Notes: generated by a model from the letters alone, not told the origin. A stretch of DNA of 64,000 nt from Clostridia bacterium (GCA_017508665.1 JAFVYL010000015.1:4421-68420); one strand, 5' to 3'. Counted from the stretch's first letter, positions 1 through 64,000 are shown. Translations and numbers: made by a program.

Positions 1-170
1 ACGTAGTTGATAGGATACGCAAGTCTTCTCTTGCCCCACTCGTTAACGGTAACATCGGTAGCATTTTCGTTAACAAGAGTTACAAACTTCTCCTTGATAG
101 CTACATACTCTTCCTCAGAGCAGTTTCCGCTAACAGCAAAGAGAGTCTCGTAAGAACAAATCTTTTCCAT
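1..170 (-). CDS. rpsF: 30S ribosomal protein S6, N-terminal part (gene runs off left edge)
   Basis: Manual reverse translation from ATG at 170: MEKICSYETLFAVSG...DVTVNEWGKRRLAYPINY. The WGKRRLAYPIN block is the conserved S6 signature. GGAGG lies at 185-181 on the minus strand. Confidence 0.85.
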   Translation of the reverse strand, partial: MEKICSYETLFAVSGNCSEEEYVAIKEKFVTLVNENATDVTVNEWGKRRLAYPINY

Positions 171-250
171 CTGATTTTTACCTCCTTCTGGTCGTTAGGC
201 CATCCCAAATGATGGCAAGGAGTCGGGCCCTTTGCCCGAACTACCGCAGT

Positions 251-279
251 ATTTTAACACATTTTCCATTGCTTGTCAA
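251..279 (-). promoter_or_regulatory. sigma-A-type promoter for rpsF (TTGACA-17-TGtTAAAAT)
   Basis: Minus strand has TTGACA at 279-274, an exact 17-nt spacer, and TAAAAT at 256-251 preceded by TGt. Confidence 0.55.
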
Positions 280-312
280 GAGGTTTCGCTAAAAAACACA
301 AATAAATATATA

Positions 313-341
313 TTGACATTATAACTAAGGTATGGTAGAAT
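313..341 (+). promoter_or_regulatory. sigma-A-type promoter for ispE (TTGACA-17-TGgTAGAAT)
   Basis: TTGACA at 313-318, a 17-nt spacer, TG at 333-334, and TAGAAT at 336-341. Confidence 0.55.
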
Positions 342-392
342 ATACGGGAAGTGACTGCGGCCCGATGTCCGCAGATTGTTACGGAGTGGGAT

Positions 393-1274
393 ATGATTGC
401 TGTAAAAGAGCACGCATACGCGAAAATCAACCTATACCTCGACGTCCTTGCTAAGAGAGATGACGGCTTCCACGATATAAAGACGGTTATGCATACAGTA
501 TCACTCTCGGACGAGATTACGGTGTCGGTTAAACCGAGCGCGAGGCCGCGCGTGACTCTTGAAATTATAGGAAACGGGAAGCTTCCGACAGACGGACGCA
601 ATCTCGCCGTGCAGGCGGCAGAGCTTTTTCTCTCCACCTTGCTTGCTAATTCCGAGGTGCATATACGCCTCATAAAAAGGATACCTGTATCGGCAGGACT
701 TGCCGGAGGCTCTACTGATGCCGCTGCAGTGCTCAGAGCACTTAACAAGGCGTTTGGTCGTCCTCTTACCGAGAAGAGACTTTTGGCGCTCGCCTCAGAG
801 CTTGGCAGTGACGTACCGTACTGTCTTCTCGGCGGCACGGCGCTCTGTCTTGGCAGAGGAGAAATCATTGAGAGACTTCCTGACAAGCTCCATCTTTATC
901 TTGTTGTCGCTGTAGCCGATGAGCACGTATCCACCCCCGCCGCATACGCGGAGCTTGATAGCATCTACTCGGACTTCAAGTCGGATAGAACTGACGGAGC
1001 GGAGGAGTGCTTTAATGCCGTTCTTGCTTCGGTGGAAAGCGGAATTTTGACTGAGCACAAGCTATTTAATATATTCGAAAATGCAATTTTCAAGACTTGT
1101 TTCGGGGCAGAAAGCATAAAAACTAAACTTTTTGAACTCGGAGCTACCCATTCTCTTATGAGCGGAAGTGGGCCGTCTATATTCGGAATTTTCGATAATC
1201 AAAAATCGGCAGAGGCTGCACGCGACGAGCTTATAAAGAGCGGCATAAGAGCTTATTATGCCGAGACAGTTTAA
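393..1274 (+). CDS. ispE: 4-diphosphocytidyl-2-C-methyl-D-erythritol kinase
   Basis: ORF 351-1274. N-terminus AYAKINLYLDVLAKRDDGFHDIKTVM and the GHMP motif PVSAGLAGGSTDAAA. ATG at 393 follows GGAG at 383-386, so it is preferred over GTG at 351. Confidence 0.9.
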   Translation: MIAVKEHAYAKINLYLDVLAKRDDGFHDIKTVMHTVSLSDEITVSVKPSARPRVTLEIIGNGKLPTDGRNLAVQAAELFLSTLLANSEVHIRLIKRIPVSAGLAGGSTDAAAVLRALNKAFGRPLTEKRLLALASELGSDVPYCLLGGTALCLGRGEIIERLPDKLHLYLVVAVADEHVSTPAAYAELDSIYSDFKSDRTDGAEECFNAVLASVESGILTEHKLFNIFENAIFKTCFGAESIKTKLFELGATHSLMSGSGPSIFGIFDNQKSAEAARDELIKSGIRAYYAETV

Positions 1275-1290
1275 TTTGTAAGAGGTAAAA

Positions 1291-2283
1291 ATGAAAAAGA
1301 AATTTGACTTAAATAAGATGGTTACATCTCCGTGGTTTATAGTTCTCGGAGCGTTGCTTTGCTGTGCTCTTTGGGGCAGTGCCACGCCCTTTATAAAAAT
1401 GGGATACAAAGCGATGTTCTTTGACGGATACATAAGTGTTCAGTCAATAATTCTCTTTGCGGGTATAAGATTTGCCGCTGCAGGATTTATTACTATCGCT
1501 ATCTACAGCATCGCACGTAAAAAAATCCTTTATCCGAAGCGTCAGAGCCTTGATAAAATTGCGATAGTAGCCGCGTTTCAGACTATTATCCAGTATTTCT
1601 TCTTCTACGTAGGTCTTGCGAATACCTCCGGAGCAAAGGGTACTATAATTTCCGGCTCGTCCTCATTCTTCGCTATATTTATCTCCAGCCTTATATTCAG
1701 ACAGGAAAAGCTGACCGTAAAAAAGGTCGTTGCCTGTGTAGTAGGTTTTGCGGGCATTATCGCGGTAAACCTTCAGGGACTTGACTTCAGTATGAACTTT
1801 ACAGGAGATGCATTCGTTTTGTTCTCCTCAATATCCCTCGCATTCTCATCGGTCCTCATCAAGATATTCTCCAAGAATGAAGATCCCGTTGTTATAAGCG
1901 GATATCAGTTTATGCTCGGAGGCACAGTAATGATCATCGGCGGAATTATCGCCGGCGGTGAGATTGAATTCTTCGACCTTGCCGGTGCTGCAATTCTCGT
2001 ATATCTTGCCTTCCTTTCTGCCATCGCATATGCGGTATGGGGCATACTCCTTAAGTTCAACCCGGTATCCAAGGTTACGATCTTCAGCTTTATGACACCC
2101 GTATTCGGCGTTCTCCTTACCAAGATTATGCTCCCCGATGAGAGCACAGTAAAGCTTGTAAATCTTCTTCTCTCTCTGGTTCTCGTATGCGCGGGCGTAT
2201 TTATGCTTAACTATACAAGACAGCAGAAGTCTGTAGAGAGCAGTGCTGATTCAGTACCTGCCGAGGAAACAGATTCAGAGTAA
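1291..2283 (+). CDS. EamA/DMT-family membrane transporter
   Basis: 330 aa with about 10 hydrophobic segments in two repeated halves, typical of EamA-type permeases. RBS AAGAGG lies upstream. Confidence 0.75.
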   Translation: MKKKFDLNKMVTSPWFIVLGALLCCALWGSATPFIKMGYKAMFFDGYISVQSIILFAGIRFAAAGFITIAIYSIARKKILYPKRQSLDKIAIVAAFQTIIQYFFFYVGLANTSGAKGTIISGSSSFFAIFISSLIFRQEKLTVKKVVACVVGFAGIIAVNLQGLDFSMNFTGDAFVLFSSISLAFSSVLIKIFSKNEDPVVISGYQFMLGGTVMIIGGIIAGGEIEFFDLAGAAILVYLAFLSAIAYAVWGILLKFNPVSKVTIFSFMTPVFGVLLTKIMLPDESTVKLVNLLLSLVLVCAGVFMLNYTRQQKSVESSADSVPAEETDSE

Positions 2284-2299
2284 ATATTTTAAAATATAA

Positions 2300-2338
2300 G
2301 ACTGCCTCACTCCGAGATGGAGTGGGGCAGTCCCTTTT
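2300..2338. terminator. bidirectional intrinsic terminator between convergent genes
   Basis: 14-bp stem gactgcctcactcc / ggagtggggcagtc. It is followed by a T-run and preceded by an A-run. Confidence 0.7.
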
Positions 2339-2350
2339 GGTACTTAAAAA

Positions 2351-3403
2351 TTATTCAACGGATATCTTTATATCGCCTGTATCGGTTTCTATCTTACATT
2401 TGCCGCCCGACCAGCTTTCGGGAACGTTCACTTTTCCGGTGTCTGTACGTACCTGGAAGATTTTTTCTGAAAGGAAAGTGCCTGTAACGTCGCCCGTGTC
2501 GGTAGTAACGTAGATTTCCGCAGCGTCGCATCTATCAAAGCTCACGTCGCCTGTATCTCTTTTTATGGAGAACTGTCCGGATGCTATAACGTTAGACATG
2601 CTGATATCTCCCGTGTCACCGGTAGATGTGAGGTTTGCGCAGTTGATATCGGAGAGCAGGGATTTTCCTGTACTCACATTAACCTCGAGATTTCCTGCGC
2701 ACTCAGCGAGGCGTATCTCGTTGTTGCCGGTGCTTGTTACTGTCGAGAGATTTCCGCCGATCTTAGCGGTATTTACGTTTATGTGTCCTGTGCTTCTCTC
2801 AATATGAACGTTGCCGCTTGCCGTTACGTTATTTACTGAAATATCTCCTGTGCTCGCACTTGTCGTAAAGCTTGAACAAGTGATACCGTTGATGCAAGTA
2901 TCACCGGTGCTGAGCGTTAATCTGAAATCGGCGCAAGTAACGTCCTGTATATTTACATTACCGGTAGAGAGATCGATATTCACATTGTCGAATTTGTAGC
3001 CCGAGATGGAGATATCTCCGGTGTCCTCGCTGATGGAAAGTGAACCGTATTCTGCTTCGGGAAGATATAATGTGAGTGAGCTTGTATACCAGCCGAAGAT
3101 GCGCTCAAACCACTTTCTCGAGTCATTTATGTGTATTTTTAACGTCCCGTCCTCAACACTTGCTGTGTGAGTGATTTTCTTATTGCCATAGGTAACTAAT
3201 CTGCAGTTGCCGTCCTGAGAGGGGGCAAACGTAATATCGTATGTATCCGTTATTATGTCAATGTTACTAAAACCTTCTGTAATATCTGTAGATGTTTCCA
3301 CGCGCCTACCGCCAAAATGCCATCCGCCCGCGCATCCCGTCATAGTAAACATTAAACCGCCCATAAGTATAAGTGCACCCGCAATTGTAAACCATTTTTT
3401 CAT
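2351..3403 (-). CDS. DUF4097 (Toastrack-like beta-helix) lipoprotein
   Basis: Signal peptide plus lipobox MFTMTGC. About 12 rungs of an [ST]TG[DNK]-type repeat (DTGDISISG, STGNVNIQD, STGDISVNN, DTGDVTGTF ...). Confidence 0.8.
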   Translation of the reverse strand: MKKWFTIAGALILMGGLMFTMTGCAGGWHFGGRRVETSTDITEGFSNIDIITDTYDITFAPSQDGNCRLVTYGNKKITHTASVEDGTLKIHINDSRKWFERIFGWYTSSLTLYLPEAEYGSLSISEDTGDISISGYKFDNVNIDLSTGNVNIQDVTCADFRLTLSTGDTCINGITCSSFTTSASTGDISVNNVTASGNVHIERSTGHINVNTAKIGGNLSTVTSTGNNEIRLAECAGNLEVNVSTGKSLLSDINCANLTSTGDTGDISMSNVIASGQFSIKRDTGDVSFDRCDAAEIYVTTDTGDVTGTFLSEKIFQVRTDTGKVNVPESWSGGKCKIETDTGDIKISVE

Positions 3404-3413
3404 AATTTATCTC

Positions 3414-3755
3414 CTATCTCTCAAAAATGTTTTTTATTAGGACAAAGCTTTTTTTCGTGAGAATTGCCGAGCCCTTCGTAGAATATATAGAGCCAAAGAA
3501 CGACAGTATCGCAAGTCCTGCCAGCGCCATCGCGCCACCGATCAGACTAAGTCCTGTCAGGATATTACCGCTGAAGAGATTTAAAACTCCGATCAAAACA
3601 GCCGCCGGTGAGGATACCGCAAAAGAAATAAACACCGCCCACACCGATATGACCAAGCTCCAGAGCACTGCCGCAAGCGAGATCACTATGGCGAATAATG
3701 CGATAATTACAGGTAACCATACCGGTGATCCCAAAATAATTAAAAGGGTTTTCAT
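3414..3755 (-). CDS. small polytopic membrane protein, paralogous to the C-terminal TM module of the upstream DUF1700 protein
   Basis: 113 aa. LLIILGSPVWLPVIIALFAIV resembles IALLVIGSPVWFSILLTVFAV of ORF 3765-4232. AGGAG RBS present. Confidence 0.65.
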   Translation of the reverse strand: MKTLLIILGSPVWLPVIIALFAIVISLAAVLWSLVISVWAVFISFAVSSPAAVLIGVLNLFSGNILTGLSLIGGAMALAGLAILSFFGSIYSTKGSAILTKKSFVLIKNIFER

Positions 3756-3764
3756 ATAGTTCTC

Positions 3765-4232
3765 CTACCGTCCGAAAAGTTCTCCGATAGCAGTAGCGCA
3801 TTTTCTCGTGAGTATTATCGATAATTTAGCGAATTCGATGCATACGATCCACATGTATTTACCGATGAATCCCATAATAACAAACGGAATCGCTACTGCA
3901 AATACTGTAATTAATAACGACCACATTACCGCAAATACCGTTAGTAGAATAGAGAACCATACGGGAGATCCTATCACAAGTAAAGCAATCTGCCATGCAC
4001 TAACCGGCTTTTTTGTTCTTTTTTTCTTTAAACCTATGTTGGAGTCAGAGAGAATTTGATCTGCAATTTGCATAACATCTCCGACGTCGGCTACGGCTTC
4101 CTCCTCTGTGAGACCTTCTTCAATTTTATCATCGATTATTTCACTGTAAAAGCTGATTCGTTCGTTGATTTCCTTGCTCGGCAATTTGCATATTTGTCGC
4201 CTGAGCTTTGATAAAAACACCTTTTTGGTCAT
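3765..4232 (-). CDS. DUF1700-family membrane protein (PadR-associated)
   Basis: MTKKVFLSKLRRQICKLPSKEINERISFYSEIIDDKIEEGLTEEEAV is the typical DUF1700 N-terminus, followed by TM segments. ATG at 4232 lies 1 nt after the PadR stop, with a GGAGG RBS. Confidence 0.75.
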   Translation of the reverse strand: MTKKVFLSKLRRQICKLPSKEINERISFYSEIIDDKIEEGLTEEEAVADVGDVMQIADQILSDSNIGLKKKRTKKPVSAWQIALLVIGSPVWFSILLTVFAVMWSLLITVFAVAIPFVIMGFIGKYMWIVCIEFAKLSIILTRKCATAIGELFGR

Positions 4233-4233
4233 C

Positions 4234-4545
4234 TCACAGTCCTCCTTTCTCCACAAATCTGTATATCGACATTACCTCTTTCCACTCGGACTTGAAGTCC
4301 TCAATTCGTCCAAGTCCGGCTTTTGTAATGTGATAGTATTTTCTCAGTCGTCCGTCGTGCTCGATCGACCGTACAGTAAGCATTTTTCCAAGCTCCAGCC
4401 TCTTAAGAATAGTGTAGAGCGTAGACTCTGTCAGTACTACGTACGGCTGCAGATCCTTTATGATCTTATATCCGTACGACGGCTCATTCTTAATGGCGGT
4501 AAGCACACATACGTCGAGCAGACCTCGTTTAAGTTGAATATCCAT
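4234..4545 (-). CDS. PadR-family transcriptional regulator
   Basis: MDIQLKRGLLDVCVLTAIKNEPSYGYKIIKDL...TLYTILKRLELGKML...RKYYHITKAG is a winged-helix PadR signature. ATG at 4545 has an AAGGAGAGG RBS; the longer ORF to 4692 is unlikely. Confidence 0.85.
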   Translation of the reverse strand: MDIQLKRGLLDVCVLTAIKNEPSYGYKIIKDLQPYVVLTESTLYTILKRLELGKMLTVRSIEHDGRLRKYYHITKAGLGRIEDFKSEWKEVMSIYRFVEKGGL

Positions 4546-4569
4546 GCAATACCTCTCCTTACATAATAC

Positions 4570-4598
4570 ATCGTAACACGAAGTATGCCGTTTGTCAA
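4570..4598 (-). promoter_or_regulatory. promoter of the PadR operon (TTGACA-17-TACGAT)
   Basis: Minus strand has TTGACA at 4598-4593, a 17-nt spacer, and TACGAT at 4575-4570. Confidence 0.45.
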
Positions 4599-4737
4599 GA
4601 GGTTTTGGCAAAAAAAGTTGAGAAAATTGTGAGGGTAGTGAGAGCAGGGCGCTCATTTGTATATCGGCATATTCTATAAACTCTTTTGGCATATTTTAGC
4701 ATATTTTCACGAAAAATATTTTGCGCCCGTAATTCAA

Positions 4738-4766
4738 TTGAAAATATATACAAAATATGGTATAAT
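4738..4766 (+). promoter_or_regulatory. promoter of the large lipoprotein gene (TTGAAA-17-TGgTATAAT)
   Basis: TTGAAA at 4738-4743, a 17-nt spacer, TG at 4758-4759, and TATAAT at 4761-4766. Confidence 0.55.
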
Positions 4767-4812
4767 ATCCCCATAAAATGCCGACGGGCTTAAACGTGAA
4801 AGTGATACGGTT

Positions 4813-7743
4813 ATGAAAAAGATAGTCATATTCGTAACATTGATCCTTGCACTTTTAATGTGCATGGCATCTTGTAACAAAGAGCAAAATACGGATCCAA
4901 AACCTGAACACACCCACGTATTTGGAGAGTGGTCTATCACCGAAAACGCCACTTGTACTAAGGACGGTGTGAAGGTTCATTATTGCTCTTGCGGAGAAAA
5001 GCAGATCGACTCAATCCCTAAACTACCTCATAGCGTGGTGATTGACGAAGCAGTTGCTCCCACTTGTACCAAGACAGGTCTTACGGAAGGAAAACACTGT
5101 TCTGTATGTACCGAAATTTTTATAGAACAAAATATTGTTGGTGCACTTGGTCTTGGTCATGCGTATGATTCTGAAATAGACGCTATCTGCAATACTTGCA
5201 GTGATGAAAGAGACGTGGATCCTATACTCGTTTCTATTTCTCATAATGATCTTTTTGGTTATGTGAAAGGGATAGATGAATCGGATCAAAGCAAAGCCAT
5301 TGTTGTACTCTATAATTCCGTTAATTCTTACACAACTGGTGTAGGAGCAAACAATGAGTACTTTTTCAATGATATACAACTCGGAACTTATTACCTGAAG
5401 ATAGAGATTTCTGGTTATGAAATCCCCTCTCCTGTTAAAGTTAGCATTAATAAAACAGGTTTCGTTATTCAACACTTAGTTATAACCAAAGTAACTGATA
5501 CAGATTTCTATTATCAATGGAAAGCTGATGACACTTATTTCGGATATGAAGAATCCGCAACTGTGCCTAACGAAAAAACATTTACTTTCCTTGATGAAGT
5601 TGTTTTTGTAAACGATTCAAATGCAACAGATAATCTACAAAGAGATTACAAAATTATCCTTAGTAATGAGGAGTTGAATTGGAGTAGTGACTACGCTTCT
5701 AGAATGCTCGAACTAGTTGAGAGTATTTATGCATTTCCGAAATCACTGCCCTCTAAGTGGATATTGACTTCTGATGAAATAGATGATGATGTGGAAATAA
5801 CCTATAGTACAGATTCCACGGTTATTCGTATTTCAAAATCAGCATTTGAAAATGCTATTCCTCGAAAAGCAGAATATAACGGATTGAAGGGTACATATTT
5901 CTCAAACAGGCTTTATCACGCTCTTATTCGTTATGCGACAAAGGAAGGAACGGATATCAAGTATATAGACCGTATTTTGCAGCATGATTATGGTTGCTCC
6001 ATTATCGTAAGTGATTATGCGGCTCTGACAGCAAGCACTACAAACGAAACCAATGCATCATTTGAGATGTTTAAGCCTGAAGAATTATTGGCAATTCTTG
6101 AGATGTTTGCCGAAATGCCTAAGGGACTTCATCGTGTTGAAAATCTGGAGTATTTAGTTAGAAGAATTGATGGAACTCCACATCCATTGTATCCTTCAGC
6201 GGCGGCAGTTTCTTGGCCTACCGTAGAGCAAGGGTATATTGAATTTATGGATTCAGCATTCTTGGGCTCTGAGGTTGAAGATACTTTTAGACTTGTACTT
6301 CATGAAAAATCTCACTTCTTATGGGAACATGTTTTCTCTGAAGAACTCAAGGCAAAATGGATTGAAATCGGTGGTTGGTATCAGACCGACACTGATTCCG
6401 ACGGTTGGTCTACCACAAAAGAAACTGAATTTGTAACTGCATATTCACACGCCATAAATCCCAATGAAGATATGGCGGAATCCATTGCATACTACATCTT
6501 GATGCCTGATAAATTAGAATCACGTTCTCCCGCCAAGTATGCGTTCATTCGTGATTATATTATGAATGGTGAAATATACCTCACGCAAATTAGAGAAGAT
6601 CTCACTTTTGAGGTATATAATCTTTATCCTGATTACAATTATCCCGGTAAAATCGTTGGAGTTGAAATTCAAGTTTCAGGTGCTCCTGAAGAAGACAAAC
6701 GCGTAACAGTTACAATTACAATTGACACTAACGGTGATCCTTCATTTGGCGCAAAAAAAGCGATTATGCGTATAACTAGTGAAGAAGGTACTTTTTATGA
6801 TTTATGGGTTTACGCAATCGATGCTACTAATTCTGTCTTGCGAGGAACAGTAGTATTTAGCAAATACGCATGCAATGGATATTGGAGTAATGAAGAAATT
6901 GACTTGATGGATCCTGCTGGTAATCAACGATTCGTAGGATCTGATAATTTTGGCTGGAAACTTTATATTGATAATCCTTTGCCAGATTATGAGGCTCCGA
7001 AATATGTTGAAGATTCTGTTCAAGTTGAAATGGAAACAGGCGAGTTTAACGGCAGATCTGTTACGTATGTTTATGTGAAATTCAAGGCAACAGATAACAT
7101 TGGAATTAAATCAGTTTATTGTGCAATGGCAAATAATACTTATAATGGCTACAGATTGGAGGAGTATGGTGTGTATGACTCAACTACCAATGAGGCTGTT
7201 ATTACATTTATATTTACAGAATATATGCAATCTGGAGAATATTCTGTTAACTACATTATGTTAGAGGATTATGCCGAGAACTCATCAAGATTCTATTTTT
7301 ATTCAAATGGTAGCGGGGCGGGGTATCCCGCAACATTCGTATATCAAAGTGAAAACTCTGATTACGAAGCTCCTGCTTTGGATGTAAACAGAATTACGAT
7401 AACTGCAACACCTACCCACCCCGAAAATCCCAACGGCGAAACTGTTGTGCGCATTGAATACTATGTAAAAGATAACGCTTCTGGTCTTGGTTCGGTTAGT
7501 TACCGTTTATTAGATCCGTTAGGAAATACGCACTTTGAATATCATTATCATGAAAATTACTACACTGTTTATTTTAAAGGCGATCCTACCGCGTGGACTA
7601 AATACGAGATTAATGTTATTCTTCCTGAAGGATCTGCTCCCGGTAAATGGGGACTCTTAGAAATTTATGTAGAGGATAAAGCAGGTAACTTTACCACTTA
7701 TAACTTCTTGGAGATATTGCATTTCCAAGTAACAGGAAACTAA
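4813..7743 (+). CDS. large secreted lipoprotein with Cys-rich N-terminal repeats, an HExxH...E metallopeptidase-like core and Ig-like C-terminal modules
   Basis: Lipobox LMCMASC. Three H..C-T-K-x-G...C-x-x-C repeats. HEKSH at nt 6301-6315 and NPNEDMAESIAYY at about nt 6464-6486 (gluzincin third-ligand style, M34/ATLF-like). Confidence 0.7.
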   Translation: MKKIVIFVTLILALLMCMASCNKEQNTDPKPEHTHVFGEWSITENATCTKDGVKVHYCSCGEKQIDSIPKLPHSVVIDEAVAPTCTKTGLTEGKHCSVCTEIFIEQNIVGALGLGHAYDSEIDAICNTCSDERDVDPILVSISHNDLFGYVKGIDESDQSKAIVVLYNSVNSYTTGVGANNEYFFNDIQLGTYYLKIEISGYEIPSPVKVSINKTGFVIQHLVITKVTDTDFYYQWKADDTYFGYEESATVPNEKTFTFLDEVVFVNDSNATDNLQRDYKIILSNEELNWSSDYASRMLELVESIYAFPKSLPSKWILTSDEIDDDVEITYSTDSTVIRISKSAFENAIPRKAEYNGLKGTYFSNRLYHALIRYATKEGTDIKYIDRILQHDYGCSIIVSDYAALTASTTNETNASFEMFKPEELLAILEMFAEMPKGLHRVENLEYLVRRIDGTPHPLYPSAAAVSWPTVEQGYIEFMDSAFLGSEVEDTFRLVLHEKSHFLWEHVFSEELKAKWIEIGGWYQTDTDSDGWSTTKETEFVTAYSHAINPNEDMAESIAYYILMPDKLESRSPAKYAFIRDYIMNGEIYLTQIREDLTFEVYNLYPDYNYPGKIVGVEIQVSGAPEEDKRVTVTITIDTNGDPSFGAKKAIMRITSEEGTFYDLWVYAIDATNSVLRGTVVFSKYACNGYWSNEEIDLMDPAGNQRFVGSDNFGWKLYIDNPLPDYEAPKYVEDSVQVEMETGEFNGRSVTYVYVKFKATDNIGIKSVYCAMANNTYNGYRLEEYGVYDSTTNEAVITFIFTEYMQSGEYSVNYIMLEDYAENSSRFYFYSNGSGAGYPATFVYQSENSDYEAPALDVNRITITATPTHPENPNGETVVRIEYYVKDNASGLGSVSYRLLDPLGNTHFEYHYHENYYTVYFKGDPTAWTKYEINVILPEGSAPGKWGLLEIYVEDKAGNFTTYNFLEILHFQVTGN

Positions 7744-7767
7744 GTTTATAAAAATCAATTACAGATT

Positions 7768-7800
7768 GAGCGCCCATTCGTGGGCGCTCCCTTTTTATTT
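7768..7800 (+). terminator. intrinsic terminator
   Basis: gagcgccca-ttcg-tgggcgctc followed by cctttttatttt. Confidence 0.8.
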
Positions 7801-7832
7801 TATAAACTCCTCAAAATCTTCCGCCTATTCGG

Positions 7833-7861
7833 TTGACAATTTACGATTTTTATGGTAAAAT
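7833..7861 (+). promoter_or_regulatory. promoter of the TerB-ATPase-helicase operon (TTGACA-17-TGgTAAAAT)
   Basis: TTGACA at 7833-7838, a 17-nt spacer, TG at 7853-7854, and TAAAAT at 7856-7861. Confidence 0.6.
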
Positions 7862-7910
7862 ACATATTTAAGGAAAAACTGTTTTTGAATATGTGGGAAA
7901 GGAGAGGGAA

Positions 7911-9569
7911 ATGATGTCTTTTGATGATAGAAACGAAGAAAAAGACGGCTTTTGGGATATTGAAAAGCTTATACCAAAGAAGAAAAATGCTTTGCTTTCC
8001 CCCTTTGCCACAAAGCCTGCAGTCAAGGACTATTCCGTCGACTTACCCGAGAGGGAAAGGCTTACGTCCGAGGATGCCTCGCTCAGAGCCGAGGAGCAGA
8101 AGCTGAGCTTTGAGCATCGGCGTGATGCTGAGCTTGGCGAGGAGCACGTATATTACCCCGAAAACACGCTGATAAAAAGCATAACGGTAAGAAAGTACAA
8201 GGAAAGCTACGATTTCTACGACAGCTTTCGCCGTGCGGCACTTTTGTATTTTGACTGTCCGGGTGAGAAGTGCGACTTCGCGCAATTCTACTCCTATATG
8301 CCGCAGTATTCACAGCTTACCAAAGCGCAGAAAAGCTACTATCTCTATTGGCGTCACGAGCTGAGACAGGGGCGATTTATCCGCACCGATTACTCGTATC
8401 TTTATCTGCTTGTATATGAGATAATAAATCTGCCCGACAGGATAGAGCCCGAAAAGGGTGTAAAGCTTCTTTGCCGCCTCTGGCGCGAATACCGTAAGGC
8501 ATTACCGAGAATAGATATGTACTTCTCAATGTGGGTGAGAGATTACTGTCTTGTACACGAGCTTGACGCGCCTGTTTCCGAGCTTCAGGATTTCATTTTT
8601 GACGTTATCCGATCATCCGACCTCAAGGAGTACTATTTTACAAGCATAGGAGAGCCCGGGCGCGAGGGTGTATGGTCATTGATAGCCTATCTCTCCGACT
8701 ACGATTGGCACAAGGGCTTTTCCACGATCGTAGGCAAGGAGAACTCCGAGGATTACACCAAGAGGGCTGATATATATAAGACCTTGCTCGAGGGATCGAT
8801 GCGAGTTATTCTCCCGTCTGTATGGCAGGAATGTATGCGTGAGAAGGAGGCAGGTAAGCTGTCTAAAATCTCCCGACAGGCATTTCCGAATACTCTTTGT
8901 ACACGTATGGTGAAGTCGAGGCTGGAGATAGAGTATTATCCTTTGGCGGATGCATCCGAGCTTCGAGCAGGTATTACAGCGGCCGTAAGATATACCGAGA
9001 ATAAGCTCAGAGCACTTTTTGGTGCAAAGAGCCGCCTCGCAATAAAATATATTCCAAAGGAATATAAAGAGCTGATTGATTGCTATTTTGACGAGCTTAT
9101 ACGCAAGAGCGAAGCACGTGTTAAGAAGCAGAATCTTCCCGAATATGAGAAGCTCTACGACGCCCCTAGAGAGAAGCTATCCTTCGCAGGAGCTGATGAG
9201 ATCGAGAGACTTTCCTGGGATACTACTATGCGTCTTTGCGAGACGGACGAGTATTCTGACGGTGTGGATTCCGTTATCGAATCGGAGACCGCAGCCGACG
9301 TTATACCTACGTCCGATGAAGTCTCCGCTTCGCAAAACAGTAAGAGTGATACCTACGGGCTCTCCGAGTCCGATATAAGATACCTTCGCGCGCTTTCCGA
9401 GTCCTCGGTGCGCGTTGGTCACAGTATAGATGAGGATGCGGCGGTCGAGCGTATCAACGAGGCGTTCAGCGACGGCTTCGGTGACGTTATAATTGAGGAT
9501 ACGGGAGACGGCTTTGCTATAATTGAGGACTATAAAGAGGAGATTTTGGAATGGCTGAAGAATTTATAG
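7911..9569 (+). CDS. sngA: TerB-N / TerB-C domain protein (Shango SngA-like)
   Basis: FAQFYSYMPQYSQLTKAQKSYYLYWRHELRQGRFIRTDYSYLYLLVYEIINL is a TerB-N-type block. The acidic C-terminus (INEAFSDGFGDVIIEDTGDGFAIIEDYKEEILEWL) is TerB-C-type. ATG at 7911 follows AAGGAGAGGG. Confidence 0.7.
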   Translation: MMSFDDRNEEKDGFWDIEKLIPKKKNALLSPFATKPAVKDYSVDLPERERLTSEDASLRAEEQKLSFEHRRDAELGEEHVYYPENTLIKSITVRKYKESYDFYDSFRRAALLYFDCPGEKCDFAQFYSYMPQYSQLTKAQKSYYLYWRHELRQGRFIRTDYSYLYLLVYEIINLPDRIEPEKGVKLLCRLWREYRKALPRIDMYFSMWVRDYCLVHELDAPVSELQDFIFDVIRSSDLKEYYFTSIGEPGREGVWSLIAYLSDYDWHKGFSTIVGKENSEDYTKRADIYKTLLEGSMRVILPSVWQECMREKEAGKLSKISRQAFPNTLCTRMVKSRLEIEYYPLADASELRAGITAAVRYTENKLRALFGAKSRLAIKYIPKEYKELIDCYFDELIRKSEARVKKQNLPEYEKLYDAPREKLSFAGADEIERLSWDTTMRLCETDEYSDGVDSVIESETAADVIPTSDEVSASQNSKSDTYGLSESDIRYLRALSESSVRVGHSIDEDAAVERINEAFSDGFGDVIIEDTGDGFAIIEDYKEEILEWLKNL

Positions 9570-10921
9570 AACCTAAAGTCCCGAAGAGAATATTAAACAC
9601 ACTCCTGTCGTCTTTGACTGCGGGCGTTGTTCCGCGAGTGGGCGCGCCGTATATAGCCATAGGCAGACGGGAGGAGATAGCATCGCTTCTTGACAACCTC
9701 GATGACGTGAGCGAGGGCGGTGCATTTTGCAGATTTTTGATAGGCAGATACGGTAGCGGTAAAAGCTTCCTTATACAGCTTATACGTGGATATGCGCTTG
9801 AGCGCGGATTTATCTGTGCCGATGCGGATCTTTCCCCCGAGCGCAGACTTTCGGGCGGTAACGGTGCGGGACTTGCCACCTATCGCGAGCTTATGACTAA
9901 TATTGCGAGCAAGGCATGTCCCGACGGCGGTGCGCTTGCTACCGTTCTTTCACGTCACTTTACCAAGCTCCGCACAGAGCTTATCGCAGAGGGGATAGAT
10001 CCCGAGAGCGAAGAGTTTGTAAAGGGCATCAGAAAAAAGGTTTTTGCGACTCTCTCCGAGCTTGAGGGAGATGTCGGCGGATTCGATTTTGCGCGTGTAC
10101 TTACAGAGTACTACAACGCCTCTCTCACTGATGACAATGACAAGAAGAGTAACTGCCTTCGCTGGCTCAGAGGTGAGTTTTCCACCAAGACCGAGGCAAA
10201 GTCCGCTCTCGGCTTTACCGTCAGCACTGTTATAGACGATGACAACTGGTACAACTTTATCAAGCTGTTTTCCTCCTTGTCGGTATATCTCGGCTATTCG
10301 GGACTTGTACTATTTATCGACGAGTGTGTAAACCTTTACAAAATACCAAACAGAATATCCCGAGAGGCAAACTACGAGAAGCTTCTCGCTATATTCAACG
10401 ATACACTTCAGGGCAAGGCGAAAAATCTCGGCATAATCTTCGGAGGTACGCCACAGTTCCTCGAGGATACACGCAGAGGTCTGTTCAGCTACGATGCTTT
10501 GAGAAGCCGTCTGCAGGACTCAAAGTATTCCGATATGGGCTACAAGAATCTCTCCTCGCCCGTAATCAGATTGCCGCGACTATCGGACAACGAGCTTTTG
10601 GCTCTTGTGAAAAGACTTACCAAGCTTTATCAGCAGAGAGAGGGCGCACCTGTCCCTCCTGCGACAGATGATGAGATCGAGCGTTTTCTTGCTAACGCGC
10701 TCGCAAAGGCAGGTGCTGAGGAGCTTATCACACCCCGTGAGATAATCAGAGATTACCTGACCTTGCTCAATATTTTAAGAGATAATCCGAGTGCAAAATT
10801 TGATGAGCTGATTGATAAGGTGACGGCACAGAACGTGAACACCCCCTTAGCCGACACAGCCTCGGTCAAAGCATCTACAAGTAGCACTAAAAAGGTAACA
10901 ATCTTCGATATTGATATTTAA
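9551..10921 (+). CDS. sngB: DUF2791/BrxD-like P-loop ATPase (Shango SngB-like)
   Basis: N-terminus LTAGVVPRVGAPYIAIGRREE, Walker A GRYGSGKS, Walker B LVLFIDEC. Overlaps the upstream gene by 19 nt. Confidence 0.7.
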   Translation: MAEEFIEPKVPKRILNTLLSSLTAGVVPRVGAPYIAIGRREEIASLLDNLDDVSEGGAFCRFLIGRYGSGKSFLIQLIRGYALERGFICADADLSPERRLSGGNGAGLATYRELMTNIASKACPDGGALATVLSRHFTKLRTELIAEGIDPESEEFVKGIRKKVFATLSELEGDVGGFDFARVLTEYYNASLTDDNDKKSNCLRWLRGEFSTKTEAKSALGFTVSTVIDDDNWYNFIKLFSSLSVYLGYSGLVLFIDECVNLYKIPNRISREANYEKLLAIFNDTLQGKAKNLGIIFGGTPQFLEDTRRGLFSYDALRSRLQDSKYSDMGYKNLSSPVIRLPRLSDNELLALVKRLTKLYQQREGAPVPPATDDEIERFLANALAKAGAEELITPREIIRDYLTLLNILRDNPSAKFDELIDKVTAQNVNTPLADTASVKASTSSTKKVTIFDIDI

Positions 10922-10935
10922 TATAGGGCAGAACA

Positions 10936-13170
10936 ATGACAGAAGCGGATAAAATATTTTCAAAATTCCCGGATTTTATCAAGGAATTTATATACAGAAA
11001 CAACTGGACACATCTTCGAGGCATACAGATAGATGCCGCAGACGTTATATTTAATACCGATTCTAATCTTCTTCTTTCCTCGTCCACCGCATCGGGTAAG
11101 ACCGAGGCGGCATTCTTCCCGATAATAACCGATATACTTAGCCACCCCGAGTGCGAGAGCAGTATATCCGTCCTTTATATAGCGCCTCTGAAATCCTTGA
11201 TCAACGATCAGTTTTCGAGACTTGACGAGTTGCTTGATATGACGGGTATCACAGTTACACATTGGCACGGTGACGTCGGTGCATCGCATAAGACAAAGCT
11301 TTTGAAGAATCCCGAGGGCATACTTCAGATCACCCCCGAGTCACTTGAGTCGATGCTTATGAATCGCCCGAATGATATACCGCGACTTTTCGGACAGCTT
11401 CGATTCGTTGTCATAGATGAGATACATTCGCTTATCGGTACGGACAGAGGAAATCAGGTTATATGCCATCTTTCGAGAATCGCGCGTCTTATCGGCCACA
11501 CTCCGCGCAGAGTCGGACTCAGCGCCACGATAGGAGATCTCGGACTTGCTGCCGAATGGCTCGGTGCGGGAAGCGATAGGGAAACTGTTGCCCCCATTCC
11601 CGAAAAAACTCCGCTCAAGTGGAGACTCGGGCTCGAGCATTTCTATATACAGAATCCCCACGAGGAGCAGTCGAGATCGACCGAGCGCGCATCAGCACCC
11701 GACGAGGATAAAGGCGGCAGAGCGCTGCTTGATCCCGGATATGAGTTCCTATATGATGCTCTCGAAGGTAAAAAAGCTCTCGTTTTCTCAAACTCCAGAG
11801 AGGAGACCGAGTACGTCACCGCTACTCTCAGACAGATCTGCAAGGCAAGAGGTGACAAGGACGTATTTCTTATCCACCACGGCAACCTTTCCGCATCTTT
11901 GCGCGAGGATGCCGAGCGCACTATGAAGGATGAATCGGTTTTACGTGCCGTAACCTGCGCGACCGTCACTCTTGAGCTCGGTATAGATATCGGAAGGCTC
12001 GACAGAGTGGCCCAGATGGGCTCTCCCACGACGGTCTCAGCATTCCTTCAGAGACTCGGTCGTTCCGGAAGAAGAGGCTCGCCTCCGGAGATGATAATGG
12101 TATACAGAGAGGAAACGCCTCTTCCGAATGCGCCTCTTCACGAGCTTATTCCGTGGGAGCTGCTTCGCGGCATAGGAATTATAGATCTCTATTCATCAGA
12201 GCGCTTTATTGAGCCTCCGAGAGTAAAGAAAATGCCTTTGAGTCTTGCGTTCCATCAGACGCTCAGTACCGTATTCTCCTCGGGAGAGCTTACTCCGAGA
12301 GCTCTTGCGGAGCGAGTGCTCACATTACCTCCGCTTACGCCTCTCGGCAAGGAGACCTACAGAGCGCTCCTCGTTTCTATGATTAACGACGAGTTTCTTG
12401 AGATCACCGAGACCGGCGGTATTATAGTGGGATTAAAGGGCGAGAGACTCTTGAACTCATTTAAATTCTACGCCGTCTTTAAGGACAGCGAGGATTATAC
12501 CGTCAGATGCGACGGAGAAGAAATAGGTACTATTACGACACCGCCGCCCGTAGGCGATAGATTTGCTCTTGCAGGCAGAGTATGGGAAGTTAAAGAAGTG
12601 GATCTTCCGTCAAGACTCATATTCGTAAAGGCTGTAGAGGGCAAGATGGAGATCTCCTGGCCGGGTGACAGCGGTGAAATACACACAAAGCTGCTTTTGG
12701 CTATGCGCGACGTACTTTTCAACGGCAAGGAATATCCCTTCCTCGGAGATAACGCGAGAGAACGCCTTGAAAAAGCGCGCAGAGTGGCTAAAAACGCGCG
12801 TATGGATGAGAATATGCTTGTATTTCTCGGCGGACAGAGCTACGTGTTGTTCCCGTGGCTTGGTACAAGATCATTCCGTACTATGAAAAGATTTTTGCAG
12901 AAATATTCGTCTGAGCTCGGAATATCCGACATTCAGAGCGAGGGATGCTGTTATATCACCTTTAAGGCAAAGCCGGATGTGGGAAAGAACCTGATGTTTG
13001 GAATACGCGCTATACTTGAGCGTGACGGACTCGATACATTCTCGCTTGTAAACGGCGGAGAATGTCCCGTGTTTGATAAGTTTGACGAGTACATTCCTCC
13101 CGAGCTTCTCCGCGATGCTTATGCCATAGACAGACTTCGCGCAGATGAAATTTTTGAGCGATTTGAATGA
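10936..13170 (+). CDS. sngC: SF2 DEAD/DEAH-box (Lhr-like) helicase (Shango SngC-like)
   Basis: Motif I TASGKTEAAF, motif II VIDEIH, motif III SAT, motif VI QRLGRSGRRG, plus HHGNLS. There is a long C-terminal extension. Confidence 0.75.
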   Translation: MTEADKIFSKFPDFIKEFIYRNNWTHLRGIQIDAADVIFNTDSNLLLSSSTASGKTEAAFFPIITDILSHPECESSISVLYIAPLKSLINDQFSRLDELLDMTGITVTHWHGDVGASHKTKLLKNPEGILQITPESLESMLMNRPNDIPRLFGQLRFVVIDEIHSLIGTDRGNQVICHLSRIARLIGHTPRRVGLSATIGDLGLAAEWLGAGSDRETVAPIPEKTPLKWRLGLEHFYIQNPHEEQSRSTERASAPDEDKGGRALLDPGYEFLYDALEGKKALVFSNSREETEYVTATLRQICKARGDKDVFLIHHGNLSASLREDAERTMKDESVLRAVTCATVTLELGIDIGRLDRVAQMGSPTTVSAFLQRLGRSGRRGSPPEMIMVYREETPLPNAPLHELIPWELLRGIGIIDLYSSERFIEPPRVKKMPLSLAFHQTLSTVFSSGELTPRALAERVLTLPPLTPLGKETYRALLVSMINDEFLEITETGGIIVGLKGERLLNSFKFYAVFKDSEDYTVRCDGEEIGTITTPPPVGDRFALAGRVWEVKEVDLPSRLIFVKAVEGKMEISWPGDSGEIHTKLLLAMRDVLFNGKEYPFLGDNARERLEKARRVAKNARMDENMLVFLGGQSYVLFPWLGTRSFRTMKRFLQKYSSELGISDIQSEGCCYITFKAKPDVGKNLMFGIRAILERDGLDTFSLVNGGECPVFDKFDEYIPPELLRDAYAIDRLRADEIFERFE

Positions 13171-13181
13171 AAGGAGCAGAG

Positions 13182-13943
13182 ATGATCTACGATCTTATTG
13201 CACCAATATACGATAAAGTGAACGGTGACGTTGACTATTCGGCGTGGGCGGACTTTATCGAGGAAGTTATAAAGAGAGAATATCAAAACGGCAAGCCCGA
13301 GCTTGTACTCGATCTCGGATGCGGCACGGGTAGAATGACCTTGGAGCTTGCAAAACGCGGTTATGATATGACCGGAGTGGATTACTCTGTGGAAATGCTC
13401 GATATCGCAAGAGAAAATGCCGAGCAGGCAGGACTTTCCGATAGAATGCTCTGGCTCTGTCAGGATATCACCGAGTTTGAGCTCTACGGCACGGTCGACG
13501 TTACCGTATCATGTCTTGATACCTTGAATCACCTTACTGAGCCCTCGGAGCTTTCTCGCTGTCTTTCTCTTGTCCACAACTACCTTGTCCCCGACGGACT
13601 GTTTATATTTGATGTAAACGGTAAATACAAGTTCGAGAAGCTGTACGGCAACGAGTCTTACGTCATCGAGGATGAGGGTAGCTTCTGCGTGTGGCAGAAC
13701 TATTACAACGAGAAAAGCCGTCTTTGTGACTTCTATATAACTCTTTTTGAAGAAACAAATGACGGACTTTATGAGAGATACGATGAGGAGCAGAGAGAAC
13801 GTATGTACACACTTCGCTCGTTGAAGAAGCTTCTCAAGGACAACGGATTTGAATTTATCGGCGCATATTCCAATTTTAATTTCGGTGAGGGTAGTGATGA
13901 TAACGAGAGAATCTACCTTGCCGCAAGATGTATAAAGAACTAA
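13182..13943 (+). CDS. class I SAM-dependent methyltransferase (small-molecule type)
   Basis: Motif I VLDLGCGTGRMT. No DPPY/NPPY-type or cytosine-C5 motifs. ATG at 13182 follows AAGGAG at 13171-13176. Confidence 0.8.
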   Translation: MIYDLIAPIYDKVNGDVDYSAWADFIEEVIKREYQNGKPELVLDLGCGTGRMTLELAKRGYDMTGVDYSVEMLDIARENAEQAGLSDRMLWLCQDITEFELYGTVDVTVSCLDTLNHLTEPSELSRCLSLVHNYLVPDGLFIFDVNGKYKFEKLYGNESYVIEDEGSFCVWQNYYNEKSRLCDFYITLFEETNDGLYERYDEEQRERMYTLRSLKKLLKDNGFEFIGAYSNFNFGEGSDDNERIYLAARCIKN

Positions 13944-13958
13944 ATTACGGAGATTGAT

Positions 13959-14843
13959 ATGAATACGAAATCAACTATTCTAAGAGGTATGACTCGCGAC
14001 GGCTCTGCGAGACTTGTAGTCATTAACTCGCGTGACATGGTCAACGGAATGAGAGAGGCGCATAAGACCTCTCCTACAGCAACCGCCGCGCTTGGCAGAA
14101 CTATTACCGCCGCTTCTATGATAGGTACGCTTCTTCCCGCTGACGGTGATACGGTTACCATTAGCTTTTCCGGAGACGGCGAGGCAGGCAAAATAATAGC
14201 TGTAGGAGATTATTTCGGTAACGTAAAGGGATATATTCAGAACCCCTTGGCAAATCCTCCGAAAAGACCTGACGGAAAGCTTGACGTTGGCGCTGCCATC
14301 GGTCGCGGTACGCTCTCGTTTGTCAAGGCTATAGGTGATAGCGAGCCTCAGACGGGAATGATTGAGCTGGTCAGCGGAGAGGTTGCTGAAGACATCGCGA
14401 CCTACTTTGCCATGAGTGAGCAGGTACCCACTCTCCTGTCCCTCGGAGTTCTTGTGGACAAGGATTATTCTTGTCTTGCGGCAGGCGGAGTCCTCATTCA
14501 GCTTCTGCCTTTCCCGGACGATTCGACAGTCGATCTTATCGAGAGAAACGCCGCATCACTCGGCAATATTTCCAAGTATTTCGAGATGGGACTTACTAAT
14601 GAGCAGATACTCGATATAGCTATGAAGGATATACCGTACGACCTCTTTGATAAGCTCGAGGTAGAGTATAAGTGCGACTGCTCTCACGATAGAATGAAGA
14701 AGAAAATTTTGAGTCTCGGAAAGTCTGAGGTAAAGACGCTTCTCGACGAGCAGGAGGCGGAGGGAAAACCTCGTGAGCTTACTGCTATATGTCGCTTCTG
14801 CAATAGCGAATACACCTACACAGAAAAGGAATTGATCGGTTAA
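13959..14843 (+). CDS. hslO: redox-regulated chaperone Hsp33
   Basis: 294 aa. The C-terminal zinc centre CDCSHDR ... CRFCNSEY is the typical Hsp33 CxC...CxxC. Confidence 0.9.
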   Translation: MNTKSTILRGMTRDGSARLVVINSRDMVNGMREAHKTSPTATAALGRTITAASMIGTLLPADGDTVTISFSGDGEAGKIIAVGDYFGNVKGYIQNPLANPPKRPDGKLDVGAAIGRGTLSFVKAIGDSEPQTGMIELVSGEVAEDIATYFAMSEQVPTLLSLGVLVDKDYSCLAAGGVLIQLLPFPDDSTVDLIERNAASLGNISKYFEMGLTNEQILDIAMKDIPYDLFDKLEVEYKCDCSHDRMKKKILSLGKSEVKTLLDEQEAEGKPRELTAICRFCNSEYTYTEKELIG

Positions 14844-14900
14844 TCTGCCGAGAAATAAATCGGAATATTTTAAAAACATACTGAATATAATCTTGTAAGA

Positions 14901-15449
14901 TTGTATGCAGGCGGTGGAATTTTGAACAGATTTTTATCCGAGGAAAATATAGCCTTACATCTTGAATACGTTAGAGATAAAAGGCTGAAATACTCCATTA
15001 TCGAGAGCTCCTTTCCAATGCTTTCAGGCAAGAGCGTACATGATGTTTTTCGTATGAAACTCAATCCTCGCGACAAGCTTGATGCGGTGAATCTGCTCTC
15101 TGAGATAAAGCTGCACGATATCTTCTTTTCTTCATTCGCAAAGACGCAGTATCCACGCTGCAGGGAGATTGAAGAAAAGTATGGTAGTGAGGCCGAATTT
15201 CTTAATTCGCTTTACAGGCTCGCCTCCTCACGTGCGCACGGATTCGCGTTAGTTTATCTTCACGGCACTCGGATAGAGATTGATGCTACGTCGGATTATC
15301 CCTCGGCGTTTCGCATCGGCCAGCCGGTCCTCGCGATAGATATTTGCGAGCACTCATACTTTATGGATTACGGATTTGATAAGGAACGGTATCTCATATC
15401 GATGCTTCCTTATCTCGATATTACAAAGCTTTCCGCCAACTCTGAGTAG
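14901..15449 (+). CDS. Fe/Mn superoxide dismutase-like protein (divergent)
   Basis: LAIDICEHSYFMDYGFDKERY aligns with the DVWEHAYYLDYQN block of Fe/Mn SODs. LHDIFFSSF aligns with the HSLFW block. Start codon uncertain. Confidence 0.5.
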   Translation: MYAGGGILNRFLSEENIALHLEYVRDKRLKYSIIESSFPMLSGKSVHDVFRMKLNPRDKLDAVNLLSEIKLHDIFFSSFAKTQYPRCREIEEKYGSEAEFLNSLYRLASSRAHGFALVYLHGTRIEIDATSDYPSAFRIGQPVLAIDICEHSYFMDYGFDKERYLISMLPYLDITKLSANSE

Positions 15450-15481
15450 AGCGGAAAACAACACAAACGGAGGTATAAAAA

Positions 15482-16714
15482 ATGCTCTTGCACGGAAATG
15501 CAGTGGTTGGTCAGTCGGGAGGTCCGACTGCGGCTATCAACGCGACGCTCTCAGGAGTTATAAGAGGCGCGCTCGATGCCAAGCAAAAGGGAATAATAGG
15601 AACTCTTTACGGTATGCGAAACGGTATTGAGGGATTTCTTAGCGAGGATCTTGTCGATCTTTTCAAGACCTTTGAGGACGTCTCCGATCTCGGTACTCTT
15701 GAGGCTACACCTGCGGCAGCGCTCGGCTCTTGCAGAAGAAAGCTCAAGTCACACGAGGATGATGCTCCTACATATGACAGAATACTCGAGATCCTCAAAA
15801 AGTATAATATCAGATACTTCTTCTATATCGGCGGCAACGATTCTATGGATACCGTTCTCAAGCTTTCGAGATATGCGGCATCTCACGATTATGAGCTTCG
15901 TGTAGTAGGTGTTCCTAAGACTATAGACAACGATCTTATGGCTACCGATCATACGCCCGGATTTGGCAGTGCCGCAAAGTTTGTGGCTACTACCGTCGCA
16001 GAGATCGTACGTGATATAAACGTATATACTATGGATGCTGTGACTATCGTTGAGATCATGGGCAGAGATGCGGGATGGCTTACCGCTTCTGCGGCACTCG
16101 CATCGCTTAACGGCGAGGGCCCCGACCTTGTATATCTTCCCGAGCGTGTCTTCGACGAAGAGAGATTTATAAACGACGTTAAAGACCGACTTAAAGATCA
16201 TCCCGCCATTCTTGTTGCGGTATCCGAGGGAGTCAGATTTGCTGACGGTGAATACGTTGGCGCAGGCACACAGTCCGGTGCTGTGGACGTATTTGGACAC
16301 AAATATCTTGCAGGAACGGGAAAGGTGCTCGAGAGCATAGTGAAAAACCGTATAGGTTGTAAGGTGCGCTCGATAGAGCTGAGCCTTACTCAGCGCTGCG
16401 CATCTCATATGGCATCGCTTACCGATATAAACGAGTCTGTTACCGTAGGTAAAGGTGCGGTTGAAGCTGCAATCAGCGGCAAAACAGGTGTTATGATGAC
16501 TATTGAAAGAGCAGTAGGTGAGGACTACGTAACCACCGTTAGATGCGCAGATATTGCAGGCATCGCCAATGCAATCAAGACAGTTCCCGATGAGTATATC
16601 AACGAAGACGGAAACGGTATTACCGAGGCGGGTATCGAATACTTAAAGCCTCTCATCATGGGCGAGCTTTCTCTCGAATATGTGAACGGACTCCCCAAAC
16701 ACTTTGTGATTTGA
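15482..16714 (+). CDS. pfp: 6-phosphofructokinase, predicted pyrophosphate-dependent
   Basis: GQSGGPTAAINA, IGGNDSMDT, VGVPKTIDNDL, MGRDAGWL. Asp and Lys occupy the two positions that are Gly in ATP-dependent PfkA. Confidence 0.85.
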   Translation: MLLHGNAVVGQSGGPTAAINATLSGVIRGALDAKQKGIIGTLYGMRNGIEGFLSEDLVDLFKTFEDVSDLGTLEATPAAALGSCRRKLKSHEDDAPTYDRILEILKKYNIRYFFYIGGNDSMDTVLKLSRYAASHDYELRVVGVPKTIDNDLMATDHTPGFGSAAKFVATTVAEIVRDINVYTMDAVTIVEIMGRDAGWLTASAALASLNGEGPDLVYLPERVFDEERFINDVKDRLKDHPAILVAVSEGVRFADGEYVGAGTQSGAVDVFGHKYLAGTGKVLESIVKNRIGCKVRSIELSLTQRCASHMASLTDINESVTVGKGAVEAAISGKTGVMMTIERAVGEDYVTTVRCADIAGIANAIKTVPDEYINEDGNGITEAGIEYLKPLIMGELSLEYVNGLPKHFVI

Positions 16715-16768
16715 TTTAATGCGTTATTAACCGCTTTTACAATCGAACTTAATATCAAAGCGTTTTCA

Positions 16769-16806
16769 CAACGGTCGGCAGATTTTTGCCGACCGTTGAA
16801 TTTTTG
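16769..16806 (+). terminator. intrinsic terminator after pfp
   Basis: caacggtcggca-gatttt-tgccgaccgttg followed by aatttttgg. Confidence 0.8.
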
Positions 16807-16865
16807 GCGGAAGTTAAGAAATGACAAAATCGCCGCAGATGAGGGAAACGCAGCGACTTGGATAC

Positions 16866-16894
16866 TTGACACTATTTTAACATTATGGTATAAT
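16866..16894 (+). promoter_or_regulatory. promoter (TTGACA-17-TGgTATAAT)
   Basis: TTGACA at 16866-16871, a 17-nt spacer, TG at 16886-16887, and TATAAT at 16889-16894. Confidence 0.6.
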
Positions 16895-16938
16895 GTCGGT
16901 GAAAAAAGCTGATAGCCTTACGAGTAGGAGATAAAAAA

Positions 16939-17421
16939 ATGGGAAAAGAACTATTTTGCCTTGAATGCGGAGCAAGAATAGAAGAAAGGCTATTACCGAG
17001 TGAAAATCGACATTGCTATGTATGTGGCAAAAATTCGCTTTTGGTAGAAAATTTGTCAAATTGGGTAAGCGTTAAGAATAAGAATGGCGAAAAGGCATTT
17101 TTCTATATACAATATGCCCCAAGATGTATTCCAAACACATGGGTAGAACTTGGTACTAATAAGGATGGCTACAACAGATTAGTTTCACTCCTTATACGTG
17201 ATCCGGAGGTAACAGTCATAAGAAATGATAAGAGCTGTGAAGAATTTGAATATATGCGAGATGGATATGGCTTTCACATTTCGTATATACCTTATGTAAG
17301 CGATTTGGTAGATCCTTGGTGGGATGGTGAACCATTTATTGAATTCACTTTCGTAAAAAAAGACAATCCAGCATTTCCTATATATTGGGACGAACTACAA
17401 AAACTCTATTTATTGTTGTGA
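16939..17421 (+). CDS. hypothetical protein with an N-terminal CxxC...CxxC zinc ribbon
   Basis: 160 aa beginning CLECGARIEERLLPSENRHCYVCG. It has its own consensus promoter, a GGAG RBS and a terminator. I recognise no family. Confidence 0.6.
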   Translation: MGKELFCLECGARIEERLLPSENRHCYVCGKNSLLVENLSNWVSVKNKNGEKAFFYIQYAPRCIPNTWVELGTNKDGYNRLVSLLIRDPEVTVIRNDKSCEEFEYMRDGYGFHISYIPYVSDLVDPWWDGEPFIEFTFVKKDNPAFPIYWDELQKLYLLL

Positions 17422-17457
17422 ACTGAACAATAGAATAAACTTAATATTTCGAACGCC

Positions 17458-17496
17458 AAGAGCGTCTACCTAAACGGTGGACGCTCTTTTCTTTTA
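17458..17496 (+). terminator. intrinsic terminator
   Basis: aagagcgtc ... gacgctctt followed by ttctttt. Confidence 0.7.
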
Positions 17497-17785
17497 CCTC
17501 CTATGAAAGTGAGGTGATTCATTGCAGAGAGCAAGTGTAGATTTTTTGTTTGAACGGAGATGCTATTTATAGTGATAATCTCGTTTATTTTTATATAACC
17601 GATGAAAAAATTGAGCAGAATAACGTTTCTGAGCTGCTTAAGAGGAGCAAATAATATCTTCACTATTATCTTTTCATACTTAATAACGCACTCACACGCC
17701 TTTTCTGTCTCGTGCATTAATCCGTAAAAGCGTTCAAGGTAACAGAAATATTTGATATCCCCCCTGATTTTTTTCGACAAAGCTA

Positions 17786-17814
17786 TTGATTTTTTTAAAA
17801 CTTTATGATATAAT
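17786..17814 (+). promoter_or_regulatory. promoter of the metK leader (TTGATT-17-TGaTATAAT)
   Basis: TTGATT at 17786-17791, a 17-nt spacer, TG at 17806-17807, and TATAAT at 17809-17814. Confidence 0.6.
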
Positions 17815-17835
17815 CTAACACGCAAATTAAATAGT

Positions 17836-17918
17836 GCTTATCAAGAGTGGTGGAGGGACCGGCCCTGTGAAACCCGGCAACCTGTTTTATACAAGGTGCT
17901 AATTCCTGACAGATGAGT
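17836..17918 (+). promoter_or_regulatory. SAM-I (S-box) riboswitch aptamer
   Basis: cttatcaagagtggtggagggaccggccctgtgaaacccggcaacc...aaggtgctaattcctgacagatgag matches the S-box core (P1 cttatc/gatgag, GGUGGAGGGA, CCCGGCAACC, GGUGCUAA). It lies upstream of metK. Confidence 0.9.
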
Positions 17919-18229
17919 TTGTTCTCACTTTGAGGGTAGCTCAACTTCAAAAAAGCTGAGCTACCCTCGAATGCTGTAAGGGGATAGGGGGATTTGGAAC
18001 GGAAATTTGCGTTATCCCTACCGTGAGGCGTACAAAATGTACGTCGAGGGAGGGAAACGCGAATAGAAAATGACTTTAATTTCACGGAGAAATTTACAAA
18101 ATTTCAACCTTATAATGCGTATTCTTAGCTCATTTTCGGATATAGAACGTTTTTGACGTTTTTTTAGTCATTTTCAGTTACGCCCCAATGCTCCAGCCCC
18201 TTTTGTTGATAAGCAGAAAGGACGATTAA

Positions 18230-19414
18230 ATGAAAAAGATTCTCTTTACGTCGGAGTCCGTGACCGAAGGTCATCCCGACAAAATATGTGACAAGATTTC
18301 CGATGCGATCCTTGACGAAATCCTCTCTCAGGATCCTATGAGCCGTGTTGCTTGTGAAACCTTTGCCACCACCGGTGTAATTACCGTTATGGGTGAGATA
18401 ACCACCAACGCAAAGTACGATGTACAGAAGATCGTACGCGAGACCGTTGGCGAGATCGGCTACGACAGAGCAAAGTACGGCTTTGACTGCACGACATGCG
18501 CAGTTCTTACCTCTATCCACGAGCAGAGCGCGGATATAGCTCTCGGTGTTGACAAGTGCCTTGAGGCTAAGGAAGGCGCGGCTACCGATGATCTCAATAC
18601 CGGTGCGGGTGACCAGGGACTTATGTTCGGTTACGCTTGCGATGAGACTCCCGAGCTTATGCCTCTTCCTATCTCTCTTGCACACAAGCTTGCAAAGAGA
18701 CTTACCGAGGTGAGAAAGAACGGTAAGCTCAACTATCTCCGTCCCGACGGAAAGACTCAGGTTACCGTTGAATACGTTGACGGTGTACCCACCAGAGTCG
18801 ACACTATCGTTATTTCCTCTCAGCATAGCGCTGAGATAGACTCCGCTACCATTCGCAAGGACATTATAGAGCAGGTTATCCTTCCTATCGTTCCCACCTC
18901 GCTCATGGATGGCAAGGTTAATATCTACGTTAACCCCACCGGTAGATTCGTTATCGGCGGACCTCAGGGTGACACAGGTCTTACCGGTAGAAAAATCATC
19001 GTTGATACATACGGCGGATATTCCAGACACGGCGGCGGCGCATTCTCCGGAAAGGATCCTACAAAGGTTGACAGAAGTGCATCCTATGCTGCAAGATACG
19101 TTGCTAAGAATATCGTAAAAGCAGGTCTTGCAAAGAAGTGTGAAGTACAGATAGCATACGCTATAGGAATTGCATCTCCCGTTTCCGTAATGATCGATAC
19201 CTTCGGTACTGCTATTTGCGACGAGGAGAAGATCTCCGCTGCGGTAAGCAAGCTTGTTGATCTTCGTCCTGCGGCTATCATCAATAAGTTTGATCTCAGA
19301 AAGCCTATTTACAAGAACCTTGCCGCATACGGTCATATGGGCCGCGAGGAGCTTGGTGTGAAGTGGGAAGAGTGTGATATCGCAGACAAACTCAGAGAGC
19401 TTTGCCTTAACTGA
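18230..19414 (+). CDS. metK: S-adenosylmethionine synthase
   Basis: [53 protein letters not shown]. Confidence 0.97.
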
Positions 19415-19431
19415 TTCATATGAAGATGTAT

Positions 19432-19469
19432 GGAGATGACGTTTAAAAGAACGTCATCTTCTTTTTTAT
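19432..19469 (+). terminator. intrinsic terminator after metK
   Basis: ggagatgacgtt-taaaag-aacgtcatcttc followed by ttttttatt. Confidence 0.8.
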
Positions 19470-19479
19470 TCAAAACCAC

Positions 19480-19508
19480 TTGAAAAAGATCGAATCAGGT
19501 GCTATAAT
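19480..19508 (+). promoter_or_regulatory. promoter (TTGAAA-17-TGcTATAAT)
   Basis: TTGAAA at 19480-19485, a 17-nt spacer, TG at 19500-19501, and TATAAT at 19503-19508. Confidence 0.55.
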
Positions 19509-19552
19509 ATATATCGGTACTGCGCGTACACAAAATATTTACGGAGGTAGTC

Positions 19553-21760
19553 GTGGAAGGACTCAGCTTAATGGATAAGATCAGCGGCGTCGTGGAAAAC
19601 ATCGTTTATAAGAACGAGAGCAACGACTATACCGTTTTTGAGATAGTGGATGCGGATAACCGTCTTATTACCGCTGTGGGTATTATTCCTATGGTCAGCG
19701 AGGGAGAGAACGTGGAGCTTGAGGGACAGTGGACGTACCACAAGGAGTTCGGAAAGCAGTTTTCCTTTGTAAGCTATGAGAAGTCGTTGCCAAAGGAGAT
19801 AGACGGTATTATTCAGTACCTATCCGGCAAGATGATAAAGGGCGTAGGCCCGATAACCGCAGTCAAGATAGCCAACAGATTCGGTATGGATACCTTCGAT
19901 GTTATTGAAAATCATCCCGAGTGGCTTACCGACATTTCGGGTATAACAAGAAAAAAGGCTATAGCTATATCTGAGTCCTTCAGAGCGCAGTCTGAGCTTC
20001 GCGGTGTTATGATGTTCTTCAAGGATTATATGGGCACCGGTGAAATAACCAGAGTGTACAAACAGCTCGGTGCGTCTGCTGTAGGGACGGTAAAGGATAA
20101 TCCTTATATTCTTTGTAACGGAGATTACGGTATATCTTTCGAGAAGGCTGACACTATGGCGGCATCATTCGGTTTTGCTCCGGATTCTGCTGTAAGAATA
20201 ATAAGCGGTATAAGATACGTGCTTGGCTATAATGCATCGACAAACGGACATACTTGTCTCCCTAAGGATAAGCTTATATCTGCGGCGGCAGGACTTCTCT
20301 CCATAAGTGAAGAAGACGTAGCGGCTAAAATAGACGGCTTTATTGAGGCTGGAGAGATATTCTCATATAAAGACTCGGAATCCGAGCTTATAATGACCCC
20401 GAACGTTAATTACAGTGAAGAATATATAGCCAAGAAGCTTCGCTCACTCTCACGCGAGGTGATACAGCTTTCCTCGATGGACATATCCTCACTTATACAA
20501 AAGGTTGAGACGAGGATAGGCGTCAGATATGCAGATAAGCAGCGTGAGGCAATCTTCAGATGTATGAACGGCGGAGTTACTATCATAACCGGAGGACCCG
20601 GAACGGGTAAAACCACGGTGGTGAAGGGAATTATATCGATATTCAACGATCTCGACCTTAAGACTGCATTGGCAGCACCTACAGGACGTGCGGCAAAGCG
20701 TATGAGCGAGGCCACGGGTGAAGAGGCAAAGACAATACACAGACTTCTTGAGATGGAGCGCGGCGAGGGGGACGAGATCAAATTCAACAGGAATTCCCGA
20801 AATCCTCTCGATGAGAAGGTTATCATAGTAGACGAGGCCTCTATGATCGATCTCTCGCTTATGTACGCGCTTACACAGGCACTTAAACGCGGCGCGCGTC
20901 TTATTCTTATCGGTGATGCAGATCAGCTTCCCAGCGTAGGTGCAGGAAATGTTCTTGACGATCTTATCGCTTCCGGAGCTATTGATACCGTCAGACTGAC
21001 AGAAATATTCCGTCAGTCAAAGGAGAGCCTTATCGTTACCAATGCGCATAAGGTAAATAACGGTGAATCACCGATCCTGAACGTTACGGACAATGATTTC
21101 TTTTTTGTAAGGCGAGAGAATGAAAGAGATATATCCGATACGGTTGCAGATCTAATAATGCAGCGATTACCTAAAACCTACGGAACTGCAATAAAGGATA
21201 AGATACAGGTCATATCCCCCTCAAAGCGTGGTGCGGGCGGCGTGGAGCTGCTTAATAGCGCTCTGCAGGAGAGAATTAATCCAAAGGCTACCTTCAAAAA
21301 GGAAAAGGCATCTCACGGAGTCATATTCCGAGAGGGAGACCGCGTAATGCAGACTGTGAACAACTACGATATTGAGTGGGAGAAGAACGGTCTTTCCGGA
21401 TTCGGTATATTTAACGGAGATATCGGAGTGATCGAAAGCATAGATCTAAAGCGAGAGACTATCGACATATGGTTTGACGATAGATTTGTCAGATATGATT
21501 TCGAAAATCTTGATCAGCTTGAGTTGTCATATGCTATCACGGTGCATAAAAGTCAGGGAAGCGAGTATCCGGTAGTAATAATACCGATGTATTCCTGTCC
21601 TCCGATGCTTATGACGAGAAATCTTCTGTATACCGCGGTGACCAGGGCAAAGAAAATGGTCATACTTGTTGGCAGGAGCGATATACCCGATAAAATGGTC
21701 AGAAATAACAGAGAGGTTCTGAGATATACCACTTTGGCCTCAAGACTTAAAGACCATTAA
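19553..21760 (+). CDS. recD2: RecD2-like SF1 ATP-dependent DNA helicase
   Basis: 735 aa. Walker A GGPGTGKTT, IVDEASM, GDADQLPSVGAGNVL, and C-terminal AITVHKSQGSEYP. GTG at 19553 follows GGAGG; ATG at 19571 is an alternative start. Confidence 0.85.
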   Translation: MEGLSLMDKISGVVENIVYKNESNDYTVFEIVDADNRLITAVGIIPMVSEGENVELEGQWTYHKEFGKQFSFVSYEKSLPKEIDGIIQYLSGKMIKGVGPITAVKIANRFGMDTFDVIENHPEWLTDISGITRKKAIAISESFRAQSELRGVMMFFKDYMGTGEITRVYKQLGASAVGTVKDNPYILCNGDYGISFEKADTMAASFGFAPDSAVRIISGIRYVLGYNASTNGHTCLPKDKLISAAAGLLSISEEDVAAKIDGFIEAGEIFSYKDSESELIMTPNVNYSEEYIAKKLRSLSREVIQLSSMDISSLIQKVETRIGVRYADKQREAIFRCMNGGVTIITGGPGTGKTTVVKGIISIFNDLDLKTALAAPTGRAAKRMSEATGEEAKTIHRLLEMERGEGDEIKFNRNSRNPLDEKVIIVDEASMIDLSLMYALTQALKRGARLILIGDADQLPSVGAGNVLDDLIASGAIDTVRLTEIFRQSKESLIVTNAHKVNNGESPILNVTDNDFFFVRRENERDISDTVADLIMQRLPKTYGTAIKDKIQVISPSKRGAGGVELLNSALQERINPKATFKKEKASHGVIFREGDRVMQTVNNYDIEWEKNGLSGFGIFNGDIGVIESIDLKRETIDIWFDDRFVRYDFENLDQLELSYAITVHKSQGSEYPVVIIPMYSCPPMLMTRNLLYTAVTRAKKMVILVGRSDIPDKMVRNNREVLRYTTLASRLKDH

Positions 21761-21788
21761 TTTTATTTTTATTTTATTTAAAATTCAC

Positions 21789-21817
21789 TTGCAATTCATC
21801 GCAAGATATGATACAAT
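21789..21817 (+). promoter_or_regulatory. promoter (TTGCAA-17-TGaTACAAT)
   Basis: TTGCAA at 21789-21794, a 17-nt spacer, TG at 21809-21810, and TACAAT at 21812-21817. Confidence 0.5.
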
Positions 21818-21907
21818 TATTTTGATATAGTGTTTTTGATCGTAAACATGTCTGTTGACTCTTATAATTAAACTCATTATTTGACTACACTTGGAAAGGA
21901 GAAATGC

Positions 21908-22951
21908 ATGGTAACTAAAATTGGACTTGACCTCGGATATGCCAACATAACACTTAGCGACGTTATGGCTGAAATTTACCGAGAGCCCTCAGTTGCATTG
22001 ATATATAAGAATGCAAGACCCGATGCTCGCCGTGTCATTTCTGTCGGTGAAGAGGCAGTCAATTCGGATGGAGAGGCTATAGGCGGAGCAGACGGTATAT
22101 TAGTAAGACCGTTCAAAAACGGATTGCTGTTTGATCAGCAGCTTACTCAGGAGATTATAAACAATGCGATAAAGGCGGTAAAGCCTGCAGAGAATATCCG
22201 TTGTATCGTAGGTATTCCGTCTGATTTTCTCCCTAAGCAGGAGAAGGAGCTCTTCTCGATGCTCTCTGAAGCAGGTGTTGATACCTCACTCTCTGTAGTA
22301 AGATCGGTTGCCGCAATAATAGGTGCGGGTTATTCTCCGTCTATCAGCGTTATTTCCGTCAATGTCGGAGCTCAGAGCACCGAGGTGGCGGTTATGCATA
22401 AGGGTGAGATAATTTATCTTTCCAAGAGTGCTATCGGCGGTGAGGACTTTGATAAGGCGGTTAAGGATTACATACTGAAGCAGGGGGACGTAAATATATC
22501 ACTGCAGGTAGCAAGAGCCATTAAGGAGAGACTTGGCGCTGTATGGAAAGGCAAGCCCAATGACAGCATAGACATTGAGGGTACTCTTTCTCTTACGGGC
22601 AACAGACTTAGAATGAGCGTTGCTACAGAAGATATAGTCGGTGTATTTGAGCCACCGCTTAAGGAACTCATAGATGCTATTGTTGATGCAGTTAAGAGGA
22701 TACCGGCTGATATGTGTGCTGACATAGTTGAAAACGGTATTGTATTAACCGGCGGCGGAGCGGAGCTTTACGGAATAGAGGTGCTTCTCTCTAAGGTTCT
22801 CGGACTTCCTGTGACTAAGCCTCAGGGCGCTATAGACTGTGTAGCTAAGGGACTTTCCAGAATCAACGGATTCCTGCCTGCGAACCTGAAGCTTAACAAT
22901 AAAAATATAACAAATCAGATTTCTAAATATTACGAAGGTAGTAAAAAATAA
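21908..22951 (+). CDS. divergent MreB-like actin-fold protein
   Basis: Collinear with MreB: IGLDLGYANI (phosphate-1), VNVGAQSTEVAV (phosphate-2, degenerate), IVLTGGGAELYG (adenosine motif). ATG at 21908 follows GAAAGGAG. Confidence 0.75.
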   Translation: MVTKIGLDLGYANITLSDVMAEIYREPSVALIYKNARPDARRVISVGEEAVNSDGEAIGGADGILVRPFKNGLLFDQQLTQEIINNAIKAVKPAENIRCIVGIPSDFLPKQEKELFSMLSEAGVDTSLSVVRSVAAIIGAGYSPSISVISVNVGAQSTEVAVMHKGEIIYLSKSAIGGEDFDKAVKDYILKQGDVNISLQVARAIKERLGAVWKGKPNDSIDIEGTLSLTGNRLRMSVATEDIVGVFEPPLKELIDAIVDAVKRIPADMCADIVENGIVLTGGGAELYGIEVLLSKVLGLPVTKPQGAIDCVAKGLSRINGFLPANLKLNNKNITNQISKYYEGSKK

Positions 22952-22967
22952 TTGTGAGGGAAGAGTA

Positions 22968-23084
22968 ATGAAGAATAAAAAAGTTGCTATGAGAATAATG
23001 GCTGCAATCGTGGTTGCGCTTATGGTATTCGGTGTTGTTGCCGGTACACTCATTTACTTTATTCAGCAGGGTCACGTTCATTAA
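22968..23084 (+). CDS. 38-aa single-pass membrane micro-protein
   Basis: Not in the ORF track (under 60 aa). Manual translation: MKNKKVAMRIMAAIVVALMVFGVVAGTLIYFIQQGHVH. GAGGGAAGAG RBS. It starts 17 nt after the MreB-like stop and precedes the operon terminator. Confidence 0.5.
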   Translation: MKNKKVAMRIMAAIVVALMVFGVVAGTLIYFIQQGHVH

Positions 23085-23100
23085 TTAAGAGCAGGGAACT

Positions 23101-23122
23101 TACTGTTTTTTGAGAGTAAAAA
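23101..23122 (+). repeat. 22-nt direct repeat, copy A (tactgttttttgagagtaaaaa)
   Basis: 20/22 identical to copy B at 23691-23712. Confidence 0.6.
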
Positions 23123-23134
23123 AACATTTTAAAT

Positions 23135-23183
23135 AACGGGTTATCGGTATCCGATTTTAGGATCGATAACCCGTTGTTTTTTT
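23135..23183 (+). terminator. intrinsic terminator of the MreB-like operon
   Basis: aacgggttatcg ... cgataacccgtt followed by gttttttt. Confidence 0.8.
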
Positions 23184-23615
23184 ACGCCCTTAAACCCCTT
23201 TTTATAAAAATACACTTTTCCGTATACACAAAAAACAATGTTTAAAGATGTGGATAACCTTTTCCGAAACGTTTTAAAATGTTGAAAACTCCCGGCAGAA
23301 AAACTACACAATTCCGTTATCGAGCGCCAAAAATCGCATTTTCGGGGGTTTTTATCGCATTTTTTGGCCGTTTTTATGTTGAAAACACAGAACGGAAATG
23401 TATATAGGACTTTTTTGAGAGCGTTTTTACGGCAACGGAAAAATGTAGTCACTGTTGATAACTCGAAACTTATAAACATTTGCTTCTCATGCAAAAGTAT
23501 CGATACGGATTTTTATAAAGACAAAAAAATATGCGATTTGGACCGTGAGTAACGTTAGTTTTTTATTGGCTGAAGCAGTGTGATAAATGCAAATTCCGAC
23601 TCCTTTTTACATCAT

Positions 23616-23663
23616 AAAAAAACGAGCAGAAATCAAGGAAAAATCGACCTTGAATTCTGCTCG
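23616..23663 (-). terminator. intrinsic terminator of ftsZ
   Basis: Minus strand reads cgagcagaattcaagg ... ccttgatttctgctcg followed by ttttttt. Confidence 0.8.
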
Positions 23664-23690
23664 TTTATTGTATTTTCACTTCGTTCTTGT

Positions 23691-23712
23691 TACTCTGTTT
23701 TGAGAGTAAAAA
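23691..23712 (+). repeat. 22-nt direct repeat, copy B (tactctgttttgagagtaaaaa)
   Basis: 20/22 identical to copy A at 23101-23122. Confidence 0.6.
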
Positions 23713-23736
23713 TCTATGCGATTTTATGAGGAATAA

Positions 23737-24966
23737 TTATCTCTTGTTCTTCTTAAGAAATACGAAATCATCGTCGTACTGACCCATGAAGGCGAGGATG
23801 TCGTCACCCTTCTTAAGACCGTCCTTGAGAGACTTTTCGGGTGCGGGAGCGGGTTCTTTGTGCTCAACTACAGGAGTGGGTTCTACAACCTCAGGCTGCT
23901 CCTCAACTACTACGGGCTGAACGGGTGTCTTAACCTCGACAGGCTCGGTTACTACAGGCTTTCTCTGTATGGGAGCGTCGTTAGTCTTTGCATTGTTGTC
24001 GATGAAGCCTGTAGCGATAATGGTCACCTTAATTTCATCAACAAGGGTAGGATCGAATGCCGCGCCCCAGATAATAGTTGCATCGGGATGAGCCTCCTCG
24101 TGAATCATCTGAGAAGCGATCTCAACTTCGTCGAGCTGAATATCTTCGGAAGCAGTGATACTTACAAGAACACCGGTAGCACCTGCGATGCTGGTCTCAA
24201 GAAGGGGAGATGAGATAGCGGCCATAGCGGCAAGCTGAGCCTTATCAGATCCTTTTGCTTTACCTACGCCCATATGCGCGTAGCCTGCATTCTTCATGAT
24301 GGTGGTAACGTCAGCGAAGTCGAGGTTAACGAATCCGGGAACGTTTATAAGCTCGGAAACTGACTGCACACCTCTGCGGAGAACGTCGTCAGCAATCTCA
24401 AAAGCATTTGCGAGGGTGATGTTTGTATCTTCAACTTGCTTAAGTCTTTCGTTGGGAATTACGATGAGAGAGTCAACGTACTTGGAGAGCTCAGCAATAC
24501 CTGCTTCTGCCTGCTGCATTCTTTTTGCACCCTCAAATCTGAAGGGCTTGGTAACGATACCAACGGTAAGTATGCCCATCTCTTTTGCTGCCTTCGCAAC
24601 TACGGGAGCAGCACCTGTACCTGTTCCGCCACCCATACCGGCGGTAATGAATACCATATGAGCGCCGTCAAGCAGAGCACGGATATCCTCGATGGACTCC
24701 TCGGCACTCTTCTTGCCGACTTCGGGATTTGCGCCTGCACCTTTACCTCTGGTTACCTTATCACCAATGATAAGCTTCTTTGCTGCGCAAGAGCTGTCGA
24801 GCACCTGGCTGTCAGTATTTATTGCTACGAATTCAACGCCGCGAATATTGGTAGAAATCATACGGTTAACCGCATTATTTCCGCCGCCGCCTACGCCGAT
24901 TACCTTTATAGAAACGCCACTGTCATATACCTGTTCAAAATCGAATTCCATTTTGCTGTCAAACAT
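23737..24966 (-). CDS. ftsZ: cell division protein FtsZ
   Basis: [17 protein letters not shown] and [13 protein letters not shown], then a Pro/Val/Glu-rich linker and a conserved C-terminal peptide. ATG at 24966 follows GGAGGAATG; the longer ORF to 25065 is rejected. Confidence 0.95.
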
Positions 24967-25036
24967 TTTATCATTCCTCCATAGTTTTATATTGAAAAGG
25001 CGATTTTTTCGCCGTATGTTCGTGTTTACACACAAT

Positions 25037-25065
25037 ATTATACATACATACGCGCGTGAATGCAA
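25037..25065 (-). promoter_or_regulatory. ftsZ-proximal promoter (TTGCAT-17-TATAAT)
   Basis: Minus strand has TTGCAT at 25065-25060, a 17-nt spacer, and TATAAT at 25042-25037, with TG immediately upstream. Confidence 0.5.
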
Positions 25066-25163
25066 TATTTAATTTATAAATTTTTTAAAATTTACAATTT
25101 ATAATTATTTTAGGTGTATAATTCGCGGCAGAAATGTTAATTAATGTAGACATTTTGGGCTAT

Positions 25164-26270
25164 TTATCGAATTGTCAGTTTTTTTATTGCGTTTACTGTT
25201 AAAAGTTCTGTGTCGGTAGGAGATGCAGCTCTCGCACACTCCGACATGTGCTTTATTCTGGACGGATCTGATATCAGACTCATTATCTCATTACGCAATC
25301 TTTCTACACTCATATCCTTCTCCTCAATGAGTATTGAAGCGCCGATTTTTTGCATATAATCTGCATTAACGTATTGATGATTTGCGGTTACATTCGGTGA
25401 GGGTATAAGGATCGAGGGCGTTCCGCACCGCAACAGTTCGGATACTGTCATCGCACCGCTTCTGGTTATGGCTAAATCCGCTGCGCTCAAAAACAAAGGC
25501 ATATCGTCTATATAAGGGACGACCTTGATATTTCGCCATTTCTCAAACAATTCCGGATATTTATCTTTTACTTTTTCAAAGTATATCTTTCCTGTAGCGT
25601 GTATGTGATATATGCTTTTGTTGTTTGAGGCATATCTGTACATAAACCCTATAACAGCTTCGTTGATCATCTCTGCACCGAGACTGCCCCCAAAGGACAA
25701 TATCAGCTTTTGGCCATCGGGAATACGAAGCCTTTGCCTAGCTTCACTTTTTGTAATTGCCGAGAACCCCGATCGCGTGGGATTTCCTACAACAGAGATG
25801 TTTGATGTTTTTCGCAGATAGGATTTTGTTCCCTCAAGATTTAAAAGTAATTGGTCACACCTGCCGCCTAATAAACGCGTAACCAAACCGGGAGATACGT
25901 TTGACTCATGTATTACGGTTTTGATTTTCATGCGTTGTCCCTGCCGTATAAATGGGTAACACACGTATCCGCCTGTGCCTATAATAATGTCGGGATTGAA
26001 ATTTGAGATGATACTTCTTGCATTTCTGCCTGATTTTATCAGTTTAAAAAACGTTTTTGCATTGTTTAAGCTTATGGAACGGCTCAATCCCTTGATGTCT
26101 ATGGTATATAAACGGTGCTTTGTTTTAGAATACGCTTCATTTTCTCCTCCGCCTTCCCGTCCCGCAAAGGCTATCGTTGCACCGGGGAAGTTTTTCTCTA
26201 TTATTTCACCGATCGCGATCGCAGGCATTACATGTCCTGCTGTACCGCCACCGCATAAAAGTACTCTCAT
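25164..26270 (-). CDS. murG: UDP-N-acetylglucosamine--N-acetylmuramyl-(pentapeptide) pyrophosphoryl-undecaprenol GlcNAc transferase
   Basis: MRVLLCGGGTAGHVMPAIAI N-terminus, ...SRSGAMTVSEL, and its dcw position. Confidence 0.9.
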   Translation of the reverse strand: MRVLLCGGGTAGHVMPAIAIGEIIEKNFPGATIAFAGREGGGENEAYSKTKHRLYTIDIKGLSRSISLNNAKTFFKLIKSGRNARSIISNFNPDIIIGTGGYVCYPFIRQGQRMKIKTVIHESNVSPGLVTRLLGGRCDQLLLNLEGTKSYLRKTSNISVVGNPTRSGFSAITKSEARQRLRIPDGQKLILSFGGSLGAEMINEAVIGFMYRYASNNKSIYHIHATGKIYFEKVKDKYPELFEKWRNIKVVPYIDDMPLFLSAADLAITRSGAMTVSELLRCGTPSILIPSPNVTANHQYVNADYMQKIGASILIEEKDMSVERLRNEIMSLISDPSRIKHMSECARAASPTDTELLTVNAIKKLTIR

Positions 26271-26277
26271 TTATACC

Positions 26278-27435
26278 TCACTTGTTAATTTTGCTTTTCC
26301 TTGATATAGACAGTATTATTCCCATTTCTGCAAAGATCATTATGAGTGATGATCCTCCGTAGCTGAAGAACGGCAGAGAAATACCGGTATTTGGTATAGT
26401 GTTTGTAACTACGGCAACGTTAAGTAAAACCTGTACCGCTATTTTTATGCATATGCCTAACGCAAGGAGTCTTGAATATGTATCTTCGCTGTTTAGCGCT
26501 ATTATGCAGCCTCTCCATATTAATACTCCAAACAGAAGTAATGCAGATGCCGCGCCGATCAATCCCAATTCCTCGCACAAAATTGCAAAAATCATATCGT
26601 TTGCAGGTTCTGATACGTAACAGTACTTCAATTCACCGCGTCCGAGGCCTTTTCCGAATACTCCTCCAGACCCTATAGCCATAAGTCCTTGTAACGTTTG
26701 CCATCCTCCTGTAAGCTTGTAGCTTTCGGGGTCGAGCCACACCGTGATTCTGTCCTTGGTATAATCCGTAAAGAATGCGATGTACGAAACTCCCGCAATT
26801 CCCGCAAGGCAAAATGCACCGATGTATCTGAGATCAGCTCCCGAGACGACGATCATAAGAAGTCCGATCATACCGAGAATTATTATGCAAGACAAATGAT
26901 GTTGTAGCATAACCGGAATAATAGTGATCGCTATAATCGAGCAAGGGATCAAGGTTCCTCTTATGAGTATGCTTTTCTTATCTTTGCCGATTATATTATC
27001 GCTGTTTGTTGAAAAATACTTTGCCAAGACCATCGTCATAGTCAGCTTGGCTATTTCGGATGGCTGTATTGTTATAGGGCCAATTGATATCCATCTTTGC
27101 GCACCGTTGCCTACAAATCCTATAAGCAGGGTAAGTATGAGCAACAGTAATGTTATAAGATATGCCTTGATCGTGTGTCGCTTCAACACTTCGACGTCTA
27201 TTCTTGAAACGATCAGCATGACTGCAATTCCTACGGCAAGCCAAATGCTCTGTCGCTTTACAAAGTAAAGGCCGTCACCGTATCTGAAAGCTGCATATGC
27301 GTATCCTGCGGAAAAAACCAATACAGTACCGTATATTGCCAGAAATATTACGGTTAATGCGAAGAACATATCATATCTTGCATTCGTAGATTTCAAAAAA
27401 CGGAGAGGCGTGTATTTTGTTTCTGATCTTTTCAT
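26278..27435 (-). CDS. ftsW: SEDS-family peptidoglycan glycosyltransferase FtsW/SpoVE
   Basis: Polytopic protein with QPSEIAKL and the C-terminal LPFFSYGGSS motif. ATG at 27435 overlaps the mraY stop (ATGA). Confidence 0.85.
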   Translation of the reverse strand: MKRSETKYTPLRFLKSTNARYDMFFALTVIFLAIYGTVLVFSAGYAYAAFRYGDGLYFVKRQSIWLAVGIAVMLIVSRIDVEVLKRHTIKAYLITLLLLILTLLIGFVGNGAQRWISIGPITIQPSEIAKLTMTMVLAKYFSTNSDNIIGKDKKSILIRGTLIPCSIIAITIIPVMLQHHLSCIIILGMIGLLMIVVSGADLRYIGAFCLAGIAGVSYIAFFTDYTKDRITVWLDPESYKLTGGWQTLQGLMAIGSGGVFGKGLGRGELKYCYVSEPANDMIFAILCEELGLIGAASALLLFGVLIWRGCIIALNSEDTYSRLLALGICIKIAVQVLLNVAVVTNTIPNTGISLPFFSYGGSSLIMIFAEMGIILSISRKSKINK

Positions 27436-28412
27436 AGGCACAGAAATACGGGAATTGAAAATAGGAGAGTTAATACGATTGCCAGAACACATATTTTGTT
27501 TTCATCCCAGCCGCATTTTTCAAGATGGTGATGAATGGGTGCCATTTTGAAAAGTCGACGTTTAAAGGCCTTGAAGCAGAGAACCTGGAGAATAACGGAT
27601 ACGCCTTCTATGACGTATACGCCACCGCTGATGAGGGCTATCATTGGATTTTTCAGTTCAAAGGCGAGAGAAGCCGCAAGAGAACCGAGGAATAACGATC
27701 CGGTATCACCCATAAATATCTTCGCGGGGTGTATATTGAATATAAGGAATGCCACGGTAGCACCTATAAGGGATGCGCTGATGAAACTCACGGATTCTAC
27801 GCGCATGTAGGAAAAATAAAGCATAGATACTCCGATAGCAAATGCCACTGAGGTCGCTAATCCATCGATACCGTCTGTCAGATTTGCGCAGTTTGTTATA
27901 CCTACAAGTATTATCAGCGATAAGAAGTAGTATATGATTCCAAGATCTATTTCACCAAATCGGGATGAAATAGTAGTGCCTTCGCCGAGAAAAAGCTTTC
28001 TTGAGATAAGAAACGAACTGGATATAACAAACTGAAGTATCAGCTTTGCTCTCGGGGTAAGACCTGCGTTTTTCTTATGCTTCAGCTTGGTTATGTCATC
28101 TATAATTCCCACAGATGCGTTAAGTATAGCATATACAGCACATATAAGCACAGATGTTGAAGCCCGATCATCATTTGCTAATCGTAGGTAGAGAGAAGAT
28201 AGAAACAGTGATATGGAGATCGCTATAAGAAATGAGATCCCTCCCATAGTCGGAGTTCCTGCTTTTGACATATGCCACTTAGGGCCGTCCTCATATATCG
28301 GTTGTTCTGCACGTTTTTTCAAAAACGGAATTACAAGTCTTGCAATCAGTACTGTAGCTGTAAGAGTAAAAAGAAAAACAAAGACGTATAATAGTGAATT
28401 ATTGCTTTTCAT
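27432..28412 (-). CDS. mraY: phospho-N-acetylmuramoyl-pentapeptide transferase
   Basis: KAGTPTMGG, NLTDGIDGLA, FMGDTGSL, HHHLE motifs. Confidence 0.95.
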   Translation of the reverse strand: MKSNNSLLYVFVFLFTLTATVLIARLVIPFLKKRAEQPIYEDGPKWHMSKAGTPTMGGISFLIAISISLFLSSLYLRLANDDRASTSVLICAVYAILNASVGIIDDITKLKHKKNAGLTPRAKLILQFVISSSFLISRKLFLGEGTTISSRFGEIDLGIIYYFLSLIILVGITNCANLTDGIDGLATSVAFAIGVSMLYFSYMRVESVSFISASLIGATVAFLIFNIHPAKIFMGDTGSLFLGSLAASLAFELKNPMIALISGGVYVIEGVSVILQVLCFKAFKRRLFKMAPIHHHLEKCGWDENKICVLAIVLTLLFSIPVFLCL

Positions 28413-29778
28413 TACTGTTCCTTTCTTGACTTTTTATCGTATCTGCTATTTTATCTAGTCTCAGCCTATGGGATGCTTTAAATAAAACAATTTCGTTTTT
28501 GCTGTGATTATTAATTATATGACTTATTGACACCTCAGGAGATTCTAGGCTTTTGTTTATGTATATCTGATTTCTGCTCATTCCGTTTGATATAGCTCCT
28601 CGGGATGTGTGCTCCGCATACTCACCGTACAGATAAAGATGATCTGTTTTTAATTCAGCGGCAAAATGTCCGATATTTTCATGTATGGCTGCAGCATTAT
28701 CTCCAAGTTCAAGTATATCGCCAATAAATGCTCCTGTGGGTTTACCGAAACTGTGAATGTATTTAAGATCTGCTACTACGGATTCAAAAGACGCATTATA
28801 CGAGTCATCAAAGATGGTGAAATCATCCATCTTAATAAATCTTTGACGGAGATTGGAAGATGTAATCGCACCTACGCCTCTTATTATTTCTTCCGGTGAT
28901 AGCATAAGCATATGTGCCGCGGATATTGCTATGGCAAGATCGCATAGTAGGTGCTCGCGTTTATCAAAAAACTCGATGCCTTCGATTTTGCTTTCTATGG
29001 AATTAAACGAATAACTGCCGCCAATATTGTCATCAAGAGAGAAATCCGAGAGGGAAGTATTGCGCCCTACGTATAATCCGCTTTTTATTCCGCTGAGCAA
29101 AGGTTCGCCGTACGGCAGAATGATTCTACCGTTCTTCATACCCTCGCATATTTCAAGTTTTGCTTCGGCTATTCTTTCGCGCGATCCCAAATTACCGATA
29201 TGCGCAGTGCCTATATTGGTTATTATTGCCATATCCGGATTCATTGAACGCGATAACTTTGAGATTTCTCGAATGTGATTCATTCCCATTTCAAGCACGA
29301 GCACCTCGGTATCACGAGGCATTGTCAATACTGTAAGTGGGAGACCTATATGGTTGTTAAAATTTCCGATTGTTGAATGGACACGGTATTTTTCTTTCAG
29401 TATTGACGAGAGAAATTTTACCGTTGTGCTTTTTCCGACGCTGCCTGTCACCGCTACAGTGTATCGAGGAGCGATTGTTTCCTTGTACAGCGTAGCGATC
29501 TTCATAAGTGCTGCGGCTGTATCTTCGGTATAAATAAAATCGTTTCTGCCCGATGAGGATATTACGGCGCATCCTTGCGATAATGCATAGTTTGTATAAT
29601 TCTCACCGCTGTCGGACTTACCGGATAAGGCGATAAACAGATCGCCTCTGTCACATTCTCTTGTGTCCGTGCATATCGAGGAAATTTCGGCAGTAGTGCT
29701 TATGTTATCCGGGAGTTTTGAGTTAAGAACTCTGCATATTTCATTTATCCGCAAAGGTACATCAAGCATTATTTTCAT
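28399..29778 (-). CDS. murF: UDP-N-acetylmuramoyl-tripeptide--D-alanyl-D-alanine ligase
   Basis: VTGSVGKSTT P-loop, Mur ligase layout, and its position between murE and mraY. Confidence 0.9.
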   Translation of the reverse strand: MKIMLDVPLRINEICRVLNSKLPDNISTTAEISSICTDTRECDRGDLFIALSGKSDSGENYTNYALSQGCAVISSSGRNDFIYTEDTAAALMKIATLYKETIAPRYTVAVTGSVGKSTTVKFLSSILKEKYRVHSTIGNFNNHIGLPLTVLTMPRDTEVLVLEMGMNHIREISKLSRSMNPDMAIITNIGTAHIGNLGSRERIAEAKLEICEGMKNGRIILPYGEPLLSGIKSGLYVGRNTSLSDFSLDDNIGGSYSFNSIESKIEGIEFFDKREHLLCDLAIAISAAHMLMLSPEEIIRGVGAITSSNLRQRFIKMDDFTIFDDSYNASFESVVADLKYIHSFGKPTGAFIGDILELGDNAAAIHENIGHFAAELKTDHLYLYGEYAEHTSRGAISNGMSRNQIYINKSLESPEVSISHIINNHSKNEIVLFKASHRLRLDKIADTIKSQERNSNEKQ

Positions 29779-31249
29779 AAGAATCTTCCAATTCGTCTAA
29801 TATGTTTTGAACAATTTTCCGCTCATCAAAAGGAATGTATTCCTTACCTACTATTTTGTATTTTTCATGCCCCTTGCCGATAAGTGCCACAACATCCCCT
29901 GCTCGGGAATTCTTAAAAGCATATCGGATAGCGCTCTCTCGGTCTTGGATAACAACATATCTTGAGGATGACATGCCGCGGGCAATATCTTTGGCAATTG
30001 AATTAAAATCCTCGCCTCTGCAGTTGTCCTCGGTAATGATTATATTATCTGCATATATTTCGGCATATTTACCGAATTCCGGACGTTTGAGCTTATCCCT
30101 TTCGCCACCGCATCCGAACACAACACTTAGTTTCTGCCCCTGTTTAATACTTGATTTTATTGTTTTTAAGCAGTTATAAAATGCAGATGGAGTATGTGCA
30201 TAGTCAATAATTGCGTTGACTGTGCCGGGGATTATTTCCATTCTGCCGTCAATTCTATGTATCGCCTCAAGAGCCTTTTTGGCAATACACGGCTTGATTC
30301 CAAGGTCGATAACACATCTTAGCGCAGCTATGGAATTGTATACGTTAAATGCCCCTGTAAGATGCGAATTAACTTTAAAGATCAGATTCTTTTCTCTATA
30401 GTAAAAGGTGCTTTTATATAATTCCAGGTCTATTTCTGTAGCATAGGCATCGCCGGGATATATGATACCGAACGTGGATATTTTACAAGGAACAAGCTCG
30501 GCTGCCTTTCTCGAGTAGCAGTCATCCAAATTGAATAATCCAAGCTTGCAATTATCAAACATACGTAGCTTGGTTTTAAAGTAGTCCTCTTTGTTGCCGT
30601 GGAAATCCAAGTGGTCGTTGTCTAAATTTGTGAAAATACCATACTCGAATTTAATAGGCGCTATTTTGCCGAGCGCAATGCTGTGGCTTGATACCTCCAT
30701 TACAGCATATTCGCAACCGTCTTTTGATATTTGCGCAAGGGCAGGATAGAGAGTTGTAGGATCTGGGGTGGTCATAGAGTAATTAATGCCGTTTAAGGAT
30801 TTCGAGCCGGAAATTATTTTTCCTGTACCAATAAATCCGGTCTTGTAACCGCATTCCTTTAAAATACTATATATGAGTGTGGCAGTTGTAGTTTTACCGT
30901 TTGTACCGGTAACTCCGATGATCTTCATTTTACTGTAGTTGATATTGTAGTAATTGGAGAGCGCGTATGACAAAGCGGATCGGGCGTTGTCAACCAAGAT
31001 CTTCTTACATTGACAGAAGTTCACCTGAGTATTCGTTGAAGCTACAATAGCGGCGGGCTCTGTTTTAAGGACTCTGCAGTCGAATTCAGTGATATCATCT
31101 CCCACTTTTTCCGTGAGGAACAAAAGAGAGTGTTCATTCACTTCACCCGGTGAAACACATATATTGAAAATCCTTTCTTGCGATATCTCAGGAGGTATGG
31201 TTACGTTACCGTATCCCCTAAATAAATCGCAAACTCTCAACTCATTCAT
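29762..31249 (-). CDS. murE: UDP-N-acetylmuramoyl-L-alanyl-D-glutamate--2,6-diaminopimelate (or L-lysine) ligase
   Basis: VTGTNGKTTT P-loop, and DNCR at the DNPR specificity position. Overlaps murF by 17 nt. Confidence 0.9.
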   Translation of the reverse strand: MNELRVCDLFRGYGNVTIPPEISQERIFNICVSPGEVNEHSLLFLTEKVGDDITEFDCRVLKTEPAAIVASTNTQVNFCQCKKILVDNARSALSYALSNYYNINYSKMKIIGVTGTNGKTTTATLIYSILKECGYKTGFIGTGKIISGSKSLNGINYSMTTPDPTTLYPALAQISKDGCEYAVMEVSSHSIALGKIAPIKFEYGIFTNLDNDHLDFHGNKEDYFKTKLRMFDNCKLGLFNLDDCYSRKAAELVPCKISTFGIIYPGDAYATEIDLELYKSTFYYREKNLIFKVNSHLTGAFNVYNSIAALRCVIDLGIKPCIAKKALEAIHRIDGRMEIIPGTVNAIIDYAHTPSAFYNCLKTIKSSIKQGQKLSVVFGCGGERDKLKRPEFGKYAEIYADNIIITEDNCRGEDFNSIAKDIARGMSSSRYVVIQDRESAIRYAFKNSRAGDVVALIGKGHEKYKIVGKEYIPFDERKIVQNILDELEDSYENNA

Positions 31250-31257
31250 AGCGCCTC

Positions 31258-33510
31258 CTAATCTTCGAAATCTGTGCCTAACACTGTTAGTGTGACGATC
31301 TCGCCTTTTTTAATTTTAGCTCCAAGTGGAATACTTTGAGAGATAACTGTTAGTGTTGTGCATTTATTTGACATTCCACCGTCAATTCTTATATTCAGTC
31401 CGAGGTTGGTTAACATTATATTCGCATCCTTGATATTCATTCCCGCTACCGACGGCATTATGACATACTCCTCATCACGGCGCTCGGTATAAAGATATAC
31501 CGTCGACGCTGATTTTGTAACAGTAACTCCTGCGGTCGGGATTTGGCTTATCACTCTTTCTCCGTTTCCTATCAGAACGTAACTAATAGAATTGTCCTTC
31601 AGATTTTCAATTACGGACTTGATATCTGCGCCTACGTAGTTTCCAAGTGTATGTTCGTTGCTTTCGAGAGTAGAGTTGAATTCGAGATAGGGTAGCGTTA
31701 CCTTCAAAAGGTTTGAAATGTACGGAGCAGCAACGACAGAACCGTATTTTACCTGGCTTTGAGGTTCATCAACCACTATTATTACGGCAATACCGCGTCC
31801 GTCCGACGGTGCATATGCTACGGTAGATCCTATTCTGAGATATGAGTTGCCGTTTTCATCAAGTACATCGAATTTTTGGGAAGTTCCTGTTTTTGCCGCA
31901 ACCATATATCCGTCCACGTATGCGTTCTTAGCTCCTCCGTCACCGCTTACACCTTTTTCAAGAACGTCAGAAACGGTTTTGGCTACCTCTGATGATATTA
32001 CCTGCCTTTTGACGATTGGCTGATGCTTTGATATAACGTTTCCGTTTTTATCAACTATCTTATCCACAACGTATGGCTGGACGAGATATCCATTGTTTGC
32101 TACAGCGGCTATTGCGGTCAGCTGATTGATTATTGAAACCTTGAATCGCTGTCCGAATGATGCGGTCGCGAGCTCTGTTGAGCCAATGTTTTCAGGCTTG
32201 TGGAAAATTGTACCCGCTTCACTCGGAAGATCTATCCCGGTTTTTTCAAAATATCCGAACTTCTCAACGTAAGAATAAAAGTTGGATGCACCGATTCGTT
32301 CTGCAAGCATCATCATAGTAGGATTGCAGGACATTTGCAGTCCGTATGAAAGAGGGAAGCCATGTCCGTGTCCTGTTGTTTTATGACATTTTATCCTCCA
32401 TCCTCCAACGGTATGATATCCGTTGCACGAGAAGGTGTCTGTCATTTTTGCCACTCCAAGGTCAAGTGCTGTGGATACTGTTACTATTTTGAATGTTGAA
32501 CCGGGTTCGTAGGTTTCACTTATCGCTTTGTTGGACCACATTATTTGCATAAGCTCGTTTTTATAGGCCTTGTATTCAGGACTGCCTTCTTTTAACCCGC
32601 TGTTTTTTAGCTTTGTCATAGATTCTTCATCTAATGTGAAGGGGTCATTTGGGTTAAAAGGAGATGATGTAGCCATAGCCAATATTGCTCCGGTAGCGGT
32701 GTCCATAACTATACCTGTTACTCGGTTTTGTACGGAATGATTGACTCTGATTAGTTCCAACTGACTTTCGAGTTCCTTTTGCACGAATGAATCAATTGTG
32801 GTAATAATGCTGTATCCGTCTTCGGCAGGACACACGCCACTGTAGTCGCCCGGCATTGAATTACCCGCCGCATCCTTAGCATAAGTGTAATATCCGTCTT
32901 TTCCTGCAAGAGTAGTATTGTATGAGTATTCAAGGCCGTAGAGTCCCTGATTGTCACTACCTGTAAATCCAAGTACGTGAGCGGCTAAGGTTTCTTGCGG
33001 ATAATATCTTGAACTCTGCGCTTCGGTTAAAACAAGATTTTCAAGATTATTTTCCTTAATAAAAGTTATTACTGCGTTATATTCATCTTCATTTGCCGAT
33101 TTCAGTATAGTTTCATCGAGCAGGTTGCTGTTTTTGATTTTATTGTAAGTATTATCCCTGTTGATCGGGATCACCTTTGATAATCCGGTAGCGATAATAT
33201 CAGCATAATCTATCCGATCAGCCTTGCTCCTTTTTTTAATTTCTCTCGTGGATACAAAAATTCGCCAAGAGGTCTTCGTCGTTGCCATAAGATTCATATT
33301 GGCGTCATAAATGTTTCCTCGCTCAGCCTTAAGTAAGGAAGTGGTTGTTATCTGATCAAATGCCTTGGCTTTATAGTGCTCATACAGTATGTAGTCTAGC
33401 TTGAATACGTTAAAGAGGAGAAATACTGCCGATAGGGCAAAGGATAACATTATTACCCACGCCCTGCGCTGAGTTTTGTGTTTGTTTAATGTAAGATCAC
33501 TTTTTACCAT
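31258..33510 (-). CDS. class B penicillin-binding protein (FtsI/PBP2B/SpoVD-like) with two C-terminal PASTA domains
   Basis: N-terminal TM anchor. Motifs SxxK (STFK), SxN (SCN) and KTG (KTGTS), then two PASTA-like repeats at the C-terminus. Confidence 0.9.
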   Translation of the reverse strand: MVKSDLTLNKHKTQRRAWVIMLSFALSAVFLLFNVFKLDYILYEHYKAKAFDQITTTSLLKAERGNIYDANMNLMATTKTSWRIFVSTREIKKRSKADRIDYADIIATGLSKVIPINRDNTYNKIKNSNLLDETILKSANEDEYNAVITFIKENNLENLVLTEAQSSRYYPQETLAAHVLGFTGSDNQGLYGLEYSYNTTLAGKDGYYTYAKDAAGNSMPGDYSGVCPAEDGYSIITTIDSFVQKELESQLELIRVNHSVQNRVTGIVMDTATGAILAMATSSPFNPNDPFTLDEESMTKLKNSGLKEGSPEYKAYKNELMQIMWSNKAISETYEPGSTFKIVTVSTALDLGVAKMTDTFSCNGYHTVGGWRIKCHKTTGHGHGFPLSYGLQMSCNPTMMMLAERIGASNFYSYVEKFGYFEKTGIDLPSEAGTIFHKPENIGSTELATASFGQRFKVSIINQLTAIAAVANNGYLVQPYVVDKIVDKNGNVISKHQPIVKRQVISSEVAKTVSDVLEKGVSGDGGAKNAYVDGYMVAAKTGTSQKFDVLDENGNSYLRIGSTVAYAPSDGRGIAVIIVVDEPQSQVKYGSVVAAPYISNLLKVTLPYLEFNSTLESNEHTLGNYVGADIKSVIENLKDNSISYVLIGNGERVISQIPTAGVTVTKSASTVYLYTERRDEEYVIMPSVAGMNIKDANIMLTNLGLNIRIDGGMSNKCTTLTVISQSIPLGAKIKKGEIVTLTVLGTDFED

Positions 33511-33520
33511 CGCATTACCT

Positions 33521-33561
33521 TAAAATAAAAATATAGCGATAACCGCATTGGCTATCGCTAT
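33521..33561 (-). terminator. terminator-like hairpin inside the dcw cluster, just upstream of the PBP RBS
   Basis: Minus strand reads atagcgata-gccaatgcggt-tatcgctat followed by atttttatttt. Confidence 0.4.
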
Positions 33562-33596
33562 ATAATATGCACGTGATATTAAGTTAATGTTGAAAA

Positions 33597-34046
33597 TTAA
33601 TTATCTTCTGTAAGAGTGCTGTATTCTACCGTTTCAGTATCTTCGTTTGTGAAGTTTTCGGAGTAAGACGTGTTTTCAGCGGTAAATGAGGAGTTGCTTA
33701 AATTTTTTGCGCCTGTAAGCGAGAAAATACCGCAGGAGAGAAGAAGAGCGCAAGCCGCAGTAGCTGATAAGAGTGCAGATGCAGAGGTGCGTAAAGGGAA
33801 TCTTTTGATAGTCTTATCCTTTGCGGGTGCGTTCTTTACGGTAAGCTTATCATTTACATACTCTACAATTGTTGCAATCGATGTATTTCTTGCACCTGCA
33901 GCTATAGGAAGGGAAGAGTCGGACTTCTTGTTAGCCTTCATACGCATAAAATCACCAACGGTGCATTCTGTGCTATTATATATAACTGTGAACTGGTTTT
34001 TAAGATTAGTGTACAAAGCATCGTACTGATTTATGGTTGAAGTCAT
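33597..34046 (-). CDS. single-pass membrane protein in the FtsL slot (atypical)
   Basis: 149 aa: about 95 aa cytoplasmic, one TM (ALLSATAACALLLSCGIFSL), then a short Asn/Ser/Thr/Glu-rich tail. It lies between rsmH and the PBP gene. Confidence 0.6.
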   Translation of the reverse strand: MTSTINQYDALYTNLKNQFTVIYNSTECTVGDFMRMKANKKSDSSLPIAAGARNTSIATIVEYVNDKLTVKNAPAKDKTIKRFPLRTSASALLSATAACALLLSCGIFSLTGAKNLSNSSFTAENTSYSENFTNEDTETVEYSTLTEDN

Positions 34047-34064
34047 TTTTTTAAATCTCCTTGT

Positions 34065-35009
34065 TTAATATTTTTCCGCTACTCTAAGCTTTGCGCTTCT
34101 TGAACGCGGATTTACTGTAAGTTCTTCCTCGGAGGGAAGAATTGGCTTTTTCGTTATTTCTTTAATGGAAGGTTTGTTTCCGCAAACGCAGATAGGAAAA
34201 TCGCTAGGACAGGTACATCCTCTTGATAATTCCTTATATGTTTGTTTAACCAATCTGTCTTCAAGAGAGTGGAATGATATGATGGCGATCCTTCCGCCGG
34301 AAACCAGATTTGCCGACGCAGCCTTTATTACCGGTGTTATGGCATCCAGCTCGGCATTAACTTCTATTCTTATCGCCTGGAATGTTCTTTTTGCAGGGTG
34401 AGGTCCGTCGATTCTTGAGGCTGCGGGTATCGCACCCTTAATTATATCAGAGAGCTCTTTTGTGGTCTCTATAGGCTTGTCCGCTCTTGCTTTGCATATA
34501 GCGGAAGCGATTCTCGGAGCGAATCTTTCCTCACCGTAATCGTAAATAATTCTTTTGAGATCGTTTTCCGAATATTGGTTAACGATATTGTAAGCGGATA
34601 GCGGTGCATCGGTGTCCATACGCATATCAAGAGGAGCATCGTGCATATAGCTGAATCCACGCTCGGGTACATCAAATTGATGAGAACTGCATCCAAGATC
34701 TGCAAGTACTCCGCCGAGATTATCTATATTCATTTCGCGAAGCACGCTGCCAAGGGAAGAAAAGTTATCGTTTACAAAGGTGACCCTGTCAAGATAGTCC
34801 TTTAATCTTTCGCTTGCCGCGGCGATCGCATTTTTATCTCTGTCGAAGCAAATGAGTCTGGAATTAGGCCCCATTCGCTTTGCTATTTCAAGGGAGTGTC
34901 CGCCGCCGCCTGCTGTACAGTCAACGTAGGTGAAGCCGTCTCTTATGTTCAAGGCCTCTATACATTCAAAAAGGAGAACGGATGTGTGTGAAAATTTAAT
35001 GTCAGACAT
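34065..35009 (-). CDS. rsmH: 16S rRNA (cytosine1402-N4)-methyltransferase
   Basis: HTSVLLFECIEAL, DCTAGGGGHS, ISFHSLEDR. Confidence 0.95.
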   Translation of the reverse strand: MSDIKFSHTSVLLFECIEALNIRDGFTYVDCTAGGGGHSLEIAKRMGPNSRLICFDRDKNAIAAASERLKDYLDRVTFVNDNFSSLGSVLREMNIDNLGGVLADLGCSSHQFDVPERGFSYMHDAPLDMRMDTDAPLSAYNIVNQYSENDLKRIIYDYGEERFAPRIASAICKARADKPIETTKELSDIIKGAIPAASRIDGPHPAKRTFQAIRIEVNAELDAITPVIKAASANLVSGGRIAIISFHSLEDRLVKQTYKELSRGCTCPSDFPICVCGNKPSIKEITKKPILPSEEELTVNPRSRSAKLRVAEKY

Positions 35010-35033
35010 AGTCCTTTGTCCTTCCCAATGTAA

Positions 35034-35456
35034 TTACAGACCGTATTGATACATAGTCTCGCGTATTCTCTCGAGATCTCTGTTCTTCTCGCGCTCATTC
35101 CAAATTTCTTCGGACCATATTCTGATTTGACGGCCACCGCCAACGAACACGATGTTTTTGTTTATCTGTGCATGCTCTGCGAGTCTGTCATCAAGAATTA
35201 TTCTTCCGTTAGAATCGGGAACACATTTTTGCGCGATACCAAGAAGGAACTCTTGCACCTCAAGAGCAACGGTTTCGGGCAGCTGTTGGATCTTATCAAC
35301 GTAAATTTCCCAATCCTCAGCTGTATATATAGAGAGGTAAGTGTCAAACTTTCTCGTTATATAAAACTCTTCACCGAGCTCTTCTCGGAACTTTGCAGGT
35401 ATGAATACGCGCTTTTTCGCGTCGAGTGAATGCTTGAATGAACCGACGAACGACAT
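35034..35456 (-). CDS. mraZ: transcriptional regulator MraZ
   Basis: MSFVGSFKHSLDAKKRVFIPAKFR and a second DxxGR repeat (DSNGRIIL). ATG at 35456 follows GAAAGGAGAG. Confidence 0.92.
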   Translation of the reverse strand: MSFVGSFKHSLDAKKRVFIPAKFREELGEEFYITRKFDTYLSIYTAEDWEIYVDKIQQLPETVALEVQEFLLGIAQKCVPDSNGRIILDDRLAEHAQINKNIVFVGGGRQIRIWSEEIWNEREKNRDLERIRETMYQYGL

Positions 35457-35514
35457 CTTATCTCTCCTTTCATTAAAATTGCAATCAAATGTGGGAATAA
35501 CATGGGAAAATACA

Positions 35515-35540
35515 TCACTTTCCACCACTTTGCCCCACCT
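35515..35540 (-). promoter_or_regulatory. three direct AA(A/G)GTG repeats at 10-nt period (candidate MraZ operator)
   Basis: Plus strand has CACTTT at 35515-35520, CACTTT at 35525-35530 and CACCTT at 35535-35540. On the minus strand these read AAGGTG, AAAGTG, AAAGTG, directly downstream of the -10. Confidence 0.55.
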
Positions 35541-35547
35541 TGATACT

Positions 35548-35576
35548 ATTATAATACTTTTATTCTAAAAATGCAA
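35548..35576 (-). promoter_or_regulatory. dcw/mraZ promoter (TTGCAT-17-TATAAT)
   Basis: Minus strand has TTGCAT at 35576-35571, a 17-nt spacer, and TATAAT at 35553-35548. Confidence 0.55.
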
Positions 35577-35724
35577 TAGTTTTTTGAAAAAAAGTTGAAA
35601 AAAATTACATTTTTAAAAAAGTACCGTAAATTTCCGAAAAGCTATTCCATTATCGGAGATTTTATGGTAAAATATATGCAGAAAGTTACCATATTCACGG
35701 TTTTCAACACGGATGTAGCAAGAG

Positions 35725-36072
35725 GTGAGTATCATGTCAATATTTAAAAAAATATTCGGAATAGGTAAGAATCCGGATAGCTATGCATATAGGCTTGAGC
35801 GTGCAAAGGAATTACATGGACAGGCGGTAAAGTATGTTACTGAGAGAAATGACGGTAATGATGATATAATCGGGCGTGGCGGTGCTCTTGCCATACACGA
35901 GGATAAGTTTATCGTTGATTCCTCCGGAGATCGCATTTTCGTATGCTACATCAAGGACCTTGAGGCAAGCTGGTTGATGAGCGGAAACGGCGCGGTTATC
36001 AGCGGACCAAATTTGCTCGAGGACGGGAAGATGAAAACTGTTACCGTTCATTTTGTTTATCATCGAAAATAA
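35725..36072 (+). CDS. hypothetical protein
   Basis: 115-aa ORF divergent from mraZ. I recognise no family. Start ambiguous (GTG at 35725 or ATG at 35734). Confidence 0.5.
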   Translation: MSIMSIFKKIFGIGKNPDSYAYRLERAKELHGQAVKYVTERNDGNDDIIGRGGALAIHEDKFIVDSSGDRIFVCYIKDLEASWLMSGNGAVISGPNLLEDGKMKTVTVHFVYHRK

Positions 36073-36091
36073 ACTTTAATCGGGGCATTGT

Positions 36092-37276
36092 ATGAATCAA
36101 TTTAAGACGTCAGCTATAATTCTCGCCGGAGGCTCCGGAAGTAGAATGAAGAGTGATAAAACTAAGCAGTTTATGAATATCCTTGGCAAAACGGTTATTG
36201 AAAGATCCGTTGCCGCCTTTGACGGAAGTGATCTTATTGATGAAATAATCGTTGTTGCGAAGCGTGATGAAAAGGATGCGATCGAAGCGCTTATCACAGC
36301 AGGAAAGTATCTTAAGCCGATCAAATTTTCAATCGGTGGAGCTTGTCGTGCAGAATCGGCCAAGAATGGCTTTATCGCGGTAGACTCAGAGTCTCGATTT
36401 GTAGCAATTCATGATGCGGCAAGATGTCTCATAACTTCAGAAATGATAGATAAAGTTGTCGAAAATGCACATAAAAACGGGGCAGCTACTGCAGTATGCG
36501 GTGTATCAGATACCGTTAAAATAGTTGGTGCAGATGGCAGGATCACATCCACCGTAGCGAGAGATACTGTATACAGAGCTCAGACACCGCAGGTCTTTTC
36601 TGCTGAACTGTACAAAAAAGCTCTTACAGAGTGTAAGGCTCTCGAAGATATTACAGATGATAATATGCTTTTAGAGAATATCGGCACTAATATCTATGCG
36701 GTTGATTTGGGACACACTAATATTAAGATTACTACACAGGATGATTTGATACTTGCAAGAAGTATCCTTATTGAAAGAGGGGAAGCCGGATTGGGAGAAT
36801 TTAGAATTGGACACGGCTATGATGTACACAAGCTTGTAGAGGGCCGTAAGTTAATACTTGGCGGAGTAGAAGTACCGCACAGTAAGGGGTTGTTCGGTCA
36901 TTCCGACGCCGATGTTTTGTTACACGCTATTATGGATTCGCTTCTCGGGGCAGCGGCACTTGGCGACATCGGAAGACATTTCCCCGATACTTCCGACGAA
37001 TATCTTGGAATTTCGAGCATGTATCTTTTAACCCGTGTGTCGGATCTGATACGTCAAAAGGGATTTACTGTCACTAATATCGATGCTACTCTCGTTTTGC
37101 AAAAGCCGAAGGTTGCACAGTATATTCCTAAAATGTTGTCAAATATTGCGTTTGCTCTCGGTATATCTGAGGATCGTGTTAATGTTAAAGCTACTACCGA
37201 GGAGCATCTTGGTTTTACAGGCAGAGAGGAGGGCGTAGCAGCACACTCCGTTGCTATGCTTACAGCCACTCACTAA
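36092..37276 (+). CDS. ispDF: bifunctional IspD/IspF (MEP cytidylyltransferase / MEcPP synthase)
   Basis: N-terminal [12 protein letters not shown] (IspD). C-terminal [11 protein letters not shown] ... [12 protein letters not shown] (IspF). Confidence 0.92.
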
Positions 37277-37450
37277 TAAAAAAGGCTGTCGTGCATTATA
37301 CGGCAGCCCACAATAGTGATAACAACACCGAGCGTATGTTCACGTCTTTCTTTTTAATGTCGGCGAGTGCTGTTGTTCACTTAGTCTTCTATTATATAAT
37401 ATGTAGAATACATATTTTAGTTATTACAATACTAATTTACTGAGGTGTTT

Positions 37451-38095
37451 ATGATTAAAGTGTCTCCGTCTGTTCTTGCATGTGATCTTTCAAGACTTTT
37501 AGATGAGGTGAAAAGCATAGAAGCTGCAGGTGCGGATATGGTTCATCTTGATGTTATGGACGGAATGTTTGTAACCAATATTTCATTTGGACTTCCTGTT
37601 ATTGCATCACTGAGAAAAAATACCGATATGTTTTTTGATGTTCATCTTATGATCGACAGACCCGAAAGATACGTTGATAGATTTATTGAAGCGGGAGCGG
37701 ATCTTGTTACTTTCCATTATGAAGCTACCGATGACCCCGAATCAGTGCTGGACATTATTCATACTCGAGGAAAGAAAGCCGGTATTTCGGTTAAGCCGGG
37801 TACACCTGTAGAGGATATATATCCTTTTCTTAACAAATGCGACCTTGTACTTGTCATGACGGTAGAACCCGGATACGGTGGTCAAGCCTTTATCCCCGAG
37901 TCTCTCAAAAAGATAGAAAGCCTCAGACAGGAGATAGACAAAAGAGGTCTGGCAGTTGATATTCAAGTAGATGGCGGTATAAATGCAGAAACCGCAGAAA
38001 TGGTTAAAAATGTCGGAGCGAATAACTTGGTTGCGGGTAGCTATATTTTTAAATCGTCGGATCGAAAGAATGCGATAGACTTGATTAAAAAATAA
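37451..38095 (+). CDS. rpe: ribulose-phosphate 3-epimerase
   Basis: SPSVLACD, HLDVMDGMFV, MTVEPGYGGQ, VDGGIN. Confidence 0.92.
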   Translation: MIKVSPSVLACDLSRLLDEVKSIEAAGADMVHLDVMDGMFVTNISFGLPVIASLRKNTDMFFDVHLMIDRPERYVDRFIEAGADLVTFHYEATDDPESVLDIIHTRGKKAGISVKPGTPVEDIYPFLNKCDLVLVMTVEPGYGGQAFIPESLKKIESLRQEIDKRGLAVDIQVDGGINAETAEMVKNVGANNLVAGSYIFKSSDRKNAIDLIKK

Positions 38096-38135
38096 AAATT
38101 ACTAAGAAAATATATAGCAGAATATATAATTCGAA

Positions 38136-38170
38136 ACAAAAAACGGACTGAATAACAGTCCGTTTTTTTA
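38136..38170. terminator. bidirectional terminator between rpe and ruvB
   Basis: A-run, aacggactg-aataa-cagtccgtt, then a T-run. Confidence 0.8.
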
Positions 38171-38172
38171 CT

Positions 38173-39252
38173 TTAATTATCGATTTCAAATCCTTCTTGA
38201 CCGGGTACCTGTTTGGTCTGCGGTGAGGTCGAAAAAGGTATTCCGAGATGATCGTATGCGAGCTTTGTCGCGCATCTTCCGCGAGGTGTTCTTGCGAGAA
38301 AACCAATCTGCATAAGATAAGGCTCATATACGTCTTCTATTGTTATGGGTTCTTCTCCGATGGTTGCCGCGAGAGTATCAAGTCCTACAGGACCGCCGGC
38401 ATAATACTTGATAATAGCTTCAAGCATCTTTCTGTCGGTGTTGTCTAGCCCGAGATCGTCTATTTCAAGAGATGTGAGGGCAGTAGTAGCTATTTCTGAG
38501 GTTATAGTTCCGTTGCCGATGACGAGTGCAAAGTCGCGCACACGCTTGAGAAGTCGGTTTGCTATACGTGGAGTACCGCGCGAACGTGATGCGATAGCCT
38601 TAGCTCCATCGTCGGTAATGTTTATCTCAAGTATTCCCGCTGAACGTTTTACTATAGCCGCCAGCTCTTCTGTGGTATACAGCTCGAGCTTAAGGAGTAC
38701 GCCAAATCTGTCACGAAGCGGCGAGGTTAACTGTCCCGCACGGGTAGTTGCTCCTATAAGAGTAAACTTAGGTATAGGCAGTCTGATCGATCTGGCGCTC
38801 GGGCCTTTTCCGATAATTATGTCGAGCGCGTAATCTTCCATTGCGGGGTACAGGATTTCCTCTACTGCACGCGAAAGTCTGTGTATCTCGTCGATGAATA
38901 GCACGTCTCCTTCGGATAGGTTGGTGAGTATAGCAGCAAGATCTCCTTGCTTTTCTATTGCAGGGCCTGAGGTGGTTCTTATATTAACGCCCATTTCATT
39001 GGCAATAATGGAGGATAGTGTTGTTTTACCGAGACCGGGAGGACCGTAGAGAAGAACGTGATCAAGTGCTTCACCGCGGATTTTCGCGCTCTGTATATAT
39101 ACTCTTAAGTTGGATTTTGCCTTTTCCTGTCCCACGTAATCGTCGAGAGTTTTCGGGCGAAGGTTGTTCTCAACCTCAGCATCCTGGACGGAGTCATACT
39201 CGTTGGAAACTATTCGGTTTTCAAAGTCGAATTCATTGATTTCTTCAAGCAT
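38173..39252 (-). CDS. ruvB: Holliday junction branch migration ATPase RuvB
   Basis: [36 protein letters not shown]. Confidence 0.95.
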
Positions 39253-39269
39253 TTTTCTATCCTTTCATA

Positions 39270-39884
39270 TTATCTCGCGAGCTTTTTAAGAGCGGCTTTG
39301 ATAATCATGCCCACATCGAGCGTTGGATCTATTCCGCTAAGGGCTTTGAGAACCGAGCTCTTATCATATCCAAGTACAACGAGTGCCTCAGTAGCCTCAG
39401 CAAGATTTCCGGTAGCGATATGCGGTGCACTGCCGACACTTCCGATATCCTTGGTAGATGCGGATGAAAGTGGCATTTCCTTCGCAATCTTATCCTTGAG
39501 CTCAAGGACTATTCTTGCGGCTGTTTTTGCACCTATATTGGGAGCTTTTGAGATACCCTTGATATCTTCGGTGCATACAGCCATAGCAAGTCTGTCGGGA
39601 GTCATAACAGAGAGAATACTCATAGCAGCCTTAGGACCAACACCGCTGACGCCTGTGAGCAGGTTAAACGCGTGTCTTTCTTCGTTAGAACCAAAGCCGA
39701 ACATTTCTACACCGTCCTCACGAACAGCAAGGTAAGTATAAAGCTTAACCTTCTGTCCGAGCTTGGAAGCAAGTGACTCCGATGTAATCATACTGACGGT
39801 GAGTTTATATCCGACTCCTCCACAGTCAATTACGCATGTATTGATGTCGCGGAGAGCGAGCTCTCCGTTAAGATAATAAAACAT
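39270..39884 (-). CDS. ruvA: Holliday junction DNA-binding protein RuvA
   Basis: MFYYLNGEL...VGYKL N-terminal OB region, the HhH region GVSGVGPKAAMSIL, and adjacency to ruvB. Confidence 0.9.
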   Translation of the reverse strand: MFYYLNGELALRDINTCVIDCGGVGYKLTVSMITSESLASKLGQKVKLYTYLAVREDGVEMFGFGSNEERHAFNLLTGVSGVGPKAAMSILSVMTPDRLAMAVCTEDIKGISKAPNIGAKTAARIVLELKDKIAKEMPLSSASTKDIGSVGSAPHIATGNLAEATEALVVLGYDKSSVLKALSGIDPTLDVGMIIKAALKKLAR

Positions 39885-39901
39885 AGTTGCCTCGTAGTAG
39901 T

Positions 39902-40099
39902 TTATTTTGATGTTACAATGACCTTTTTGATCATTTTCTCGAGAGATTCTCTGGATAGGGTCAAGTCACGTCCGCATCCGTCACAAATAATTCTTACATC
40001 CGATCCGCATCTTGCAACTGTAAAGATATCTGTGCCGCAAGGATGCTTTTTCTTCATGCAAATCTTATCCTTTACCTCAAAGCGAATAATATCCGACAT
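39902..40099 (-). CDS. DUF951-family small zinc-ribbon protein
   Basis: 65 aa: KKKHPCGTDIFTVARCGSDVRIICDGCGRDLTL. Confidence 0.65.
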   Translation of the reverse strand: MSDIIRFEVKDKICMKKKHPCGTDIFTVARCGSDVRIICDGCGRDLTLSRESLEKMIKKVIVTSK

Positions 40100-40114
40100 A
40101 TCATTTCCTCATTA

Positions 40115-41806
40115 TCAGTATACCATAAAGTCCGGTTCTGTCGCAAATCCGGATTCGCATACTATTTTTATTTGGTATGAGGTTTCAATAGGACTATCAA
40201 GCTTTAAAGTAACTCTGTAATCTTGTGAATATCCCGAGCCGATCGAGTAAAACTTAGAACCGTCGAATGCTAAGAAATCGTATTTTCCCCAAAGTGAACT
40301 GAGGAAGGATACTGTATCAAACGGGAAGATTCCTCCAAAATTGATAATAGCTTCTTTCCTATCATCTGAGATAGTGATATTAGCACTAGTATTAGTCGCA
40401 AGATTCTCTCTTGTCATGGACGCTGTAGGATCTGACTTGTTTTCTTCGTAGTAGTGAAGGGCAAGATGTCTTAGAGTGAGCGGAGCGCATATTCCCTCAA
40501 GAGTGAGTCTCAGATGCTTATATGAGCACTCCTTGAAGCGCGTCGCTTTAAGATAACCGACGGAAGTTCCTTCGGATATTAGAACAAGGTTTTCACCGTC
40601 TATAGCTTCCAGCTTGAATGATGTAATTCTTTCACCAAGCTCTACCTTTTCACCTAACATCAGAACATTGTATACACATTCATCATCAAGAGAAATATCT
40701 ATTACTGCCTCGTTTTTTTCTTTGTTTGTAGCGAAAAACAAGTTGCTATCTGAGAAAACGGTGTTGTATATTTCGGTATCTTTACAATAGGTGCTGTCAG
40801 CGGAAAGCTGAGCGTTATCAACGAAGTTAACAGAAAGCATTTTGTTGATTCTTCTGTTCGATTCTACAGCGTTGCGTATATCCTTATCTACTATCCTGCC
40901 GCGCCTGTCGGGCGGGAAGTTAAGAAGCAACATCGCATTTCTTCCTATCGATTTGAACCAGATATCGTCGAGTGCGTAAGAGCTTTTTACTTTGCTGTCC
41001 TGCTCCTCGTGGTAGAACCAGCCCGGACGGATAGATACGTCTACTTCCGCAGGGACGTACATATTTCCGCCGATGATACCGCGGTTTATATCCTCAACAA
41101 TCTCGTTTCGTATCATATCGTAATTGATAGATGCATAATGAGTTGTTCCGGCATATCCCGCTTCATTACCAACCCATCTCTGTTCTGCATAAGCAGCCGC
41201 TCCCATAGAAGCAAAAATAACAGCATTGGGCTGATACTTTCTTACGGTGTAGGCCCAGAGACCGTAGTCATACGCGGCGTTGCTGCTGCCGGCTCCGTCC
41301 CACCATATCTCATCAATTTCACCATATTGGGTAAGTATTTCTGTAAGTTGATTTACATAGTAATTTGTGTATTCGGGAGTTCCCCAGTTGGGAGCGTTTC
41401 TATCCCAAGGTGATACGTAAATTCCGATCTTGAGTCCGTATTCGCGGCAGGCATCTGTAAACTCTTTTACAATATCTCCTTCGCCGTTCTTATAAGGACT
41501 GTTTTTAATTGAATGTTCGGTATATTTTGAAGGCCAGAGGCAAAATCCGTCGTGATGTTTGGCTGTAAGGATAGCCATTTTAAATCCCGCTGATTTAACA
41601 TCGCGGATCCAACTTCTGACGTCTGTATCCGTAGGATTAAAAATAGAAGTGCATTCTTTACCGTCGCCCCATTCGACATTTGTGAAGGTGTTAACGCCAA
41701 AGTGGAAAAATGCTTTTTTACCGATTTCATACATTTTCAGTTGGCGATCGTTTGGTGTTGCACCGAAGGGCTTGATACCATAGAAATTGTTTACCATTTC
41801 AGTCAC
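40115..41806 (-). CDS. GH29 alpha-L-fucosidase, no signal peptide
   Basis: FFHFGVNTF, AGFKMAILTAKHHDGFCLWPSKYT, GIYVSPWD, EIWWDGAG. Confidence 0.85.
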   Translation of the reverse strand: MTEMVNNFYGIKPFGATPNDRQLKMYEIGKKAFFHFGVNTFTNVEWGDGKECTSIFNPTDTDVRSWIRDVKSAGFKMAILTAKHHDGFCLWPSKYTEHSIKNSPYKNGEGDIVKEFTDACREYGLKIGIYVSPWDRNAPNWGTPEYTNYYVNQLTEILTQYGEIDEIWWDGAGSSNAAYDYGLWAYTVRKYQPNAVIFASMGAAAYAEQRWVGNEAGYAGTTHYASINYDMIRNEIVEDINRGIIGGNMYVPAEVDVSIRPGWFYHEEQDSKVKSSYALDDIWFKSIGRNAMLLLNFPPDRRGRIVDKDIRNAVESNRRINKMLSVNFVDNAQLSADSTYCKDTEIYNTVFSDSNLFFATNKEKNEAVIDISLDDECVYNVLMLGEKVELGERITSFKLEAIDGENLVLISEGTSVGYLKATRFKECSYKHLRLTLEGICAPLTLRHLALHYYEENKSDPTASMTRENLATNTSANITISDDRKEAIINFGGIFPFDTVSFLSSLWGKYDFLAFDGSKFYSIGSGYSQDYRVTLKLDSPIETSYQIKIVCESGFATEPDFMVY

Positions 41807-42260
41807 CGTCGCTATAAAGCGATTTATAACCTTTCTTGACAGGCTTTTTTGCTGCTTTTGTCTTTTTTATAAGCTGATTGTCAAAATGATCTATGAGCTT
41901 TCTTGTAAAATGAACGATTGTCCAAATTAAGAAATACAGGAAAGTGTAGATTATGAGTGCGATAAATATTACGGATGATTTTTGTGTTGAAATTTTGCCG
42001 AGAATGACAAAAATAACGCAGAATGCGATAAAGAGAACACCGTAATGTATAAGGCATTTGAATAAAGTTTTGATCTTGAACTGTTCGTACATAAATTCCG
42101 CAAGTGAAATTACCAGTCCAAACAAAAGTATCAGTAAGAACTGCTTTGGAGCAACTTCGGGCGGTATGAATTTGAACATTGCTGCAAAAGCGTAGAATAG
42201 TGTAAGTATAAGTATGGCATATCCGCAGCCGGAGAGAAATATTTTATGTATCCTTCTCAT
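41799..42260 (-). CDS. hypothetical 4-TM membrane protein with a basic C-terminal tail
   Basis: 153 aa with four hydrophobic segments. Overlaps the fucosidase start by 8 nt. Confidence 0.55.
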   Translation of the reverse strand: MRRIHKIFLSGCGYAILILTLFYAFAAMFKFIPPEVAPKQFLLILLFGLVISLAEFMYEQFKIKTLFKCLIHYGVLFIAFCVIFVILGKISTQKSSVIFIALIIYTFLYFLIWTIVHFTRKLIDHFDNQLIKKTKAAKKPVKKGYKSLYSDGD

Positions 42261-42457
42261 CGTGCAATCTCCTAATTGGGCATAATATACACAAATATTT
42301 TATCACAGACTCTTGCTTTTTTCAAGATTAAAAGTGCATTTTGTAGAAAAAACTTTCAAAGAATTGTACTTTTGTTCAGGTTTGTCCATTTGCACCGAGA
42401 AAAAGTGAATAATATGAATAAAAATTCAAAAAAAGCATTCTGAAACTCAAAAAACGG

Positions 42458-42486
42458 TTGACAAAAAAATATATAAAATGTATAAT
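42458..42486 (+). promoter_or_regulatory. promoter of the nusB operon (TTGACA-17-TATAAT)
   Basis: TTGACA at 42458-42463, a 17-nt spacer, TATAAT at 42481-42486, with TG directly upstream. Confidence 0.6.
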
Positions 42487-42522
42487 ATAAAATACGAGAA
42501 ATTTTATTTACGAGGATTTTTT

Positions 42523-42927
42523 ATGAACAGAAAGACAGCAAGAGAAAACGCATTCATACTTTTGTTTGAAAAGACTATCAAGGAAGATGAGACCTTTGAA
42601 GAAATATTTCTCAAGGCTACCTGTGAAAGAGCACTTGAGACTGATGAGTATGTTAAAAAGGTGTTCTTTGGAAATGCGGAAAACGAGCGCATCGTAGATA
42701 TGAAGATAGATGAGTGTCTCGTAGGATGGAAGAAGGAAAGAGTTTCTTACGTCGCTAAAGCTGTTTTAAAGCTTGCTACGTATGAGCTTATGTTTATGGA
42801 GGATATTCCTACCAAGGTTTCCATCAATGAGGCGGTTGAGCTTTCTAAAAAATATGACGATGATAAGGCGTACGTTTTTGTAAACGGTGTTCTTAATAAG
42901 ATTGCTGAAAGCCTTGGCAGAAAATGA
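42523..42927 (+). CDS. nusB: transcription antitermination factor NusB
   Basis: MNRKTARENAFILLFE... and the C-terminal NEAVELSKKY...FVNGVLNKI. ATG at 42523 is preferred over the ORF-track start at 42478, which overlaps the -10. Confidence 0.88.
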   Translation: MNRKTARENAFILLFEKTIKEDETFEEIFLKATCERALETDEYVKKVFFGNAENERIVDMKIDECLVGWKKERVSYVAKAVLKLATYELMFMEDIPTKVSINEAVELSKKYDDDKAYVFVNGVLNKIAESLGRK

Positions 42928-43871
42928 ATGATAGAAGAATAATACTCGGCATCGATACAAGTAACTATACTACCTCGGTAGCTTTACTGTACGATGACGG
43001 TGAATTGATAGCAAATATAAAAAGACCTTTGCCGGTAAATTCGGGTGAGCGCGGCCTTAGACAATCCGAGGCTGTATTCGCGCATGTGAAGAATATCCCG
43101 TCCGCTATGCAGGAGGCACGCGTATTGCTTGACGGCAGAGTTCCTGTCGCGGTGGGCGTTAGCGAAAAACCGCGTAACGTTGACGGATCTTATATGCCGT
43201 GCTTTTTATCCGGAGTTGCGGTTGCGGAGAGTATATCGGCTTCACTCGGCATACCGCTCTATAAGTTTTCACATCAATGCGGACATATTATGGCTGCATT
43301 GTATTCCTCGAAGTCGGAGAGCCTTATGAACGGCAGATTTGCTGCATTTCACGTCTCGGGAGGCACAACGGAGTTGCTGATTGTCGACGGGGACTTGCAC
43401 GGCTTCCGCGCAGAAAAGGTTGGAGGTACTAAGGATCTTAACGCGGGCCAGATTATTGACCGCATAGGAGTATTCCTTGGTATGCCTTTTCCCGCAGGTC
43501 CACATCTTGAACGCGCAGCGCTTGCCTACGAAGGTAAAATACCTTCTAAAAAGGTATCAGTCAGCGGTACGTATGCCAATCTCTCGGGACTTGAGAATAT
43601 TGCATATAAAATTTACGAAGAAAGCGGCGATAAGAATAAGACCGCAGCGTTTGTTTTTGAGTACATAGGCAATTCTATAGCTCGGATGTGCGAAAACCTG
43701 ATGGATGAACAGGGAAGTATGCCTATTGTATTTGCCGGCGGAGTAATGTGTAATTCGATAATTAAGGCGAAGATTGAAGAAAAATTTGATGCAAGATTTG
43801 CCGATCCGATGTTATCTGCCGATAATGCCGTAGGCATTGCTGAGCTTACACGACTTATACATACAAAATAA
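42924..43871 (+). CDS. Kae1/TsaD-family (peptidase M22 fold) protein
   Basis: ILGIDTSNYTTSVAL, HQCGHI, FHVSGGTTELL, AGQIIDRIG..GMPFPAGP. ATGA overlap with nusB. Confidence 0.7.
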   Translation: MNDRRIILGIDTSNYTTSVALLYDDGELIANIKRPLPVNSGERGLRQSEAVFAHVKNIPSAMQEARVLLDGRVPVAVGVSEKPRNVDGSYMPCFLSGVAVAESISASLGIPLYKFSHQCGHIMAALYSSKSESLMNGRFAAFHVSGGTTELLIVDGDLHGFRAEKVGGTKDLNAGQIIDRIGVFLGMPFPAGPHLERAALAYEGKIPSKKVSVSGTYANLSGLENIAYKIYEESGDKNKTAAFVFEYIGNSIARMCENLMDEQGSMPIVFAGGVMCNSIIKAKIEEKFDARFADPMLSADNAVGIAELTRLIHTK

Positions 43872-43889
43872 CTTTTACAAGGAGGCGAT

Positions 43890-45131
43890 ATGGATATCTC
43901 TATGCTTAGAGAAAGAAACGATGCCATAATGACGGTATCGGAACTTAACAATTTTATAAAGAGCATGTTTGACAATAATCGCCTGCTTAGTTCTGTGTAC
44001 GTTAAAGGAGAGATATCCAACTTTGTAAGCCATAGAAGCGGACATTTTTACTTTTCACTTAAAGATCCCGAAGGGCAGATCAAGGCTGTAATGTTTCGTT
44101 CGTCCGCTATGAAGGTTAAGTTCGTTCCGGAAAACGGAATGAAGGTTACCGTGTTCGGTTCGATATCTGTATTTCCTCGTGACGGTGTATATCAAATGTA
44201 CGTTACGTCCATTCAGCCCGACGGAATAGGAGCTTTATATCTCGCATACGAGCAGCTTAAAGCCAAACTCGATTCCGAGGGGTTATTTAGTGATGAATTC
44301 AAGAAGCCATTGCCGCGGTTTCCGCATAAGATAGGAGTGATCACCTCACCGACAGGGGCGGCGGTAAGAGATATAATCAATGTCATAGGCAGGAGATATC
44401 CGTTAGCAACCGTGTACGTATATCCTGCGCTTGTGCAAGGTGATGGGGCTGCAAAAAGCTTGATTGACGCTATTGATTATTTTGATAAAAGCAATCTTGT
44501 CGATACCGTAATCATAGGTAGAGGTGGAGGTTCTATTGAGGATTTATGGGAATTCAATAATGAAGAGCTCGCAAGACGTATATTTGCATGCTCTGTTCCC
44601 GTAATATCAGCTGTTGGACATGAGACTGACTTTACCATATGCGATTTTGTTTCCGATATGAGAGCGCCTACTCCTTCGGCAGCCGCAGAACTTGCCGTTC
44701 CGGATATTAGAGAGCTTGCCGTTGCCGTTGATATTTTGTCAGAGCGTTCCGACCGAGCATTGATAAGGGCTTCGGAACGAGCCAGAGAGCGTCTCGACAG
44801 ATTGCGTGATAGCAGGGCACTTAGAGATTTTACAACTGTATTAGGTTCTAAATCGGATAGACTGTTTGAGCTATTCAAAGCAGCCACCTCGGCATATCAG
44901 AAAGAAATATCCGACAGGAAACTTTCTTTTGTTTCGAATGTCGCAAAGATTGAGGCTTTGAGTCCGCTATCCGTAATATCACGCGGATATTCGGTAGCTC
45001 AAAAGAATAATAAGACCATTTCCTCTATTTTCGAGGTGGACACAGGAGATATTATAACGGTTCGGCTTAGTGACGGCAGTATTAAAGCTGAGGTTAAGGA
45101 TAAATCGTCATCTAATGGAGAATTAAAATGA
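43890..45131 (+). CDS. xseA: exodeoxyribonuclease VII large subunit
   Basis: TVSELNNFIKSMF, GEISNF..HRSGHFYFSLKD, VIIGRGGGSIEDLW. Confidence 0.92.
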   Translation: MDISMLRERNDAIMTVSELNNFIKSMFDNNRLLSSVYVKGEISNFVSHRSGHFYFSLKDPEGQIKAVMFRSSAMKVKFVPENGMKVTVFGSISVFPRDGVYQMYVTSIQPDGIGALYLAYEQLKAKLDSEGLFSDEFKKPLPRFPHKIGVITSPTGAAVRDIINVIGRRYPLATVYVYPALVQGDGAAKSLIDAIDYFDKSNLVDTVIIGRGGGSIEDLWEFNNEELARRIFACSVPVISAVGHETDFTICDFVSDMRAPTPSAAAELAVPDIRELAVAVDILSERSDRALIRASERARERLDRLRDSRALRDFTTVLGSKSDRLFELFKAATSAYQKEISDRKLSFVSNVAKIEALSPLSVISRGYSVAQKNNKTISSIFEVDTGDIITVRLSDGSIKAEVKDKSSSNGELK

Positions 45132-45361
45132 GCAAAATGATAAAGTTTGAAGAAGCAATGACCAAACTCGAGGAGGCAGTAAGGCTTCTGGAAAGCGGAA
45201 ATCTTACTCTCGATGATAGTATAGAAAAGTATGAAGATGCTTTGAAATATGTTAAGATATGCAGTGAAATGCTGGAAAATGCTGAGCAGAAAGTGAGAAT
45301 CCTTACTGAAAACGCAGACGGCTGTATCAGCGATAAACCTTTTATTCAAAATGAGAATTGA
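45128..45361 (+). CDS. xseB: exodeoxyribonuclease VII small subunit
   Basis: 77 aa: FEEAMTKLEEAVRLLESGNLTLDDSIEKYEDA. ATGA overlap with xseA. Confidence 0.9.
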   Translation: MSKMIKFEEAMTKLEEAVRLLESGNLTLDDSIEKYEDALKYVKICSEMLENAEQKVRILTENADGCISDKPFIQNEN

Positions 45362-46073
45362 CGTATATCTTTGCAATAACGGTCTTGTATCCAGCCGTAC
45401 AGAGGCAAAAAGTTTTATTGACGAGGGCGCAGTCACAGTTAATGGTAAATTGGTCAAGAAGGCTTCGTATGACGTTGATGGAAGCGAAGAAATATCGGTT
45501 GATAAGACTGTCAAGGAATTTGTTAGCCGCGGCGGAATAAAGCTGAAAGGCGCACTTTTAGAATTCGGTGTCAATGTTAAGGATAGATTATGCATTGACA
45601 TAGGTGCATCCAGCGGAGGATTTACAGATTGCTTATTGCAGTTTGGAGCAAAGCACGTCATAGCGGTGGATTCGGGAAGCGGTCAGCTCATGGAATCGAT
45701 CAGGCTCGACAGCCGAGTGACCTCCATTGAGAACTACAATGCAAGGTATATGAAGTCGGATGACCTTGAATATGCTCCCGATTTGGCTGTTATGGACGTT
45801 TCATTCATTTCGGCAACATATATCATTCCTGCGGTATTCGACATTTTGTCGGAGGGTGGAGAATTTGTTTGCCTGATTAAACCGCAGTTTGAGGTAGGAC
45901 GCTCGGGCCTTGGCAAGGGTGGAATTGTAAAAGACTCCAAGGTCAGAGATGCTGCTGTCAAAAAAGTGATTGATTTCGCAAAAGAAGTTGGCTTTGATGT
46001 CAAGAGAACCGTGCAGTCATCTATAAAGGGCGGCGACGGTAATATAGAATTTTTAGCGCATTTCGTAAAATGA
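45351..46073 (+). CDS. tlyA: TlyA-family rRNA 2'-O-methyltransferase
   Basis: S4-like N-terminus MRIDVYL..GLVSSRTEAKSFI..G.V.VNG, then SRGGIKL and DIGASSGGFTD. Confidence 0.88.
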   Translation: MRIDVYLCNNGLVSSRTEAKSFIDEGAVTVNGKLVKKASYDVDGSEEISVDKTVKEFVSRGGIKLKGALLEFGVNVKDRLCIDIGASSGGFTDCLLQFGAKHVIAVDSGSGQLMESIRLDSRVTSIENYNARYMKSDDLEYAPDLAVMDVSFISATYIIPAVFDILSEGGEFVCLIKPQFEVGRSGLGKGGIVKDSKVRDAAVKKVIDFAKEVGFDVKRTVQSSIKGGDGNIEFLAHFVK

Positions 46074-46083
46074 GGGTGTGTGG

Positions 46084-46926
46084 ATGAAAAAAGTTGTAAT
46101 TGTACCGAATTTAAATAAAGATCCCGCTTTTTCAGTTACGGATAAGGTAACAAGTAAGCTGATATCACTCGGATTAGAGGTTTACGTACACAGTGACGCA
46201 GGGTACAGTAACGAAAAGGTAATTGTATATAACGAGTTTCCGGATAATATCGACCTCATCATAGTAGTCGGAGGAGACGGATCTGTGATAGATGCATCGG
46301 CATATGCTATAGATAACGATATACCGCTTCTCGGTGTAAATCTTGGGAAAGTAGGATATCTGACCGAGGTAGAGGTTGACAATTTATCGGTTCTCGACAG
46401 GCTTAACACAGGAGATTTTTCCGTAGCGGAAAAAATGCTTCTGTGTATTGAACTTGACGATGGTAGCTTGTGTGACAGATATGCCGTTAACGATATAACC
46501 ATATCACGCGACAGCTTTGTTCATATAGCTGATATAGGCGTGGAGGATTCGATAGGAAATGTGGTTAAGATCAGATCCGACGGATTGATTCTTGCAACCC
46601 CTCAGGGCTCTACCGCATATTCCTTCTCTTCCGGAGGACCTATTTTAGCGCACGATGTTGAGAGTATTTTGCTGACACCTGTAAGCCCTCACTCCTTCTT
46701 TAACAGATCTGTTATATTTAATTCCTCCGAAGTGATAAAAATCACTAATTACGGCGAGAATGCGCTAAACGTATTTGTTGACGGAAGGTGCATTGGAAAG
46801 ATTGAGGCGAGCCTATTCTGTAAAATATACAAAGCGGAAAGAAGCTTTAAGGTTTTGACCTTTACAAAGAACAGTATGTTCTCAAGCTTGTTTAAGAAAA
46901 TGAGAGTTTTAGGAGAAATAAAATAA
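46084..46926 (+). CDS. nadK: NAD kinase
   Basis: VVGGDGSVIDA, GVNLGKVGYL, ATPQGSTAYSFSSGGPI. Confidence 0.92.
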   Translation: MKKVVIVPNLNKDPAFSVTDKVTSKLISLGLEVYVHSDAGYSNEKVIVYNEFPDNIDLIIVVGGDGSVIDASAYAIDNDIPLLGVNLGKVGYLTEVEVDNLSVLDRLNTGDFSVAEKMLLCIELDDGSLCDRYAVNDITISRDSFVHIADIGVEDSIGNVVKIRSDGLILATPQGSTAYSFSSGGPILAHDVESILLTPVSPHSFFNRSVIFNSSEVIKITNYGENALNVFVDGRCIGKIEASLFCKIYKAERSFKVLTFTKNSMFSSLFKKMRVLGEIK

Positions 46927-47378
46927 TGAAAAACGCAAGGCAGAACAAAATTCTTGAGCTTATTGAAGAATATGAGATCAGCACTCAGGAAGCTCTGATA
47001 CAGAGACTTGCAGAGCATGGATTTGATTCCACACAAACTACTATCTCAAGAGATATCAGACAACTTCGTCTTATAAAGGGACCTACAGGCAGGGGAACCT
47101 ACAAATACGTTGCTCCTGAAGTTAGACGCGGAAACGACGCTCCGGGACACAATTCCGCTCTTACAGATGCGGTGATAAAAATCGAATCTGCTCAGAACAT
47201 CGTTGTAGTTAAGACGATGTCCGGTATGGCAAATGCTATAGCTGTTTGCATAGATTCTCTTCAGATAAAGGATATTGTAGGATCGGTAGCGGGCGATGAT
47301 ACCATTTTGATCGTACTTAAGACTACCGAAAAGGCAGAAACTGTAGAAGAAGAGTTGAAGGGCGTATTTGGACATTAA
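46926..47378 (+). CDS. argR: arginine repressor
   Basis: RQNKILELIEEYEISTQEALIQRL...TQTTISRDIRQL and the C-terminal GSVAGDDTILIV. Confidence 0.92.
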   Translation: MKNARQNKILELIEEYEISTQEALIQRLAEHGFDSTQTTISRDIRQLRLIKGPTGRGTYKYVAPEVRRGNDAPGHNSALTDAVIKIESAQNIVVVKTMSGMANAIAVCIDSLQIKDIVGSVAGDDTILIVLKTTEKAETVEEELKGVFGH

Positions 47379-47397
47379 TCAGAAAGGATAGACGATA

Positions 47398-49089
47398 ATG
47401 CTTCATTCGTTGCATATCGAAAATATAGCAGTCATAAAGCAGGTGGATCTTGAATTCTCTAATGGCTTTATGGTAATTAGCGGTGAGACCGGTGCCGGCA
47501 AGTCCATAATCATAGACAGCATCAATCTTATTCTTGGCGCTAAGTCGGATAAGGATCTTATAAGACACGGTGAGAGTACTGCGATGGTCAGCGCTCTGTT
47601 TACAGATCTTTCCGAACTTACTGTCCTTCAATGTGCCGAGCACGGGATCGTACTTGATGATGAAGGAAGCCTACTCATACAAAGAAGCATCAGTCAAGAC
47701 GGGCGCTCCGGAGTCAAAATCAATGGCAGAGCGGTAAATCTTGCCGTCTTGAAGCAGATAGCTCCGGGGCTCGTGAGTATTCACGGACAGACCGATACAG
47801 GTGTACTCTCAGATGTTGAAAAACATATTGATTTGCTGGATATTTACGCGTCATCCTCGAGCCTTTTATCCGGTTATCGCACAATTTACTACGATCTTGA
47901 AAAGATTCGAAGAAATATAGATGATCTGATAGCAAAGGAAGCTGAAAGAGAGAGAATGAAGGAAATCCTCTCTTACCAAATCAAGGATATTGATTCCGCA
48001 AAGCTTCACGAAGGTGAGGAAGAGGAGCTGGTAGACAAAAAAGTAAAGATCAAAAACAGCGAAAAGATCATTAAAAACTCCGAATTTGCATATAAGGCTT
48101 TGAAGGGTAGTGAAAAGGGAAGCGCAGCATATCTTATAGACAGATGTATAACCGCACTCAATCAGCTCTCTGGTGTTATTCCCGAGTATGAGGAATATGC
48201 TGAAAAGCTCAGGGACGCCCTTTCCGACGTAGAGGATGTTGCTGAGGAAGTATTCGCTGTTGTTGAGGATTTTGATACAGACCCCACATCTACTCTTAAT
48301 GACATAGAGTCCAGACTTGATAAAATAAGTAAGCTTAAGCGCAAGTACGGTTATACAGTAAAAGATATTCTCGAATTCGCCGATAAAGCAAAAGCGGAGC
48401 TTGAGATGCTTGAGAATTACGAGGATACGCTCACTTCGCTTCGTGAGCAAGAGGAAAAGCTTTATAAAAAAGCTCTCTCTGTTGCGGACGCGTTACACGA
48501 AAACAGAGCTAAAGCTGCAGAAGAGCTTAAAGATAAGGTGTGCGACATACTTGAATTTCTGGATATGCCCGGCGTTGTTTTCTTCGTAAACATATCCGGA
48601 TTTGAGGATAATGGCAAGAAAGTGCTCAACAAGGATGGATACGATAATGTTGAGTTCTATCTCAGTGCGAACAAAGGGGCAGAAGCGCAGTCGTTAGCCA
48701 AGATAGCATCAGGCGGTGAAATAGCCCGAGTTATGCTTGCGATTAAGAGCATCGTTGTCGATAAGGACGGTGTGTCGAGCGTTATTTTCGATGAAATAGA
48801 TACCGGTGTATCCGGTAAGACTGCGCGCAAAATAGGCTTGAAGATGCGATCTATGTCATCCGGTTTGCAGATATTCTGCGTTACACACAGTGCGCAGATA
48901 GCATCTCTTGCAGATATACATTTTCTTATCAGTAAGAGTGAGGTCTGCGGAAAAACCGAAACTTCGGTAAAATCGCTTGATTACGATGGCAGAGTTAAGG
49001 AGCTGTCGCGCATACTTGGCGGAATCAATATAACCGATTCACAGCGTGCTGCAGCTATTGATATGCTTAACGAACAGGAGACAAATTAA
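47398..49089 (+). CDS. recN: DNA repair protein RecN
   Basis: MLHSLHIENIAVIK, GETGAGKSII, a long coiled coil, and the C-terminal ASGGEIARVMLAIK..IFDEIDTGVSG. Confidence 0.95.
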   Translation: MLHSLHIENIAVIKQVDLEFSNGFMVISGETGAGKSIIIDSINLILGAKSDKDLIRHGESTAMVSALFTDLSELTVLQCAEHGIVLDDEGSLLIQRSISQDGRSGVKINGRAVNLAVLKQIAPGLVSIHGQTDTGVLSDVEKHIDLLDIYASSSSLLSGYRTIYYDLEKIRRNIDDLIAKEAERERMKEILSYQIKDIDSAKLHEGEEEELVDKKVKIKNSEKIIKNSEFAYKALKGSEKGSAAYLIDRCITALNQLSGVIPEYEEYAEKLRDALSDVEDVAEEVFAVVEDFDTDPTSTLNDIESRLDKISKLKRKYGYTVKDILEFADKAKAELEMLENYEDTLTSLREQEEKLYKKALSVADALHENRAKAAEELKDKVCDILEFLDMPGVVFFVNISGFEDNGKKVLNKDGYDNVEFYLSANKGAEAQSLAKIASGGEIARVMLAIKSIVVDKDGVSSVIFDEIDTGVSGKTARKIGLKMRSMSSGLQIFCVTHSAQIASLADIHFLISKSEVCGKTETSVKSLDYDGRVKELSRILGGINITDSQRAAAIDMLNEQETN

Positions 49090-49143
49090 GGTGACCGATT
49101 TTTTTCGGACGTTTTAAAAAGATCGGAATGCCAATATAGGGAA

Positions 49144-49986
49144 ATGTGCGACGTAAAGGCATGCTCGAGCGCTAAGTTGCCCGCATATGCTCGCGCCGTT
49201 GCATATCCCGATAATGAAAACAAACTTATCTGCCTTATTTCGTTGCTTAACGTGTACGATATACCGCATAGGCTTATTGGCGGTATGTCTAACGTGCTTA
49301 TAAAGAATGGCATATACAATGGAGTTTTGATAAAAACTGATAAAATCGCGACAAATTATTTGGCAGAAAACAGAATTACACTTGGATGTGGTATCAGAAC
49401 GAGTAACGTGATACACCGAATGTCAGCTATAGGACTTGGCGGAATGGAAGGGCTTGCAGGTATTCCGGGTACTGTCGGAGGCATGCTGAAGCAGAATGCC
49501 GGGGCGTACGGATACGAGATCAGCGATAGATTCACAGAAGCGAAATGCTACCTTACGGATAAGGGACATACAGTGAACTTATCAAAGGATGAGATGGATT
49601 TTTCCTATCGACACAGTATACTTTCAGATAGCAGTATAGTTTTGCTGACAGCTACATTTGAGCTTTTGCACGGATGCTCGGATGACATCATATCGCAAAT
49701 ACGATATTTTCGTTCCTGCAGAGCTGAGTCTCAGCCTATAAAATATCCGTCATTAGGAAGTGTGTTTAAAAGACATAACGGTATCGGTGCAGGTTATTAC
49801 ATAGACAGAGCGGGATTGAAGGGCTTTTCAATAGGCGGAGCTCAGATCTCGGAGAAGCATGCGGGATTTATCATCAACCGCGGTGGTGCTACTGCTGACG
49901 ATTACATAAGACTTGCAGACTATGCAAAGCGGAGAGTTTATTCTGAGTTCGGAATAGAGCTCGAGGAAGAAATAGAAGTCATATAA
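49144..49986 (+). CDS. murB: UDP-N-acetylenolpyruvoylglucosamine reductase (5' end uncertain; see findings)
   Basis: IGGMSNVLI, GIPGTVGGM, R..SQPIKYPSLGSVFK, and C-terminal GIELEEEIEVI. Confidence 0.85.
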   Translation: MCDVKACSSAKLPAYARAVAYPDNENKLICLISLLNVYDIPHRLIGGMSNVLIKNGIYNGVLIKTDKIATNYLAENRITLGCGIRTSNVIHRMSAIGLGGMEGLAGIPGTVGGMLKQNAGAYGYEISDRFTEAKCYLTDKGHTVNLSKDEMDFSYRHSILSDSSIVLLTATFELLHGCSDDIISQIRYFRSCRAESQPIKYPSLGSVFKRHNGIGAGYYIDRAGLKGFSIGGAQISEKHAGFIINRGGATADDYIRLADYAKRRVYSEFGIELEEEIEVI

Positions 49987-50070
49987 GGAGGAGGTTGCCG
50001 TGTCATTTGCGCAGGAACAAAAAGCGAGTATAATATCTCATACGATAAAAACAAGCTGTTGTAAAGAGCT

Positions 50071-50889
50071 TTGCTGCAAGGAATACTTACAGCGCGCGCT
50101 CAGGTAGCTGAAGACGGTATCAGACTGTCTGTAGATAGTACAGAAACGGCAAGCTTCGTCAAAGAACTTATATATGACGTTTATGCTAAAGATACAGAGG
50201 AGGTCACCTCAAGCGTCGGCGGCAGACGGAAATTATTGCTATTCAATACAAAATCGGTTGCCAAATACTTAAGTGATCTCGAAGAAACAGGTGTTTCCTA
50301 TCATGAAAAATGCGCACTTTGTCAATCGTATTTTTTGAGAGGACTGTTTCTCGCTTCCGGTAGAGTCTCAGATCCGGCCAAACAGTATTCCCTTGAATTT
50401 TCTGTTGGCGACCGAGCTGAGATCATTTCGGATTTTTTCGTATCAATAGGACTTGCACCTAGAATATCTCGTAAAAAGAATGAAACACTCGTATATTTTA
50501 GAAATTCAACAGCGATTGAAGATTTTTTTGCTCTCTCAAATATGAACCAAACCGCCTTTGACGTTATGAATGCAAAGATTGAGGGAGAGCTTAGAAATAC
50601 GGCTAACCGAATTGCAAATTGCGAGACAAATAATATAGACAGAGCTGTATCCGCTTCAATGTCGCAGATAGCTCTGATTGAGGAGCTCGTCGAAAGGGGT
50701 CTGATTTCACTTCTTCCGGATGAGCTTGAGCGAACTGCGAGGTTCCGCATGGAAAACAAGGATATGTCATTATCTCAGCTCGCAGGAGCAATAACTCCCC
50801 CGATTTCAAAGTCGGGACTTTCGCACAGACTGAAAAAAATTACAGAAATGGCCGAGAATATATTACACGGCAGACTCGACGATATCTGA
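50071..50889 (+). CDS. whiA: sporulation/cell-division regulator WhiA; the first ~24 codons lie in another frame (50000-50107)
   Basis: LAGLIDADG-like middle region and the C-terminal HTH MSLSQLAGAITPPISKSGLSHRLKKI. The N-terminal VSFAQEQKASIISHTIKTSCCKE is encoded from GTG at 50000, after AAGGAGGAGG. Confidence 0.85.
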   Translation: MLQGILTARAQVAEDGIRLSVDSTETASFVKELIYDVYAKDTEEVTSSVGGRRKLLLFNTKSVAKYLSDLEETGVSYHEKCALCQSYFLRGLFLASGRVSDPAKQYSLEFSVGDRAEIISDFFVSIGLAPRISRKKNETLVYFRNSTAIEDFFALSNMNQTAFDVMNAKIEGELRNTANRIANCETNNIDRAVSASMSQIALIEELVERGLISLLPDELERTARFRMENKDMSLSQLAGAITPPISKSGLSHRLKKITEMAENILHGRLDDI

Positions 50890-50904
50890 GAAAGGAAGTG
50901 TTTT

Positions 50905-53900
50905 ATGGGTGAGTTTGTTCATCTTCATCTCCATACAGAATATAGCTTACTTGACGGAGCGACCAGAATTTCCACTATAGCCGATAAAGCGCTTTCCGAC
51001 GGTCAGACGGCTGTAGCAATTACAGATCACGGTGTTATGTACGGTGCCGTTGAGTTTTATAATGCTATGAAATCCAAGGGAATAAAGCCTATTATCGGAT
51101 GTGAGGTCTACGTAGCACCGAGAGGCAGATTCCTTAAAGAAGGAAAACTTGATAATTCAGGACATCACCTCGTTTTACTTTGTAAAAACGAGATAGGATA
51201 TAAGAATCTCTCCTATATGGTTTCGGAGAGCTTTATAAACGGATTTTACTCGCGTCCGAGAATCGATATGGATCTTTTGAGAGAGCATCACGAAGGACTT
51301 GTCGCACTCTCAGGATGCGTTGGAGGATATATACCTCAGTTAATACTTGCAGGCACAATGAGTGATGCTGAAAAGTATGCTCTTGAGATGAAGGAGCTTT
51401 TTGGAGATGATTTTTATCTTGAGATACAGAATCATGGAATGGATGACGAGCGCAGGGTTGCTTACGCGCTCAAGATGATTTCCGAGAAGTGCGGTATACC
51501 TCTTGTTGCCACAAATGACGTGCATTATCTTGAGAAGAGTGATGCCGATATTCAGGCTACGCTTATGTGCGTACAGACGAATAATGTTATAACAGAGGGC
51601 AGACCCTTTGGCTTCGAGACAGATGAGTATTATTTTAAGACCGCCGATGAAATGAAGTCCTTGTTCGCAAACTTCCCGGGTGCTGTAGAGAATACGGTTA
51701 AAATTGCTGAAAAGTGTAATTTTGATTTCACCTTCAATGAGTTGCATTTACCTGATTTTGAGCCCGAGGACGGCCTTACCCATAAGGAAAAATTGCGTCT
51801 TGATGCTTATCACGGCTTCGTTGAGAGAGCAGAAAAGGGAAGATTTGATTTTTCGAGGTATCCGAGAGAGCTTTATATGGAGAGAATGGAATACGAGCTC
51901 TCCGTTATTGATAAAATGGGATTCAATGCTTACTTCTTGATAGTAAGCGATTTTGTCGCCTTTGCCAAAAACAGCGATATCCCTGTTGGTCCGGGTAGAG
52001 GCTCGGGTGCGGGAAGCCTTGTGGCTTTTTGTATAGGTATTACGGACGTTGACCCGATAGCATTTGATTTACTCTTCGAGAGATTTTTGAATCCGGAAAG
52101 AGTATCTATGCCCGATTTTGACATAGATTTCTGTTACAACCGACGCGAAGAGGTTATAGAATACGTTAAGAGAAAGTATGGGGAGGACAAGGTTGCGCAG
52201 ATAGTCACCTTTGGAACTTTAGCGCCCCGTATGGCGGTCAGAGACGTTGGACGTGCTCTCGGCCTTCCTTATGGCAAGGTTGATGCTATAGCAAAAATGA
52301 TACCGTTTGATGCCGCAAGCATCGACGATGCCTTAAACAATAAGGATCTTCGAAAAGAGTATATAGAGGACAGTGAGGTAAGAAACCTTATTGAAATGAG
52401 CCGCGGTGTCGAAGGAATGCCAAGGCATGCATCCACACACGCAGCAGGCGTAGTCATTACAAAAAAGCCCACTTGGGAATACGTTCCGCTTTCATATAGC
52501 GGTACTGGTGTGGTGACACAGTTTGATATGAATACCGCCGCATCACTTGGACTTGTAAAATTCGATTTTCTTGGACTGAGATACATCACGGTAATACATG
52601 AGGCGGAGCAGCTCATCAGAAAGAGAATTCCCGATTTCGATATATCGCGAGTTCCGTTTGATGACAAAAAGACGTTCAAACTGCTTTGTGATGCAAGAAC
52701 TGACGGTGTATTCCAGCTTGAATCCGGAGGAATGAAAGCGGTACTTTCACGACTTGCCCCCTCTTGCTTTGAGGATATAATTGCGTGCATAGCATTATTC
52801 AGACCGGGTCCTATGGATTCGATAGACAAGTTCATAGCAAGAAAGCACGGAGAAGAAAAGACAGAATATAAGATTCCCGAGCTAAAAGAAATACTTGAGG
52901 TAACTTATGGCTGTATAGTGTATCAAGAGCAAGTAATGCAGATATGCAGAAAGCTTGCGGGATACTCATATGCGAGAGCAGATATAGTCAGACGAGCTAT
53001 GTCCAAGAAAAAGACGTCTGCAATGCAGGCTGAACGCGATGCATTTCTCGACGGATGTGTGGCAAACGGCATAGAAAAAAATGACGCTGCCGATATATTC
53101 GACGAGATGGTAGGATTTGCTAAGTATGCCTTTAACAAGAGCCATGCTACCGTTTACGGTGTTACTTCATACAGAACAGCATACTTGAAAGCGCATTATC
53201 CTGCCGAGTATTTTGCAGCGTTGTTATCAAGTGTTCTCGACAATTCCAAGAAGCTAAAAGAATATATCGCTGATGCTCACAAGTTCGGTGTTAAAGTATT
53301 GCCGCCTGATATAAATATGAGCGATACAGACTTCACCGTAAGTGACGGAAATATACGTTTTGGCTTGCTTGCTATCAAGAATGTCGGGCGAGTTTTTGCA
53401 AATGCTGTAATTAAAAAGCGGCAGAATGGATATTTTACATCATTCGATAAATTTGTCAGTGCGATGGCGGATTCTGATCTGAACAAGCGCACTCTCGAAT
53501 CACTCATCAAATGCGGTGCATTTGATTCTCTCGGAGTTACCAGAAGCTCACTCCTCAGCTGTTACGAGGGGATAGTAGATTCCGAGCTCGACAGTAAGCA
53601 TTCCAATGTTGCCGGGCAGTTTGATCTTTTCTCGGTCGGCTTTGGCGCGGATTCGATAGAAGCTCCCTCTTACGATTATCCCGATCTGCCGGAGTTCTCA
53701 TTACGTGAGCTGCTGATACTTGAGAAGGAGAGCTCGGGAATGTATTTCTCGGGACATATGGCGGATAATTATTCCCGTCATATCGCAGTACTTGGTGTAG
53801 ACAAAATATCCGAGATCCTCGACGATTTTTCGGAAGAGGCTATGATGACAAACCCGAGATACAAGGATAAGTCATCGGTAAAGGTTGCAGGTATCATAAC

Positions 53901-54381
53901 CGCAAGAAAGACTAAGGTCACCAAAAACGGATCAACTATGGCCTACATCACCTTGGAGGATAGATTTGCTGAGATAGAAATAGTTGCGTTTGCCAAGCAG
54001 TATTCCGCTTACTATTCGGAACTGTATGTGGACAATGCGGTATGTATAAGCGGAAACATTTCTGCTGAGGAAGGGGAAGAACCAAAGCTTCTTTTGTCGA
54101 GTGTAGAGAAGTTGATTCCAAACACAAGTTACGTTGAAGAAAAATCGGACAGTAATGGGAGAAAAAATATTCTGTATATCAGAGTTAAAGATCAAAAGGA
54201 CGAAAGAATTCCCTTGATTTACCGTATGTCTGCTTTGAATCGCGGGCAAACTCAGATTGTTCTGTTTGATGATAGTACACGTAAATCTTTGGCTATGAAA
54301 AACATAATGATAGATCCTTCCGATAAGGTTATAGCTAAACTGAGGGATATCTTCGGACAAAACGACGTCATTCTAAGATAA
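50905..54381 (+). CDS. dnaE: DNA polymerase III alpha subunit
   Basis: PHP domain FVHLHLHTEYSLLDGA, the GPGRGSGAGSLV and PDFDIDF motifs. 1158 aa. Confidence 0.97.
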   Translation: MGEFVHLHLHTEYSLLDGATRISTIADKALSDGQTAVAITDHGVMYGAVEFYNAMKSKGIKPIIGCEVYVAPRGRFLKEGKLDNSGHHLVLLCKNEIGYKNLSYMVSESFINGFYSRPRIDMDLLREHHEGLVALSGCVGGYIPQLILAGTMSDAEKYALEMKELFGDDFYLEIQNHGMDDERRVAYALKMISEKCGIPLVATNDVHYLEKSDADIQATLMCVQTNNVITEGRPFGFETDEYYFKTADEMKSLFANFPGAVENTVKIAEKCNFDFTFNELHLPDFEPEDGLTHKEKLRLDAYHGFVERAEKGRFDFSRYPRELYMERMEYELSVIDKMGFNAYFLIVSDFVAFAKNSDIPVGPGRGSGAGSLVAFCIGITDVDPIAFDLLFERFLNPERVSMPDFDIDFCYNRREEVIEYVKRKYGEDKVAQIVTFGTLAPRMAVRDVGRALGLPYGKVDAIAKMIPFDAASIDDALNNKDLRKEYIEDSEVRNLIEMSRGVEGMPRHASTHAAGVVITKKPTWEYVPLSYSGTGVVTQFDMNTAASLGLVKFDFLGLRYITVIHEAEQLIRKRIPDFDISRVPFDDKKTFKLLCDARTDGVFQLESGGMKAVLSRLAPSCFEDIIACIALFRPGPMDSIDKFIARKHGEEKTEYKIPELKEILEVTYGCIVYQEQVMQICRKLAGYSYARADIVRRAMSKKKTSAMQAERDAFLDGCVANGIEKNDAADIFDEMVGFAKYAFNKSHATVYGVTSYRTAYLKAHYPAEYFAALLSSVLDNSKKLKEYIADAHKFGVKVLPPDINMSDTDFTVSDGNIRFGLLAIKNVGRVFANAVIKKRQNGYFTSFDKFVSAMADSDLNKRTLESLIKCGAFDSLGVTRSSLLSCYEGIVDSELDSKHSNVAGQFDLFSVGFGADSIEAPSYDYPDLPEFSLRELLILEKESSGMYFSGHMADNYSRHIAVLGVDKISEILDDFSEEAMMTNPRYKDKSSVKVAGIITARKTKVTKNGSTMAYITLEDRFAEIEIVAFAKQYSAYYSELYVDNAVCISGNISAEEGEEPKLLLSSVEKLIPNTSYVEEKSDSNGRKNILYIRVKDQKDERIPLIYRMSALNRGQTQIVLFDDSTRKSLAMKNIMIDPSDKVIAKLRDIFGQNDVILR

Positions 54382-54410
54382 ATTAATATTTACATGTTTG
54401 AGGTATAAAA

Positions 54411-55103
54411 ATGTTTATAAGCATTCTTTTTGATATCATTCTTGCCGGTCTCTTAATTGGAGGAGGCTTTTTGGGCGTAAAGAAAGGATTTATAGGTGCA
54501 ATGGCAAAGCCTGTAAAAATAATTCTTACTTTCATCCTTGCTTTTTCACTTGCCGGTGTTGTAAGTAATCTTATTGTTGAACCTATTATTGGTCCTGCCA
54601 TTTCGCACAAGATGACCGATATTCTTGTAGAAAAGTATTCTGACATTACAGCCGATACAGCAAATGAAAAGCTTCCGACTCTTATTAAATTCGCTGCAAG
54701 TATGTGCGGAGTTAATGTTAAGGATGTAGCGACTCAGGCTGACGGTGTCCATGTAGTTGAGGCTATCGCCGCTTCTGTAACAGCACCGGTTGTCAGTATT
54801 ATGGGACGTATCCTTGGCTTTGTTATAGCTTATTTCTTCTCAAAGTTCCTCGCAGGCTTCTTAATGAAGCTTATTGACAATCTTCTTGATAAAGGTGTTG
54901 CGGGAAGCGTAAACAAGACACTCGGTTGTATATTTATGGTATTCCTTGCATTCGTTGCGGGATGGGCATTTACATCATTCTTTGAGTTTATATTCAATAT
55001 TCCCGCAATAGCTGCGACAAAGGGAATTCAGAGATTTAACGGAGGGCCGATATATAAGCTCTTTAGAACGATCACACCCTTGGATCTCTTATTAAGTTTT
55101 TAA
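54411..55103 (+). CDS. cvpA: CvpA-family membrane protein
   Basis: MFISILFDIILAGLLIGGGFLGVKKGFI is a typical CvpA N-terminus. Several TM segments. Confidence 0.65.
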   Translation: MFISILFDIILAGLLIGGGFLGVKKGFIGAMAKPVKIILTFILAFSLAGVVSNLIVEPIIGPAISHKMTDILVEKYSDITADTANEKLPTLIKFAASMCGVNVKDVATQADGVHVVEAIAASVTAPVVSIMGRILGFVIAYFFSKFLAGFLMKLIDNLLDKGVAGSVNKTLGCIFMVFLAFVAGWAFTSFFEFIFNIPAIAATKGIQRFNGGPIYKLFRTITPLDLLLSF

Positions 55104-55116
55104 GTAGGTATTTAAA

Positions 55117-57402
55117 ATGAAATTACAGGTATGTGCCAGATGCAAAAAGAGACCGGCAATGGTCTTTATAACCCGTCTGGAAAAAGATAAATCTATAAAT
55201 GAAGGCTTGTGCCTTGTATGCGCTCAGGAGCTTGGCATAAAGCCCGTGAACGATATGCTATCAAGAATGGGTATTGATGAAAATGAGATAGCCAATATGA
55301 TAGACGGACTCGATTCAAACCTTCCCGAGTTTATGGGAGAAGATTCTGACACTCCCGAGGGGAAGGTTCCGACTCTTAATTTGTCGGAAATATTTAACTT
55401 CGGTCCGCGCGACGGCAAGGGACAGGGAGGAAAGAAGCAGCAGGGAAAAGGTGGAGAAGCTGCACCCGAGAGAAAGAATCTCAATACCTTCTGTCACAAT
55501 CTTAATGCAAAGGCAAAGGAAGGAAAGATAGATAATCTGATCGGCAGAGACAGAGAAATCGACCGAATCATACAGATACTTTCGCGCCGTCAGAAGAATA
55601 ACCCTTGTCTTATAGGTGAGCCCGGTGTCGGTAAGACCGCAATAGCAGAGGAACTCGCCAAGAGAATTGTGGAGGGCAGAGTTCCCGCACCGCTTCTCGG
55701 TATGGAGATATGGCTCCTTGATCTTACCTCACTCGTTGCAGGTACACAGTTTAGAGGACAGTTTGAGTCGCGTATTCTCGGCTTGCTTAAGGAAATCAAG
55801 GCGGCTGGCAATATAATACTTATGATAGATGAAGTGCACAATATTGCCGGTGCAGGTGAGACATCCGACGGTAGCATGAGTGCTGCAAATCTTCTTAAAC
55901 CCGCTCTTTCGCGAGGCGAGATCAGAGTTATAGGTGCGACTACGCTAAAAGAATATAGAAAGCATATAGAGAAGGATTCCGCATTGGAGCGCAGATTCCA
56001 ACCTGTAAAGGTGGACGAGCCATCCGTAGATGAGACCGTTGATATCATTAAGGGTATTAAAAAGTATTACGAAGGATTCCACGGACTCAATATTTCAGAC
56101 GATGTGGCACGTGCGGCAGCGATACTTTCCGAAAAGTATATAACCGATCGTTTCCTTCCCGATAAGGCAATAGATCTGATCGACGAGGCATCGGCTAAGG
56201 TAGCGCTCTCCTCTCCTGAGCTTAACGAGCACAGACAAGCGATGAAACGCCTTGAAGAGCTTGAGCATGCTTTGTCAGAGCTTGAAAGCAAGGTTGAGAA
56301 TCCCGATGGTCAGACTGAGGAAAATTACAAGGCTATAGCGGATTTAAAGGTTGAAAAGCTAAGGCTCGAGACTAGGGAAGCTGAGCTCAATGAAATTTTG
56401 AAGCATTTGCAGGTCGATATCTCCGATCTTCTTAAGGTCGTTGAGATATGGACGGGTATCCCCGCTACCGATCTCAGCGTAGGCGATCTCGAGAATCTCA
56501 CAGGACTTCACGAGAGAATTTCCTCACACATTATCGGCCAGGAAGAGGCTGTAAGTGCGGTTGTAAGGGCGGTAAGAAGAAAGAGAGCAGGCGTATCTTA
56601 TAGAAATAATCCTGTTTCCATGATATTTGCAGGACCTACGGGCGTTGGTAAAACCGAACTTGTAAAGGTACTCGCTAAAGATTTATTCAAGCAGCCCGAG
56701 TCACTCATACGCCTAGATATGTCTGAGTTCATGGAAAAGCACTCGGTATCGAGAATTATAGGCTCTCCTCCCGGATACGTTGGCTATGACGAAGCGGGAC
56801 AGCTTACCGAGAAGATAAGACGCAGACCGTATTCTGTGGTTTTGTTTGATGAGATCGAAAAGGCACATCCGGATGTCCTTAATGTGTTGCTGCAGATACT
56901 TGATGACGGCAAGATAACCGATGCACAGGGTAGAGAAATAAACTTCTCAAACACCATCATAGTTCTTACTACAAATGCCGGCAGTGAGAAGAATAATGCA
57001 GTTTCCGGATTTTCTACAGACAGAAAAACTCAGACTGAGGACAGAGTGGAAAAAGCACTTGCGAAATTCCTTCGCCCCGAGTTCATTAACAGAATTGACG
57101 AGATTATAACTTTCCGTCATCTCAATAAGGATGATTTTGCTAAGATAGCTGATATTATGCTCGGACAGCTTCGCGATCACTTGATCGAGAAGGGAATAAA
57201 ACTCACCTACAATGACGATGCGCTCAGGCTTATCGCCGAGGAATCTTACTCGGAAAAATACGGCGCCAGAAATATGCGCAGATACATTGAAAGAAACGTT
57301 GAGGATAATATTGCAAATCTTATTATCGATAGCATGCCAAACAAGATATATGCTATAGCAATCACAGTATCCGACGGCGCGCTTAAAATTGACTCAATTT
57401 AA
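55117..57402 (+). CDS. ClpA/ClpC-type double AAA+ unfoldase with an N-terminal Cys4 zinc ribbon in place of Clp_N repeats
   Basis: C6xxC9 ... C32xxC35, then a Gly/Lys-rich linker. D1 has GEPGVGKTAIAE and LMIDEVH. A short coiled-coil M region follows. D2 has GPTGVGKTELVK and VLFDEIEKAH. An SGF tripeptide sits where the ClpP-docking loop is expected. Confidence 0.85.
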   Translation: MKLQVCARCKKRPAMVFITRLEKDKSINEGLCLVCAQELGIKPVNDMLSRMGIDENEIANMIDGLDSNLPEFMGEDSDTPEGKVPTLNLSEIFNFGPRDGKGQGGKKQQGKGGEAAPERKNLNTFCHNLNAKAKEGKIDNLIGRDREIDRIIQILSRRQKNNPCLIGEPGVGKTAIAEELAKRIVEGRVPAPLLGMEIWLLDLTSLVAGTQFRGQFESRILGLLKEIKAAGNIILMIDEVHNIAGAGETSDGSMSAANLLKPALSRGEIRVIGATTLKEYRKHIEKDSALERRFQPVKVDEPSVDETVDIIKGIKKYYEGFHGLNISDDVARAAAILSEKYITDRFLPDKAIDLIDEASAKVALSSPELNEHRQAMKRLEELEHALSELESKVENPDGQTEENYKAIADLKVEKLRLETREAELNEILKHLQVDISDLLKVVEIWTGIPATDLSVGDLENLTGLHERISSHIIGQEEAVSAVVRAVRRKRAGVSYRNNPVSMIFAGPTGVGKTELVKVLAKDLFKQPESLIRLDMSEFMEKHSVSRIIGSPPGYVGYDEAGQLTEKIRRRPYSVVLFDEIEKAHPDVLNVLLQILDDGKITDAQGREINFSNTIIVLTTNAGSEKNNAVSGFSTDRKTQTEDRVEKALAKFLRPEFINRIDEIITFRHLNKDDFAKIADIMLGQLRDHLIEKGIKLTYNDDALRLIAEESYSEKYGARNMRRYIERNVEDNIANLIIDSMPNKIYAIAITVSDGALKIDSI

Positions 57403-57430
57403 TAAATTCTTTAAAAGGAGATAATAAAAA

Positions 57431-58255
57431 ATGGCAGAATGTTCACATGATTGTGCTAACTGCTCGTCCAAGTGCTCTAAAGAGTCGCTTCTTGCACCCC
57501 AGAATCAGGCGAGTAACGTTAAGCGCGTAATTGGTGTAGTCAGCGGAAAAGGCGGTGTCGGAAAATCTCTCGTCACCTCTATGCTTGCTGTAACTATGCA
57601 GAGAAGAGGCTACAAGACCGCTATCCTTGATGCAGATATAACCGGCCCCTCTATTCCAAAAGCATTTGGACTTAAAACCGGAACGGTAGAAGGTAACGAC
57701 CTCGGGATGTTCCCGGTTATGTCTAAAACCGGAATTGAGGTTATGAGCTTAAATCTTCTCGTTGACGATGAGACCAAGCCTGTAGTATGGCGAGGACCTG
57801 TTATTGCGGGAACTGTAAAGCAGTTCTGGACAGACGTTGTATGGAATGAGGTAGACTATATGTTCGTAGATATGCCTCCCGGAACAGGCGACGTACCTCT
57901 TACCGTATTTCAGAGTCTTCCTCTTGATGGCATAGTAATTGTTACCAGCCCTCAGGAGCTTGTATCTATGATAGTAGAAAAAGCTGTTAATATGGCATCT
58001 CTTATGGATGTAAATGTTCTTGGACTTGTAGAGAACTATAGCTACATCGTATGTCCTGATTGCGGTAAGGTTATCCGTCCTTACGGAGAGAGTCATATAG
58101 AAAAGCTTGCTGAAAATTACGGTACTTCCGTACTTGCTCAGCTTCCTATAGACCCCGAGCTTGCATCCCTTTGCGATAAAGGTGTTATAGAGCTCTTCGA
58201 GGGAGAGTATATGGAGCGTGCGGCAGACTTCATAGAAAACAAGTTCAACAAGTAA
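57431..58255 (+). CDS. Mrp/NBP35/ApbC-family Fe-S cluster carrier ATPase
   Basis: Deviant Walker A SGKGGVGKS, a CPDCG motif, and a Cys-rich N-terminus CSHDCANCSSKC. Confidence 0.88.
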   Translation: MAECSHDCANCSSKCSKESLLAPQNQASNVKRVIGVVSGKGGVGKSLVTSMLAVTMQRRGYKTAILDADITGPSIPKAFGLKTGTVEGNDLGMFPVMSKTGIEVMSLNLLVDDETKPVVWRGPVIAGTVKQFWTDVVWNEVDYMFVDMPPGTGDVPLTVFQSLPLDGIVIVTSPQELVSMIVEKAVNMASLMDVNVLGLVENYSYIVCPDCGKVIRPYGESHIEKLAENYGTSVLAQLPIDPELASLCDKGVIELFEGEYMERAADFIENKFNK

Positions 58256-58260
58256 ATTTT

Positions 58261-58300
58261 AAAGCCGATTCGGAAGGATACCGAATCGGCTTTTCTTTTA
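58261..58300. terminator. bidirectional intrinsic terminator
   Basis: aaagccgattcgg-aaggata-ccgaatcggcttt followed by tctttt. Confidence 0.8.
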
Positions 58301-58307
58301 GACCTAT

Positions 58308-58727
58308 TTATATTTCGTTGCCATTTATAAAACTTTCGGCATCCCTGAGGATGTCCTTTGTTTCTTTGAAAGCTAAGACGTTCAATGCATCCTCGTAAGA
58401 AACAAATTGCGCTTCAGCAATCTCGGTTTCTTGAGGAATAATGCTGTATGAGATGCATTTTCCGAGAAAATAGACCGATTGCTTTACGGTATTTGGGATT
58501 CGTGAAAGGGGATATTCTACCTGCCTTCTGAATCCGCTTACGGTATTTACTTCGATTCCGGTTTCTTCTTTTAGTTCGCGGATGGCTGTCTGCAATTCGC
58601 TTTCACCGATCTCCATGTGACCTTTAGGAAACCCGATGTCACCGTTTAGACCTTTGATTATCAAATAATAATTTTGGTTTTCGATTCGCTTGTAGGCAAC
58701 GAATCCACAGGATTTTATATAATTCAT
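58308..58727 (-). CDS. NUDIX hydrolase
   Basis: Nudix box GFPKGHMEIGESELQTAIRELKEETGI. Confidence 0.88.
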   Translation of the reverse strand: MNYIKSCGFVAYKRIENQNYYLIIKGLNGDIGFPKGHMEIGESELQTAIRELKEETGIEVNTVSGFRRQVEYPLSRIPNTVKQSVYFLGKCISYSIIPQETEIAEAQFVSYEDALNVLAFKETKDILRDAESFINGNEI

Positions 58728-58760
58728 TTTACACCTCCAATAAACTTGATTGGATAATTT

Positions 58761-59132
58761 TTATCGTGTAATAAGTATCCCTTTCATAAACTCTGTGTCA
58801 TTATGAAAGTCATACACAATTCTTATTTCTTCCTGTGTGCAACCGATAAGGAGTTTAACTTCAGAGTCCTTCTTCATTATGTCAACAGTGCATATAATCG
58901 CGTTGGCTTCGTTACTTTGTAAAGAACCTCGCCAAACGTCAATACCTCCGCCATCCATAGAAGCGGTATTTTCAATATAGCCGTAATCAAGTGCGTATGT
59001 GATGTTAGGGAATCTTGGATGTTTGCTGCCTTTCGGTCTGTCAATCACGATTTTACCGGACGAAACGAGTGTATCTATCGCTTCCCAAAAATCTTGGTTG
59101 CAGTTCTTATTAATATTAGATTTATCCATCAA
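58761..59132 (-). CDS. small protein with an inorganic-pyrophosphatase-like motif
   Basis: LDYGYIENTASMDGGGIDVW resembles the NYGFIPQT..DGDP.DV block of family I PPases. Only 123 aa. Confidence 0.45.
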   Translation of the reverse strand: MMDKSNINKNCNQDFWEAIDTLVSSGKIVIDRPKGSKHPRFPNITYALDYGYIENTASMDGGGIDVWRGSLQSNEANAIICTVDIMKKDSEVKLLIGCTQEEIRIVYDFHNDTEFMKGILITR

Positions 59133-59679
59133 AGTTAAACCTCTCTTTTATCATTTTTGCAACCTCGAAAGCTTCCAGATATGTGTTGTCGATCTTTATA
59201 TAATTTTCAAATGTGATCTCACCGTCATAGCTCTCAAAACGGTGCTTCTCATCGTCAGCAAGCAAACGCTTATTTGAGGCTTCAATATCACGCTTAGAAG
59301 CCTTGTTTGCAAGTCTGTTTTCTGTGGTATTGCGTCTGAGTCGCTCATTTTTTTCAGCGACAAGTTCCACATAGTAGAAGTCTGCATTGTATGGCTCGAA
59401 AATTTCTCTTACGTGCGCAAGATAATCCCAATCCTCCTGTATGTCGAAAGCCCACATGAAAGTGAATATTATGCCGTAATTATCCGTCTTTGCGTATTCC
59501 TCGAAAATAATCTCTCGTAACCTCGTAATAATACGGCTATCGTATTTTCCAAATATTTCAATAACGGGTTCGATGGTCATATGATTATGGCAGAGCCTTA
59601 AATGAGTTATTTTCATTAATTCTTGTCCTACCGTCATTTTTCCAACGGCGGCGTTTCCAAACAGAAACAATACTTTCAT
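59122..59679 (-). CDS. P-loop kinase-like ATPase
   Basis: MKVLFLFGNAAVGKMTVG Walker A. 185 aa. Overlaps the downstream gene by 11 nt. Confidence 0.6.
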   Translation of the reverse strand: MKVLFLFGNAAVGKMTVGQELMKITHLRLCHNHMTIEPVIEIFGKYDSRIITRLREIIFEEYAKTDNYGIIFTFMWAFDIQEDWDYLAHVREIFEPYNADFYYVELVAEKNERLRRNTTENRLANKASKRDIEASNKRLLADDEKHRFESYDGEITFENYIKIDNTYLEAFEVAKMIKERFNFDG

Positions 59680-59786
59680 ATAAATGCTCCTTTATAATTC
59701 TTTCGTTTTGTTATAATTATCGCTTTCGTACGGACATTAAATTTACCACTAACACAGCTTACACACATATCTTTTTCTCAACACCG

Positions 59787-61568
59787 TCATACATGCGATT
59801 TCGGATATTGACTATTATAAATTCTTGAATACAATCCGTTCTGCTTTAAGAGATCGGCGTGTTTTCCTTGTTCAACGATATGACCGTTATCGATGACCAA
59901 AATCACATCTGCATTTTCGATAGTGGAAAGTCTATGTGCAATGACAAATGCGGTGCGCCCCTTCATAAGCTCATCCATGGTACGCTGTATGAGAAGCTCG
60001 GTGCGGGTATCAACATTGCTCGTTGCTTCGTCTAGGATAAGAATAGGTCTATCGGAAAGATATGCTCTTGCGATAGTCAGCAGTTGCTTTTGTCCTGCGC
60101 TGATATTTGTGCTATCCTCGTTAATCTCGGTTTCATAGCCGTGGGGGAGAGTATCAATGAAGCTATCTATGTGTGCCTTCCTTGCCGCCTCCATTACTTC
60201 ATCTCGGGTTGCGCCCTCTTTTCCGTAGGCAATATTCTCATATACTGTACCCGAAAATAACATAGTATCCTGTAATACCATACCGAACATTTCTCTCACA
60301 TCGGTACGGCTCATAGTAGTAATATCCTTACCGTCAACAAGCACTTTTCCGGATTTAGCATCGTAAAAACGCATCAATATGTTGACAATAGTTGTCTTTC
60401 CGCCGCCCGTAGGACCGACTATTGCCACCTTTTCACCGTGACGAACGTGAAGATTTAGATTTTCAATAAGCGGTTTATCTTCGGTATAGGAGAAATAAAC
60501 GTCCACAAAATCAACTTCGCCGTGAACCGTCAACTTTCCTTCGGGTTCAATCTCGTCCATTTCCTCACCGTCAAGATATTCATAAACCCTTCTTGCGGAA
60601 GCGATAGTGGATTGAATCATTGACATTCCGTTTGCGATAGACTCGAGAGGTCCGGAGAAAAGCTTAGTATACATAATAAATGCAACAAGTGCACCGACGT
60701 TTACTCGTCCGTTTATTACGAGATATGCTCCGATAACGCAAATGGCGACATAGGAAAGGTTGTTGATGAGTCCGACTATGGGGCTTACAAGTCCGGAAAT
60801 AAAGTATCCCTTTGCAGAATAGTCGGCATATTTTTTAGTAACTTCTCTGTATTTTTTATTTTGCGAATTTTCAATGGAGAAAATCTTAACAGCATCAAAG
60901 CAAGCCAAATTCTCTTCGCAAATACTGTAAAGCTTTCCCGATTGTGTGCGAGAATCGTTAAAATGGTTTTCGCTTTTCGATGCAAGGATTGCTGAGAGAA
61001 CAAGTGACATCGGTACGAACACGATCACCGCAAGTGCCATGATGGGTTCTTCTGTAAAGATGATTATTGAAATCATTACAAGCTGAATAATGCCGTTGAT
61101 AATAACGCCGAAAATATCGTGGATCGATCCGCCCATAATGGAAACGTCGTTAGTCATTCTTGATATAAATTCGCCGTTAGGTGTACTATCAACTACTTTA
61201 ATTGGAATCCTTGCAATTTTTTCGCTCATTTTGATTCTTATCTTGCAAGTAAAGAAGCTGCTTACAGAATAATTCATAACGGCTTTTGTGAGTGCTCCGA
61301 GAAGCGCGGACAAGAGATAAACAGTAGCAAGGGTAATGATGCGGTTATTGAAAAGCGAGGTGTCAATCGAAACACCAATATCCAACAAACCGTAGATCTG
61401 ATTGGTAAGATTACCAAGTATTTCGGGAGCTGTCATGGCGAGGTATGCAGATGCAATGCTTAATACAGTAGCAAGGAGAAGCCAATGAATGATTCCGAGC
61501 GAATCCTTCATTATGCGCATAATTACCTTTGCCGAGCTGAGTCCGTTTGTCTTTGCATTATTCTTCAT
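59787..61568 (-). CDS. ABC exporter half-transporter (TMD-NBD), consensus-site subunit
   Basis: Six-TM domain. Walker A GPTGGGKTT, signature ISAGQ (non-canonical), Walker B ILILDEAT, H-loop AHRLST. ATG at 61568 follows AGGAGG and overlaps the upstream gene by 11 nt. Confidence 0.9.
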   Translation of the reverse strand: MKNNAKTNGLSSAKVIMRIMKDSLGIIHWLLLATVLSIASAYLAMTAPEILGNLTNQIYGLLDIGVSIDTSLFNNRIITLATVYLLSALLGALTKAVMNYSVSSFFTCKIRIKMSEKIARIPIKVVDSTPNGEFISRMTNDVSIMGGSIHDIFGVIINGIIQLVMISIIIFTEEPIMALAVIVFVPMSLVLSAILASKSENHFNDSRTQSGKLYSICEENLACFDAVKIFSIENSQNKKYREVTKKYADYSAKGYFISGLVSPIVGLINNLSYVAICVIGAYLVINGRVNVGALVAFIMYTKLFSGPLESIANGMSMIQSTIASARRVYEYLDGEEMDEIEPEGKLTVHGEVDFVDVYFSYTEDKPLIENLNLHVRHGEKVAIVGPTGGGKTTIVNILMRFYDAKSGKVLVDGKDITTMSRTDVREMFGMVLQDTMLFSGTVYENIAYGKEGATRDEVMEAARKAHIDSFIDTLPHGYETEINEDSTNISAGQKQLLTIARAYLSDRPILILDEATSNVDTRTELLIQRTMDELMKGRTAFVIAHRLSTIENADVILVIDNGHIVEQGKHADLLKQNGLYSRIYNSQYPKSHV

Positions 61569-63216
61569 ACTTGCCCTCCTTTCTGCCACCAAGTTGCGAG
61601 TCGGCAATTTCACGGTATATTGGGCAAGAAGAAAGAAGTTCGCTGTGTGTTCCGACACCGATTATGTGTCCTTTATCTAATACATAAATGCGGTCAGCGC
61701 TCATCGCTGTACTTATACGTTGAGTAGCAACGATTCTGCTTTTTCCTTGAAGGAGAGTCGCGTAGTTTTCTTTGATCTCGCTTTCTGTAAGGAAATCCAA
61801 CGCGCTGAAGCTGTCGTCGAAAATATACACATCGGCTTTTTTTATGACAGTTCTCGCCATATTCAATCTTTGACGCTGACCGCCGCTGACATTCTGACCG
61901 TTGCCCACCAAAATATAGTCGAGTCCTTCTTTGTGCGAGTCAACGAACTCTGCCATTTTGGAAAGCTTTATAACATTGTATATTTCTTCGTCCGTCGCAT
62001 CGGGCTTTCCCATTTTGATATTATCGCGCACAGTTCCTTCGAATATCTGTGCTTTTTGCAAAGCTACAGAAAAGTGCGAGCGTACGTCTGCTTTTCGCAT
62101 ATCTTCGTATGAAGCACCGCCAATAATTATTTCACCCTCACTCGGTTCAAACAGTCCCGAAAGCAACTTTATAAGTGTACTTTTTCCACTGCCTGTACCC
62201 CCAATCAAGGCGATATGCTCACCTTGTTTTACCGTAAGAGATAAATTTTCAAGAACGTTTTTTGTAGAGTCGGGATATGTAAAGTAAAGGTTTTTGATTT
62301 CTATATCAAAACCGTTTGGTGTTTTACCCGAGCCATAGGGAATCGTTTCTTCATCCGGGCTTGAATGAATTTCATTCAGACGCCGTATGGATACCTTCAC
62401 CTTGGGGAGCCAAGCAAGCGTCCAAGATGTGCTGATAACAGCATTGGTGATCATTCCGATGTACTGAAGCACGGCAATAATACCACCCGTGCTGATGCCT
62501 GAGCCCGCCTGGGCTCTGATACCGCCAAAGTAAATTACGGCAACGGTAGCAAGATTAAGAAGCAGCATAGCAAAAGGATCGACCATTCCTCCGCGAGTGT
62601 TGGCGCGTATCATATACTTTGCCATTTCCTCGGTTGCAAATTTTGCTCTCCCGTGTTCACGTTTTTCATTATTGAAGGCTCTGACAACGCGAAGTCCCGA
62701 AAGACGTTCTCTCACAATCTTGTTTTGCATATCCACGTATTTATCAGATTTATCCCACATATCGTACAAAGGACGCATCAGAATCAGTACTAAAATGAGA
62801 ATTGGCGGGATAGACAGCATAAATACAGCCGACAAAACCGGATCTGCCAAAAACGCAAGAACAGCAGAGCCAATAAACATAATGGGAACTGTAAAAAGGG
62901 TGTAAGGTAAACTTGTTATCGTTCCCTCAACATTCCATATATCATCGGTAGCTCTTGTTAAAAGTCCCGAAGGACCTATTTTTGTGTAATTTGTGTAGGA
63001 AAGCGAATTGATTTTCTCAAAGGTTACACGGCAAAGATCGGATGAATACCCCGCCGAAATAGCGGTGTTGAGCTTAGCGGAAATAACATTTGCGACAAGC
63101 GATACGATTGCCAACAACATCATTATTACTGCGTATTGCCACACAAAAGGGATATTCTGCTCCGAAATGCCTTTTTCAACTATCTCACTCATAACAAAGG
63201 CATTAAAAGCGAGCAT
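61558..63216 (-). CDS. ABC exporter half-transporter (TMD-NBD), degenerate-site subunit; true N-terminus lies in another frame (63296-63189)
   Basis: Walker A GGTGSGKST, signature VSGGQ, Walker B YIFDDSFS (Asp replaces the catalytic Glu), H-loop position ATQRIS. Upstream fragment MKKLLELLKPYRKKLVGVALIDGIGMICSLLMP. Confidence 0.85.
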   Translation of the reverse strand: MLAFNAFVMSEIVEKGISEQNIPFVWQYAVIMMLLAIVSLVANVISAKLNTAISAGYSSDLCRVTFEKINSLSYTNYTKIGPSGLLTRATDDIWNVEGTITSLPYTLFTVPIMFIGSAVLAFLADPVLSAVFMLSIPPILILVLILMRPLYDMWDKSDKYVDMQNKIVRERLSGLRVVRAFNNEKREHGRAKFATEEMAKYMIRANTRGGMVDPFAMLLLNLATVAVIYFGGIRAQAGSGISTGGIIAVLQYIGMITNAVISTSWTLAWLPKVKVSIRRLNEIHSSPDEETIPYGSGKTPNGFDIEIKNLYFTYPDSTKNVLENLSLTVKQGEHIALIGGTGSGKSTLIKLLSGLFEPSEGEIIIGGASYEDMRKADVRSHFSVALQKAQIFEGTVRDNIKMGKPDATDEEIYNVIKLSKMAEFVDSHKEGLDYILVGNGQNVSGGQRQRLNMARTVIKKADVYIFDDSFSALDFLTESEIKENYATLLQGKSRIVATQRISTAMSADRIYVLDKGHIIGVGTHSELLSSCPIYREIADSQLGGRKEGKYEE

Positions 63217-63344
63217 ATCATACCGATACCGTCAATCAAGGCGACTCCTACAAGTTTTTTTCGATAAGGTTTTAGTAATTCAAGTAGTTTTTTCATTTTT
63301 GTATTTGGTTTCAGTTGAGTTGTTTATCTCCGAAAGAAAATATA

Positions 63345-63414
63345 AAGCACCCGCAACGAGCCGCCACGGGTGCTTATAAATAAAAATGCCCGAGGCGTAA
63401 CTCTACGCACCGGG
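63345..63414 (-). terminator. two tandem terminator hairpins in the ABC-operon leader
   Basis: On the minus strand, hairpin 1 is cccggtgcgta-gagt-tacgcctcggg followed by cattttta. Hairpin 2 is aagcacccg-(loop)-cgggtgctt followed by tatattttcttt. Confidence 0.55.
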
Positions 63415-63441
63415 AAAACAGATAACTATTATTTGACCTGT

Positions 63442-63513
63442 TTATGTCTTACTATCCTCGGAGGTGAGTACGTGAATATTGATAGAATTATAGTTGTAAT
63501 TGCGGTTAGTCAT
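63442..63513 (-). CDS. 23-codon leader ORF upstream of the ABC exporter genes
   Basis: Manual translation MTNRNYNYNSINIHVLTSEDSKT*. GGAGGA RBS 7 nt upstream. Sits between the promoter and the tandem hairpins. Confidence 0.5.
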   Translation of the reverse strand: MTNRNYNYNSINIHVLTSEDSKT

Positions 63514-63548
63514 TGTATTCTCCTCCTTTCGTAAAATTTCTATTGGAT

Positions 63549-63577
63549 ATTGTATCACATCGTTATATCTTTGTCAA
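63549..63577 (-). promoter_or_regulatory. promoter of the ABC-operon leader (TTGACA-17-TGaTACAAT)
   Basis: Minus strand has TTGACA at 63577-63572, a 17-nt spacer, and TACAAT at 63554-63549 preceded by TGa. Confidence 0.55.
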
Positions 63578-63633
63578 TAGTCAAATATCAAAAACTACAG
63601 AATAAAAATAGATGAAGGAGACTGTTAAATCTC

Positions 63634-63662
63634 TTGACTTTTAAATATTTATTTGATAGAAT
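63634..63662 (+). promoter_or_regulatory. promoter (TTGACT-17-TGaTAGAAT)
   Basis: TTGACT at 63634-63639, a 17-nt spacer, TG at 63654-63655, and TAGAAT at 63657-63662. Confidence 0.55.
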
Positions 63663-63690
63663 TGTATTATAAGATAACAGAGGTGAGGAT

Positions 63691-64000
63691 ATGGGATTTA
63701 CATTCGTACCCGAGTATTATTTTAGAACCTTTAACGAGGCAAGCGCGGACTTCCTTTGCAAGATAGGAGTGAAGGGAATAGTTCTTGATGTTGACAACAC
63801 TCTTGAGCCTTACGAAAATCCGCTTCCCGGAGAGCATGTAAAAACATGGCTGTCTGAGCTTAAAGAGCGGGGAATATCTGCCGCTATCGTTTCCAATAAC
63901 GGGGGGGAGCGAATTAATCTCTTCAATTCCGAGCTCGGACTTCCTGTATATTATAAGGCGAAAAAGCCATTCAAGAAAAACGTTTTGAATGCCATGCGTG
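63691..64000 (+). CDS. YqeG-family HAD-IIIA phosphatase, N-terminal part (runs off right edge)
   Basis: Manual translation MGFTFVPEYYFRTFNEASADFLCKIGVKGIVLDVDNTLEPYENPLP...AAIVSNN. DVDNTL is the HAD motif I. GAGGTGAGG RBS. Confidence 0.75.
   Translation, partial: MGFTFVPEYYFRTFNEASADFLCKIGVKGIVLDVDNTLEPYENPLPGEHVKTWLSELKERGISAAIVSNNGGERINLFNSELGLPVYYKAKKPFKKNVLNAMR

Follow-up and report, generated by a model that had tools for sequence, protein, structure and literature searches.

A complete Shango operon with a short SngA, vertically inherited among the housekeeping genes of uncultured Clostridia

Why would genes of an antiphage system be embedded in a housekeeping neighbourhood of a Clostridia chromosome? 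The question is raised by three genes in a window of 64,000 nucleotides (the whole stretch of DNA analysed; GCA_017508665.1 JAFVYL010000015.1:4421-68420), which an initial annotation had read as a Shango-type operon. On the evidence of its sequence, we identify the trio at 7911-13170 with high confidence as Shango (SngABC), complete and of the short-SngA subtype. As the annotation had stated, the family is not new: it has already been catalogued, and phage resistance was demonstrated in E. coli (Millman et al. 2022; 10.1101/2022.05.11.491447) and in P. aeruginosa PA14 cDHS1 (Johnson et al. 2023; PMC10250203). The new part here is the genomic context. The E. coli and P. aeruginosa PA14 systems are the only ones for which resistance has been demonstrated, so that phage resistance by the Clostridia copy is putative, and the relatives that carry this copy are all uncultured MAGs. 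The explanation that we consider probable as a whole joins a Shango identity, a vertical history and an inferred mechanism.

Which evidence identifies the trio? The Shango models of PADLOC were the top matches of the three proteins and were covered over nearly their full length, with values of 9.8e-48 for SngA (profile positions 67-527 of 528), 1.3e-161 for SngB (536.6 bits) and 4.4e-232 for SngC (770.8 bits, positions 5-712 of 720), in agreement with the gene content first proposed. The Pfam families anticipated for each gene were also recovered: TerB_N (1.8e-15, 57.7 bits, cut-off 25) and TerB_C (6.3e-11, 43.1 bits, cut-off 26.3) in gene 1, PF10923 BrxC_BrxD (formerly DUF2791) over the full length of gene 2 (2.7e-147, 491.5 bits, positions 1-412 of 414), and both DEAD (2.9e-27) and Helicase_C (1.6e-15) in gene 3. 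All the peptide motifs quoted in the annotation (FYSYMPQYSQL..., GRYGSGKS, LFIDEC, ASGKTEAAF, DEIH, SAT and QRLGRSGRRG) were found. Shango is defined by three adjacent genes in one operon, and here they stand in the order A-B-C behind a single promoter. The predicted synteny was borne out, since the same order occurs in 34 related species, on plasmids of Clostridium estertheticum and Phaeobacter and in E. coli, and is kept in every full-length orthologous locus. The validated systems of E. coli and P. aeruginosa PA14 consist of the same three families in this order, namely a TerB_N/TerB_C protein, a BrxD-like ATPase and an Lhr-like helicase.

A kinship with the BrxD/BrxHI pair had also been suspected, and the PADLOC models for BrxD (7.3e-44, 149 bits) and BrxHI (2.4e-119, 398 bits) do match SngB and SngC. 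In type 2 BREX these two form a dyad, in which BrxD is a stand-alone ORC/Cdc6 AAA+ ATPase and BrxHI an SF2 helicase with a wHTH, a beta-barrel and an Lhr-like CTD (PMC12839542). Might the trio then be an orphan remnant of a type 2 (Pgl) or type 6 BREX system that merely resembles Shango? Such a remnant would likewise contain a homologous, tightly linked ATPase and helicase pair, and the BrxC_BrxD match in Pfam fits it as well. However, the Shango models score far above the BREX ones (537 versus 149 bits for SngB, 771 versus 398 bits for SngC), the NCBIfam BrxD equivalog gives 152 bits with SngB, under its cut-off of 350, and a TerB_N/TerB_C gene is joined to the operon by the 19-nt overlap in every orthologue. 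Scanning covered ORFs of 150 aa or more, most of those listed for the 64-kb window, and revealed no PglZ, PglX, BrxC/pglY or PglW among them. The Clostridia copy thus has a TerB_N/TerB_C partner in place of the PglX, PglZ, BrxC and PglW partners and the methyltransferase-based self/non-self module of BREX. Model scores, equivalog cut-off, missing BREX core genes and linked TerB_N/TerB_C gene together refute the remnant reading, to which we give next to no weight.

SngA departs from its validated counterparts. The gene (7911..9569, + strand) encodes a 552-aa TerB_N/TerB_C protein of a short, soluble form. A GTG at 7893 was rejected as its start; the ATG at 7911 is the most likely one, with AGGAG at 7900-7904 six nt upstream. 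The protein opens with a conserved N-terminal motif, KDGFWDIEKLIPKKK (nt 7941-7985, + strand; DFWD..LxPKKK), followed by a TerB_N-like block (about nt 8217-8582, + strand), with an acidic, disordered linker and TerB_C (about nt 9282-9545, + strand) at the C-terminal side. Divergence of the motif is 0.39, on par with the core of the protein, compared with 0.76 for the adjoining disordered stretch. The motif is present in 131 of 149 SngA cluster representatives (50% identity), and none of the representatives has a transmembrane segment; in SngA of E. coli and Phaeobacter its place is taken by a transmembrane helix at the N-terminus. Compared with E. coli SngA, the Clostridia protein is shorter and soluble, without transmembrane helix or central TerB domain, and BLASTP gives no alignment to the C-terminal two-thirds of the E. 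coli protein (its larger fragment). The AF2 model of SngA (pLDDT 78.8) found no fold match in the PDB.

These features bear on the proposal that SngA monitors the envelope and, when a phage perturbs it, triggers SngB and SngC to act on both host and phage DNA, leading to dormancy or death instead of direct interference. Membrane surveillance was suggested for the TerB-containing Bunzi and Shango systems by Millman et al. (10.1101/2022.05.11.491447), proteobacterial SngA has both a transmembrane helix and a true TerB domain, and the aromatic-polybasic N-terminal motif of the Clostridia protein could bind membranes peripherally. Nevertheless, we detected no transmembrane segment in this SngA (maximum KD19 0.74) and no Pfam match to the PF05099 TerB domain, which Phaeobacter SngA does have, and no effector domain, nuclease or toxin, was found in SngA, SngB or SngC. 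An abortive system of this kind is hence improbable here. Like Shango, Bunzi (BnzA) and Dionysus (DinB) are phage-defence operons with Ter-family domains, and sensing or a role at the membrane has been suggested for them; these two systems pair TerB with membrane or pore-forming effectors, whereas SngA here has TerB_N and TerB_C around a novel helical core and DNA-motor partners.

The two partners are conserved motor proteins. SngB (9551..10921, + strand) is a 456-aa ATPase of the BrxC/BrxD family (ORC/Cdc6-like AAA+), with Walker A GRYGSGKS at nt 9743-9766 and Walker B LFIDEC at nt 10310-10327 (both + strand); GRYGSGKS and IDEC are invariant, plasmid outgroups included, and its identity with SngB of an E. 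coli plasmid is 39%. SngC (10936..13170, + strand) is a 744-aa Lhr-like SF2 helicase with motif I ASGKTEA at nt 11089-11109, motif II DEIH at nt 11416-11427 and motif VI QRLGRSGRRG at nt 12049-12078 (all + strand). Motifs I, II, III and VI do not vary, and the Walker and helicase motifs of the two proteins are invariant across phyla. The C-terminal region of SngC (400-744) is conserved, and the last 350 residues (395-744) matched no Pfam family, DUF1998 included. In Foldseek the best match of SngC was Lhr-Core (5v9x, 9.4e-23), followed by MrfA; the predicted model is of low confidence (pLDDT 63.5), and the assignment of an Lhr-like C-terminal half is therefore based on a single Foldseek alignment together with the match to the BrxHI model of PADLOC. 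Lhr-Core of M. smegmatis (5v9x) and MrfA/YprA of B. subtilis (6znp) are the best sequence and structure matches and share the SF2 motifs, but identity is about 15-19% over the structural alignment, which is similarity at the level of the fold only. Unlike Lhr and MrfA, SngC is operonic with SngA and SngB, and it scores far below the NCBIfam equivalog cut-offs (TIGR04121, 206 of 850; PRK09751, 105 of 1496; TIGR03817, 125 of 874). SngC has been grouped with BrxHI, DruE and DpdJ in a clade of defence helicases (PMC12278908), and our PADLOC cross-matches are consistent with this placement.

How is the trio expressed? The three co-directional ORFs (7893/7911..9569, 9551..10921 and 10936..13170) have exactly the spacing first described, with a 19-nt overlap between genes 1 and 2 (9551-9569) and a 14-nt gap between genes 2 and 3 (10922-10935), which suggests that their translation is coupled. 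Upstream, the strong terminator that had been noticed is the intrinsic terminator of a 976-aa gene (7768..7799, + strand; hairpin 7768..7789 with a stem of 9 pairs, 7 of them G-C, and a 4-nt loop, then a T-run), and it insulates the Shango promoter. This promoter, of sigma-70 type (7833..7861, + strand), reads TTGACA-17-TG-n-TAAAAT, an 11/12 match with an extended -10; it is near-consensus and predicted to be constitutive. A scan of the region found 8 promoter-like sites, with 7.2 expected from shuffles and hence no excess; we regard the promoter as real because TTGACA-17-TG-TA[AT]AAT is present in 31 of 32 orthologous loci, not because of its scan score. The spacer ACG is conserved too, and the adjoining DNA is not.

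The end of the unit needs correction. The initial annotation closed it at 13170, whereas the transcript is predicted to run on into housekeeping genes that are not Shango components (13182..16714, + strand; identified by Pfam): a SAM methyltransferase (13182-13943), hslO/Hsp33 (13959-14843), a Sod_Fe_C-like gene (14901-15449) and pfk (15482-16714), all on the + strand. The real start of the methyltransferase is an ATG at 13182, preceded by an AAGGAG site and 11 nt past the sngC stop. Species without Shango also keep the methyltransferase-Hsp33 pair. No + strand terminator was predicted between 13170 and 16769, and the first strong one past the Shango promoter (16769..16798, + strand; 13-bp stem, 8 G-C), after pfk, is the predicted 3' end; therefore, sngABC would form the promoter-proximal part of a seven-gene transcript. 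The one ground for this predicted co-transcription is that no terminator was predicted in between. As a separate observation, conservation of the promoter could serve the downstream pfk and hslO instead of Shango.

The neighbours are thus housekeeping genes, as had been said. What that description misses is the history of the locus: we conclude with high confidence that the Clostridia copy is an ancient, vertically inherited, core-like operon and not a recent insertion, with predicted read-through into the neighbouring genes. Of 40 related GTDB species representatives, 34 have the trio in one and the same position, preceded by an ispE-like kinase/EamA and followed by methyltransferase-hslO-pfk-metK-recD2, and L065, L066 and L069 share this location. 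In an NJ tree of methyltransferase, Hsp33 and PFK, the species with Shango are monophyletic and the outgroups lack the trio. Species without it (L017, L022, L039/L040 and L051) are nested inside this clade, which amounts to at least four independent clean losses, plus one replacement by MATE pumps. We therefore place, with high confidence, a single acquisition at the base of a large ruminant/gut Clostridia clade (Oscillospiraceae/Ruminococcus-like MAGs), the insertion point being, with equal confidence, between an ispE-like GHMP kinase gene and the methyltransferase-hslO-pfk operon. No repeats flanking the locus were found, its GC content resembles that of its neighbours, and no MGE or defence genes lie next to it; where genes have inserted upstream within the clade, they encode surface LRR proteins or metabolic functions and in no case belong to MGEs or defence.

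Sequence divergence also points, with high confidence, to purifying selection as strong as on the housekeeping neighbours. On average, pairwise divergence amounts to 0.23 in SngC and 0.26 in SngB, and in matched pairs Hsp33 (about 1.0-1.2x), PFK (about 1.2-1.4x) and RecD2 (about 1.5-1.7x) diverge as much as SngB and SngC or more; MetK is the only flanking protein compared that is more conserved. Over 465 species pairs the ratio of Shango to housekeeping distance ranged from 0.47 to 1.31 (median 0.79), and the divergence of SngB and SngC, slower than that of the flanking proteins, tracks theirs with r=0.81. The dN/dS values (SngB 0.044, SngC 0.035, Hsp33 0.034, PFK 0.053) are rough because dS is saturated (0.9-4.8). 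These data contradict the notion of a decaying passenger, kept only since its promoter drives essential downstream genes. Such transcriptional entanglement would suit the lack of a terminator between sngC and the methyltransferase-hslO-pfk genes, which in species without Shango directly follow the GHMP kinase gene. However, a passenger would accumulate frameshifts, as in sngA of an E. coli plasmid, whereas each full-length locus examined has all three ORFs intact, the catalytic motifs are invariant and dN/dS is about 0.04, so that this explanation too has a negligible probability.

Is the operon, then, still a defence system? Shango is typically, though not by formal criterion, patchy, accessory and located on MGEs or in defence islands, and the validated systems are found on conjugative plasmids, within islands flanked by IS elements or at a defence hotspot of variable content; the Clostridia copy is in a fixed vertical site in a housekeeping operon. 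This non-mobile context is atypical for a defence system and therefore leaves room for a non-defence role. SngABC could be mainly a genome-maintenance or DNA-repair complex, made of an Lhr/MrfA-like helicase, a loader and an adaptor, in which defence is no longer the main role or never was one. A domesticated module of this kind would explain the core status, the constitutive expression from a conserved consensus promoter, the co-transcription with stress and central-metabolism genes, and a conservation equal to or better than that of Hsp33, PFK and RecD2. Among helicases of solved structure the nearest are Lhr and MrfA, commonly seen as enzymes of DNA repair, no phage-borne Shango copies were found, and Shango belongs to the core genomes of gut Actinobacteriota according to the HRGM2 preprint (10.1101/2024.12.11.627901). 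What makes us hold it unlikely is that the trio is dispensable, as the deletions and the MATE-pump replacement indicate, that the family resides on plasmids (696 records, 542 of them conjugative) and has a patchy distribution in E. coli (701 of 5426 genomes), and that homologous systems block phages (PMC10250203; 10.1101/2022.05.11.491447). Besides, SngA evolves 2-3x faster than SngB and SngC, as expected of a conflict interface.

How might a defensive Shango work? As the annotation had noted, the mechanism is not established, and none was reported in the literature searched. By analogy, we offer a scheme that is possible rather than probable, in which SngA is sensor or scaffold, SngB a loader and SngC a helicase on phage DNA. 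The three translationally coupled proteins would form one cytosolic complex. SngA, fast-evolving and with a fold unmatched among solved structures, might be a sensor, scaffold or localiser, its aromatic-polybasic motif standing where proteobacterial SngA has its membrane anchor. SngB would use ATP to load or switch on SngC, as proposed for BrxD, an ORC/Cdc6 AAA+ ATPase in a tight dyad with BrxHI (PMC12839542). SngC, presumably 3'-5' by analogy with Lhr and MrfA, would translocate on phage DNA ends or replication intermediates and thereby block circularisation or replication. Helicase polarity, complex formation and the loader role are analogies only. With no nuclease encoded in the operon, any degradation would fall to enzymes of the host; Hachiman has the dedicated nuclease HamA, and Druantia and Dpd have other partners, while Shango is without a recognisable nuclease. 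Druantia (DruE) and Dpd (DpdJ), whose helicases share the defence-associated SF2 clade of SngC (PMC12278908), offer together with Hachiman (HamB) an analogy to work with, in which a helicase acts on phage DNA as sensor or effector, and DruH-DruE is reported to block phage DNA circularisation (PMC13316683).

The initial annotation read the three genes as a Shango-type operon encoding a TerB_N/TerB_C protein (SngA), a DUF2791/BrxD-like ATPase (SngB) and an SF2 helicase (SngC), and this identification is supported on every point that it raised. Pfam recognised TerB_N (1.8e-15) and TerB_C (6.3e-11) in SngA, BrxC_BrxD/PF10923 over the full length of SngB (2.7e-147) and DEAD and Helicase_C in SngC; the best PADLOC models were SngA (9.8e-48), SngB (1.3e-161) and SngC (4.4e-232), each covering nearly the whole profile; and the A-B-C order recurs on a Clostridium estertheticum plasmid, on a Phaeobacter plasmid and in E. 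coli. Together, these outcomes justify the Shango name. The kinship with BrxD/BrxHI that the annotation mentioned appears as weaker second PADLOC matches (BrxD 7.3e-44, BrxHI 2.4e-119). Scores against the NCBIfam equivalogs for BrxD and Lhr-type proteins fall far under the cut-offs; the proteins are relatives of BREX and Lhr components that stand outside those families. A BREX remnant was considered and rejected. TerB-ATPase-helicase triads had been predicted earlier, going by the citations in Millman et al. 2022 (10.1101/2022.05.11.491447) and Johnson et al. 2023 (PMC10250203). The locus belongs to a known family, validated experimentally as anti-phage in those two studies.

The compact layout was exact in the ORF table, where gene 1 (7893..9569), sngB (9551..10921) and sngC (10936..13170) are co-directional, with a 19-nt overlap between the first two and a 14-nt gap between the last two. 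An AGGAG at 7900-7904 lies six bases 5′ of ATG 7911, which places the start of gene 1 most likely at this codon and not at GTG 7893, giving an sngA of 552 aa at 7911..9569. The strong terminator noticed upstream corresponds to a hairpin at 7768..7789 with 9 pairs (7 G-C) and a T-run, which closes the upstream gene, and the consensus promoter to TTGACA-17-TAAAAT with a TG extension at 7833..7861. The trio region is not richer in promoter-like sites than shuffled sequence. However, TTGACA-17-TG-TA[AT]AAT is kept in 31 of 32 orthologous loci, along with an ACG in the spacer, while the DNA around it shows no such conservation and different species have different genes upstream; it is this cross-species conservation, not the scan score, that shows the predicted promoter to be real. 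At the other end, AAGGAG and the methyltransferase ATG at 13182 come next after the sngC stop codon (13168-13170), the two genes are spaced by -4 to +30 nt across the tabulated loci, and no terminator was predicted on the + strand past sngC before 16769..16798, 3′ of pfk. Because of this close methyltransferase start and of the missing terminator, sngABC is predicted to be transcribed as the 5′ portion of a seven-gene unit that takes in hslO and pfk. Just past the pfk terminator there is a perfect 12/12 promoter (TTGACA-17-TATAAT with TG extension, 16866..16894, +), upstream of a 160-aa ORF with no Pfam match (16939..17421, +), and further on a SAM riboswitch (RF00162, 72 bits, 17835..17919, +) precedes metK (18230..19414).

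Is the methyltransferase a fourth gene of the system, or a modification gene? An apparent 4-nt overlap of the listed ORF (13167..13943, +) with sngC and a PADLOC mad2 match (1.9e-21) suggested so. This candidate was rejected because the real start is at 13182 and because the pair that the gene forms with Hsp33 is conserved in Shango-less species and outgroups. The mad2 match is a generic SAM-methyltransferase domain match, which could lead automated tools to over-call a defence gene here.

The downstream methyltransferase was used as a probe for related loci against one genome per GTDB species, and gave 57 loci from ruminant and gut Clostridia MAGs. The trio occupied the same slot in 34 of them, between a GHMP (ispE-like) kinase gene, with or without EamA, and the block methyltransferase-hslO-(Sod-like)-pfk-metK-recD2. 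In six species of the clade that lack the trio, the kinase (or EamA) gene is joined to the methyltransferase gene, directly in five of them; in the sixth (L051), two tandem MATE efflux pump genes take up the slot (4955..7724 of that locus). The methyltransferase-Hsp33 pair persists in more distant relatives, with no Shango at that place. The same sngABC-methyltransferase-hslO block is found in three deeper relatives, L065, L069 and L066 (SngB/SngC 65%), the last with a Trp-repressor-family gene inserted between sngC and the methyltransferase gene (10757..11032). Two more diverged lineages carry Shango in chromosomal, non-mobile contexts. A small rubredoxin gene adjoins sngABC in two diverged, rearranged lineages (L067, 13515..13673; L068, 7663..7842), lying 3′ of sngC in one and 5′ of sngA in the other.

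Upstream of the trio, the occasional inserts found across species encode BspA-type LRR surface proteins, ThrRS, an ABC transporter or PFL, and never, in the species loci examined, an integrase, a transposase or a defence gene. The window itself is core chromosome (dcw cluster, ispDF, ruvB, xseA, recN, dnaE), the GC content of the trio is like that of its neighbours, only chance-level short matches were found as att-like or terminal repeats flanking it, and the window holds no tRNA gene as an integration site. Immediately 5′ of the Shango promoter, a 976-aa lipoprotein-like ORF (4813..7743, +) stands out by its GC content, 0.36-0.38 where the surrounding DNA has 0.45-0.50. The closest sister species (L005-L008) lack it, and its sole Pfam match is a sub-threshold Peptidase_Mx; it has the look of a recent insertion, in a slot that holds BspA-type LRR surface proteins in other species. 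Between EamA and this ORF lies a three-gene PadR-HAAS-DUF4097 ('toastrack') module (2351..4692, -), which is present in L008, lies rearranged beside Shango in L067 and is missing from most species.

In a neighbour-joining tree of methyltransferase, Hsp33 and PFK, the species with the trio form a monophyletic set within which those without it are nested at four or more places, the simplest history being one gain followed by several clean losses. Among species carrying the trio, mean divergence was 0.23 for SngC and 0.26 for SngB, which are thereby more conserved than Hsp33, PFK, RecD2, methyltransferase and kinase; MetK alone is more conserved. Distances for SngB/SngC follow those of the housekeeping proteins (r=0.81, ratio 0.47-1.31, 465 species pairs), with no outlier pair indicating recent transfer among the 465 ratios. 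Approximate dN/dS values, rough since dS is saturated, put SngB and SngC at 0.035-0.044, Hsp33 and PFK at 0.034-0.053 and SngA at about 0.12. These data are evidence for an ancient, vertically inherited operon under housekeeping-grade constraint; a decaying passenger was also considered and rejected. Our literature search found no description of cross-species Shango synteny in Clostridia. Nevertheless, core-like Shango has a precedent, since the system has been reported in the core genomes of gut Actinobacteriota (HRGM2 preprint, 10.1101/2024.12.11.627901).

Other lineages offer a contrast. The same SngB family occurs on 696 PLSDB plasmids, 542 of them conjugative, and the enterobacterial version in only 701 of 5426 complete E. 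coli genomes; the trio lies beside a relaxase and IS110 on the C. estertheticum plasmid and beside AbiEi on the Phaeobacter plasmid. No phage-borne copy was found in 50,697 GenBank phages, and no close relative of the trio in IMG/VR. On the E. coli plasmid pRHB31-C15_2, sngA (2321..4651) is broken up as a pair of ORFs (2321-3031, 3086-4651), with IS3 and IS66 elements flanking the locus, which looks like a decaying mobile copy, unlike the intact vertical ones.

Both motors are strongly conserved. In SngB, Walker A (G65-S72, including K71), Walker B (D257/E258) and the RRG..SY.AL.SRL block are invariant, even in plasmid outgroups at 38-45% identity; in SngC, motifs I, II (DEIH), III and VI are invariant, and so is much of the C-terminal 350 residues, a part (395-744) for which Pfam gave no match at E up to 5. 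The sites for ATPase and helicase activity are thus intact in both motors, and they are under selection. A PDB sequence search with SngB found nothing. Its homologue BrxD is classed as a stand-alone ORC/Cdc6 AAA+ ATPase, in a tight dyad with BrxHI, which it is proposed to load or activate (PMC12839542), and a published helicase phylogeny places SngC with BrxHI, DruE and DpdJ (PMC12278908). By sequence, the closest solved relatives of SngC are MrfA and Lhr. AlphaFold modelled SngC poorly (pLDDT 63.5), since each of the 120 homologues listed was at least 78% identical, and only the top Foldseek match of the model was used; over its full length this low-confidence model aligns best with Lhr-Core 5v9x (9.4e-23), then with MrfA.

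SngA is the divergent subunit, with 40-71% identity in the clade and only about 20% to plasmid SngA, and BLASTP gave no alignment over the C-terminal two-thirds of the E. coli protein. The model is confident at residues 75-410 and 485-552 (pLDDT about 90 in ordered parts); Foldseek returned no match below E=1 and no solved structure alike, a PDB sequence search found nothing, and Pfam at E up to 5 gave no match in the middle of the protein and a sub-threshold DUF6481 alone at the N-terminus. The clade protein has neither a TM segment nor the PF05099 TerB domain, unlike SngA of Phaeobacter, which combines a TM region with TerB_N, TerB and TerB_C; and whereas E. coli SngA begins with a TM helix and RKKKRK, a short motif takes the place of this anchor. 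The motif reads D-D-F-W-D-[ILV]-x-K-L-[VI]-P-K-K-K; found about 10 residues in from the N-terminus, it is conserved like the folded core inside a highly variable disordered stretch. Its core is found in 131 of the 149 50%-identity cluster representatives of this short-SngA subfamily, and TM segments in none of them, which defines a subtype predicted to be soluble within a family of about 2155 such clusters (E<=1e-3).

How might these parts work together? We offer the following scheme as the most likely one, but it is tentative and, as a whole, less probable than not. The three genes are tightly coupled, and SngA, SngB and SngC would make up one complex, in which SngA senses or localises, its aromatic-polybasic motif possibly binding the membrane peripherally or a partner, and SngB spends ATP on loading or licensing SngC. 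If SngC is like Lhr and MrfA, both 3′-5′ helicases, and like Druantia DruE, it would engage incoming DNA at free ends or at replication intermediates and then stop its circularisation or replication. As the trio encodes no nuclease, interference would come through motor activity or recruited host nucleases. That cultures were protected over a wide span of phage doses (Johnson et al., PMC10250203) fits direct rather than abortive defence. The main rival gives the trio a different role: the Lhr-like helicase, the ORC-like loader and the TerB_N/C adaptor, wired into a stress/central-metabolism operon, would in gut Clostridia with short SngA have been domesticated as a module for genome integrity, expressed constitutively, and would not be a mobile immune set. 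We consider this unlikely, given the repeated clean losses, the relatives carried on plasmids and the fast evolution of SngA; if true, DNA maintenance would be an ancestral or parallel role of Shango, and phage defence one outcome.

Taken as a defence system, this trio acts like a core gene, with a fixed locus, housekeeping-level conservation, predicted read-through into hslO and pfk and occasional clean loss, which bears on how far defence systems can become domesticated. It also calls for caution in gut MAG surveys, where DefenseFinder or PADLOC matches should not all be read as mobile immunity; Shango is among the systems identified by DefenseFinder in rumen surveys, an occurrence that may in part stem from abundant Clostridia inheriting it vertically. 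With its dozens of orthologous SngA/SngB/SngC sets that diverge together, the lineage is a natural data set for studying co-evolution and predicting interfaces, and it separates constrained parts (both motors, the SngA core and the short N-terminal motif) from free SngA linkers, and its minimal SngA, predicted to be fully soluble, is attractive for biochemistry and cryo-EM.

Finally, two plasmid copies carry DNA-repair-like genes directly 3′ of sngC, namely a UvrA-like double ABC ATPase in C. estertheticum (10578..13124 of L062) and an AddB-like PD-(D/E)XK nuclease with a UvrD helicase in Phaeobacter (9488..13203 of L063), which may be accessory effectors or separate systems.
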